This document shows positions 1 to 20,243 of a stretch of DNA of 20,243 nucleotides, one piece after another (within the stretch, counting starts at the first letter, position 1; each line of letters begins with the position of its first letter). Both the position numbers and the translations under genes were made by a program. The stretch is from UHGV virus genome UHGV-0098135; one strand, given 5' to 3'. The notes under the pieces are model-generated. The model was not told where the DNA came from and did no database searches. It saw nothing but the letters and a program-made list of their open reading frames with translations. The stretch comes from a virus.

Positions 1-489
1 ATGAGCATAAGAGAGCTAAACCTCACCAAAGAACAGCACGATTGGCTGAATGGCTGGCTTGAACTGTGGGGCGCATGGGTTTATTCAGGTCGTCTGGAAA
101 AGCGCATGAGCAGCGTAATAGCGAAGTTCATGGAGAGCGTAGAGCCGGGAAGAGTTATGACAAGGCCAATGTGCAATGATGATGATGGAATGTTGATTTC
201 TCAGGTCGTCGATTCCGTCATGTGCATTGACAAGAAAGCCTTTGGCATCCTCCTCAGCTACTACGCTCATGGATCTTCCAAGCATGCCATTGCATCTTAC
301 TATCATCGTGTCGCAAGACCTCGCAAGATGTTATGCCGGGGCGGCGGGCGTATTCAAAAACCATCGCTCGCAACCTGTCGCCGGGAAGTTGACGAAATCC
401 TCAATGCTTCGTTGTTTATGATTTACCCAGTTCTGGATAGTGCGTTTAAAAACCGGAAACGTGTAGAGAAAATTAAACATGTAGCATAG
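1..489 (+). CDS. Putative late-gene antiterminator (Q-like / P22 gene 23 position); ORF may continue upstream of the window
   Basis: ATG at 1, TAG stop at 487-489, 162 codons. It sits directly upstream of a promoter/terminator-like leader and the holin-endolysin-Rz cassette, which is the canonical slot of the late antiterminator in lambdoid and P22-like phages. Function is by synteny only; I do not recognise a diagnostic motif. Confidence 0.45.
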   Translation: MSIRELNLTKEQHDWLNGWLELWGAWVYSGRLEKRMSSVIAKFMESVEPGRVMTRPMCNDDDGMLISQVVDSVMCIDKKAFGILLSYYAHGSSKHAIASYYHRVARPRKMLCRGGGRIQKPSLATCRREVDEILNASLFMIYPVLDSAFKNRKRVEKIKHVA

Positions 490-495
490 AACGTG

Positions 496-524
496 TTGAC
501 ATCATTGAGCAAATGAGCAACACT
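496..524 (+). promoter_or_regulatory. Candidate late promoter (PR'-like): -35 TTGACA at 496-501, 17-nt spacer, weak -10 AACACT at 519-524
   Basis: Perfect -35 hexamer located 7 nt after the Q-like stop; the -10 is poor, so this is a positional call by analogy with lambda PR' downstream of Q. Confidence 0.25.
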
Positions 525-534
525 ATTCGCATAA

Positions 535-577
535 GCTGCCGTTAGTGACTCTTAAGTTGCAACGGTGGCTTTTTTTA
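535..577 (+). terminator. Candidate intrinsic terminator (tR'-like) of a short leader transcript
   Basis: Imperfect hairpin with 5' arm 535-543 pairing with 3' arm 561-569 (9 bp including two G-U pairs; further pairing inside the loop), followed directly by TTTTTTT at 571-577. Confidence 0.4.
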
Positions 578-580
578 TTT

Positions 581-655
581 GGGTCAGTCGTATAAAGGTC
601 ATTACGGAAGGCTGTTAACCTTCTTATCGTGGTTCGAGTCCACGCTGTCCCGCCA
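581..655 (+). tRNA. tRNA-like gene, anticodon GTT (Asn) by hand folding; slightly degenerate
   Basis: Hand-folded cloverleaf of 75 nt. Acceptor 581-587 pairs with 645-651 (6 of 7, one T-T mismatch); D-arm 590-605 with a GG-containing loop; anticodon stem 607-611/619-623 (GAAGG/CCTTC, perfect) with loop CTGTTAA; T-arm CGTGG-TTCGAGT-CCACG at 628-644; discriminator G, then encoded CCA at 653-655. Confidence 0.5.
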
Positions 656-660
656 AACAT

Positions 661-736
661 GCTGGTTTAGCTCCAATGGTAGAGCGGTCGCCTTGTAAGC
701 GAATGGGTAGCGGTTCAAGTCCGTTAACCAGCACCA
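661..736 (+). tRNA. tRNA, anticodon TGT (Thr) by hand folding
   Basis: 76-nt cloverleaf. Acceptor GCTGGTT (661-667) pairs perfectly with AACCAGC (726-732); D-arm GCTC-CAATGGTA-GAGC; anticodon loop CTTGTAA at 692-698; T-arm AGCGG-TTCAAGT-CCGTT; discriminator A and CCA at 734-736. The layout parallels E. coli tRNA-Thr as I recall it. Confidence 0.7.
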
Positions 737-822
737 TAACTGAGCCGTAGCCACTGGCTATCCTGAATTCATCAGTGATAGTTACGCTGCGGCCTTCTAC
801 ACATGATCTTCGTGAAAGCGGT

Positions 823-857
823 GGCAAGAGGTTGCGCTAACAACCTCCTGCCATTTT
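823..857 (+). other. Strong stem-loop (GGCA-A-GAGGTTG / CAACCTC-C-TGCC) followed by a short T-tract; possible weak terminator or RNA-processing structure between the tRNAs and the holin gene
   Basis: 11 paired positions with one internal mismatch around a 6-nt loop CGCTAA, followed by ATTTT at 853-857. Seen directly in the sequence. Confidence 0.25.
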
Positions 858-977
858 GCCCGTGCATATCGGTCACGAACAAATCTGATTACTAAACACA
901 GTAGCCTGGATTTGTTCTATCAGTAATCGACCTTATTCCTAATTAAATAGAGCAAATCCCCTTATTGGGGGTAAGAC

Positions 978-1301
978 ATGAAGATGCCAGAAAAACATGA
1001 CCTGTTAGCCGCCATTCTCGCGGCAAAGGAACAAGGCATCGGGGCAATCCTTGCGTTTGCAATGGCGTACCTTCGCGGCAGATATAATGGCGGTGCGTTT
1101 ACAAAAACAGTAATCGACGCAACGATGTGCGCCATTATCGCCTGGTTCATTCGTGACCTTCTCGACTTCGCCGGACTAAGTAGCAATCTCGCTTATATAA
1201 CGAGCGTGTTCATCGGCTACATCGGCACCGATTCGATCGGCAATCTTATTAAAAAACTTGCAGCAAAAAAGGCGGGAGTTGACGATGCAAACCAGTCCTG
1301 A
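978..1301 (+). CDS. Holin, lambda S / P22 gp13 family (class I), with dual-start motif
   Basis: 107-aa product beginning [35 protein letters not shown], which I recognise as lambda S107. Met1-Lys2-Met3 gives the antiholin/holin dual start (second start at 984). Three hydrophobic segments; sits directly upstream of the endolysin. Confidence 0.9.
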
Positions 1302-1734
1302 CGGAATTGCTCTGATAAAAAAATTTGAAGGTTGTCGGCTGACTGCTTACCCCGACCCCGGAACGGGAGATGCGCCGTGGACCATCGGCTATGGCTGGAC
1401 CCATCCGGTTGACGGAAAGCCAGTAAAGCGCGGTATGACTATCGACCAGCAAACCGCTGACAGGCTTCTGAAAACAGGGCTTGTTGGTTATGAGAATGAC
1501 GTGCTGAAAGTTGTCAGGGTGAAGCTGACACAAGGCCAGTTCGACGCACTGGTGTCGTTCGCTTACAACGTTGGGTCGCGTGCTCTTTCCACATCTACAC
1601 TGCTGAAAAAGCTGAATGCTGGCGATATAAAAGGCGCGGCAGATGAATTTCTGCGCTGGAATAAATCAGGCGGAAAGGTGATGCCGGGGCTCACGAATCG
1701 CCGCAAGGCAGAGCGAGCTCTGTTCCTGTCATGA
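1285..1734 (+). CDS. Endolysin, T4-lysozyme-like (GH24) muramidase, P22 gp19-like
   Basis: ATG at 1285 (the track's 1258 is a TTG) preceded by GGCGGGAG. Product has an E-x8-D-x5-T catalytic arrangement near the N-terminus ([21 protein letters not shown]) and ends [11 protein letters not shown], like the P22 lysozyme as I recall it. Overlaps the holin 3' end by 17 nt. Confidence 0.85.
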
Positions 1735-2198
1735 TTAGCGCACTGGTTAAGCGTTACTGGCTGCAGTTGCTGGTGCTGGCGTTAATCGGCGCACTGGCTT
1801 TCTTCGTGAACCACTACCGCGACAACGCCATCACTTACAGAGACCAGCGCGATAAGGCCACTGAGAAACTCCTCCTGGCGACCGCCACCATTAAAGACAT
1901 GCAGACCCGCCAGCGTGATGTCGCTGCACTGGATGCCAAATACACCGGAGAACTGGCTGATGCGAAAGAAACCATTGAGCGTCTGCATAGCGATGTCATT
2001 GCTGGCCGTAAGCGGCTGCAAGTCGCCGCCACCTGTGCAAAGTCAACGACCGGAGCCAGCAGCATGGGCGATGGAGAAAGCCCAAGACTTACAGCAGATG
2101 CTGAACTCAATTATTACCGTCTCCGAAGTGGAATCGACAAGATAACCGCGCAGGTTAACTACCTGCAGGAATACATCAGGACGCAATGCCTGAAATAA
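1731..2198 (+). CDS. Rz: Rz-type inner-membrane spanin (i-spanin)
   Basis: ATGA overlap with the endolysin stop; N-terminal transmembrane segment ([16 protein letters not shown]) followed by a charged, helical periplasmic domain; Rz1 is embedded inside it. Confidence 0.8.
1960..2145 (+). CDS. Rz1: Rz1-type outer-membrane lipoprotein spanin (o-spanin), embedded in the +1 frame of Rz
   Basis: ATG at 1960 preceded by GGAGA; product [20 protein letters not shown] has a signal peptide and lipobox (AVSG|C), followed by a Pro-rich mature peptide; lies entirely within Rz in a different frame. Confidence 0.75.
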
Positions 2199-2229
2199 TT
2201 TTTTGCAAATCACAAAGTCCATTTAATGA

Positions 2230-2251
2230 GCCTCGCGATGCGGGGCTTTTT
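2230..2251 (+). terminator. Intrinsic terminator 1 downstream of the lysis cassette
   Basis: GC-rich hairpin GCCTCGC-GAT-GCGGGGC followed by TTTTT. Confidence 0.5.
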
Positions 2252-2258
2252 GCAATAA

Positions 2259-2283
2259 ATGCGTACCGCAACGCATGTTTTTT
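2259..2283 (+). terminator. Intrinsic terminator 2 (tandem) downstream of the lysis cassette
   Basis: Hairpin ATGCGT-ACCGCA-ACGCAT followed by G and TTTTTT. Confidence 0.5.
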
Positions 2284-2398
2284 ACACCGAACCTGCCCCT
2301 TTGGAATGGGCCTTTGAGGATACCAGTTAGTGCTGGCGAGCCTCGGTGGGCTGGTTTCCTGTGCGGCAAAGGTTCATTTCAAAGAGTAGGTACACGCT

Positions 2399-2896
2399 AT
2401 GAAATCATTAACCCTCTTCAATCAACCAATTCGTATCGGTGAAGATGGCATGATCTGCCTCACTGATATGTGGAAAGCCAGTGGTAAAAGTGAATCTGAA
2501 TCGCCTTACCACTACCTGCGAAACAAGCAGACCAAAGAGTTCTTAGCCGAGCTGGAGAAAAACCACGAATCTGTGGTTTTTACTGAGCGCGGTGTACACG
2601 GTGGAACATATGGCGGGAAGTTTGTTGCTTACGATTATGCGGCTTGGTTAAACCCCGGGTTCAAGTACGCGGCCTATAAAGTCCTCGATGACTACTTCAC
2701 CGGAGAACTTCAGCATCGCAACAGCTTAAGTGCGCAGCTCAACATGAAATGTCATGAGTTTGACCAGAAGAAAGACATGGCTAGCTTCTGCGGACAAGGG
2801 CTGGCAGCATGGCGCTATACGAAGCCAGTGTTGGTCGCTGAGATTAACTCCATGGCTAACCAGCTGCAGATTACGATCCCCGGGCTTCCGGGATGA
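2399..2896 (+). CDS. Accessory protein with putative KilA-N-like DNA-binding domain
   Basis: 165-aa ORF with ATG start. N-terminal segment (IRIGEDGMICLTDMWKASGK...YLRNKQTKEFL) resembles the KilA-N pattern from memory. Located in the variable slot between lysis and terminase genes. Confidence 0.55.
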   Translation: MKSLTLFNQPIRIGEDGMICLTDMWKASGKSESESPYHYLRNKQTKEFLAELEKNHESVVFTERGVHGGTYGGKFVAYDYAAWLNPGFKYAAYKVLDDYFTGELQHRNSLSAQLNMKCHEFDQKKDMASFCGQGLAAWRYTKPVLVAEINSMANQLQITIPGLPG

Positions 2897-3156
2897 GTGA
2901 TCGTGTCATTGAATGCGCCTCCAGAGCGGGGCGCGACTTCTCAGAGTTCATGAAAGGCGAGAAGGGCATGATGGAAGCATTGGCCTCGGTGGATGAGTTT
3001 GGCGAGCAGCTGCGCCTCAACGGCTGTGTCAATCATCACTTTGTTAGCTACATGATGCGGAACTCGATCATGCAGGCATTCATGGACATGGCAAAAGCCG
3101 AGAGGAAAGAAGAGCGCCGGCGTAAGCGAGCGGAAGCAAAAGCAAAAGTGAAGTAG
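2893..3156 (+). CDS. Hypothetical protein, 87 aa, with strongly basic Lys/Arg/Glu-rich C-terminal tail; translationally coupled to the upstream gene
   Basis: ATGA start/stop overlap with the preceding ORF; C-terminus AKAERKEERRRKRAEAKAKVK. No function recognised. Confidence 0.55.
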   Translation: MSDRVIECASRAGRDFSEFMKGEKGMMEALASVDEFGEQLRLNGCVNHHFVSYMMRNSIMQAFMDMAKAERKEERRRKRAEAKAKVK

Positions 3157-3450
3157 CCATTACAAAGCCCATTTACGGGTGGGCTTGATAATGAAACCGG
3201 AATTTATTCTGGGTAACCAGTTACGGCAGTACAGCGAAACAACCCAAGCCAGTAAGTGGGGAAATAACACTGGCAGCCACTGAAAGATGAACCTCCTGCC
3301 TTATGGCAAAAAAGATTCTTTGTGGTGGCGGACTGATGGAAAGACATCGGTTATTGCAGAGGCCATTCAATGAGTGGTCTCGACAATGGCTTATACCCTG
3401 CACGGGATAACTTAACTGATATCCCTTTTAACGGATAAACGGAGCCAACA

Positions 3451-3693
3451 ATGGCAGAGATTATTCCCATGACTGAAGAACAGAAATTCCAGTTAGAGAT
3501 TTACAAACTGGTCATGAACCAGAACGCAGCCGCAGAAGAAGCATTTCAGTTCATTGGCACTGACGAGCTGAAGCTTGAGCTATTCAAAATTCACTTCCAG
3601 TCAGGCGGCGCTAATTCGGATATCACGATCCGCACATTCGAAGCGGTACGTAAATCGAAGGAGGCGTTAGACCTGTTCACCGCTGGAGTGTGA
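3451..3693 (+). CDS. Hypothetical protein, 80 aa
   Basis: ATG preceded by GGAG (ACGGAGCCAACAATG); acidic, probably helical; stop is 1 nt before the next ATG (coupled). Confidence 0.6.
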   Translation: MAEIIPMTEEQKFQLEIYKLVMNQNAAAEEAFQFIGTDELKLELFKIHFQSGGANSDITIRTFEAVRKSKEALDLFTAGV

Positions 3694-3694
3694 T

Positions 3695-4084
3695 ATGGCT
3701 AAGGCCAAATGGCACAAACTCCCGGCGTTCACCATTCCGCTGTTTCAAAGTGCACATGTCTACCTCGCAACAACCAGAGAACAGTTTCAGCACGCTGATA
3801 AATTCCTTGGCGGCAGCGGGGATGAGAAGCCATTCAATCTTGGGTTTGCAAGCAACTATGAAAACACTGATACGGGTGAGCGATGCTATCTGATTGGAGT
3901 ATTCGATCAGCAGATCGCTACGCTCGTTCATGAGTGCGCCCACGTCTGCTTTTACGTTTGCTCTGATGTCGGCGTGACGACAAGGCCTGAAGATGCCAAC
4001 GAGACGTACTGTTACATGCTGGACAGGATGGTTAATCACTTCCTGCCATTCATTCAGGAGAAACAAGATGTATCACTGGAATAA
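3695..4084 (+). CDS. Hypothetical protein, 129 aa, with HExxH motif (LVHECAHV) and a downstream Glu; putative minimal zinc-metallopeptidase-like protein
   Basis: Starts 1 nt after the upstream stop. HECAH followed about 20 residues later by PEDANE resembles a gluzincin-type metal site. Function inferred from the motif only. Confidence 0.55.
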   Translation: MAKAKWHKLPAFTIPLFQSAHVYLATTREQFQHADKFLGGSGDEKPFNLGFASNYENTDTGERCYLIGVFDQQIATLVHECAHVCFYVCSDVGVTTRPEDANETYCYMLDRMVNHFLPFIQEKQDVSLE

Positions 4085-4262
4085 TCAATCCCCTTATTGC
4101 CAATGCCAACGCTGCCCGTGCTGCGGGAAGATTGTTAACCAATTTACTGGCAATAATTTCTTCAAGACTGGTTATGGATATGGTGTTGCGGGTAGCGTTA
4201 ATTGCTCTGGGGCTGCTGCTGAAACGACATCAAACACAGGCAAGCAGAAAGGAGCTAAGTAA
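4068..4262 (+). CDS. Possible small Cys-rich protein, 64 aa (CQCQRCPCC cluster)
   Basis: ATG at 4068 preceded by AGGAG (CAGGAGAAACAAGATG); overlaps the 3' end of the upstream ORF by 17 nt; its TAA stop overlaps the next ATG (TAATG). Contained in the track ORF 3993..4262, whose start is not an ATG. Confidence 0.35.
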   Translation: MYHWNNQSPYCQCQRCPCCGKIVNQFTGNNFFKTGYGYGVAGSVNCSGAAAETTSNTGKQKGAK

Positions 4263-4351
4263 TGGTAATCAAAGTTTGTTCAGGCTCTCAGGGCTTCGAC
4301 AACCCATCCAAATTCCGCGATGAATGGGATAAGCAAGCAGAAGGGAAATAA
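4262..4351 (+). CDS. Possible small ORF, 29 aa ([29 protein letters not shown])
   Basis: Strong Shine-Dalgarno AAAGGAG 6 nt upstream of the ATG; TAATG coupling to the upstream ORF; ends 5 nt before the terminase small subunit start. Too short for the ORF track. Confidence 0.3.
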
Positions 4352-4356
4352 TCAAT

Positions 4357-4845
4357 ATGGCAGCACCAAAGGGCAACCGATTTTGGGAGGCCCGCAGTAG
4401 TCATGGGCGAAATCCTAAATTCGAATCGCCTGAGGCGCTGTGGGCTGCTTGTTGTGAATACTTCGAGTGGGCTGATGATAACCCGCTATGGGAGGGTAAG
4501 GTATTTTCATATCAGGGAGAAATAATTAAGGCTAATGTCCCTAAGATGCGAGCCATGACTATTTCAGGATTGTGTACCTTCCTTGATATCACCAGGCAAA
4601 CGTGGGGAACCTTCCGGTCAATGGAAGGTTTTTCTGACGTCACATCACGAGCGGAAGACATCATCTACGACCAGAAATTCTCTGGCGCAGCCGCTGACCT
4701 TCTCAACGCTAACATCATCGCCCGTGATTTGGGCCTCAAAGAGCAGTCGCAAGTTGAAGACGTGACACCTGATAAGGGAGATCGCGATAAGCGGCGCTCT
4801 CGTATCAAGGAGCTATTCAACCGTGGAACTGGACGCGATTCTTGA
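4357..4845 (+). CDS. Terminase small subunit (P22 gp3-like)
   Basis: 162 aa, the size I recall for P22 gp3, and I recall the N-terminus [39 protein letters not shown] as P22 gp3. Sits immediately upstream of the large terminase. Confidence 0.85.
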
Positions 4846-6319
4846 TAACCTGAGCGACGAAGAGCAAATCGAGTTGCTCGAGCTACTCGAAGAAGAAGAG
4901 AACTACCGGAACACACACCTGCTATATGAATTTACGCCATACAGCAAACAGCGTGAGTTCATCGACGCTGGGCATGACTATCCAGAGCGCTGTTTTATGG
5001 CTGGTAACCAGCTTGGTAAGTCATTTACTGGTGCTGCTGAAGTCGCGTTTCACCTTACAGGGCGTTATCCGGGCACAAAAGGCTATCCTGCTGATGGTAA
5101 ATATGGCGGTGAGTGGAAAGGTAAGCGTTTCTATGAGCCTGTTGTCTTCTGGATTGGCGGCGAGACAAACGAGACTGTAACCAAAACGACTCAACGCATC
5201 CTGTGCGGTCGTATCGAAGAGAATGATGAGCCTGGCTACGGTTCCATACCGAAAGAAGACATCATTAGCTGGAAGAAGTCTCCTTTCTTTCCGAACCTTG
5301 TTGATCATCTTCTGGTTAAGCATCACACGGCTGATGGCGTTGAAGATGGCATTTCAATCTGCTACTTCAAACCATACTCGCAAGGCCGTGCTCGCTGGCA
5401 GGGTGACACAATCCACGGCGTGTGGTTTGACGAAGAGCCACCATACAGCATTTATGGAGAAGGGCTTACCCGTACCAACAAATACGGGCAATTCTCAATT
5501 CTGACGTTTACCCCGCTGATGGGGATGTCTGACGTTGTTACCAAGTTCCTGAAGAATCCCAGCAAGTCGCAGAAAGTGGTCAACATGACCATCTACGACG
5601 CTGAGCACTACACCGACGAGCAGAAAGAGCAAATCATCGCATCCTATCCCGAGCATGAGAGAGAGGCGCGTGCTCGCGGTATTCCTACGATGGGTAGTGG
5701 TCGAATCTTCCAGATACCGGAAGAGACTATTAAGTGTCAGCCGTTCGAGTGTCCTGATCACTTCTACGTCATCAATGCAATGGACTTCGGATGGGATCAC
5801 CCACAGGCACATATCCAGCTTTGGTGGGATAAAGACGAGGACGTGATTTATCTTTCTCGCGTCTGGAAGGCCAAACAGAAGAAGGCGACAGAGGCATGGA
5901 GTGCTGTTAAAGCATGGAGCAAAAACACCCCTACAGCTTGGCCTCATGACGGGCATCAGCACGAAAAGGGAGGCGGCGCTCAGCTCAAGGAACAATACGC
6001 CGACGCTGGGTTCGACATGTTGCCAGATCATGCAACATGGCCTGATGGAGGTAATGCGGTCGAACCCGGGATAGCAGAGATACGCGACATGATGCTCGAC
6101 GGTCGTTTCAAGGTATTTAACACCTGCGAGCCATTCTTTGAAGAGTTTCGCCTGTATCACCGCGATGAGAACGGGAAGATCGTCAAGCTAAATGACGACA
6201 TCCTTTCTGCTGTTCGCTATGGCTACATGATGAGGCGTTTTGCAATACAGATGCGAGACATCAAAGATCCTAAAGAGATTGATTACTCAAGCTACAACAT
6301 ACCTTGCGGAGTTGGATGA
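4823..6319 (+). CDS. Terminase large subunit (P22 gp2-like), ATPase/nuclease
   Basis: 498 aa. The start codon at 4823 is GTG, with AAGGAG about 10 nt upstream. Walker-A-like motif AGNQLGKS; overlaps the small subunit by 23 nt; canonical position. Confidence 0.85.
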
Positions 6320-8520
6320 TGGCTGATGATAGAAAGATGGCTGACTGGCATCGCAAGGTGCTGTGCAACTTTGATAATGCCTGGTCAGCAACGCAGGATA
6401 TGCGTGAGCAGATTATTGAGGCTCAACGTTTCGTCCGGGTATCCGGCGCACAGTGGGAAGGCAGCACAAACGCTGGTTACTCATTTGATGAAGGCAGGTT
6501 TGAGCATTACCCGCGCTTTGAACTGAATAAGGTTTCCCGTGAATGTGATCGCATCATTGGCGAGTATCGACAGAATCGCATCAGCGTTAAATTCAGGCCG
6601 AAGGACGATAAGGCATCGGAAGCGTTAGCCGAAAAGATGAACGGCAAATTCCGCGCTGACTATCAGGAAACATCCGGTGGCGAAGCGTGTGATAACGCAT
6701 TTGATGATGCTGTAACGGGCGGATTCGGTTGTTTCCGCATGTGTGCCGATTACGAAGATGAAATGGATCCGAGTAACGAGCAACGCCGTATAAGCCTTCT
6801 TCCTGTTTACGACCCAGCGACATGCGTCTTCTTCGATCAGGACAGCAAGCAATATGACCGCTCTGATGCTATGTGGGCTATGGAAATGTTCTCCATGACG
6901 CCTAAAGCGTTCGAGGCTGAATACCCTGACTCCATCGCGGCAAGTCTTTCTCGTGATGACACTGGTACTCAGTATGACTGGTCAACGCCTGATGCCATCT
7001 ATGTTGGACGCTACTACGAAGTTCGCATAGAGAAGGTGAAGCTCACGGCGTGGCGCAACCCTGTCAGCGGAGAAACGGCAATCTATGATGAAGAGCAAAT
7101 CAAAGATATTGTCGACGAGCTGACCGATGGCGCATTCGAACTGATTGGCGAGCGGACAGTGAAGAAACGCCGCGTTTATTGCGGCCTTCTGTCTGGCGCT
7201 GAATGGCTGGAAGAACCGAAGCGTATTCCGGGCGAACATATTCCTCTCATCCCGGTATATGGGCGTCGCTCATTTGTTGATAATCAGGAACGAATCGAAG
7301 GCCACGCAGCAAAAGCGATGGATGCACAGCGTCTTGAGAACCTGATGGTTTCCATGATTGCAGATAACGCTACTCAGGCGGGCGGTGATGGCATTCCTAT
7401 CGTGGATGTTGATTTCATTCCCGGTCCATTAATGAATCACTGGGCAGAGAGGAATAAGAAAAGACCTGCAGTTCTTCCCATGACCAGCAAGAAGGACAAA
7501 AACGGAACAGTCATTTCAGAAGCTCAGGTTGCTGGCTGGACACCTCCGACACAAATGCCTCCTGCTCTTGCCGGGCTATTGCAGTACACCGGAACGGCTA
7601 TTCAGCAAATTACAGGTGCGTCGCAGCTTGAGAACATGCCGAGCAACGTCGCTACCGATACCGTTGATAGCATCTTTAACCGGATGGACACGCAGTCCTA
7701 TATCTACATGGACAACATGGCTAAATCCATGCGCCGTGCTGGCGTCGTGTGGCTTTCTATGGCTCGTGAAGTCTATGGCAGTGATACGCCGATGCGTATC
7801 GTTAATGAGGACGGCAGCGATGACGTGGCGCTGATGACTGGTGAAGTGGTTGACCGTCAGACAGGGCAGGTTATCGCGCTTAACGACCTTTCGCAGGGTA
7901 ACTATGAAGTGACTGTCGATGTTGGTCAGTCGTTCGCTACTCGCCGTGATGCAACGGTTAAGTCGTTACTTTCCATGCTGGCACTTATCCCACCAGGAAC
8001 GCCGAAGCACGACCTTGTGTCGTCGATGATTCTCGACAATATGGACGGCGAAGGGATGGACGACCTTAAAGAATACAACCGCAATCAGTTGCTTCTGTCT
8101 GGAGTTATCAAGCCGAGAACACCAGAAGAACAGCAGATGGTTGAGCAGGCAAAACAACAACAGGCCAGTCAGCCAGATCCGGCTATGGTTGCAGCGCAAG
8201 GTCAGCTTCTTGCTGGTCAGGCTGAATTGCAGAAAGCGCAGAACGAACAGGCAGCCATTCAGGTTAAAGCATTCCAGGCACAGACTGATGCTCAGGTTGC
8301 AGCGGCAAACGTTGTGAAAATCCTCGCATCTGCTGATAGCCAGCAGAAATCTGATATCCGCGAGGCTCTGAAACTGCTCGGACAGTTCCAGCAACAGCAA
8401 GGAGACAATGCCCGTGCTGATGCAGAGCTTGTCCTGAAAAGTCAGGCACAGGGCCATGCGCAGCGCATGGACATCAGCAGCATCCTGCAAAAATCAACTC
8501 AGCAACAACCACAGCAGTAA
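6319..8520 (+). CDS. Portal protein (P22 gp1-like) with long Gln-rich C-terminal helical extension
   Basis: Start chosen at ATG 6319 ([15 protein letters not shown]...), which aligns with the recalled P22 portal N-terminus MADNENRL...; ATG 6316 is an alternative and the track's 6304 is a TTG. Internal segment IPGEHIPLIPVYG matches the recalled P22 portal IAGEHIPIVPVFG. C-terminal ~140 aa is Q/A-rich. Confidence 0.88.
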   Translation: MADDRKMADWHRKVLCNFDNAWSATQDMREQIIEAQRFVRVSGAQWEGSTNAGYSFDEGRFEHYPRFELNKVSRECDRIIGEYRQNRISVKFRPKDDKASEALAEKMNGKFRADYQETSGGEACDNAFDDAVTGGFGCFRMCADYEDEMDPSNEQRRISLLPVYDPATCVFFDQDSKQYDRSDAMWAMEMFSMTPKAFEAEYPDSIAASLSRDDTGTQYDWSTPDAIYVGRYYEVRIEKVKLTAWRNPVSGETAIYDEEQIKDIVDELTDGAFELIGERTVKKRRVYCGLLSGAEWLEEPKRIPGEHIPLIPVYGRRSFVDNQERIEGHAAKAMDAQRLENLMVSMIADNATQAGGDGIPIVDVDFIPGPLMNHWAERNKKRPAVLPMTSKKDKNGTVISEAQVAGWTPPTQMPPALAGLLQYTGTAIQQITGASQLENMPSNVATDTVDSIFNRMDTQSYIYMDNMAKSMRRAGVVWLSMAREVYGSDTPMRIVNEDGSDDVALMTGEVVDRQTGQVIALNDLSQGNYEVTVDVGQSFATRRDATVKSLLSMLALIPPGTPKHDLVSSMILDNMDGEGMDDLKEYNRNQLLLSGVIKPRTPEEQQMVEQAKQQQASQPDPAMVAAQGQLLAGQAELQKAQNEQAAIQVKAFQAQTDAQVAAANVVKILASADSQQKSDIREALKLLGQFQQQQGDNARADAELVLKSQAQGHAQRMDISSILQKSTQQQPQQ

Positions 8521-8610
8521 TTAACCCATAACGTGCAATGGCTGTCTTTATGAGGCCTGGCACCATATTGCCTTCCGATGGGCTGAACATCGAGTAAACA
8601 GGGGTAACAA

Positions 8611-9504
8611 ATGGACCAGATGGCAGAAAACACACCAGAAGTTGAAATCGAAACCGACGCGTCAGAGCAGATTCCTGATGATGTCGAACTGGCTGAAGAA
8701 GTCGAAACAGAAGATGGCAGTGAGTCATCCGGCAATGATGTAGAGGAAGCTACTGAAACTGATGACGACGAATCAGAACAGGAATTCTACTTTGGTGACG
8801 AAAAGCTGGATTCGCCAACCAGCGAAGATGGCGCAGAGCATGGACTGGTAAAACACCTGCGCAAGACGATTAAAGAGAAAGACCGTGAGCTGAAAGAGCT
8901 GATGCGTCAGTCTCAGAAACCCGTCGAGCAGCAGCCGGTAATCACTCAACCACCGCGAATGCCAAAACTGGATGATGAGGACATCGGTTTCGATGAAGAA
9001 ATCTATCAGCAACGCATGGCTAAGTGGGCAGAGGATAACGGCAAGTACCAGCAACAGGAGATGGCTCGCAAGCAGAAGGAGCAGGAGCTTCAGGCTGCTT
9101 ATCAAGAGCGATTATCCAAATATCAGCAACGTGTTAAGGCTCTCAAGGTTCCTGGCTATCAGGAAGCAGAACAGGCCGTACTCGAGGAAATCCCCATCGA
9201 GACACAAAACGCGATCCTGTTTGAGTCAGAGAAGCCGGAAATCGTTGTTCTGGCGCTTGGTCGCAACGCTGAACTGCGCAAGCAACTGGCAGAAGCTACC
9301 AACCCCGTAGCAATTGGTCGTCTGCTGGAACGTATCGAATCTAAGGCCAGAATCATGCCAAAAGCAAAAACCACGGCAGCCACAACCCCGACAGTTAAGG
9401 GGAGCAACGGCGCAGTAATCAATAACCTCGACAAACTGAAAGCCAAGGCGCTGGAAACTGGTGACTGGACGCCGTATTTCGCCGCTAAAAAGGCAAAAAA
9501 ATAA
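8611..9504 (+). CDS. Scaffolding protein (P22 gp8-like)
   Basis: 297 aa between portal and coat; highly acidic N-terminal region, central charged helical region, and a basic C-terminal coat-binding-like tail (KLKAKALETGDWTPYFAAKKAKK). Confidence 0.8.
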   Translation: MDQMAENTPEVEIETDASEQIPDDVELAEEVETEDGSESSGNDVEEATETDDDESEQEFYFGDEKLDSPTSEDGAEHGLVKHLRKTIKEKDRELKELMRQSQKPVEQQPVITQPPRMPKLDDEDIGFDEEIYQQRMAKWAEDNGKYQQQEMARKQKEQELQAAYQERLSKYQQRVKALKVPGYQEAEQAVLEEIPIETQNAILFESEKPEIVVLALGRNAELRKQLAEATNPVAIGRLLERIESKARIMPKAKTTAATTPTVKGSNGAVINNLDKLKAKALETGDWTPYFAAKKAKK

Positions 9505-9522
9505 CCTATCGGAGCATTAAGC

Positions 9523-10776
9523 ATGGCTAACCAATTAGCAAAAGACCTTGAAATCATGTTCGAAAACTACGTTGAAGGCTTTGAGGCCGCCTGCGTAGTT
9601 TCCCGCAACGCTAAAAAATTCCGTCCCGGTGATACAGCAATGCAGCGAGCAGGTGATGTTCTGTATCGTCCGCAGCATTACCACATGAATATTGAGGAAG
9701 GTCTCGACCTCAGCAGCAAAACGCCAACAGCACTGGTTCAGCGCCTTGTTCCTTCTGTGTTCAAGGAGCCGAAAAACATTCTGTACACTCTGGATGCGCG
9801 TGAAATGCGTGACCCGGAACATAAAACTGAAGCTGGTCGCGCCGCAGGTATGCGCCTTGCTGCACAGATTGACTCTGACCTGATTTCCATGGTCACGCAG
9901 CGTGCTACTAACGTGATCACGATGGCTGACTCAACCACAGGTACACAGGGCCGTGATTTGTGGAACTGTGCGGCAGGCATTGATGCCACCATGACGGCGA
10001 TTGGTGTACCTCAGGGTATCAACCGTCGCTCTTTCTGGAACCCCTTCAACTACAAAGATCTTGCTGGCGAGCTTGGTCACCGTGCCTATGCTCAGGGCGC
10101 AACCCTGACAGCATACGAAAAAGCGCAGATCCCTCCGGTTGCTTCCTTTGATAGCTACAAGACCGATATTTCTGGTCGTGTTCCGAAGGGTACAGCAACT
10201 TCCATTACGCTGGCAGCAGCACCTGCGCACAAGGTTGAAGCGAAAGATGCTAACGATATGCCAGTGGATAACCGACAGGGGACCATTACGGTATCTGCTG
10301 AAGGTTTGCAGGTTGGCGATGCGTTTACCATCGCAGGGGTGAATTCCGTACACCAGATCACCAAAGATACCACCGGGCAGCCGCAGGTATTCCGCGTTCT
10401 GGCAGTTAGCGGAACGACAGTAACTATCTCCCCGAAAATTCTGCCGCCTGACAACGCGGATGTCGCCAGCCGTCCATATGCAAACGTTGATGCTAATGCG
10501 GCAAGTAGCGCAGCAATCACCATTCTCAACAAAAATGCCGCACCGGCTAACCTGTTCTGGGCTGATGGTTCTGTTGAACTGATGTACGGCAAACTGGCGT
10601 TCCCAACTGGTCAGGGGCCACAGGTAATGACGGCAACCACCGAGCAGGGCGCTACGCTGATCATGTCTTACGCCTTCGACCACATCAAAGGCGTAACCAC
10701 TGCTCGTTTCACCACTCTGTACGGTTGCTCTGTACTTGTTCCTGAATATACGGGCATCGTTATTGCCGGGCAGTAA
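9523..10776 (+). CDS. Major capsid (coat) protein (P22 gp5-like)
   Basis: 417 aa, preceded by GGAG; canonical position after the scaffold gene; shares segments with the recalled P22 coat (MQRAGDV versus MQRSSNT; YANVDANA...NLFWADGS versus YANVNTSL...NVFWADDA). Confidence 0.85.
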   Translation: MANQLAKDLEIMFENYVEGFEAACVVSRNAKKFRPGDTAMQRAGDVLYRPQHYHMNIEEGLDLSSKTPTALVQRLVPSVFKEPKNILYTLDAREMRDPEHKTEAGRAAGMRLAAQIDSDLISMVTQRATNVITMADSTTGTQGRDLWNCAAGIDATMTAIGVPQGINRRSFWNPFNYKDLAGELGHRAYAQGATLTAYEKAQIPPVASFDSYKTDISGRVPKGTATSITLAAAPAHKVEAKDANDMPVDNRQGTITVSAEGLQVGDAFTIAGVNSVHQITKDTTGQPQVFRVLAVSGTTVTISPKILPPDNADVASRPYANVDANAASSAAITILNKNAAPANLFWADGSVELMYGKLAFPTGQGPQVMTATTEQGATLIMSYAFDHIKGVTTARFTTLYGCSVLVPEYTGIVIAGQ

Positions 10777-10783
10777 TTTTGGT

Positions 10784-10806
10784 GGGGCTTCGGCCCCATT
10801 TTTATT
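10784..10806 (+). terminator. Intrinsic terminator immediately after the coat gene
   Basis: Hairpin GGGGC-TTCG-GCCCC followed by ATTTTTATT. Confidence 0.55.
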
Positions 10807-10817
10807 GGGAGAAGACA

Positions 10818-11006
10818 ATGGCACGAACAATGCTCTATAAGCCGGGCAACATGATCACCTGTGGTCAGTTTGCTGTCGATTACATCATTGTTGATGACGA
10901 AGAAGTTAAATCTCACCTGAAAAAAGGCTGGGTAAAAACTCCTGAAGAAACCGCAACGAAGCATAAAGTGGCTAAGGCGGAAGAAGATGGCGAAAACGAA
11001 GGGTGA
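10818..11006 (+). CDS. Hypothetical small protein, 62 aa
   Basis: ATG at 10818 preceded by GGGAGAAG (the track's start at 10779 is a TTG inside the terminator); overlaps the gp4 start by 20 nt. Confidence 0.45.
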   Translation: MARTMLYKPGNMITCGQFAVDYIIVDDEEVKSHLKKGWVKTPEETATKHKVAKAEEDGENEG

Positions 11007-11448
11007 TCTCGTTCTTAAGGCTTTACGAAAAGCCGGGCTGTATTCCAATGCCACGTTGACAGATGCTGACCCTCAGGCAATTGAAGATGCCATTAATGAC
11101 CTCGAAGACATGATGGCAGCATGGCAGGCTAAAGGTATCGAGCTTGGATATCAGTTTGCTGATACAGAAAACGGCATCATGCCGTTACCTGACGATGATT
11201 CAGGTATCCCTGCATGGGCAAATGATGGCGTCGCCTTGAAACTCGCTGTGCAAGTGTGCATGGATAACGTCATTCAGCCGTCAGACGCTCTCCTTACCGC
11301 TGCTGACAGTGCATACCAGACAATTTGCATCGCTTTAACCAAAATACCACCACTTGAGCGGCGAAATGACATGCCTCGCGGTAGTGGTAACAAAAGCGCG
11401 TTTACGTGGAATCGGTTTTACATCGAGAAAGATGATCCGAGTACGTGA
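10987..11448 (+). CDS. Head-to-tail adaptor / tail accessory factor (P22 gp4-like)
   Basis: 153 aa; N-terminus KTKGDLVLKALRKAGLYSNATLTDADPQAIEDAINDLEDMMAAW matches the recalled P22 gp4 (KTKGDLVRAALRKLG...ATLTD...DLEAMMAEW); canonical position. Confidence 0.8.
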   Translation: MAKTKGDLVLKALRKAGLYSNATLTDADPQAIEDAINDLEDMMAAWQAKGIELGYQFADTENGIMPLPDDDSGIPAWANDGVALKLAVQVCMDNVIQPSDALLTAADSAYQTICIALTKIPPLERRNDMPRGSGNKSAFTWNRFYIEKDDPST

Positions 11449-11457
11449 GGTGAATAA

Positions 11458-12876
11458 ATGCCGATTCAGCAACTTCCGCTTATGAAAGGTGTCGGCAAAG
11501 ACTTTCGAAACGCCGACTATATCGACTATCTGCCAGTGAATATGCTGGCTACACCCAAAGAAATCCTGAACAGCAGCGGATATCTTCGCTCATTCCCGGG
11601 CATTGCCAAACGTTCTGATGTGAACGGTATATCGCGCGGCGTCGAGTACAACATGGCGCAGAGTGCTGTTTATCGCGTGTGTGGTGGCAAGCTGTATAAG
11701 GGCGAAAGTGAAGTCGGTGATGTTGCCGGAAGTGGTCGTGTATCAATGGCGCATGGTCGGACATCTCAGGCGGTAGGCGTTAATGGTCAACTGGTCGAGT
11801 ATCGCTATGATGGCACGGTTAAAACCGTCTCAAACTGGCCTGCAGACAGCGGATTTACGCAGTATGAGTTAGGTTCAGTCCGCGACATTACACGCTTACG
11901 TGGGCGTTATGCGTGGTCAAAAGACGGCACTGATTCATGGTTTATCACTGACCTTGAAGACGAATCGCATCCTGACCGCTACAGCGCACAATATCGCGCA
12001 GAGTCTCAGCCTGACGGAATCATCGGCATCGGTACATGGCGAGACTTCATAGTCTGCTTTGGTTCGTCGACGATTGAATATTTCTCCCTGACTGGTGCAA
12101 CCACTGTTGGGGCTGCTCTGTATGTCGCACAGCCATCGCTGATGGTGCAGAAAGGCATTGCTGGGACTTACTGCAAAACGCCATTCGCTGATTCTTATGC
12201 GTTCATCAGCAATCCGGCAACAGGTGCGCCGTCTGTATACATCATCGGCTCCGGTCAGGTGTCACCAATCGCCAGCGCGAGCATTGAGAAAATCCTCCGC
12301 TCCTACACTGCTGATGAACTGGCTGATGGCGTGATGGAATCGCTGCGATTTGATGCGCATGAGCTGCTGATTATCCATCTTCCGCGCCATGTCCTCGTAT
12401 ACGACGCATCTTCAAGTGCCAATGGTCCGCAATGGTGTGTACTGAAAACAGGCCTGTATGACGATGTGTACCGCGCTATCGACTTCATTTACGAAGGCAA
12501 TCAAATAACGTGCGGCGATAAGCTGGAGTCCGTGACCGGGAAATTGCAATTCGATATCAGCAGCCAGTACGACAAGCAACAGGAACACCTGCTGTTTACT
12601 CCGTTGTTCAAAGCGGATAACGCCAGATGCTTCGATCTGGAGGTGGAATCATCCACTGGCGTAGCTCAGTACGCCGACCGCCTGTTCCTCTCTGCAACCA
12701 CTGACGGCATCAATTACGGACGTGAGCAGATGATTGAGCAGAATGAACCGTTCGTTTACGACAAACGCGTTTTGTGGAAGCGAGTCGGGCGCATCAGGAA
12801 AAATGTCGGCTTCAAATTGCGCGTTATCACGAAGTCACCTGTCACTCTTTCTGGCTGCCAGATAAGGATTGAGTAA
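11458..12876 (+). CDS. Tail hub / tail accessory factor (P22 gp10-like)
   Basis: 472 aa, the size I recall for P22 gp10; position between gp4 and the needle gene. Confidence 0.8.
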
Positions 12877-13577
12877 TGGCAGATTCATCACTGAATAATC
12901 CTGTCGCGGTTCAGGCTACGCGCCTTGATGCTTCAATTTTGCCACGCAATATCTTCTCGCAGTCGTATCTGCTGTACGTTCTCGCGCAAGGTACTGATGT
13001 TGGTAACGTGGCTAACAAGGCCAACGAGGCCGGACAGGGCGCTTATGATGCACAGGTCAGGAACGATGAGCAGGATGTTATTCTGGTCGATCACGAAGAA
13101 AGAATTCGTCAGCTCCGCATCGACGTAGACGACCATGAAATCCGTATTACTGCAAATACCAATGCAATCGCGTCGCTGGATGTCAGACTAACCACGGCTG
13201 AAGGAGAAATAGTCACCTTACAGGCTGACGTCAGCGCTCTTGATGGCCGGGTTACGACTGCTGAGAGCAACATTTCTGCATTAAAGGACGACTATGTATC
13301 GAAAACAGCCACTGCAACACAATCGCTGGCATCTCCCCTCAATGTAACAACATCCTATTCGGTCGGCGGCACCAAGGTTATTGGTGCTCGTCAGACAGGG
13401 TGGACAGCGGCTACAGGTACGGATCTTCGCGGCTCATTCAACGCTAACCAGACATACACGGTAAGTGCCACATACACACGGTCTGAGATGTCGGCTATGG
13501 CTACAGGATTGCAGCAGGCGCGGCAGCGTATCAAAGCTCTGGAAGATGCATTACGGACTCATGGGTTGATTGACTGA
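12876..13577 (+). CDS. Tail needle / plug protein (P22 gp26-like), trimeric coiled-coil fibre
   Basis: 233 aa; N-terminus [43 protein letters not shown] and C-terminus [14 protein letters not shown] closely match the recalled P22 gp26; heptad-like repeats in the middle; TAATG overlap with gp10. Confidence 0.88.
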
Positions 13578-14032
13578 TGATTACATTCAAACCAACGCGA
13601 AACATCGACCTGATCGAAGCAGTCGGAAATCACCCTGACATTATTGCCGGGAGTAACAACGGTGATGGATACGACTACAAGCCTGAATGCCGTTACTTTG
13701 AGGTGAACGTGCACGGTCAGTTTGGCGGCATTGTTTACTATCAGGAAATTCAGCCGCTTACATTCGATTGCCACGCCATGTACCTGCCAGAGATTCGCGG
13801 CTTCAGCAAGGAAATTGGGCTGGCGTTCTGGCGATACATTCTGACTAACACCACCGTTCAGTGCGTCACATCGTTCGCTGCACGCAAATTCCGCCACGGT
13901 CAGATGTACTGCGCAATGATTGGCCTTAATCGTGTAGGAACCATCAAGAAATACTTCAAAGGCGTGGATGACGTGACATTTTACAGTGCTACACGCGAAG
14001 AACTAATCGACTTCCTGAATCACGGGAGATAG
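13577..14032 (+). CDS. gp14-like protein (position of P22 gene 14; exact role not recognised)
   Basis: 151 aa; TGATG overlap with the needle gene; assignment by synteny (P22 order 4-10-26-14-7-20-16). Confidence 0.6.
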   Translation: MITFKPTRNIDLIEAVGNHPDIIAGSNNGDGYDYKPECRYFEVNVHGQFGGIVYYQEIQPLTFDCHAMYLPEIRGFSKEIGLAFWRYILTNTTVQCVTSFAARKFRHGQMYCAMIGLNRVGTIKKYFKGVDDVTFYSATREELIDFLNHGR

Positions 14033-14034
14033 CC

Positions 14035-14727
14035 ATGTTATATGCATTTAAGCTGGGCAGAAAACTGCGCGGCGAGGAACCTTATTGCCCTGAAAAAGGC
14101 GGGAAAGGTGGTAGCTCTGATAAAAGCGCAAAGTATGCAGCAGAAGCTCAGAAGTATGACGCAGACCTGCAAAATCAGCAGTTCAACACCATCATGAACA
14201 ACCTGAAGCCGTTTACTCCTCTGGCTGAGAAGTATGTCGGCAGCCTCGAGAACTTATCGTCTCTGGAGGGGCAAGGTCAGGCACTTAACCAGTATTACAA
14301 CTCTCAGCAGTACAAAGACCTTGCAGGTCAGGCTCGCTATCAGAGTCTGGCGGCAGCGGAAGCAACAGGTGGATTGGGTTCCACTGCAACCAGTAATCAG
14401 TTAGCAACAATCGCACCAACGCTTGGTCAGCAATGGCTATCTGGACAAATGAACAATTACAACAACCTGGCAAATATCGGTCTTGGCGCTCTTCAGGGGC
14501 AGGCAAACGCCGGGCAAACATATGCCAACAACATGAGTCAGATTTCACAGCAAAGCGCGGCGCTGGCTGCGGCAAACGCCAACCGACCGTCAGCATTGCA
14601 GCAGGGGGTTAGTGGTGCTGCATCCGGTGCGCTTTTGGGTGGTGGCATAGCCAGTGCTCTCGAGCTATCAACTCCGTGGGGTGCTGGTATCGGTGCTGGT
14701 CTTGGTCTGCTTGGCTCGTTGTTTTAA
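14035..14727 (+). CDS. Ejection (injection) protein gp7-like
   Basis: 230 aa; N-terminus MLYAFKLGRKLRGEEPYCPEKGGKGGSS matches the recalled P22 gp7; Gly-rich hydrophobic C-terminus (GGGIASALELSTPWGAGIGAGLGLLGSLF). Confidence 0.8.
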   Translation: MLYAFKLGRKLRGEEPYCPEKGGKGGSSDKSAKYAAEAQKYDADLQNQQFNTIMNNLKPFTPLAEKYVGSLENLSSLEGQGQALNQYYNSQQYKDLAGQARYQSLAAAEATGGLGSTATSNQLATIAPTLGQQWLSGQMNNYNNLANIGLGALQGQANAGQTYANNMSQISQQSAALAAANANRPSALQQGVSGAASGALLGGGIASALELSTPWGAGIGAGLGLLGSLF

Positions 14728-14737
14728 GGGGTAATCA

Positions 14738-16102
14738 ATGGCTACGTGGCAACAGGGTATTAATTCTGGTGGTTTTCTGGCTGGCATCGGTACGCAAAAT
14801 GAGAATGCGCCAAAGGCAAGCGACATTAACGCAACGCTTGGTCTGATCCGCGAAAACAATGAACTGGCTCGCTCAGGTGCAAATAACGTTGGTCTGACCG
14901 CGTTACGTGGTCTGGCTGGAGTTGCTGATATTTATAAGCAGGAACAGCAACAGAAAGCGATTAATGCGTTCAATAAGGTTCATGCTGATGCATGGGCTTC
15001 TGGTGATCCATCGGGACTATTTAAGTTTGCCAAGGAAAATCCAGCGTTTGTTGCGCAGGCACAACAGGCGTTTTCCGGTCTTAATGAGCAGCAACGCAAC
15101 GATATGGGCGATTTAGCCATGAGGGCTAACGTCGCTCTTTCTCAGGGACCGGAAGCCTACAGTAAATTCATTACTGACAACAAGGACAGGTTAAATCGTG
15201 TGGGTGCGAATGCTGACTGGATGATTCAGACAGGTATCCAGAATCCAGAGCAGCTATCACACATGCTGACTACTATGTCTCTCGGTGCGCTTGGACCAGA
15301 AAAGGCGTTTGCTGTTCAGGACAAGATGGCTGGTCGTGAAATTGACCGAGGCAGACTGGCAGAGACAATCCGCAGCAATCAGGCTGGCGAGGCGCTAACA
15401 GCGCGTGGTCAGAATATCACGATGCGCGGTCAGGATTTATCGATGCAGAGAGCATCAATGAAAGGGTCGGTTGGGAATAATGAGCGTACAGTTCAGTTAG
15501 CAGATGGCAGAACTGTAACGGTAGGCGGGAAGCTTCACGGCGCTGGGGCTAATGCGTTCTACGAAGGTATCGACAACGAGGGGAATATGGTTCGCGTCCC
15601 TGCTGGCTCTATTGCCGCTCCGGCTACATCGGCAGCAAGCGCGCAGAATTACGCAATGAAGAAAGATCTTGATGCAATTTCTGGTGCATCAATTGACGAT
15701 CTTGGCTTCATGACTGGCATTACAGGCTCTTCAGGTTCTCCTGCTCTTGGTGCAGATATTCGTAGCCGTGCATCTGGTGGTGATCAGAGGAAACTATACA
15801 ACGCTGCACAGCGAATCCAAGGAAAGATGCAGAATCAGGGCATTGCAGCAGCCAGAGACATGGGGGCATCCGGTATCAACACCGTTGCAGAAGCAAAGAT
15901 GTATTTTCAAGGTATGCCACAGGTTGATTTCTCAAGCCCTGAAGCACTGCAACAATCAATGCGCGACATTCAGCAATATACCGACAATTACAACCAACAA
16001 TATAACGTTAATGTTGGTAAATCTCAGCGGCAGCAATCTCAACCTACACAGGTATCACAGCCAGCAGCCAGCAGTAACTTTTCTTCACTATGGGGTGATT
16101 AA
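14738..16102 (+). CDS. Ejection protein gp20-like
   Basis: 454 aa, in the gp7-gp20-gp16 order; Gly/Ala/Gln-rich low-complexity composition typical of ejection proteins. Confidence 0.75.
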
Positions 16103-17970
16103 TGGCTAAAGCATGGAAAGATGTTATCGCCTCTCCACAGTATCAGGCGTTAACTGAAGAACAGAAAGCACAGGCTCAAGCGCAATATTTTGATGAGGTT
16201 GTTGCCCCTAAGGCTGGTGACAAATGGGCTGAAGCAAGAGATCAGTTTTATGCAGCATACCCTCCGCCTCAGCAGCAGAAAGAAGAACCATCATTGATGC
16301 AACAAGCTGGTGATTGGCTCACAGGTGGTCAAAGTGCAGGGCAAATTGCAGAGCAGGCTGGTCGTGGTCTGGTAAACATACCATTCGACGTATTACAGGG
16401 CGGCGCAAGCCTGATTAATGCAATCAGCCAGGGGCTTGGTGGCCCCAAGGTTTTGGATGATGTTTATCGTCCAGTCGATCGACCGACAGACCCCTACGCG
16501 CAAGCCGGTGAAACAATTGGCGGGTATTTAGTTCCAGGAGTTGGAACGGCAGGAAGCATGGCTATTGGATCACTGGCAGAGGCCGCAAATCAGAAAGGCG
16601 ATTTCGCACAAAATGCAACTAAAAATGCCGGAGTTAACCTTGCCGCTCAGGGTGTTCTTTCCGCAGCAGCAAAGGGAATAGGGCGTGGAATTACTGCTGT
16701 TCGTGGCGAAATATCACCAGCAGATCAGCAATTGCTCAAGCGTGCCGCTGCGGCAGATGTACCAGTTATGACATCGGATGTAGTTCCTCCAAAAACAAAA
16801 CTTGGCAATCAACTGCAGGGTTACTCAGAAGGAGTCATAGCTGGGACTGGACCAATGAGAGCCGCACAGCAGGATGCCAGAACCAAGCTTGTTAATCGCT
16901 TCACCGAAAAATACGGCGACTACGATCCATCTGTAGTCGTTGATAGTCTAAAGTCAGGCGTTGCAAGGGAAAAATCGTTAGCCAAGTCAAAACTAAACAG
17001 CCTGTCAGGAAGAATGGTTGGAAAGCCAGTTGATACAAGTGGCGCCATAAGAGCTATCGACGGAGCAGTAAACGAACTTGGGAAACTTAAAGGTGTTTCT
17101 GACACCCAGACCATTTCTGCGCTTAATGATTATAAGAATGCCATTCAGGAGATAACAAATGGAGATGATGCCTTTGAGTTACTTGATAAGCTGAGAACTC
17201 AGTTCCGCATTGACGTAAAAGGCGATCGTACAGTTCTGCCATCAATGTCGCAAACAATGGTCGACAGGGTCTATAACTCGCTAACCAATAGCCTTAGTAA
17301 ATCTATAGCGAAAGGACTTAGCCCAAAAGATGCTTCAGCATGGAGAGCGGGAAAAGCTGATTATGCAAAAATGGCAACACATGTAACTCAAACGCGCCTT
17401 AAAAACGTTCTAAACAAAGGAGATTTAACTCCCGAGGCTGTAAATACCATTGTGTATGGACAATATGGGTCAGATATAGCTCGATTGTACGGGAAACTCG
17501 ATCAAAAAGGTAAAGACATGCTAAGGGCGGCATATATCAGCAAAATAGCTGACAAGGTAGGTGACAGCCCTCAGAAAATGATGACCGAGCTTGGCAAGCT
17601 GCAAAAACAAGCAAATGGTCAGGTGTTTAAAACTGTATTTGGTGGGAAGAACGGAAAAGAGATAGAGGGGATGTTATCTATTCTCGATGCTACCAAAAGA
17701 GCATCTGAGGCTAATGTTGTGACGAAGACTGGCATGACACTCGCGCCTTTGGTAAGGGTTATTGGTAACCTAAAAACCGGAGGCGCGCTATTGGCTGGGG
17801 AAACAGGGATTGGCCTTATGTCGAGGGTTTATGAAAGCCCTATGGCCAGGAATGCTCTCTTACGTTTGGCAAACACCAAAGCAGGAACACCAGCCTATGA
17901 AAGAGCGCTAAATAATGCTGCAAATGCGATACGCCCTATACTTTCAAGCCAAATTACAGCAGAACAATAG
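16102..17970 (+). CDS. Ejection protein gp16-like
   Basis: 622 aa; TAATG overlap with gp20; last gene before the tailspike, as in P22-like phages. Confidence 0.75.
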   Translation: MAKAWKDVIASPQYQALTEEQKAQAQAQYFDEVVAPKAGDKWAEARDQFYAAYPPPQQQKEEPSLMQQAGDWLTGGQSAGQIAEQAGRGLVNIPFDVLQGGASLINAISQGLGGPKVLDDVYRPVDRPTDPYAQAGETIGGYLVPGVGTAGSMAIGSLAEAANQKGDFAQNATKNAGVNLAAQGVLSAAAKGIGRGITAVRGEISPADQQLLKRAAAADVPVMTSDVVPPKTKLGNQLQGYSEGVIAGTGPMRAAQQDARTKLVNRFTEKYGDYDPSVVVDSLKSGVAREKSLAKSKLNSLSGRMVGKPVDTSGAIRAIDGAVNELGKLKGVSDTQTISALNDYKNAIQEITNGDDAFELLDKLRTQFRIDVKGDRTVLPSMSQTMVDRVYNSLTNSLSKSIAKGLSPKDASAWRAGKADYAKMATHVTQTRLKNVLNKGDLTPEAVNTIVYGQYGSDIARLYGKLDQKGKDMLRAAYISKIADKVGDSPQKMMTELGKLQKQANGQVFKTVFGGKNGKEIEGMLSILDATKRASEANVVTKTGMTLAPLVRVIGNLKTGGALLAGETGIGLMSRVYESPMARNALLRLANTKAGTPAYERALNNAANAIRPILSSQITAEQ

Positions 17971-18020
17971 ATAAATAATTAATTAAGTACATAACTACTG
18001 ACAGATAACCAACGCAACGA

Positions 18021-18044
18021 CCCAGCTTCGGCTGGGTTTTTTTA
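18021..18044 (+). terminator. Intrinsic terminator after the ejection-protein operon
   Basis: Hairpin CCCAGC-TTCG-GCTGGG followed by TTTTTTT. Confidence 0.6.
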
Positions 18045-18101
18045 TGCCCAAAATTCACCGTAGCCACGCTGCGGCGATTCCTTGTATCTGGAGCAAATTA
18101 A

Positions 18102-20243
18102 ATGACAGACATTACAGCCAATGTGATCGTATCGATGCCTTCGCAACTTTTCACTATGGCGCGTTCTTTTAAAGCGGTTGCCAATGGCAAAATTTATATC
18201 GGTAAAATTGACACGGACCCCGTAAATCCAGAAAACCAGATTCAGGTTTATGTAGAGAACGAAGATGGCTCTCACGTTCCTGTTTCGCAACCAATCATCA
18301 TTAATGCTGCTGGATATCCGGTATATAACGGACAGATTGCCAAGTTTGTAACTGTGCAAGGTCATTCTATGTCTGTGTACGATGCATATGGATCACAGCA
18401 GTTCTATTTCCCTAATGTGCTGAAGTACGACCCTGATCAATTTGAGATTAGGCTTTCTAATCAAGACGGCGCTGGTCTTGTTGGGATTATGCCATATGGC
18501 ACGGTACAGGATGCCATCAAATGGGTTGTCCCCGAGGTATTCCCCGGAAGTAATGCGTCAGAAAAATTACAGGCAGCTGTAAATTATGCGGTTGCAAACA
18601 AAACGAGAGTTGTAGCATCAGGTGTGTACGATGTAACGGCCCCCGTCACCATCCCAGGAGACATCATTATCGATGCTTCTACTGGAGAATTTACCTTCAA
18701 TGGCATTGATTATATTTTCCATCCGCTTGGCGCAAAATCAGTAGAGATTATCGGTGGTAAGTTCACCGCAAATGCATACCACACCCAGCGTCCTCAGGTA
18801 ATTTTCAATGATTACCCTGATGGGCTGGCGAATTTGCCAACGCGAGTGGTGATAAAAGATATGCAATGCTTTAACTGCGGTGTTGGCTACATCATGGTTA
18901 ACTGTCAGGACCCAACCAGCGTACATGTCTCAGTTGATAATAACTACTGCAAGACTGATGACAACACAGATCAGTATATCTCTGATGCAGGAATGTCAGG
19001 TGAACATGGTGAGGTATATCCATATCTGATGATTCTTGGCAACACGACTGCATCCGTCGACATTGGGACGCCTCGCAAGTCAATGTTCCACGTAACGAAT
19101 AACACCTTTGATGTTTTTATGCAGTCAGGTGGTAACTCAGATATTTATAAAATAGGTGGTGCAACAACAGGAGGAATTTCTACATCCAACAGATTTATTA
19201 ACCGTAACACAGAAGCAGCCTGTGAAGTTGATACCTTTACTGGTGGTCTTGAAAGTGTTTTTGATAATAACACGCTTTGGAACGTGTCCATTAAGGTTAT
19301 GACACTAGGGATTAGTGGCGGCCCAAGGATTGGTCTTGGAGGTAGAAGTTCAGTTAGTAATAACGTCATGCATTTTGAGAAAAATCCACTTAATGATTTT
19401 GGAATATGGTTAAGAACATCACTGGTAAATGTATGTAACAATGTTATTTATTATGTTGGATCTGATAACCCCTCAGAGCAACGTATATTTAACGGAATTT
19501 CAGGGCGAAAATTAGATAATAATAACAATGGATTTGGTGGTTATTGGTGTGCTGGTAATAACGTATCCAACAACATAATTCAAATTATTACAGGTGAAGT
19601 TGACAAATCTGTTAGAGTGCAATGCATCGATCCTACTGATTTCGCTGGGAGCGTTTTTAATGGAAATTGTCTTTTTGGTGGTAATGGTATGGTGATAGAT
19701 GCAAGACCTGAAAGAAATAGAAATGTCTGGAGTGGTAATTATATAAGCTCTGGTCTATTTTCTGGTGAGAATATATGGAGAATGAATTCCGCATTCGTTG
19801 GCGGAAGTAATTATATTGGAAATTCTTACGATAACTCTGTTCGTGGTCCACATCTTTTAAGAAAGGAAATACCAGCTCAACAAGATGGGAGTATAATAAG
19901 AATTACATTGGATTATGCGATAAATAATGGATACGCTTCAGACAGATGTCTTTATCTCTTAATGGTAAAAGTTAATGGTGGGATTAAAAATAACTATCAG
20001 ACATTTGTTGTCTCTTCTGGAGCTCACGATGCGCAAGATCTAAAGCCAGCAATAGACGAAAGAATAAACCCAAACACAACTGACAACAATTTAAAACAAA
20101 TATCATTTAGAGCTGGTTATACAGGTTCTAGTGGGCTAATTGTTTTGCAGGCAAGGGGTAATTATTATTCATCAGGAAATCCACCGACATCTATAGAATA
20201 TTCTATTATACCGTTAACAGCAAACTTCCCCATGGCATTTTAA
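18102..20243 (+). CDS. Tailspike protein: conserved P22/HK620/Sf6-type head-binding N-terminal domain fused to a divergent beta-helix-like receptor-binding module
   Basis: 713 aa, ATG preceded by GGAG, TAA at 20241-20243. The first ~110 aa (MTDITANVIVSMPSQLFTMARSFKAVANGKIYIGKIDTDPVNPENQIQVYVENEDGSHVPVSQPIIINAAGYPVYNGQIAKFVTVQGHSM...LKYDPDQF) match the recalled HK620/Sf6/P22 tailspike head-binding domain. The remainder is rich in Asn, Gly and Cys, with repetitive short strands typical of right-handed beta-helices. Confidence 0.9.
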   Translation: MTDITANVIVSMPSQLFTMARSFKAVANGKIYIGKIDTDPVNPENQIQVYVENEDGSHVPVSQPIIINAAGYPVYNGQIAKFVTVQGHSMSVYDAYGSQQFYFPNVLKYDPDQFEIRLSNQDGAGLVGIMPYGTVQDAIKWVVPEVFPGSNASEKLQAAVNYAVANKTRVVASGVYDVTAPVTIPGDIIIDASTGEFTFNGIDYIFHPLGAKSVEIIGGKFTANAYHTQRPQVIFNDYPDGLANLPTRVVIKDMQCFNCGVGYIMVNCQDPTSVHVSVDNNYCKTDDNTDQYISDAGMSGEHGEVYPYLMILGNTTASVDIGTPRKSMFHVTNNTFDVFMQSGGNSDIYKIGGATTGGISTSNRFINRNTEAACEVDTFTGGLESVFDNNTLWNVSIKVMTLGISGGPRIGLGGRSSVSNNVMHFEKNPLNDFGIWLRTSLVNVCNNVIYYVGSDNPSEQRIFNGISGRKLDNNNNGFGGYWCAGNNVSNNIIQIITGEVDKSVRVQCIDPTDFAGSVFNGNCLFGGNGMVIDARPERNRNVWSGNYISSGLFSGENIWRMNSAFVGGSNYIGNSYDNSVRGPHLLRKEIPAQQDGSIIRITLDYAINNGYASDRCLYLLMVKVNGGIKNNYQTFVVSSGAHDAQDLKPAIDERINPNTTDNNLKQISFRAGYTGSSGLIVLQARGNYYSSGNPPTSIEYSIIPLTANFPMAF

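Follow-up and report, generated by a model that had tools for sequence, protein, structure and literature searches.

A known lambdoid tRNA-Asn/tRNA-Thr cassette in the late leader of a P22-like Escherichia coli phage and its probable role in keeping ACA decoding going when host tRNAs are cleaved

Why does a P22-like phage of Escherichia coli carry two tRNA genes between its antiterminator gene and its holin gene? The stretch of DNA analysed here (the window, 20,243 bp) represents the late region of an E. coli phage that is P22-like (Lederbergvirus-like) and has JEP4, phiv205-1, E212 and CUS-3 as its closest relatives; at most 74% of it is covered by any complete E. coli genome or phage record. 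A preliminary description of this DNA had reported two adjacent tRNAs—GTT (Asn) and UGU (Thr), each with an encoded CCA—in the late-operon leader and had proposed that the tRNA-Asn was matched to an Asn-rich, AT-rich tailspike.

The tRNAs themselves were readily confirmed. When the whole window was searched with ARAGORN, exactly two tRNA genes were found, both on the plus strand, and Rfam matches supported both calls:

581–655, plus strand: tRNA-Asn(GUU) gene, anticodon gtt (ARAGORN; Rfam RF00005, 55.3 bits)
656–660, plus strand: spacer of 5 nt, AACAT, between tRNA-Asn and tRNA-Thr
661–736, plus strand: tRNA-Thr(UGU) gene, anticodon tgt (ARAGORN; Rfam RF00005, 61.2 bits)

Both RF00005 matches run over model positions 1–71 of 71 and score far above the gathering score of 29, which disposes of the concern that one might be a pseudogene or the other fall below threshold; E-values, computed for the whole window, were 1e-9 for tRNA-Asn and 3e-11 for tRNA-Thr. 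Comparison of positions 480–990 with all Rfam families at E ≤ 1 gave no match besides these two. Single-sequence minimum free energy folding produced a cloverleaf-like structure for tRNA-Asn and a non-cloverleaf structure for tRNA-Thr, with weak z-scores; as such folding is uninformative for tRNAs, we relied on the covariance model.

Both genes encode CCA and retain the core bases of a tRNA (U8, A14, G18 G19, U33, the T-loop GTTCRA and the 3′ CCA). The imperfect acceptor and D stems ascribed to tRNA-Asn are real and correspond to two non-canonical pairs in the cmscan alignment, U4-U69 and U13-U22; its anticodon stem is GAAGG/CCUUC, its loop CUGUUAA and its 3′ end CCCG-CCA, as in host asnT. The tRNA-Thr, with ends GCUGGUU...AACCAGC-A-CCA, had been called a clean Thr(UGU)-type tRNA. 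It is certainly high-scoring, but not entirely clean: its anticodon arm reads GUCGC-CUUGUAA-GCGAA, and the stem begins at its top with a G27-A43 mismatch, next to a U28-A42 pair; this mismatch is the functionally interesting feature. The E. coli asparaginyl-tRNA synthetase recognises G34, U35, U36 and the discriminator G73, and the threonyl-tRNA synthetase recognises G1-C72, C2-G71, G35 and U36. The window tRNA-Asn has all of the former and the tRNA-Thr all of the latter, so that each is predicted to be charged with its cognate amino acid.

The pair lies between the Q-like gene and the holin gene, just as first described, in the following setting:

1–489, plus strand: Q antiterminator gene of the phage 21 type, 162 aa, 159/162 aa identical to phage 21 Q (98%)
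496–538, plus strand: late promoter pR′ and its control elements of the Q21 type (placed from the curated annotation of phage 21 and legible in the window sequence itself)
496–501, plus strand: pR′ −35 element, TTGACA (phage 21 record)
504–519, plus strand: Q-binding elements, ATTGAGCA/AATGAGCA (phage 21 record)
519–524, plus strand: pR′ −10 element (phage 21 record)
531, plus strand: transcription start (phage 21 record)
532–538, plus strand: sigma-dependent pause element (phage 21 record)
533–580, plus strand: tR′ intrinsic terminator, a hairpin (533–571) followed by a U7AUUU tract (annotated in phage 21 and Sf6)
737–977, plus strand: highly structured, conserved leader from the end of the cassette to the holin start
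978–1301, plus strand: lambda-family holin gene, the first protein-coding gene of the late operon (open reading frame; homologues annotated as holin in Sf6, JEP4 and HK446)

Q is annotated as an antiterminator in OL657228, and the phage 21 annotation transfers directly because window and phage 21 do not differ at a single base between the end of Q and the tRNAs. A scan of positions 400–1100 for consensus promoters and terminators returned nothing; its rules recognise neither the curated pR′ nor a hairpin as long as that of tR′, and both elements were therefore placed from the curated phage 21 annotation together with folding. For the tR′ hairpin, folding gave −20.2 kcal/mol (z = −6.1; 0/200 shuffles as stable), and its U-tract ends at the base just before the first of tRNA-Asn. 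The tRNAs thus span +51 to +206 of the late transcript, beyond tR′. Downstream, the 737–977 leader folds at −86.1 kcal/mol, against −56.8 ± 5.1 kcal/mol for shuffles (z = −5.75), and is 90–100% conserved in 55 distinct relatives, which are too alike for covariation to be assessed. This leader is common to JEP4 and Sf6, and as JEP4 has no tRNAs, its occurrence is not tied to the cassette.

Genes for tRNAs occupy this point in other lambdoid phages too, as the preliminary description had noted. Stx2 phage 933W has ileZ-argN-argO between Q/pR′ and the first late genes, which we take to be the same lambdoid slot. The tRNAs of Stx phages read the rare codons AUA, AGA and AGG, usually explained as codon supply, and we know of no demonstrated link between them and a nuclease. 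Phages L and ST64T use the slot too, with a similarly accessory, mosaic character, but their cargo is Asn(GUU) plus Leu(UAA), so that the partner anticodon differs (PMC8022706).

The pair in the window is not new: it is the known tRNA-Asn(GUU)/tRNA-Thr(UGU) cassette of the phage 21/Sf6 type, annotated for decades. For the phage 21 pair, the phage 21 record and the SfI paper of 2013 cite Guo, Kainz & Roberts (1991; PMID 1704887). The SfI paper itself reports GUU and UGU tRNAs in tandem downstream of Q, with reference to phage 21, Sf6, ST64T and PS3 (PMC3636060); in the epsilon34 paper the pair is indicated in prophages of Salmonella, and the Sf6 record (AF547987) notes a likeness to phage 21. 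Positions 480–980 are matched by 175 phage records, many of which annotate tRNA-Asn and tRNA-Thr there, among them Sf6, phage 21, SfI, BTP1, SPN9CC, Kapi1 and mEp506. The window tRNA-Asn is identical to the phage 21, Sf6 and HK446 alleles (75/75), and the tRNA-Thr differs from them at one position of 76 (75/76 identical to phage 21 tRNA-Thr21, Sf6 and HK446), having G26 in place of A26, outside the anticodon arm. G26 is a common minor allele, found in at least 14 viral contigs. Like the pairs of phage 21, Sf6, SfI and HK446, that of the window has the order Asn-Thr, a 5-nt spacer (AATAT in HK446) and a position just past tR′ and ahead of the lysis genes, and with phage 21 it also shares the type of Q, pR′ and tR′. 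It departs from the phage 21 and Sf6 cassettes in the A26G change in tRNA-Thr and in being joined to virion genes that are P22-like and to a tailspike module that is rare.

The cassette is widespread and mobile. It occurs in 369/5,426 complete E. coli genomes, and a scan of one genome per species recovered the exact junction only in Escherichia species, in Shimwellia and in two short contigs from metagenome-assembled genomes assigned to Segatella copri and Collinsella, probably phage contigs that were binned in error. Viral contigs bearing this Asn allele numbered 120, with the Asn and Thr genes paired in 105; among the 120, the cassette follows a tR′ of either the Q21 or the lambda type, and the junction always reads ...TTTTTTATT(T) followed directly by GGG. 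Carriers include podo-, sipho- and myovirus-type phages. The siphovirus HK446 has it behind a lambda-type Q and pR′, and in enteropathogenic E. coli E2348/69 an identical cassette (100% match) belongs to a myovirus-type prophage whose Q is different and which has an intervening HNH gene. JEP4, by contrast, has late genes about 96% identical to those of the window, with the same Q21, pR′, tR′ and downstream leader, but lacks the cassette: where the window has the stretch between the 5′ end of tRNA-Asn and the CCA of tRNA-Thr, JEP4 has instead about 190 bp of unrelated sequence with no tRNA, and the exchange covers precisely that stretch. From this variety of carriers and the exchange in JEP4, we conclude that the pair is an accessory mosaic module. 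We also considered whether it might compensate for a host tRNA disrupted by integration and rejected this: the cassette lies away from the attachment site, and the one related prophage examined, that of an O178:H19 strain, adjoins a gene for tRNA-Arg, not one for tRNA-Thr(UGU).

Mosaic boundaries that fall exactly at the ends of the tRNA pair might suggest that these genes serve mainly in RNA processing or recombination—for instance, through RNase P cleavage that defines the 5′ end of late mRNA or as hot spots for mosaic exchange—with decoding incidental or decaying. Some contigs do contain a chimera of phage tRNA-Thr and host thrU, which points to recombination through the tRNA, and the two stem mismatches in tRNA-Asn could be read as decay. 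Such an account sits badly, however, with scores far above threshold, with intact identity elements and tertiary-contact bases and with extreme conservation: 89/118 copies of tRNA-Asn in viral contigs are identical, every phage-type tRNA-Thr allele in those contigs retains the G27-A43 mismatch, and five tRNA-Thr copies have exchanged G5-C68 for U5-A68, the sole clear compensatory pair in copies that are otherwise nearly identical. The late operon of JEP4 works without the cassette, and in experiments cells are rescued by the Thr allele, which decodes ACA (PMC12445682; 10.64898/2026.07.10.737580). We therefore regard a mainly structural or recombinational role as very improbable; conservation, the compensatory change, the retained mismatches and the identity elements instead suggest that the tRNA genes are under selection for function.

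If the tRNAs work in translation, codon usage should bear on what they are for. The counts cover 5,567 codons from 16 window late genes, 14,832 from 42 annotated K-12 genes and those of 15 P22 late genes, P22 being a phage that lacks tRNAs:

ACA per 1000 codons: window late genes 18.7; K-12 sample 5.4; P22 late genes 13.0
ACA share of Thr codons: window late genes 31.6%; K-12 sample 10.2%; P22 late genes 21.9%
Asn codons per 1000: window late genes 51.4; K-12 sample 37.5; P22 late genes 53.3

The expectation that late genes would be enriched for codons read by these tRNAs held for one of the two anticodons. ACA is enriched 3.46-fold over the host sample (Fisher p = 5e-17), ranking fourth by ratio among all codons (after AGG, AGA and AUA) and third by absolute excess, and the link between ACA and tRNA-Thr(UGU) is thus supported. 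Asn codons are at 1.37 times the host sample, and at 1.19 times (44.3 per 1000) once the tailspike is set aside, and their usage resembles that of P22. The SfI paper arrived at the same split verdict, with a bias for ACA and none for Asn (PMC3636060).

The tailspike does have the composition first ascribed to it:

18102–20243, plus strand: tailspike gene, 713 aa, 40% G+C, 9.9% Asn, outside the cassette

Asn codons make up 99 per 1000 of this gene, 58% of them AAU, and the O178:H19 prophage combines this type of tailspike with the cassette. A tRNA-Asn carried to support translation of the tailspike is nonetheless hard to reconcile with most of what we found. When structural genes are weighted by established P22 virion copy numbers, coat accounts for 61% of Asn demand and scaffold for 17%, and the tailspike for only 9.9%, while P22 manages the same Asn usage with no tRNAs at all. 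The cassette is also found in phage 21, HK446, SfI and the E2348/69 prophage, none of which has a P22-type tailspike: identical tRNA-Asn genes occur in phages that lack the tailspike, and the sequence does not vary among carriers with very different tail genes. JEP4, with nearly the same late genes, does without the cassette. Finally, the receptor-binding part of the tailspike, which is 71.5% identical in amino acid sequence to the tail fibre of phage swi2, occurs in 6/5,426 E. coli genomes, which makes the cassette (369/5,426) more than 60 times as widespread. We give the match between tRNA-Asn and tailspike very little chance of being right.

Codon supplementation at large, in which the tRNAs top up the host pool for codons over-used in late genes and have nothing to do with defence nucleases, is a stronger candidate. 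ACA has the third-largest absolute codon excess, and host tRNA-Thr(UGU) comes from one gene only. The same ACA bias recurs in SfI (PMC3636060), and in the coat gene of phage L 24/25 Asn codons are AAC (PMC8022706). Against this, Asn codons are hardly enriched outside the tailspike, and tRNA-Asn has four host genes; P22 copes with 13 ACA per 1000 codons and JEP4 with nearly the same late genes; and AGG, AGA and AUA, all more enriched than ACA, have no tRNAs provided for them. Supply alone is also difficult to square with experiments on host nucleases.

The OLD protein of prophage P2 is a lethal Toprim tRNase: from host tRNA-Thr(UGU), encoded by thrU, it excises the anticodon arm, with cuts at CNG motifs that are paired with each other in positions 28–30 and 40–42; host tRNA-Asn(GUU) is a slower substrate (PMC12445682, NAR 2025). 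Phage tRNA-Thr(UGU) genes rescue cells from P2 OLD, tRNA-Thr21 of phage 21 among them, and resistance requires alteration of the CNG motif plus a shortened anticodon stem: tRNA-Thr21 has C28U/G42A and a shorter stem and decodes ACA (PMC12445682). According to an independent bioRxiv preprint of July 2026 (10.64898/2026.07.10.737580), the tRNA-Thr(UGU) of HK446 is a strong counter-defence that restores plating of OLD-sensitive phages, acting by replacing the host tRNA and not by inhibiting OLD. HK446 is described there as encoding a single tRNA, but it carries the same two-tRNA cassette with its tRNA-Asn unannotated; the authors offer as an alternative that its tRNA may reflect a temperate lifestyle. 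OLD was also found to deplete Gly(UCC), fMet, Val and Pro tRNAs, and Asn(GUU) is not among the tRNAs depleted more than 2-fold (10.64898/2026.07.10.737580). Rescue by a lone tRNA-Thr is partial, and lambda was not rescued in one study (PMC12445682; 10.64898/2026.07.10.737580). The tRNA-Thr genes of T4, Bas32 and Bas33 likewise act against P2 OLD, whereas extra host thrU gives little or no protection (PMC12445682; 10.64898/2026.07.10.737580). As phage alleles protect where extra thrU fails, sequence matters and not just dose.

A second nuclease, AriB, the effector of PARIS, has Lys(UUU) as its main target, tRNA-Thr(UGU) as a major target and also cleaves tRNA-Asn(GUU); the tRNA-Lys, tRNA-Thr and tRNA-Asn of phage T5 together rescue cells from it (PMC11464382, PMC12409363). 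Resistance to AriB, as defined on tRNA-Lys, comes from changes around the 40/41 cut site, notably at U39 and position 41 (PMC12409363).

Against this background, we compared the anticodon arms of the host, window and T5 tRNAs, all six of which have A37:

Host thrU: positions 28–30/40–42 CUG/CAG, paired CNG present, U at position 39, stem of 5 pairs
Host asnT: CGG/CCG, paired CNG present, U at position 39, stem of 5 pairs
Window tRNA-Thr (arm identical to tRNA-Thr21): UCG/CGA, no paired CNG, G at position 39, 4 pairs with the G27-A43 mismatch
Window tRNA-Asn: AAG/CUU, no paired CNG, C at position 39, stem of 5 pairs
T5 tRNA-Thr: UUG/CAU, no paired CNG, G at position 39, 4 pairs with one mismatch
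T5 tRNA-Asn: CAU/UUG, no paired CNG, G at position 39, 3 pairs with two mismatches

The window tRNA-Thr has both features associated with OLD resistance, an altered CNG and a stem shortened to 4 pairs. Its anticodon stem is also the part that has diverged most from thrU, with 8/10 positions different as against 19/66 elsewhere (p = 0.003) and 0/7 in the loop, a pattern of changed stem and unchanged loop that tells against codon supplementation. For tRNA-Asn, 7/10 anticodon stem positions differ from the host, no more than in its other stems (p = 0.47), and one of the two OLD-resistance features is present: the CNG is altered and the stem keeps all 5 pairs. At the positions of the AriB site, the window tRNA-Thr has G39/G41 where the host has U39/A41, and the tRNA-Asn has C39/U41 where the host has U39/C41; if the determinants defined on tRNA-Lys carry over to these tRNAs, both might be expected to withstand AriB.

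The nuclease-resistant tRNAs of T5, T4, Bas32 and Bas33 share with the cassette the mechanism of replacing a cleaved host tRNA. Like the cassette tRNAs, the Thr and Asn tRNAs of T5 have UGU and GUU anticodons, keep the host loops and have stems without a paired CNG and U39; sequence identity between the T5 and cassette tRNAs is about 62–64%. T5, however, has more than 20 tRNAs, Lys(UUU) included, under their own promoters, whereas the cassette consists of two, lacks Lys(UUU), lies behind a Q-controlled terminator and is found in temperate phages.

Taking these lines of evidence together, we think it unlikely that the tRNAs serve codon supplementation and nothing else, and probable that the pair is a lambdoid cassette that keeps ACA and AAY decoding going, with tRNA-Thr as a nuclease-resistant replacement for thrU and tRNA-Asn likely to act likewise. 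As a small accessory module, the cassette moves among the lambdoid phages of Enterobacteriaceae, always directly after tR′. Transcription would start at the Q21-type pR′ and, in the absence of Q, end at tR′, immediately ahead of tRNA-Asn. Q would let RNA polymerase read through and thereby put both tRNAs at the extreme 5′ end of the late transcript, from which host tRNA-processing enzymes would presumably excise them, their CCA being already encoded. Q-dependent expression and processing of the cassette in this phage would follow from this arrangement. For the related tRNAs of phage L, excision from late mRNA as opposed to transcription from their own promoter was left undecided (PMC8022706), and a literature search for expression of the cassette in its native position found nothing relevant.

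Once released, the tRNAs would sustain decoding of ACA, and of AAC and AAU, during late protein synthesis. [quoted passage not shown] These roles reinforce each other because ACA-rich late genes heighten sensitivity to the loss of thrU. For the phage 21 and HK446 alleles, the function of tRNA-Thr has already been shown experimentally in the literature, and we have high confidence in the gene as a nuclease-resistant, ACA-supplying replacement for thrU, made at the start of late transcription. The window allele has G26, and its predicted resistance to OLD draws on published results for A26 alleles with an identical anticodon arm. The tRNA-Asn would most likely play the same replacement part for a secondary target of OLD and AriB, judging from the loss of CNG and U39 in its stem.

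A rarer three-tRNA variant was also seen, comprising tRNA-Asn, a chimeric, thrU-like tRNA-Thr with a broken anticodon stem (ACUGA/UCAUC) and tRNA-Gly(UCC), whose host counterpart OLD also attacks. It looks like the same selection acting independently.

The broader proposition that the whole cassette, tRNA-Asn included, is a compact kit against Toprim tRNases of the OLD/PARIS type is one that we find plausible but would stop short of favouring; the three-tRNA variant speaks in its favour. Among the remaining targets of PARIS and OLD—Lys(UUU), Gly(UCC), fMet, Val and Pro—none has a tRNA in the cassette.

As a discovery, the present analysis carries little weight; its value lies in correction, for the account in which the tRNAs are matched to the codons of the tailspike fails. 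Were the whole cassette a counter-defence kit, about 7% of E. coli genomes would carry a prophage-borne, Q-gated counter-defence module. On the better-supported reading, the tRNAs that temperate lambdoid phages keep in their late leader are spares resistant to nucleases.

Nine of the 120 viral contigs carrying the tRNA-Asn allele of the window hold a three-tRNA variant of the cassette, in the order tRNA-Asn, chimeric tRNA-Thr(UGU) and tRNA-Gly(UCC):

Contigs L016, L037, L082, L083, L093 and L111 (examples): three-tRNA variant; in L016 the cassette begins ~26 nt before the match at 1160.

The tRNA-Asn is the same as in the two-tRNA cassette. The chimeric tRNA-Thr is phage-like at positions 1–25 and resembles host thrU at positions 26–76, and the tRNA-Gly differs from host glyT at four bases, including A38G. 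The host thrU anticodon arm is retained in L111; the other eight variant contigs bear a UCAGU to UCAUC change, through which the 3′ CNG motif and two stem pairs are lost, and ARAGORN made no call for the chimeric Thr gene bearing this change. Reported targets of OLD, the Toprim tRNase of prophage P2, include tRNA-Gly(UCC) (bioRxiv 10.64898/2026.07.10.737580).

The two-tRNA form also occurs in phage HK446, where the GenBank record (JQ086372) annotates neither gene:

JQ086372 711–785: tRNA-Asn of HK446.
JQ086372 791–866: tRNA-Thr of HK446.

The exact Asn–Thr junction was recovered, too, from two short genome contigs, L134 and L137, placed in metagenome-assembled genomes of Segatella copri and Collinsella; these are almost certainly enterobacterial phage contigs that have been mis-binned.

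At the tRNA slot, JEP4 instead carries ~190 bp of unrelated DNA that contains neither a tRNA nor an annotated gene:

JEP4 (L005) ~715–905: alternative insert, equivalent to 581–738 of the window.

The prophage of E. coli E2348/69 (L006, at 19440–19952) has an HNH endonuclease gene between Q and an identical tRNA cassette and in this respect resembles T5, where HNH endonuclease genes are interspersed among tRNA genes; this arrangement may have a bearing on how tRNA modules move.

Downstream of the cassette lies a strongly folded leader, which is present even in the tRNA-less JEP4:

Window 737–977: leader, from the end of tRNA-Thr to the start of the holin gene.

Its predicted folding energy is −86.1 kcal/mol, compared with −56.8 kcal/mol for shuffled sequences (z = −5.75), and it includes a terminator-like hairpin at ~823–852, followed by AUUUUG. 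Conservation is 90–100% across 55 distinct relatives, among which variation is too small for a covariation test. The 3′ end of the leader is probably the counterpart of the region upstream of the lambda S gene, which contains a dual-start control structure.

At the far end of the window, the tailspike gene includes a receptor-binding part of low G+C content:

Window 18450–20243: receptor-binding part of the tailspike.

This part has a G+C content of 40%, compared with ~50% in the remaining late region, and is rare: among 5,426 complete E. coli genomes, only six have it, with DNA identities of 80–91%. Among phages, the top match is a siphovirus protein, the vB_EcoS_swi2 tail fibre (71.5% amino-acid identity). 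These features indicate that the receptor-binding part is a recently exchanged module common to different virion types.

Follow-up and report, generated by a model that had tools for sequence, protein, structure and literature searches.

A covarying leader RNA predicted to gate a KilA-N gene pair in the late operon of lambdoid and P22-like phages

Between the lysis and terminase genes of a 20,243-nucleotide viral genome (UHGV-0098135; the whole stretch is referred to below as the window) lies a two-gene cassette preceded by intrinsic terminators and by a long leader, whose conserved and covarying hairpin pairs with the Shine-Dalgarno (SD) sequence of the first gene. On balance, and by a small margin over the contrary, we favour the interpretation that this is a doubly gated late-operon cassette, in which the terminators and the SD-hiding leader would jointly control a KilA-N protein and its basic partner. 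The gene pair is by itself an ordinary set of phage accessory genes, common in enterobacterial prophages and annotated since HK620, and alone it brings nothing new. What matters is instead the control module, a single conserved terminator-plus-leader unit found ahead of many interchangeable 'Bro-network' genes, among them the classical rha of P22.

The gene pair and its products

The cassette comprises two genes on the same strand:

2399-2896, + strand: KilA-N plus ORF11CD3 gene, 165 aa, ATG start, homologue of HK620 hkbK
2893-3156, + strand: partner gene, 87 aa, ATG start, homologue of HK620 hkbL, phrog_875

An earlier note on this DNA had described two ORFs coupled by an ATGA overlap, and their coordinates, lengths and starts proved to be exactly as it gave them. 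The stop codon TGA of the first (2894-2896) shares bases with the ATG of the second (2893-2895), and an in-frame TAG at 2387 excludes an N-terminal extension of the 165-aa ORF. Both are taken to be real genes because the pair is 96.5% identical to hkbK/hkbL at the DNA level, because partner homologues form 138 clusters, and because the AlphaFold model of the partner is confident (pLDDT 92.8). The gene order of the window is Q antiterminator (1-489), holin, endolysin, Rz/Rz1, cassette, DUF2560, TerS and TerL; this order recurs in HK620 and P22, with P_R', qut and tR' among their annotated features. Pairs of the hkbK/hkbL type are frequent in P22-like, HK97-like and Stx phages, and in the loci examined the cassettes are invariably co-oriented within late operons.

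The N-terminal segment of the 165-aa protein, which had been called KilA-N-like, matches the Pfam profile KilA-N (PF04383) far above chance, with E=1.2e-15 and 57.6 bits (cut-off 23.8) over residues 9-101 and profile positions 8-106 of 107. This domain has the APSES/Mbp1-like alpha+beta DNA-binding fold known from fungi, the Mbp1 DNA-binding domain being its top structural match and Bqt4 the next, and sequence-specific DNA binding by the protein is predicted. The C-terminal half is an ORF11CD3 domain (PF10549, residues 109-161, E=6e-13, 49.3 bits, cut-off 25), which had been overlooked. Given this combination of an N-terminal DNA-binding module with ORF11CD3 above its gathering score, the protein is classed by its domains as a member of the domain-swapping 'Bro network', of neither the P1-KilA nor the P22-Ant type. 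The helical ORF11CD3 tail would probably mediate oligomerisation. No match to ANT/KilAC, P22_AR_N or P22_AR_C (PF03374, PF10547, PF10548) was found in the 165-aa protein at E<=1. Nothing in the analysis supported an antirepressor or Kil function, or the host-takeover role that had been suggested. Among the PADLOC models there was no match to BstA, whose C-terminal domain has no counterpart at this length of 165 aa, and the KilA-N part matched the candidate PDC-S22 at the domain level only (E=1.1e-8, residues 60-90).

The 87-aa partner does carry the Lys/Arg/Glu-rich tail that had been described, ending in ...ERKEERRRKRAEAKAKVK. It is modelled as a three-helix bundle with the basic EERRRKR...K tail on the last helix (48-86), and this tail may bind nucleic acid. 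A full-length match to phrog_875 (E=3.4e-54, positions 1-85 of 85) leads to a profile annotated as 'unknown function'; no match was found in Pfam, NCBIfam, PADLOC or the PDB, and fold searches returned generic helical bundles only. The family is tiny and belongs to the Enterobacterales, a search of 1.84 billion proteins yielding just 22 representatives at E<=0.001. A Cys2-His2 metal site formed by C8, C45, H48 and H49 was considered and rejected: the two cysteines never vary, but homologues with Tyr at position 48 or at position 49 occur.

The partner stands directly behind a KilA-N gene in all 92 loci examined, and is there preceded by two unrelated KilA-N architectures with 23% identity and unlike C-terminal domains. 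Across these related loci the 165-aa ORF nearly always shares 4 bases with the start of the partner, and the KilA-N+P63C form (242-251 aa, with one locus called at 268 aa) ends 2 bases before it. However, KilA-N genes of 173, 180 and 181 aa occupy the same slot without the partner, so the two proteins need not work together, and an interaction between them would be conjectural. A partner-like domain also occurs in fusion with T5orf172/MUG113 where a KilA-N protein is lacking. The partner, whose domain also heads T5orf172 nucleases, might be a Bro-network module of a new kind that targets nucleic acids.

Terminators and leader RNA upstream of the pair

The intergenic region 5' of the pair contains the following elements:

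2228-2253, + strand: intrinsic terminator T1, just 3' of Rz, GAGCCUCGC-GAU-GCGGGGCUU followed by a U-run (RNA fold)
2259-2283, + strand: GC-rich hairpin hp2, the second terminator-like site T2 in the window, AUGCGU-ACCGCA-ACGCAU (terminator scan and fold)
2285-2290, + strand: element a (CACCGA), 5' strand of the alternative pairing P1, complementary to a'
2291-2391, + strand: extended leader hairpin with imperfect pairing (MFE -48.7 kcal/mol, 40 bp)
2343-2348, + strand: element a' (UCGGUG), partner of a, in the apical part of the leader

The two tandem terminators that had been placed upstream of the pair correspond to T1, with a GC-rich stem of 7-9 bp at 2228-2248 followed by UUUUU, and to T2, with the stem ATGCGT/ACGCAT at 2259-2276 followed by GUUUUUU; in both, a GC-rich stem-loop directly precedes a U-run on the transcribed strand, as in intrinsic terminators. 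Their presence also bears out the idea that expression of the pair needs either antiterminated read-through or a dedicated promoter, and termination at T1/T2, together with passage of Q-modified polymerase, is predicted. A T1-like terminator lies no more than 95 nt 5' of the leader in 61 of 65 related regions that differ from one another, and its 36 sequence versions preserve the pairing through compensatory changes. The hp2 hairpin, separated from T1 by merely 10-25 nt, occurs in 64/65 related upstream regions with varying stems (GCGC/GCGC, CGCGC/GCGCG, TGCGCTT/AAGCGTA, ATGCGT/ACGCAT), and the U-run behind it is confined to the window-type variant. A direct-repeat operator (GCGCAT-N5-GCGCAT) was rejected for hp2, and a hairpin or inverted-repeat reading is preferred, since variants such as ATGCGT/ACGCAT and TGCGCTT/AAGCGTA retain inverted symmetry only.

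No sigma-70-like promoter was found between T1 and the ATG in a scan of 2199-2398 of the window. A -10-like hexamer (TATAAT, TACAAT) follows hp2 in some variants, and the corresponding HK620 segment reads as a full promoter-like sequence, TTCACA-16-TATTAA; variants with such a -10-like sequence may possess their own promoter. A LexA-controlled antirepressor module of the kind found in Gifsy phages was dismissed, as no LexA-box-like sequence was seen by eye and the architecture differs.

The most informative feature of the region, the leader RNA that separates the terminators from the ATG, had been overlooked in the earlier note. The fold of the window leader is more stable than expected (z=-3.5 to -3.8), with a lower stem of 2291-2316 paired to 2367-2391, and its 3' arm contains the SD region of the KilA-N gene (AAAGAGUAGGU, 2381-2391). 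The outermost helix joins alignment columns 9-14 to 168-175; it is part of helix 1 (96.7% paired) and corresponds to the lower stem of the window. In it CCUUU pairs with AAAGG, and an anti-SD of the CCUUU type lies about 90 nt upstream of the SD. The 3' arm always terminates in the SD at a fixed spacing to the ATG, and the long hairpin, with its SD paired, recurs in the separate MFE folds of at least seven divergent leader variants. A covariance model, R1, built from B-type leader variants only and thus excluding the window's own type, matches window positions 2289-2401 with 52 bits (E about 3e-9), and it detects variants A, C, D, E, F and G with scores of 41-82 bits. When divergent variants were simply aligned with MAFFT, misalignment kept RNAalifold from recovering the hairpin, a problem overcome by building the covariance model from one subfamily.

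In the resulting alignment 97% of cells are paired, against 39-54% in slid controls, double (compensatory) changes occur at 28 of 31 pairs, and the helices are kept through double changes in at least 14 classes below 85% identity. None of 500 shuffles reached the observed values, although this statistic is inflated, since the sequences share ancestry and were aligned by fitting them to the structure of the model; the slid controls, the single-sequence folds and a comparison of cognate with non-cognate arms lessen that inflation without removing it. Cognate arms have a mean pairing energy of -33.4 kcal/mol and non-cognate arms of -20.9 kcal/mol, with 0/20000 permutations as extreme (p about 5e-5). 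The mRNA strand is favoured both by G-U pairs and by model scores (133 vs 23 bits). Covariation thus identifies the leader hairpin as a conserved structure on the mRNA strand that sequesters the ribosome-binding site and is predicted to act as a cis-regulatory RNA, while translational repression by it, and the relief of that repression, would follow from the model. Two modes of opening were considered and set aside. A leader-peptide ORF (2275-2442), translation of which might open the hairpin, lacks conservation: its ATG is missing from HK620 and P22, and an early stop interrupts it in the L052 type. An RNA thermometer was also rejected, because at -33 to -53 kcal/mol the hairpins are very stable and melting at physiological temperatures is unlikely.

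A second set of covarying positions points to an alternative early fold. The complementarity of a and a' covaries over at least 10 sequence versions, and cognate a/a' duplexes average -9.96 kcal/mol vs -6.27 kcal/mol for non-cognate ones (0/20000 permutations as extreme, p about 5e-5). Of 14 variant classes, 10 show the pairing P1 in the MFE structure of the nascent RNA and none (0/14) in that of the full-length RNA.

An exchangeable slot, the proposed mechanism and its competitors

The unit of T1, hp2 and leader is also found in front of Phage_pRha+ORF11CD3, other KilA-N, P22_AR_N+ORF11CD3, ANT, partner-like+T5orf172 and HNH_3+AP2 genes. ORF11CD3 thus follows Rha, P22_AR_N and KilA-N modules in one and the same slot, and the ANT/KilAC- and P22 Ant-type domains missing from the 165-aa protein occur in other genes behind the same leader. 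The location of the cassette varies, being either after Rz or inside tail gene clusters, some phages contain several copies, and the breakpoints between mosaic segments coincide with the ATG or lie in the intergenic region.

In the doubly gated interpretation, the cassette would be a self-contained accessory unit of the lambdoid/P22-like late operon, situated between lysis and terminase genes, whose KilA-N protein would bind DNA through its Mbp1/APSES fold and whose partner would be made by termination-reinitiation at the ATGA overlap. As a first gate, the one or two terminators after Rz would halt ordinary RNA polymerase, so that mainly Q-antiterminated late transcription should reach the pair. 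As a second gate, the leader hairpin of about 100 nt would pair the SD with its CCUUU-type anti-SD, leaving the mRNA translationally closed at equilibrium because the SD is paired. P1, joining 6-8 nt just 5' of the hairpin to its apical internal loop, would be possible only while the 3' arm has yet to be transcribed or with the hairpin open, and relief could come from a transient open fold on the nascent RNA, from processing (e.g. by RNase III on the long stem) or from a factor. Since one module drives many alternative Bro-network genes, the products of the slot may be functional analogues under diversifying selection. They would most plausibly be late DNA-binding regulators or antirepressor-like proteins that act on the host, on satellites or on competing phages and would do harm if produced in the lysogen.

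A possible alternative, which we regard as unlikely, is that of a classical moron whose dedicated promoter would lie in the T1-leader interval, expressed from the prophage for the benefit of the lysogen (for example in BstA-like defence or superinfection functions) and with T1 as an insulator. The strong terminator immediately 5' of nearly all copies, as in the terminator-promoter modules of Gifsy antirepressors, the constant position of -10-like hexamers 3' of hp2 in a number of variants, the promoter-like sequence of HK620, and the domain-level match to PDC-S22 are all in line with this, BstA being a prophage defence protein that contains KilA-N. However, in the window variant the U-run replaces the -10-like segment and the promoter scan was negative, the short distance from T1 is spanned by an hp2 kept as a hairpin and not as a fixed -35/-10, an SD-sequestering hairpin speaks against constitutive expression, the cassette is always co-oriented inside late operons, and the BstA model itself gave no match. 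Still less probable is a kil/anti-kil pair, in which a toxic KilA-N protein would be neutralised or tuned by the coupled basic partner. P1 KilA is lethal on expression, heavy gating would suit a toxic product, and the tight translational coupling in two different architectures and the constant position of the partner behind a KilA-N gene count in the same direction; yet the partnerless KilA-N genes in the slot, the partner-like domain fused to T5orf172/MUG113 and the divergence of the two KilA-N proteins preceding the partner are hard to reconcile with a specific antidote. There was also no match to a PADLOC or toxin-antitoxin family, and the pair does not resemble a type II toxin-antitoxin system, its co-occurrence not being obligate and neither component belonging to a recognisable toxin or antitoxin family.

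The conserved block could also be the DNA flank of a mobile cassette, a recombination or homing junction in which the palindromes are incidental or act at the DNA level. Nuclease-type genes in the slot (HNH_3+AP2 and the GIY-YIG-type T5orf172/MUG113), the mosaic boundaries, the differing genome positions and the multiple copies would all fit, but a junction would be expected to keep sequence and not pairing, whereas the helices are maintained by double changes across the divergent classes, G-U pairs are tolerated on the mRNA strand only, and the SD always stands at the end of the 3' arm with fixed spacing to the ATG. We therefore consider it very improbable as the explanation of the block, while noting that roles as DNA flank and as regulatory RNA are not exclusive. 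Finally, consistent fusion of the two ORFs among homologues had been named in advance as the sign of a single frameshifted gene, and homologues do not fuse them. A few database proteins (P0001, P0002, P0003, P0005) join ORF11CD3-like with partner sequence or extend the partner, and the phrog_129 profile has 273 positions of which the query matches 3-174 only. These fused or longer examples are single-contig frameshift, read-through or chimeric products, however; nearly all partner homologues stand alone at 83-87 aa, the partner folds confidently by itself, and the partner is found behind two kinds of upstream gene with the arrangement of stop and start codons conserved, which together rule the single gene out for practical purposes.

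Relation to known systems and wider use of the leader

The closest relatives of the pair are direct homologues, foremost hkbK/hkbL of HK620, which share the place between Rz and the terminase genes and the 4-base overlap; others lie in the HK97 gp73 region, in HK022, in mEp234 (gp58/gp59) and in the Stx phages 2851 and 1717 ('kilA'). The window leader is of type A, with the U-run after hp2, and that of HK620 of type B, which is no difference in kind. No function is reported for hkbK or hkbL in the records or literature searched, and none of the close homologues of the pair has a known one. P22 rha occupies the corresponding slot after gene 15/Rz1 and shares the C-terminal ORF11CD3 as well as the T1-hp2-leader module; its leader is of type A and nearly identical to that of the window, and R1 matches P22 positions 39534-39646 upstream of rha with 52.1 bits. 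It differs in that its N-terminal DNA-binding module is Rha instead of KilA-N and in that no partner gene follows. The rha gene is said to have been found inhibitory to phage growth in IHF-deficient hosts by Henthorn and Friedman in 1995. To P1 KilA the 165-aa protein is alike in its N-terminal domain, but it has no KilA-C/ANT domain and does not lie in a kilA-repL replicon.

In concept the leader resembles P22 sar-ant, P1/P7 c4-ant, P4 CI-eta, N15 CA and Gifsy-1 IsrK-anrP, in which structured RNA near the ribosome-binding site silences Bro-network or antirepressor-type genes post-transcriptionally. These systems, however, use trans- or cis-antisense or processed small RNAs, whereas that of the window is an intramolecular leader hairpin, and the C4 and isrK covariance models gave no match to it. 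At gathering thresholds, Rfam 15 (which includes the C4 antisense RNA and isrK) returned only tRNAs, and at E<=10 the window and HK620 leaders had only chance-level miRNA-like hairpin matches. The precursor hairpin of the microRNA-size 24B_1 of phage Phi24B, for which an effect on an antirepressor gene has been reported, was rejected as a relative, R1 reaching at best only 5.9 bits on it (HM208303). Phage hairpins that sequester a ribosome-binding site include those of T4 e, soc and I-TevI, those of the lambda N leader and cIII with RNase III, and that of the MS2 maturation gene with its kinetic folding; their relief comes from transcript context or from processing. By analogy, the occlusion of the SD by a long-range stem is common to all of these, and P1 would recall their kinetic or processing-dependent opening. 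Inside the window hairpin no internal late promoter is evident, and the leader is a mobile exchangeable module serving many unrelated genes, in contrast to the T4, lambda and MS2 hairpins.

The literature search found no paper describing the leader module. As a tentative proposal, in which we place less than even confidence, T1, hp2 and leader may constitute an undescribed class of cis-regulatory RNA, a portable translational gate with two mutually exclusive folds, both backed by covariation (P1 and the SD hairpin), that would be opened by a signal and would serve exchangeable conflict genes. Its users would be lambdoid, P22-like and Klebsiella phages, its targets Rha, KilA-N, Ant-type, T5orf172 and HNH-AP2 genes, and its opening would be brought about by RNase III, by co-transcriptional loading of ribosomes on Q-antiterminated transcripts or by a phage or host factor. 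The shared leader offers a concrete handle on the timing and mode of expression of Bro-network genes, the functions of which have been obscure for decades, and a genomic slot in which conflict genes are swapped helps to find new antirepressor, anti-satellite and defence-related functions. The leader also accounts for mis-annotated start codons that reach into it, as in P22 rha and in E. coli 'Rha family' genes.

Genomic setting and the gene pair

The window spans the late region of an E. coli phage or prophage of the P22-like (Lederbergvirus) type, with JEP4, phiv205-1, E212 and CUS-3 as its closest records. The gene pair lies after Rz and before the DUF2560 gene, within the following features.

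1-489, Q antiterminator gene (Pfam Phage_antitermQ)
581-736, tRNA-Asn (GTT) and tRNA-Thr (TGT), between the Q gene and holin, within the late-operon leader
978-1301, holin
1258-1734, endolysin
1731-2198, Rz, with Rz1 embedded within it
2228-2253, T1, an intrinsic terminator in the 200-nt spacer after Rz
2259-2276, hp2, a small GC-rich hairpin, followed in the window by GUUUUUU
2399-2896, + strand, KilA-N gene, 165 aa (homologue of HK620 hkbK)
2893-3156, + strand, partner gene, 87 aa (homologue of hkbL)
3451-3693, DUF2560 gene
3695-4084, 129-aa ORF (phrog_1365, annotated as unknown function)
4357-4845, small terminase (gp3 family), then large terminase, portal and the remaining genes

The two ORFs are exactly those described in the earlier note, with the ATGA in common and the KilA-N start set by an in-frame TAG at 2387, and the description holds for what is an ordinary, previously annotated accessory gene pair. 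The interpretation offered there stands in part: the two terminators and the separate genes were borne out, while a P1-KilA-type or P22-Ant-type identity is rejected, as domain profile searches of the 165-aa protein found no ANT/KilA-C, P22_AR_N or P22_AR_C domains. The protein is therefore placed in the 'Bro network' of domain-swapping proteins (a term from PMC10111431), as one of its KilA-N members. Its sole PADLOC match was domain-level, to candidate PDC-S22.

The partner, which ends in ERKEERRRKRAEAKAKVK, matches phrog_875 (E=3.4e-54; 'unknown function') and had no match in Pfam, NCBIfam, PADLOC or PDB. Its family is very narrow, with 22 representatives at E<=0.001 in a search of 1.84 billion proteins and 138 clusters at 90% identity, nearly all from Enterobacterales and 83-87 aa long. 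Conservation is strong in the core (ECASRxGRDFSxFxxGEK ... QLxxxGCVN ... and a basic EERRRKR), and the AlphaFold model is a three-helix bundle (pLDDT 92.8) whose helix 3 (48-86) bears the basic tail; fold searches returned generic bundles only. A single frameshifted gene is refuted, the few longer database entries being frameshift, read-through or chimeric products. One metagenomic protein, P0005, runs as partner through EERRRKR and then continues as the Rz C-terminal half (LQVAATCAK...), joined at a common CGTAAGCG stretch; either the assembly is wrong or recombination between the partner and Rz genes caused a deletion.

A KilA-N gene ends at the partner start in 92/92 partner-encoding loci examined. 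The usual form is KilA-N+ORF11CD3 (165 aa), which overlaps the partner by 4 bases; a second form, KilA-N+P63C (242-251 aa), stops 2 bases before the partner ATG (TGA-tc-ATG) in HK022, mEp234, Klebsiella phage ST11-VIM1phi8.1, Scandinavium, Raoultella and Trabulsiella, and the two forms share only 23% identity in their KilA-N domains. Neither junction type has a recognisable Shine-Dalgarno (SD), so the partner is likely translated by termination-reinitiation. The partner is missing after the 173-, 180- and 181-aa KilA-N genes of the same slot, and a partner-like N-terminal domain is fused to T5orf172/MUG113 (GIY-YIG-like) in proteins that stand alone in the slot (hhalign probability 94%, E=8.7e-8). 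The partner thus accompanies some KilA-N genes, with which it is co-expressed, and is also a mobile domain of the Bro network; the evidence does not support an antidote role or an obligatory complex.

A covarying leader that pairs the Shine-Dalgarno

The two tandem terminators proposed in the earlier note are real, consisting of T1 followed by hp2 with its U-run. Among 65 distinct upstream regions, a T1-like terminator was present in 61 (36 sequence versions) and the hp2 hairpin in 64. In related loci hp2 is made of CGCG/GCGC cores, e.g. ACGCGCAT...GCGCAT, and it is also found 5' of Rha- and HNH-type genes. Mbp1, the best structural relative of the KilA-N fold, binds the MluI box ACGCGT; the idea that KilA-N proteins might also bind hp2 as DNA is purely speculative.

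Downstream of the terminators, the RNA folds into a 101-nt imperfect hairpin at 2291-2391, with 40 bp, an energy of -48.7 kcal/mol and z scores of about -3.5 to -3.8, and with the SD region 2381-2391 inside its 3' arm. Spacer variants of related loci differ extensively, yet each folds singly into the same hairpin, a CCUUU-type segment pairing with an AAAGG-type SD. A covariance model, R1, built from 12 sequences of the type-B leader variant only, matched the window leader with 52 bits (E about 3e-9); all of the other variant classes scored 41-82 bits, and every match was full-length, with its end at the start codon. In the R1 alignment, which is fitted to the model, standard pairs filled 97% of cells, against 39-54% with partners slid 1-3 columns, 28/31 pairs had both-sided changes, and 0/500 shuffles reached the observed values. 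Because of this fitting, 14 variant classes with less than 85% identity were also compared without an alignment: cognate 5' and 3' arms paired at -33.4 kcal/mol versus -20.9 for non-cognate arms, and 0/20000 permutations reached the observed value (p about 5e-5). G-U pairs and model scores (133 vs 23 bits) favour the mRNA strand.

A second pairing, P1, involves the 6-8 nt directly 5' of the hairpin, which are complementary to the 3' side of its apical internal loop (CACCGA 2285-2290 with UCGGUG 2343-2348 in the window). This complementarity covaries among loci (CGAGAG/CUCUCG, CCCGAG/CUCGGG, CCAAGAG/CUCUUGG, ACAGAA/UUCUGU, CCCAGAG/CUCUGGG, CUCAGAA/UUCUGAG, CAAAGA/UCUUUG, GAAAG/CUUUC and others), cognate duplexes averaging -9.96 kcal/mol versus -6.27 for non-cognate ones (0/20000 permutations, p about 5e-5). 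P1 and the full hairpin exclude each other topologically; P1 is in the MFE of the RNA cut after UCGGUG or its equivalent in 10/14 classes and never in the full-length MFE, and may represent an alternative fold, earlier or opened.

No Rfam 15 family matches the leader, the Phi24B 24B_1 hairpin is unrelated, and an RNA thermometer is unlikely given the stem stabilities. A 55-aa ORF (2275-2442) begins at an ATG inside hp2 and crosses the leader in a frame other than that of the KilA-N gene; its lack of conservation among other leader variants makes a leader peptide improbable. Literature searches found no description of the module, which appears to be undescribed so far and would be a new cis-regulatory leader family within an established category, linked to protein families that are already known.

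Spread of the module and its exchangeable genes

A scan of viral contigs for the 3' arm together with the SD, and a search with R1, placed the T1-hp2-leader block directly 5' of Phage_pRha+ORF11CD3 genes at 60 loci, and also before several KilA-N architectures, P22_AR_N+ORF11CD3, ANT/KilAC proteins, Rha proteins with other C-termini, partner-like+T5orf172 and HNH_3+AP2 endonucleases. This cassette, always oriented as the late genes, follows Rz in P22-like, HK97-like and Stx phages. In the Klebsiella phages vB_Kpn_RAH1 (L004 2001-2755) and ST11-VIM1phi8.1 (L005 1743-2755), it is inserted whole (T1, hp2, leader, KilA-N gene and partner) in the cluster of tail genes, where the major tail protein and tape-measure genes flank it, and therefore moves as a unit. 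Some phages carry several leader copies, the extra ones (L082:1119-1226, L009:2572-2680, L131:3124-3216 and 8118-8201, L079:478-592, by phage sequence) standing before HNH_3+AP2 endonuclease genes or a P22_AR_N+ORF11CD3 gene. The window-type spacer occurs, whole or in part, in 1239/5426 complete E. coli genomes.

P22 itself has the module before rha (L214, NC_002371; positions 39534-39646, R1 score 52.1 bits). Its rha is annotated from 39575, within the hairpin, whereas the ATG homologous to other cassettes is at 39644-39646, in the same frame, which would shorten the gene by 23 codons; the leader is also overlapped by RefSeq features named 'Rha family transcriptional regulator' at the E. coli genome matches H89-H92. 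Both sets of starts are probably over-extended.

Possible operation of the cassette

The cassette combines a conserved terminator immediately upstream, a covarying mRNA structure that pairs the SD, a mutually exclusive second pairing that is conserved too, and exchangeable downstream genes. Ordinary transcription would halt at T1, and at the second terminator in the window variant, so that the cassette would be transcribed mainly by Q-modified polymerase in lytic growth. The completed leader would then hold the mRNA translationally closed, and opening could be transient, on nascent RNA through the P1 fold, could follow cleavage of the long stem, for which the analogous lambda N and cIII leaders make RNase III the obvious choice, or could depend on some other factor. 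Such a double lock, with allele turnover in one slot, would fit products harmful in the lysogen and used in conflicts, possibly DNA-binding regulators or antirepressor-like proteins targeting other prophages, satellites or the host.

Transcription from a weak promoter after hp2, as a moron or defence gene, is possible for some variants, which carry TATAAT, TACAAT or TTCACA-16-TATTAA; the window gives it no support, having the U-run in place of that segment and no sigma-70-like site. KilA-N genes without a partner, together with the T5orf172 fusions, weaken the reading as a kil/anti-kil pair. A role as DNA recombination flank could coexist with an RNA role, but by itself leaves the compensatory changes unexplained. 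The gated leader module, conserved and directly testable, is what is added here to an ordinary, known gene pair.

Further observations concern the region downstream. The 129-aa ORF contains an HExxH motif (LVHECAHV), with sub-threshold matches to SprT-like and aKG-HExxH models, and its product may be a small metalloprotease-like protein. Directly 3' of the partner stop, at 3164-3186, lies a 9-bp GC-rich hairpin without a U-run (AAGCCCAUU-UACG-GGUGGGCUU), and the spacer 3157-3450 is a mosaic among related phages.

Follow-up and report, generated by a model that had tools for sequence, protein, structure and literature searches.

The window, a stretch of 20,243 nucleotides of a virus genome (UHGV-0098135), contains two small open reading frames between the orf80 (DUF2560) gene and the small terminase gene terS. 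Both frames belong to an E. coli prophage that is P22-like (Lederbergvirus-like), where they form part of the late operon, and the slot between orf80 and terS in which they lie is dispensable and accessory (Table 1). An earlier note on this DNA had described a continuous chain of four tightly coupled small genes feeding into the terminase operon, and this chain is real. The orf80 gene (3451-3693) is followed after a 1-nt gap by the Orf129-family gene (3695-4084), which overlaps the 64-codon gene (4068-4262) by 17 nt. The TAA stop of the latter (4260-4262) shares its last A with the ATG of the 29-codon gene (4262-4351) to give a TAATG junction, and the 29-codon gene ends 5 nt before the terS start at 4357. 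The AGGAG that precedes the 64-codon frame and the AAAGGAG that precedes the 29-codon frame, each located 7 nt before its ATG, had been read correctly, as had the cluster CQCQRCPCC, which spans C11 to C19 of the 64-aa translation. The longer frame around the 64-codon ORF had been described as non-ATG. In fact it begins with ATG (3993-4262, 89 aa); this codon is not kept, being TTG in the Atlantibacter relatives L011 and L012. A homologue of P22 orf25 is present in the window as a separate ORF at 3370-3438.

Table 1. Features of the orf80-terS region, with positions in the window and the basis of each assignment.
Feature	Position	Strand	Basis
orf80 / DUF2560 gene, first gene of the chain	3451..3693	+	PF10834 E=2.6e-42; DUF2560 label in RefSeq relatives
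Orf129-family gene, 129 aa	3695..4084	+	phrog_1365 E=4.6e-37
AGGAG Shine-Dalgarno of the 64-codon gene, within the Orf129 3' end	4056..4060	+	direct reading
64-aa Cys-cluster gene, stop included	4068..4262	+	comparative data
Five-Cys module S-P-Y-C-Q-C-Q-R-C-P-C-C-G-K-I	4089..4133	+	variant comparison
Competing TTG-initiated frame, 63 aa, rejected as gene	4132..4323	+	stop in L012; dN/dS about 1.0
Gly/Ser/Thr/Ala-rich tail of the 64-aa protein	4158..4259	+	fast-evolving; predicted disordered
Direct repeat, partner 4333-4356	4240..4263	+	repeat search, family D1
AAAGGAG Shine-Dalgarno of the 29-codon gene	4248..4254	+	direct reading
29-aa micro-protein gene, stop included	4262..4351	+	family of 132 instances; distant tblastn members
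orf80-terS spacer of P22-like E. coli prophages, 74 nt	4287..4360	+	214/5426 E. coli genomes
Micro-protein conserved core, residues 11-23	4292..4330	+	alignment; third-position variation
Small terminase subunit terS, P22 gp3 type	4357..4845	+	PF16677 E=8.3e-31; phrog_606 E=3.5e-71

The earlier note had also called both small frames unannotated. This holds for the RefSeq complete genomes inspected, since PGAP annotates neither frame in these three genomes, but not for protein records, where the exact products are deposited as hypothetical proteins: the 64-aa protein as WP_172837190.1 (205 contigs) and the 29-aa peptide as UniProt A0A377CB38 (445 contigs). E. coli GPEC349-628 (NZ_CM160080, 1793889-1794199) and MLI106K1 are examples of strains with an exact copy of the locus. 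The 707-aa proteins listed in the cluster of the latter are a clustering artefact.

Since a 64-codon frame stays open by chance in about 5% of cases per frame (simple arithmetic, (61/64)^64), the case for a coding function of the two frames rests on comparative data and not on the open frames themselves. The 64-aa frame is open in the Atlantibacter loci L011, L012 and L151 as well as in about 20 closer loci. Seven of the 64 residues differ in L011, while the L012 version has 63 aa and is 64% identical. The start at 4068 and the AGGAG are kept in the relatives, with GTG replacing ATG in L151, and the 25 nt upstream of the start are identical in 13 of 15 distinct versions, L011 and L012 included, the other two (L151 and L147) not being given in comparable form. 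The dN/dS values are 0.33 and 0.22 for the 64-aa frame, 1.0 and 0.98 for the TTG-initiated frame and above 1.4 for the third frame. Compared with L012, in which a 6-nt indel leaves the frame intact, codons 7-30 are identical in 16 cases, synonymous in 6 and non-synonymous in 2; read in the third frame, the same bases give 0 synonymous and 7 non-synonymous changes. The tail is almost neutral in the comparison with L012 (12 identical, 2 synonymous and 17 non-synonymous codons) and shows 6 synonymous and 5-6 non-synonymous changes relative to L011 and L151. Close E. coli variants carry 2 synonymous and 7 non-synonymous changes, which fits weak constraint. The outcome of the comparative check that had been proposed beforehand is thus positive: the frames and the five clustered Cys are kept in related prophages with synonymous-biased change.

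A competing frame beginning with TTG (4132-4323) had been put forward as the one that might be conserved. This frame exists but is not conserved, and the real gene is almost certainly not one that runs from TTG 4132 or ATG 4174 to 4323 and encodes a small hydrophobic membrane-type protein (MDMVLRVALIALGLLLKRH...). This frame does stay open in both the window and L011, contains a hydrophobic stretch and is fused to the Cys start by a 1-nt deletion in one contig (L013), but it is cut to 26 codons by a stop in L012 and evolves at a dN/dS of about 1. Its hydrophobic stretch accumulates Leu-to-Pro, Leu-to-Gln and Leu-to-Arg changes in L011 and L151, and no Shine-Dalgarno site was noted upstream.

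The family of the 64-aa protein is shallow, with only three or four diverged lineages, and the frame is altered in single contigs: by the 1-nt deletion in L013/P0006, by truncation in P0004 and by fusion in P0003. When 50,697 phage records were searched with this region, both at the DNA level and by tblastn, no relatives emerged; profile searches assigned the ORF to no Pfam, PHROG, NCBIfam or PADLOC family, and an alignment profile run against 1.84 billion representative proteins retrieved only multi-repeat or low-complexity matches to the tail. The 64-aa gene is a rare, narrow-range ORFan. The tail was also considered as a degenerate paralogue of the micro-protein, both having xCSG and ending in KQxxGxK, but no alignment between the two was found.

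The 29-aa peptide, on the other hand, is a member of a stand-alone family of micro-proteins of 22-31 aa with the core GFDNPxKFR[DE]EWD. A sample of 132 instances was gathered with a back-translated pattern; all are 23-30 codons long from the nearest start, 131 start with ATG, and these 131 comprise 50 distinct DNA versions. Because the pattern forces conservation of the core amino acids, unbiased evidence comes only from the flanks, the third-position variation, the tblastn matches and the L011 and L012 loci. Third positions vary within the core, and in the flank that is not constrained by the pattern the entropy is 0.72, 0.32 and 1.07 at codon positions 1, 2 and 3, respectively. The L011 and L012 micro-ORFs contain in-frame codon insertions, and codons 11-29 of the L012 version show 5 synonymous changes and 1 non-synonymous change. 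Distant members in Emek, HK544, ES2 and Brookers were recovered at the protein level only (tblastn). Inspection of the listed sequences revealed a Shine-Dalgarno-like purine run upstream of the micro-ORF in every context class.

The family is found in at least six enterobacterial genera (Escherichia, Salmonella, Cronobacter, Atlantibacter, Proteus and Providencia) and in about 4% of complete E. coli genomes. Within lambdoid and P22-like late operons the micro-ORF lies in the stretch from Q to the terminase, being located after the Q terminator, after Rz/Rz1, after orf80 or before terS, so that its neighbours vary both upstream and downstream. The genes that follow it include two terS types, Rha or KilA-N, a Dec-like gene and a 110-aa ORF; copies next to Rz or Q are followed by no gene for 100-600 nt. 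Emek orf53, Pm34 gp6 and a Providencia phage CDS are annotated across the micro-ORF in another frame.

These contexts bear on a possible role of the 29-codon ORF in cis, as a leader or coupling ORF that would deliver ribosomes to the downstream gene (here terS) or regulate it, the peptide itself being functionless or acting as an arrest peptide in the exit tunnel. In line with such a role, the ORF is nearly always tightly joined to its neighbours (TAATG, TGATG or gaps of 2-5 nt), travels with module-boundary linker sequences and provides, with its last codons (GAAGGGAAATAA), a purine-rich site for terS 5 nt downstream. However, the downstream genes are unrelated to each other or missing for 100-600 nt, no attenuator or terminator structure follows the ORF in the window, and the amino-acid core is kept across genera with free third positions, which is more than a mere coupling ORF would need. 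A leader function alone is therefore unlikely.

No PHROG, NCBIfam or PADLOC family matches the 29-aa peptide, and Pfam gives only DUF2740 (PF10872) below threshold. Six of seven micro-protein variants align to profile positions 19-32 of the 43 in DUF2740, scoring 12.6-15.3 bits, and the window peptide scores 12.7 bits, whereas the gathering cut-off is 27 bits; any relationship would be remote. In a search of 5.8 billion proteins with the natural fusion P0003 as query, the motif was found in no protein of at least 40 aa save one DUF2560 read-through fusion. P22 orf25 (MSGLDNGLYHRLDIIRFIPSMWGGG) was rejected as the P22 counterpart of the micro-ORF, the two having no similarity when judged by eye. 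A literature search on DUF2560, DUF2740 and the peptide motif returned nothing relevant, and we found no paper covering the 64-aa or the 29-aa protein. Probably, the peptide folds into a short amphipathic helix that has F12 and W16 on the same side; its probable mode of action, late in infection, is in trans on a conserved partner of phage or host origin.

The last two-thirds of the micro-ORF (4287-4351) coincide with a common orf80-terS spacer, which is 95-99% identical among the 214 E. coli genomes in which it was found and precedes two unrelated terS types. Where the spacer has no insert, it encodes a 23-aa version of the micro-protein with its own ATG and frame. The AAAGGAG of the 29-codon gene sits in a recurrent module-boundary linker, AAGGAGCYAAGTAATGG, which also joins Orf129 of phage L to dec, and a 46-aa ORF found in two other loci (L141/L144) ends with the same GAK and stop. 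A direct repeat (4240-4263 and 4333-4356, 19 of 24 nt matching) flanks the micro-ORF on both sides and probably represents a linker or a scar of recombination. Since the 3' end of the micro-ORF also serves as the ribosome-binding region of terS and as a module-boundary linker, the conservation of the ORF is partly at the DNA level.

Taken by themselves, these features would also suit a region without genes, in which 4085-4356 is a non-coding spacer, a recombination linker or an RNA element. PGAP leaves this interval blank, its last 74 nt are 97% conserved at the DNA level before two different terS genes, the linker repeat is present, and an open 64-codon frame has the chance probability given above. 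Such a reading is nevertheless very unlikely, as the synonymous-biased changes are confined to the proposed frames, the indels preserve the reading frame, start codons are kept along with their Shine-Dalgarno sites, and protein-level searches recover relatives that DNA searches miss. Moreover, no Rfam match at E <= 1 was obtained for 3300-5000, and the RNA folding of 4085-4356 is ordinary (z = -0.55).

Alignment of the diverged relatives demonstrates conservation of both frames, of their Shine-Dalgarno sites and of the overlapping stop/start junctions. On this comparative basis, 4068-4262 and 4262-4351 are probably two genuine, translationally coupled protein-coding genes in an accessory slot of the late operon. 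A consensus scan of 3300-4900 detected no promoter-like site, nor did it find a terminator-like site on the plus strand from orf80 to the terS start; expression would therefore come from read-through of the late operon. The same scan argues against a classical moron, for which a promoter and a terminator of its own would flank the insert. Ribosomes would be handed from Orf129 to the 64-aa gene through the 17-nt overlap, from there to the 29-aa gene at the TAATG junction, and finally across the 5-nt gap to terS.

The Cys module of the 64-aa protein, SPYCQCQRCPCCGKI, is nearly invariant, with a single Pro-to-Gln change among the more than 20 variants listed, and has the pattern C11-x-C13-x-x-C16-x-C18-C19 (CxCxxCxCC). 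The only other Cys, C46, is variable: some variants have F or Y at this position, and L012 lacks it. The suggestion of a zinc-ribbon-like metal site was not borne out. In a zinc ribbon, a knuckle of the CxxC (or CxxH) type occurs twice, with a spacing of roughly 10 residues or more, while the CxCxxCxCC pattern lacks a second knuckle; the protein has no match to a zinc-ribbon profile in Pfam (E <= 1) or NCBIfam (E <= 10), and searches of PDB sequences returned nothing significant. The AlphaFold2 model has a mean pLDDT of 40 and no confident fold, with values below 50 throughout the C-terminal tail, which is accordingly predicted to be disordered. The five-Cys module at the N-terminus, together with His3, may plausibly bind a metal through its thiolates, and the product would be cytoplasmic.

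Bacterial metallothioneins (PF02069) have about 9 Cys and 2 His ligands. A member of this family was considered for the 64-aa protein and rejected, since there is no Pfam match and only CxCxxCxC is shared with SmtA. The spacing of the four Cys is identical to that of the SmtA/BmtA N-terminus (CQCQRCPC here, CACEPCLC in SmtA/BmtA), but the match covers only 8 residues (pairwise E = 0.2), and the 64-aa protein lacks the additional Cys and His ligands of SmtA.

The upstream partner is a protein about 61% identical to Orf129 of phage L and orf47 of ST104, with the invariant columns H79-E80-x-x-H83 and N102-E103 across the family. Its AlphaFold2 model has a pLDDT of 84, and a fold search with this model gave no structural neighbour. 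A SprT-like / zincin metalloprotease was among the candidate identities considered for this protein. Residues 75-104 match TIGR04267 (aKG-HExxH peptide hydroxylase) with 17.9 bits (E = 0.0024); this score lies below the curated cut-off of 40 bits, and the match spans the motif region only. In the relatives compared, the 64-aa gene always lies directly behind an Orf129-family HExxH gene. It arrived as part of a cassette (approximately 4045-4286) by which the final ~10 codons of Orf129 were replaced as well. Directly behind Orf129, phage L and ST104 have dec, while prophages of Klebsiella and Citrobacter have a Lys-rich ORF of 46 aa that is unrelated.

This arrangement raises the question of whether the 64-aa gene encodes a precursor peptide of ribosomal origin that the adjacent HExxH protein processes or modifies; the N-terminal part of the peptide would be conserved for recognition, and its core, rich in Gly/Ser/Thr/Cys, would be hypervariable. 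The conserved N-terminus and variable C-terminus would match this organization, as would the absence of any 64-aa gene lacking Orf129 upstream and the invariant HExxH...NE motif of Orf129 with its weak TIGR04267 match. Against it, that match is far under the cut-off and confined to the motif, most Orf129 genes lack a 64-aa partner, as in the cases with dec or the 46-aa ORF, and no transporter or immunity gene lies nearby. The co-occurrence with Orf129 can be explained by linkage alone in so narrow a family. A precursor peptide is thus extremely improbable. Also speculative, and in our view highly improbable, is a scenario in which Orf129 and the 64-aa protein, the latter with a conserved half for recognition and a hypervariable half rich in Gly/Ser/Thr, form an enzyme-substrate pair that makes a modified or processed peptide from a temperate-phage late operon, and in which the 29-aa product is a late effector that works in trans on a conserved target of the host or the phage.

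Our best guess is that the 64-aa and 29-aa products are accessory late proteins translated in a coupled chain, and we infer that both genes serve non-essential accessory functions. Neither of them alters the understanding of the terminase operon. The micro-protein family is widespread and mostly unannotated, with no family entry and no literature found, and it adds to the small phage ORFs that annotation routinely omits or places in a wrong frame. A conserved target of the peptide, if one exists, would make it a new late-phase phage function, for which the pid gene of P22 next door is a precedent. The 64-aa ORFan is of narrower interest; its five-Cys module is unusual, and the gene illustrates how small genes ride on linkers at mosaic boundaries.

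In its size, the micro-protein resembles Stp of phage T4, a 26-aa phage effector peptide that is encoded by an early gene and acts in trans on a host protein. There is no known sequence relationship between the two, and the micro-protein family is found in late operons. Closer in location is pid, an ORFan moron that has orf25 and orf80 as its neighbours in the late region of P22 and which, like both ORFs described here, lies in the dispensable stretch between the lysis genes and gene 3 (PMC3573128, PMC8835761). This small gene was overlooked for decades and is functional through host interaction (PMC8835761), and P22 orf25, pid and orf80 are all replaceable (bioRxiv 10.1101/2023.08.15.553423). 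In contrast to the two ORFs, which are co-oriented with the late operon, coupled and devoid of a promoter-like site, pid has a locus of its own whose transcription runs opposite to the late operon, and there is no sequence similarity between them. In phage L and ST104 (AY795968, NC_005841), the slot holds the 134-aa capsid decoration protein Dec in place of the 64-aa and 29-aa ORFs, which have no similarity to Dec. However, the flanking genes in the order orf80 - Orf129 - dec - gene 3 are the same as in the window, and the gene preceding the slot is joined to the one inside it by the same AAGGAGCYAAGTAATGG junction.

The DNA searches matched the window to P22-like phages and prophages, and it represents the late region of a P22-like E. 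coli prophage. The two small ORFs ahead of the small terminase gene (terS) lie exactly where the earlier note had placed them, with their Shine-Dalgarno sequences, their overlapping stop and start codons and, in the 64-aa product, the cluster CQCQRCPCC. The longer frame enclosing the 64-codon ORF, which had been described as non-ATG, in fact starts with ATG; relatives do not conserve this ATG but do keep ATG 4068 with its AGGAG. The description of both ORFs as unannotated holds for three RefSeq E. coli genomes (97.7-100% identity to the window DNA), where PGAP calls DUF2560, the terminase and a hypothetical protein of 129 aa and leaves the 272 nt from the 129-aa gene to the terminase empty, but both proteins already exist as hypothetical proteins in the databases. 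Since it is not unlikely that ORFs this long arise by chance, the verdict hangs on the comparison with relatives, which indicates that both are real genes.

Coordinates of the features discussed (window positions unless a relative locus, L, is named)
Feature	Position	Strand	Remarks
22-codon ORF MSGLDNGLYPARDNLTDIPFNG	3370-3438		counterpart of P22 orf25 (MSGLDNGLYHRLDIIRFIPSMWGGG), upstream of orf80
orf80/DUF2560	3451-3693	+	PF10834, E = 2.6e-42
Orf129	3695-4084		129 aa
Enclosing longer frame	3993-4262		starts with ATG
AGGAG	4056-4060
64-codon ORF	4068-4262		TAA 4260-4262
TTG frame	4132-4323		63 aa
24-nt direct repeat	4240-4263, 4333-4356		flanks 29-codon ORF
AAAGGAG	4248-4254
Linker AAGGAGCYAAGTAATGG	4249-4265; L139 540-556		at mosaic joints
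29-codon ORF	4262-4351		ATG at 4262
Short orf80-terS spacer	4287-4360		74 nt
Small terminase, P22 gp3-type (terS)	4357-4845	+	PF16677, phrog_606
Large terminase	4823-6319
Annotated CDSs crossing the micro-ORF	L010 588-749; L015 1469-1615; L017 1412-1603		Emek orf53 (L010); Pm34 gp6 (L015)
Micro-ORF of Emek	L010 691-762		GAAGGAG ahead
Terminator-like hairpin and T-run with micro-ORF	L014 1440-1585; L016 1480-1585		ES2 (Cronobacter); Brookers (Proteus)
46-aa Lys-rich ORF	L141 1874-2014; L144 1874-2014; L145 1290-1430		Klebsiella and Citrobacter prophages
110-aa ORF (MAITAIQTATAGS...)	L011 3160-3492; L012 1671-2003; L144 2014-2346		Atlantibacter, Citrobacter and related prophages

Relatives of the 64-aa protein are few, with six clusters in a large protein database, and pattern scans of viral, metagenome and genome contigs yielded 15 distinct DNA versions of its ORF. 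Three diverged lineages are informative, namely L011/L150 (Atlantibacter subterraneus), L151 and L012 (64% identity, 63 aa). All three retain the frame, the AGGAG, the start (GTG in L151) and the stop/start overlap with the next ORF (TAATG, TGATG or ATGA), and the 6-nt deletion that separates L012 from the window is in frame. Across 4086-4259 (Nei-Gojobori), dN/dS of the 64-codon frame was 0.33 against L012 and 0.22 against L011, compared with 1.00 and 0.98 for the competing TTG frame and 1.4 and 2.3 for the third, stop-filled frame. While the earlier note had allowed that related phages might break the frame, the related prophages keep both it and the clustered Cys with synonymous-biased change (dN/dS 0.22-0.33). 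Of codons 7-30, 16 are identical in L012, 6 differ synonymously and 2 non-synonymously (p ~0.004 for at least six of eight synonymous, by a rough binomial assuming that a quarter of random changes are synonymous), and the third frame over the same bases shows 0 synonymous and 7 non-synonymous changes. SPYCQCQRCPCCGKI is unchanged across all variants seen, bar one Pro-to-Gln change. These comparisons indicate that the constraint is concentrated toward the N-terminal part.

The C-terminal 34 codons keep a Gly/Ser/Thr/Ala-rich composition and are fast-evolving in sequence, and the sixth Cys varies among relatives. As near-identical E. coli variants show 2 synonymous versus 7 non-synonymous changes, constraint across the whole protein appears moderate, not strong. 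A 1-nt deletion in L013 (one contig, 1-421) shifts the 64-codon frame into the TTG frame, one further contig truncates the ORF and another fuses it to the 29-codon ORF (proteins P0003, P0004 and P0006); these single Logan contigs represent either real pseudogenes or assembly errors. The TTG frame, raised earlier as the possible true gene, is not conserved: it meets a stop after 26 codons in L012, its dN/dS is ~1, and its hydrophobic stretch suffers Leu-to-Pro, Leu-to-Gln and Leu-to-Arg replacements.

The 64-aa protein had no family match in Pfam, PHROG, NCBIfam or PADLOC and no PDB match by sequence, and its profile, searched against 1.84 billion representative proteins, returned only repeat-driven matches to the tail. 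AlphaFold2 gave a mean pLDDT of 40. The earlier proposal of a zinc-ribbon-like site found no support, the Cys spacing CxCxxCxCC not being that of a zinc ribbon. It coincides with the spacing of the four leading Cys in SmtA, a bacterial metallothionein, a likeness confined to 8 residues (pairwise E = 0.2). The protein lacks a signal peptide and is read as cytoplasmic, and thiolate metal binding would most simply account for an invariant cluster of five Cys. Its upstream neighbour Orf129 belongs to a broad family (206 clusters) with a confident predicted fold (pLDDT 84) and the invariant residues H79-E80-x-x-H83 and N102-E103. As most Orf129 genes occur without the 64-aa gene beside them, it is possible but unlikely that the two proteins act as enzyme and substrate.

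L011 and L012 were located via Orf129 and the 64-aa protein, independently of the 29-codon ORF, and each encodes a 30-aa version of the micro-protein with one additional in-frame codon; codons 11-29 of L012 show five synonymous changes and one replacement. A scan with the back-translated core (GFDNPxKFR[DE]EWD) detected it in >120 viral contigs, bringing the total, with other loci in hand, to 132 instances. Read from the nearest start (ATG in 131, with 50 distinct DNA versions), all are 23-30-codon ORFs, and inspection of upstream sequences revealed a Shine-Dalgarno-like purine run in each context class. The N-termini include MATQ-, MKTNQCSE-, MQNNQCTQ-, MKSCNATQ-, MKQPKASQ- and MSQCKASQ-. Because the search pattern fixes the core amino acids, the core cannot serve as conservation evidence; its third positions vary freely, and in the bias-free downstream flank variation is 3-periodic (entropy at the first, second and third codon positions 0.72, 0.32 and 1.07 bits). 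Remoter members missed by the DNA search were recovered by tblastn, including 23-aa versions in Emek and HK544 with GAAGGAG ahead, MKSCNATQGFDNPTKFREEWDRQTKEA in Cronobacter ES2 and MAVEGSDNPVKFREELDKSIPKK in Proteus Brookers. The upstream neighbour is orf80 (68), Rz1/Rz ends (28), the 64-aa ORF (14) or the Q antiterminator gene with a terminator behind it (~6); downstream lie Sf6-type terS (48), gp3-type terS (31), Rha/KilA-N genes or Dec-like genes, or else no gene follows for 100-600 nt. Among 5.8 billion proteins, none of at least 40 aa carried the motif, save one DUF2560 read-through fusion. This distribution argues that the micro-ORF is a stand-alone, portable late-operon gene, whose wider family had been missed before. 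In ES2 and Brookers it lies 12-35 nt past a strong intrinsic-terminator-like hairpin and T-run, which in ES2 sits downstream of the Q antiterminator gene; translation of the antiterminated late transcript would then begin with the micro-ORF.

Six of seven micro-protein variants gave consistent sub-threshold matches to DUF2740 (12.6-15.3 bits versus a 27-bit cut-off), no match was found in PHROG or NCBIfam families, and no paper in a literature search mentions the motif. Longer ORFs in another frame are annotated over it in Emek (orf53), Pm34 (gp6) and Providencia (QPB11334), and the frames deposited there are probably incorrect. Unrelated 663-707-aa esterase/fibronectin-type proteins (P0131-P0134) also appear in the 90% cluster of the 29-aa peptide; their sequences hold no trace of the motif, and we dismissed them as a clustering artefact of the collection. 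The recognition of this micro-protein family and its conservation is new; it does not constitute a new kind of system.

Both ORFs are co-oriented with the late operon. On the + strand, no promoter-like site was found in 3300-4900 and no terminator-like site from orf80 to the terS start, and the two genes would be transcribed solely through late-operon read-through. The coupled chain into terS proposed earlier is real, its tight or overlapping stop/start junctions being kept in relatives, and translation is probably relayed from Orf129 through the 64-aa and 29-aa genes to terS. Because its amino acids are conserved despite varied gene neighbours, the micro-peptide itself probably acts in trans; its residues 15-27 would put F18 and W22 on the same side of a short helix. 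As the 3' end of its ORF doubles as the terS ribosome-binding region, the ORF is also likely to contribute in cis to terS translation. In P22, deletion of the equivalent region (orf25, pid, orf80) leaves lytic growth and lysogeny unaffected (bioRxiv 10.1101/2023.08.15.553423), which suggests by analogy that the 64-aa and 29-aa genes serve accessory functions. The neighbouring pid locus went unnoticed for decades and was later shown to be functional (PMC8835761). The 22-codon orf25 counterpart in the window is a tiny ORF that is annotated in P22.

Of 5426 complete E. coli genomes, just 18 carry most of 4050-4360, whereas its final 74 nt occur in 214 (95-99% identity), where they form the entire orf80-terS spacer and precede two unrelated terS types. 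Two bases past the orf80 stop, this spacer has its own ATG and encodes a 23-aa product in the frame of the 29-codon ORF. By this comparison, the segment in the window arose by insertion into a shorter layout that is common, an origin that had gone unnoticed; the insert comprises Orf129, the 64-codon ORF and a new 5' end for the 29-codon ORF. Phage L Orf129 and the 64-aa ORF each end in GAK and are followed by the recurrent linker, which consists of a Shine-Dalgarno, the last codons ...GAK and a stop overlapping the next start; the 46-aa Lys-rich ORF (L141/L144), which is unrelated to them, shows the same ending by protein-level likeness, so that three unrelated upstream ORFs share it. This 46-aa ORF overlaps the end of Orf129 and abuts the next gene. 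The 110-aa ORF, with no Pfam match on record, lies between the micro-ORF and terS (in L144, between the 46-aa ORF and terS), the position of Dec in phage L. Elsewhere this slot carries orf59c in P22 and, in phage L, ST104 and UPF_BP1, the decoration protein Dec, which in the first two follows Orf129; the Klebsiella and Citrobacter prophages have Orf129 there together with the 46-aa Lys-rich ORF.

Follow-up and report, generated by a model that had tools for sequence, protein, structure and literature searches.

The tailspike gene and its neighbours

The window analysed here is a stretch of 20,243 nucleotides from a viral genome (UHGV-0098135), and its last open reading frame, of 713 codons, has a stop codon that reaches the final base. 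The features of this gene, the equivalent of P22 gene 9, are collected in Table 1. In a P22-like prophage it closes the late operon, following the ejection-protein genes (gp7/gp20/gp16 homologs); on an identical contig the order of Pfam matches is P22_portal, P22_CoatProtein, P22_Tail-4, Phage_stabilise, P22_gp7, Inj_translocase and Phage_P22_gp16, then the tailspike. The upstream DNA has approximately 95% nucleotide identity with the structural modules of JEP4, phiv205-1 and CUS-3 until nt ~18440. In contigs that encode exactly the same protein the neighbours are Acyl_transf_3, integrase, yfdC and mlaA, and the prophage (Lederbergvirus-type) would sit in E. coli at the tRNA-Arg (argW)/yfdC site. 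A spacer of 131 nt, containing a terminator-like hairpin, separates the gene-16 (ejection protein) homolog from the tailspike gene. Comparison of the annotated loci showed that the Arc/Mnt (immI) gene is absent from this spacer and present in the M9, E62 and P0002 loci.

Table 1. Coordinates of features at the tailspike locus (positions in the window; gene nt and aa are counted from the tailspike start codon).
Feature	Position	Strand	Basis
Terminator-like GC-rich hairpin plus T-run	18019..18045	+	Pattern scan, identical contig L007, sequence read
GGAG Shine-Dalgarno-like motif, 8 nt 5' of ATG	18090..18093	+	Sequence read directly
Tailspike gene	18102..20243	+	ORF, 713 aa plus stop
Head-binding (tail-hub adaptor) domain, aa 1–113	18102..18440	+	PF09008, PDB matches, nt comparison
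Segment common to M9/E62 allele, gene nt 1–~1023	18102..19125	+	96–100% nt identity
Segment matching SGNH-tailed allele P0002, gene nt 295–1283, 1 mismatch	18396..19384	+	Mismatch map
Linker/neck and N-terminal cap helix of receptor-binding part, aa 114–168	18441..18605	+	nt/aa homology, model
Right-handed parallel beta-helix, aa ~169–550; predicted O-antigen binding/cleaving body	18606..19751	+
Most conserved family patch, aa 337–382; candidate catalytic centre	19110..19247	+	Invariant columns, 28-sequence alignment A1
Crossover interval between P0002-like and O178-prophage-like parents	19362..19384	+	Mismatch maps
Low-GC allele-specific 3' segment	19385..20243	+	95–100% identical to O178:H19 2012C-4431, SY038 and BKQWHE prophages
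C-terminal beta-sandwich, aa ~571–713; most variable part, 1 invariant residue	19812..20240	+

A conserved adaptor is joined to a receptor-binding part of a small family

The N-terminal domain is a complete match to Head_binding (PF09008; aa 1–113 against profile positions 1–113, E = 2.5e-66, 221 bits with a cutoff of 24) and to PDB entries 7sg7, 8tvr and 1lkt, and it would dock the spike onto the tail hub. The initial annotation had described the first ~110 residues as nearly identical to those of HK620, Sf6 and P22, which is correct for HK620 (108/113) and Sf6 (104/113) but too strong for P22, with 86/113 residues (76%) identical. Many P22-like phages, as well as ~1,100 E. coli genomes, have the corresponding DNA at 87–94% identity, and this similarity stops at gene nt ~338–346. 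Homology to the siphovirus swi2 and to PF18668-type tailspikes starts at gene nt 364 (aa ~122). Residues 1–23 of the receptor-binding part have low pLDDT in the monomer structure model, and a helix is found at its residues 37–51.

A Pfam search of the tailspike protein identified no family other than PF09008, and no PDB chain matched it in sequence past aa ~142, including the P22, Sf6 and HK620 tailspikes. The protein is therefore a mosaic, as had been proposed, of the conserved adaptor and a receptor-binding part that is unlike the characterised P22-like tailspikes in sequence. The proposed unlikeness to the P22 endorhamnosidase and HK620 endoglycosidase modules does not extend to the fold, since structure prediction confidently modelled aa ~116–713 as a right-handed beta-helix followed by a C-terminal beta-sandwich, which is the same class of beta-helix tailspike.

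The full protein matches phrog_29018, a family of unknown function, almost from end to end (E = 0, 1529.8 bits, aa 19–713 against positions 1–694 of 694), and the receptor-binding part alone scores 1305 bits. As judged by this profile match, the receptor-binding part is a member of a family that is small and uncharacterised; an exhaustive phmmer search of 1.84 billion representatives gave 22 matches. The clusters of the family hold about 300 member sequences, and draft assemblies of E. coli, Citrobacter and Hafnia encode members. Its most conserved patch (Table 1) contains D337, Q341, N345, D347, K350, N363, N367, N369, E375, D377 and FTGG 379–382, and it is here that the distant weak matches from the exhaustive search align. 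The invariant acidic residues D337, D347, E375 and D377, which lie on successive predicted beta-strands ~28–40 residues apart, are candidate catalytic residues, in a layout that resembles the acid pair D339/E372 of HK620 and the acid pairs of Sf6 and P22. In a profile comparison aimed at mapping catalytic residues onto HK620, hhalign aligned the family profile with the N-terminal region only (the first ~190 residues of HK620). By analogy with the characterised spikes, the protein would assemble into a homotrimer; its binding and probable hydrolysis of the host O-antigen would give the virion access to the outer membrane.

A divergent allele of the same family forms the AT-rich 3' half

GC content is 0.498 over nt 1–18101, 0.436 over 18102–19200 and 0.361 over 19201–20243, and is thus not uniform across the gene. 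The lowest 1-kb value in the window (0.359, starting at 19101) is about 4 SD below the mean of 0.491 (SD 0.032). The best change point in GC3 falls at codon 335 (nt 19107; 0.439 to 0.235, z = 5.8), at almost the same place as the onset of AT-rich DNA that had been judged by eye (~19100). In the low-GC 3' segment, where GC3 is 0.20–0.26, ATA is used 16 times and ATC once, and GGT 21 times and GGC three times. The protein is dense in asparagine, as noted initially (10.0% overall, 12.7% in aa 351–713), but it is not rich in cysteine; its 10 Cys (1.4%) are an ordinary content, and HK620 is higher at 2.2–2.6%. The sister alleles of M9 (11.1%) and swi2 (10.6%) have similar Asn contents, and since all alleles of the family are Asn-rich whatever their GC, asparagine richness goes with the fold or family, and an origin in AT bias is ruled out on composition.

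Comparison with other alleles divides the gene into overlapping segments (Table 1). The M9/E62-type segment has a four-fold-site divergence of 0.00–0.09, and the last 260 nt of the P0002-like segment (19126–19384) already have low GC3, unlike the M9 type. Crossovers map near gene nt 295–536, at about nt 1024 and at nt 1261–1283, which bears out the suggestion that the receptor-binding part was acquired in more than one piece. The conserved patch at aa 337–382 spans the M9-type breakpoint, and the crossover at 19362..19384 falls within HFEKNPLNDFG (aa ~423–433), a motif selected as a conserved pattern in the locus scan. On these alignments recombination within conserved motifs joined three parents in the tailspike gene, one M9/E62-like, one P0002-like and one O178:H19-prophage-like; M9/E62 would have contributed the 5' ~1,020 nt, P0002 nt 295–1283 and the O178:H19 prophage nt ~1261–2142.

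The AT-rich 3' half is collinear with every other member of the family (50–67% identity, at most two gaps), with 42 invariant residues in aa 351–570 and conserved motifs throughout, which rules out an unrelated foreign module. The 3' segment itself has only 57–66% amino acid identity with other alleles, and its synonymous divergence is saturated, indicating that it has evolved apart for a long time. The sequence comparisons thus identify the AT-rich 3' half as an old divergent allele that was swapped in through homologous recombination.

A linked acyltransferase gene shares the low-GC block

On the window's own contig the low-GC tract runs past the tailspike gene into a convergent gene for a 335-aa acyltransferase (GC 0.307) and stops at the integrase, forming an island of ~2.3 kb that ends at intS/argW. 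The low-GC allele is always followed by this same acyltransferase (Acyl_transf_3). The boundary of the recombination unit lies inside the tailspike gene, whose last ~860 nt are thus inherited in one block with the acyltransferase gene. Four tailspike C-terminal alleles and four acyltransferase alleles pair one-to-one; besides the protein of 335 aa, the acyltransferases include one of 651 aa. A gap of 38 nt separates the two genes, which have a bidirectional terminator-like hairpin in common. The 335-aa protein is a presumptive O-antigen O-acetyltransferase, and would modify the receptor once lysogeny is established.

The receptor-binding family is associated with O153/O178 gene clusters

Six complete E. 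coli genomes carry the receptor-binding family, and all six are among the 16 of 5,426 (0.3%) that have the O153/O178 wzx/wzy genes. Megablast found no carrier among the other 5,410 complete genomes, a search in which alleles under ~85% nucleotide identity could be missed. The carriers were obtained from humans, mice and rats on several continents and have two different alleles; the only one that has been serotyped is O178:H19. Strains with the O153/O178 cluster include 2012C-4431, M9 and E62, and also 2014C-3307 as a non-lysogen. This association suggests that O153/O178-type O-polysaccharide is probably the receptor of the spike, in keeping with the earlier proposal of an O-antigen other than those of the characterised P22-like tailspikes.

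Alternative readings of the receptor, the enzyme and the low-GC block

The association rests on six genomes, and it could reflect clonal or sampling bias if the true target of the spike is a capsule, colanic acid or a different surface glycan. Capsule depolymerases also have this generic beta-helix fold; in the sister P22-like phage CUS-3 the same adaptor is followed by a K1 capsule endosialidase, and aa 1–235 match phrog_8280 ('tail spike protein with colonic acid degradation activity'). However, the last match comprises the adaptor plus the first ~120 residues only, the tailspike gene adjoins an Acyl_transf_3 gene in the classical position for O-antigen seroconversion, and carriers that differ in host, continent and allele all share a rare wzx/wzy type, so that we consider a different glycan very improbable. 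It is also unlikely, if less so, that the beta-helix is something other than an endoglycosidase, whether an adhesin with no catalytic activity, a lyase or a deacetylase. The placement of the four invariant acidic residues, like that of the acid pairs of HK620, Sf6 and P22, argues against this, as does the lack of an SGNH/GDSL hydrolase domain in the protein. The O153 O-unit (Ribf, Gal, GlcNAc, GalNAc) reportedly carries no charge, which would count against a lyase acting by beta-elimination.

The origin of the low-GC block is more evenly contested. Horizontal gain from a lower-GC source, as first suggested, is plausible, but no donor was found; a homology search with aa 430–713 alone returned one extra fragment, a scan of GTDB species-representative genomes returned none, and the matches from the exhaustive phmmer search come without taxonomy. 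The 3' half may instead not have been imported from a low-GC organism at all, low GC being a standing trait of the specificity end and modification gene in an AT-rich 'surface-glycan gene pool' of the Enterobacteriaceae, with the window's allele the most AT-rich of several residents. Consistent with this, the sampled alleles tend to have lower GC3 in the C-half (M9 0.26–0.44, swi2 0.19–0.44, P0002 0.20–0.34) than in the 5' parts (~0.36–0.48), although in E62 the two barely differ; the linked acyltransferases (GC 0.31–0.37) are just as AT-rich, as is the O-antigen cluster of the host (0.28), GC3 is already falling in the upstream ejection-protein genes (0.43, 0.37), and the GTDB scan and homology searches gave no closer relative of the 3' segment beyond E. 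coli prophages. Since its GC3, with the ATA/GGT bias, lies a long way from the usage of E. coli or P22-like phages and is markedly lower than in the sister alleles, its boundary is sharp and its synonymous sites point to long separate evolution, we rate a resident origin at somewhat less than even odds. Similar standing is given to the view that the paired 3' and acyltransferase alleles merely hitch-hike between recombination-prone conserved regions (beta-helix motifs and intS/attR) and are not matched in function. The proximity of the two genes with their common hairpin, the sampling of four allele classes only, and the lytic siphovirus swi2, which has the receptor-binding part and no acyltransferase, speak for it. 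Yet linkage is complete in all fetched acyltransferase-bearing loci and the 5,426 genomes despite recombination a few hundred bases upstream, the SGNH esterase domain on some alleles suggests that acetylation status matters for the family, and tailspike specificity is tied to phage-encoded O-antigen modification in Salmonella epsilon15/epsilon34 and Sf6 Oac. More doubtful is a matched 'recognise-then-modify' cassette, in which each C-terminal allele would be tuned to one acetylation state of the shared O153/O178 backbone and its partner acyltransferase (or, in some relatives, a fused SGNH deacetylase) would make the receptor unusable for its own spike.

Taken together, we favour the reading, with a probability of about 0.72, that this is the tailspike of a P22-like prophage, an intragenic recombinant of old family alleles with the O153/O178 O-antigen as its likely receptor.

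Comparison with known tailspikes and seroconversion modules

The P22 gp9 and Sf6 gp14 endorhamnosidases and the HK620 gp9 endo-N-acetylglucosaminidase share with this protein the head-binding domain (76–96% identity), the gene's place as the last of the structural operon, the module boundary (about aa 113–122) and the architecture of adaptor, right-handed parallel beta-helix and C-terminal beta domain. They differ in the receptor-binding part, which has no detectable sequence homology (Foldseek TM only 0.35–0.45, ~10% identity), and in receptor, being specific for Salmonella O:4,12-type (P22), S. flexneri Y (Sf6) and O18A1 (HK620) rather than the predicted O153/O178. The only isolated phage with the receptor-binding family among 50,697 records is Escherichia phage vB_EcoS_swi2 (Swiduovirus), whose 'tail fibers protein' (QNR52424.1) is collinear throughout, with 92% amino acid identity over aa 116–350 and 58–59% over aa 351–713. 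It differs in its Tail_spike_N adaptor (PF18668), in belonging to a lytic siphovirus with no acyltransferase alongside, and in its M9-type C-terminal allele of higher GC3; its specificity is likewise uncharacterised.

The tailspike of phage G7C, gp63.1, is an SGNH esterase that deacetylates O-antigen, the esterase itself being the receptor-binding enzyme. The relatives P0002 and P0015 of the window protein carry a C-terminal SGNH/GDSL domain (aa ~738–931 and ~751–944, respectively), suggesting that acetyl groups on the receptor matter for the family; unlike in G7C, the esterase in these proteins is an appendage to the beta-helix. Agtrevirus AV101 TSP3 (WJJ54145.1) is experimentally O153-specific, giving translucent zones on O153 E. 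coli and blocking infection (PMC10791037), and may recognise the same or a related O-antigen. A relationship to it was ruled out, with a best BLASTP E of 0.059 (in the N-terminal region) and an hhalign alignment of profile columns 27–163 only (adaptor and cap). Given this lack of beta-helix homology, if both recognise O153/O178-type polysaccharide their receptor-binding modules are unrelated.

The order of tailspike, convergent membrane acyltransferase (Acyl_transf_3), integrase and tRNA attachment site, with a low-GC modification gene, is that of the serotype-converting podovirus modules (Sf6 gene 14-oac-int; HK620 gene 9 plus O-antigen modification gene). Here, by contrast, the recombination unit cuts through the tailspike, and four C-terminal alleles each have their own acyltransferase allele.

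Implications

The analysis gives a probable receptor for a receptor-binding family that lacks annotation, a Pfam model and a solved structure, and extends the map from tailspike to serogroup that serves phage host prediction, diagnostics and the engineering of host range; the O153/O178 serogroup includes Shiga-toxin-producing strains. The O153 and O178 gene clusters are given as 99.9% identical in a statement of Iguchi et al. quoted in PMC4732683, so a prophage acyltransferase could be the genetic basis of the serological split. As the accessible literature states neither the chemical difference between O153 and O178 nor the serology of the other 15 strains, this is speculation; if the cassette idea were true, it would explain, in a way open to testing, how two E. 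coli serogroups can have one gene cluster. The locus is a clean natural case of recombination within a beta-helix at conserved motifs, in which the specificity end moves together with an O-antigen-modifying gene, and these crossovers mark joining points for chimeric tailspikes of the family.

Mosaic structure of the tailspike gene

The tailspike reading frame is genuine, and its product begins with a complete head-binding domain. The initial annotation had described this N-terminus as nearly identical to those of HK620, Sf6 and P22, which holds for HK620 (108/113 residues) and Sf6 (104/113), but P22 agrees at only 86/113. Beyond residue ~142 no sequence match to PDB chains was obtained, and Pfam returned no family besides that of the head-binding domain, so the part behind this adaptor is indeed unlike the characterised P22-like modules in sequence. 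Along with several further tailspike PHROGs, phrog_8280 ('tail spike protein with colonic acid degradation activity') matches past the head-binding domain, to aa ~170–235, so other tailspike families may share the opening turns of the receptor-binding part.

Coordinates of the tailspike gene, its surroundings and the comparison loci
Feature	Position	Remark
Spacer	17971–18101	131 nt, from gene-16 homolog to tailspike
Terminator-like hairpin	18019–18038	5′ of tailspike gene
GGAG motif		5′ of tailspike gene
Antisense ORF	18042–18365, minus strand	107 aa, overlaps head-binding coding region; unsupported, probably spurious
Tailspike gene	18102–20243	713 codons plus stop, which ends at the window's final base
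Head-binding domain	aa 1–113	PF09008, E 2.5e-66
phrog_8280 match	18102–18806	aa 1–235
Predicted β-helix	aa ~169–550	AlphaFold2 model
Best GC3 change point	19107	codon 335
Last crossover	gene nt 1261–1283	within motif HFEKNPLNDFG
Different middle segment	L001 6826–7260	O178:H19 prophage; gene nt 826–1260
BKQWHE remnant	L006 5180–10484	NZ_CP170298
P0002 tailspike	L009 2625–5465	946 aa; SGNH/GDSL domain PF13472 at aa ~738–931
O153/O178-family cluster	L012 12544–19791	NZ_CP024289 760.5–767.8 kb

GC content is 0.498 in the window upstream of the gene, 0.436 at 18102–19200 and 0.361 at 19201–20243, and the lowest-GC kilobase of the entire window, ~4 SD under the mean, begins at 19101. With a GC3 change from 0.439 to 0.235 at the best change point (z 5.8), the AT-rich 3′ part that had been placed by eye from ~19100 is real and well positioned. 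Codon choice in the low-GC tract leans strongly towards AT (16 ATA vs 1 ATC; 21 GGT vs 3 GGC). GC3 also drops ahead of the gene, from 0.49–0.55 in the head and portal genes to 0.43 (14738–16102) and 0.37 (16102–17970) in the ejection-protein genes. The protein is dense in Asn, as first noted (10% overall, 12.7% in aa 351–713), but not in Cys, of which there are only 10 (1.4%). AT bias was rejected as the source of the Asn richness because the higher-GC sister alleles of E. coli M9 (11.1%) and Escherichia siphovirus vB_EcoS_swi2 (10.6%) share it, indicating a trait of the fold or family.

Most E. coli relatives are 90–100% identical to the window protein over aa 116–350; identity falls abruptly to 50–67% over aa 351–713, yet the sequences stay collinear with at most two gaps. 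This collinearity, together with 42 invariant positions in aa 351–570, shows the 3′ half to be an allele of this family that has diverged, and rules out an unrelated module. Counting from the tailspike start, the gene matches the M9/E62 allele through nt ~1023, equals the SGNH-tailed allele P0002 over nt 295–1283 save for one mismatch, and from nt ~1261 to its end is 95–100% identical to the O178:H19 prophage allele, which differs strongly in nt 826–1260. The last crossover lies in a conserved motif, and the M9-type boundary adjoins aa 337–382, where the family is most conserved (invariants including D337, D347, K350, E375, D377 and FTGG). With junctions at these two places, the receptor-binding part was assembled from more than one piece, as had been suspected. 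Divergence at four-fold sites is 0.00–0.04 in most common segments (maximum 0.09) and 0.59–0.71, which is saturated, in the divergent ones. The window gene consists of old alleles joined through recent homologous exchanges.

The different middle segment is shared by the tailspikes of O178:H19, SY038 and BKQWHE, with 63–75% nucleotide identity to the window and a still lower GC3 (0.12–0.32); in these prophages the low-GC allele starts ~200–450 nt before its start in the window gene.

Fold and family of the receptor-binding part

An AlphaFold2 model built from a 28-sequence alignment was confident (pLDDT 84.9, pTM 0.85) and predicts, between a cap helix and a C-terminal β domain, a long right-handed parallel β-helix; a β-helix had been anticipated by the initial annotation. 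Foldseek matched it, with TM 0.35–0.45 and ~10% identity, to the tailspikes of Det7, AM24, Sf6, HK620 and phi92. The family, equivalent to phrog_29018 ('unknown function'), is small and uncharacterised: 5.8 billion proteins yielded 38 clusters at 90% identity, and 1.84 billion 50%-identity representatives yielded 22 matches, 10 with E 1e-30 or better and the weakest bearing depolymerase-type domains. Two unrelated adaptors precede this receptor-binding part: P22-like prophages use PF09008, swi2 and others PF18668. Some members have an added C-terminal SGNH/GDSL domain.

Two such relatives, P0002 and P0015 (959 aa), are 100% identical to the window tailspike over aa 116–420 and adjoin a 650-aa Acyl_transf_3+SGNH acyltransferase. 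Their extra esterase domain may be an O-antigen deacetylase attached to the β-helix spike.

Genomic setting and the linked acyltransferase

The window is a P22-like structural module whose ~95% identity to JEP4, phiv205-1 and CUS-3 ceases at nt ~18440. Metagenome contigs encode the exact tailspike protein: a 23,298-bp JGI 3300045988 contig matches window 8102–20243 exactly, and IMG/VR contig UViG_3300045988_129221, equally long and from the same sample, has the receptor-binding part at 100% identity. Downstream of the tailspike gene, the JGI contig has a convergent gene for a 335-aa Acyl_transf_3 protein, then an integrase, yfdC and mlaA. Since annotated prophages have tRNA-Arg between integrase and yfdC, this gene order indicates that the window is part of an E. 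coli prophage inserted at argW. Between the gene-16 homolog and the tailspike there is only the hairpin-containing spacer, whereas in the M9, E62 and P0002 loci an Arc/Mnt-family (immI-like) gene occupies this position; the window's phage thus lacks that region. Of the BKQWHE prophage a remnant is left between emrY and tRNA-Arg: besides two gene fragments and an Arc-like gene, it contains the tailspike, the 335-aa acyltransferase and intS. It has kept the receptor-recognition and modification end and lost the rest of the phage.

A GC3 of 0.20–0.26 is peculiar to the window-type 3′ allele, the same region in M9, E62 and swi2 giving 0.19–0.44. The tract runs past the tailspike stop into the acyltransferase gene (GC 0.307), and the integrase is back at 0.474, which delimits a low-GC island of ~2.3 kb. 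The 335-aa gene occurs in exactly three complete E. coli genomes, those with the low-GC tailspike allele. In every fetched acyltransferase-bearing locus the two alleles co-vary without exception: the window-type C-terminus accompanies the 335-aa enzyme (six independent sources), the M9-type a 651-aa Acyl_transf_3+SGNH enzyme, the P0002-type a 65%-identical variant of the latter, and the Hafnia-like type a 45–52% variant.

The tract was possibly imported from a low-GC organism; no donor lineage was found, including among the 1.84 billion representatives. It is also possible that AT-richness has long been resident in this end of the family, in line with the general AT-richness of O-antigen genes and the GC of 0.28 in the host O153/O178 cluster.

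Host association and probable receptor

A tailspike matching beyond the adaptor was found in 6 of 5,426 complete E. coli genomes, three with the low-GC allele (O178:H19 2012C-4431, SY038, BKQWHE) and three with the M9-type (M9, M6, E62). The O-antigen cluster was located in 2012C-4431, and its wzx/wzy, annotated 'O153/O178 family', were then sought in the same 5,426 genomes and found in 16, among them all six carriers (Fisher p 2e-16, M6 and M9 being near-clones). In the other ten, megablast detected no tailspike of this family. The association agrees with the published finding that Lederbergvirus prophage tailspikes track host O-serogroup (PMC10408124) and makes an O153/O178-type O-antigen the probable receptor, in keeping with the early guess of an O-antigen or capsule unlike the characterised targets; O153 and O178 are absent from the validated subtypes of that study (PMC10408124). 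The colanic-acid label of phrog_8280 weakly suggests capsule or colanic acid as the target instead, but that match covers only the first 235 residues. Agtrevirus AV101 TSP3 acts on an O153 strain by experiment (PMC10791037), with a β-helix that is not homologous to the one described here. The O153 and O178 gene clusters are 99.9% identical according to a report quoted in PMC4732683; that functionally matched tailspike and acyltransferase alleles underlie the O153/O178 split seems unlikely.

With an O153/O178-type receptor, a presumably trimeric spike would dock via its head-binding domain, and the β-helix would bind, and probably hydrolyse, the polysaccharide through an acid pair for which D337, D347, E375 and D377 are the candidates. 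All four are placed on successive predicted strands in the model, a spacing like that in the HK620, Sf6 and P22 tailspikes; a non-hydrolytic β-helix was also considered. After lysogeny the linked acyltransferase would presumably O-acetylate the O-antigen, the alternative considered being that it merely hitch-hikes with the tailspike 3′ end.

That tailspikes can be modular and can exchange adaptors between podo- and siphoviruses is already known, as are seroconversion genes of low GC beside tailspikes and prophage spikes that track serogroup. What is added here is a probable receptor for a receptor-binding family without annotation or solved structure, and a clear case of recombination inside a β-helix in which the specificity end moves with a modification gene.
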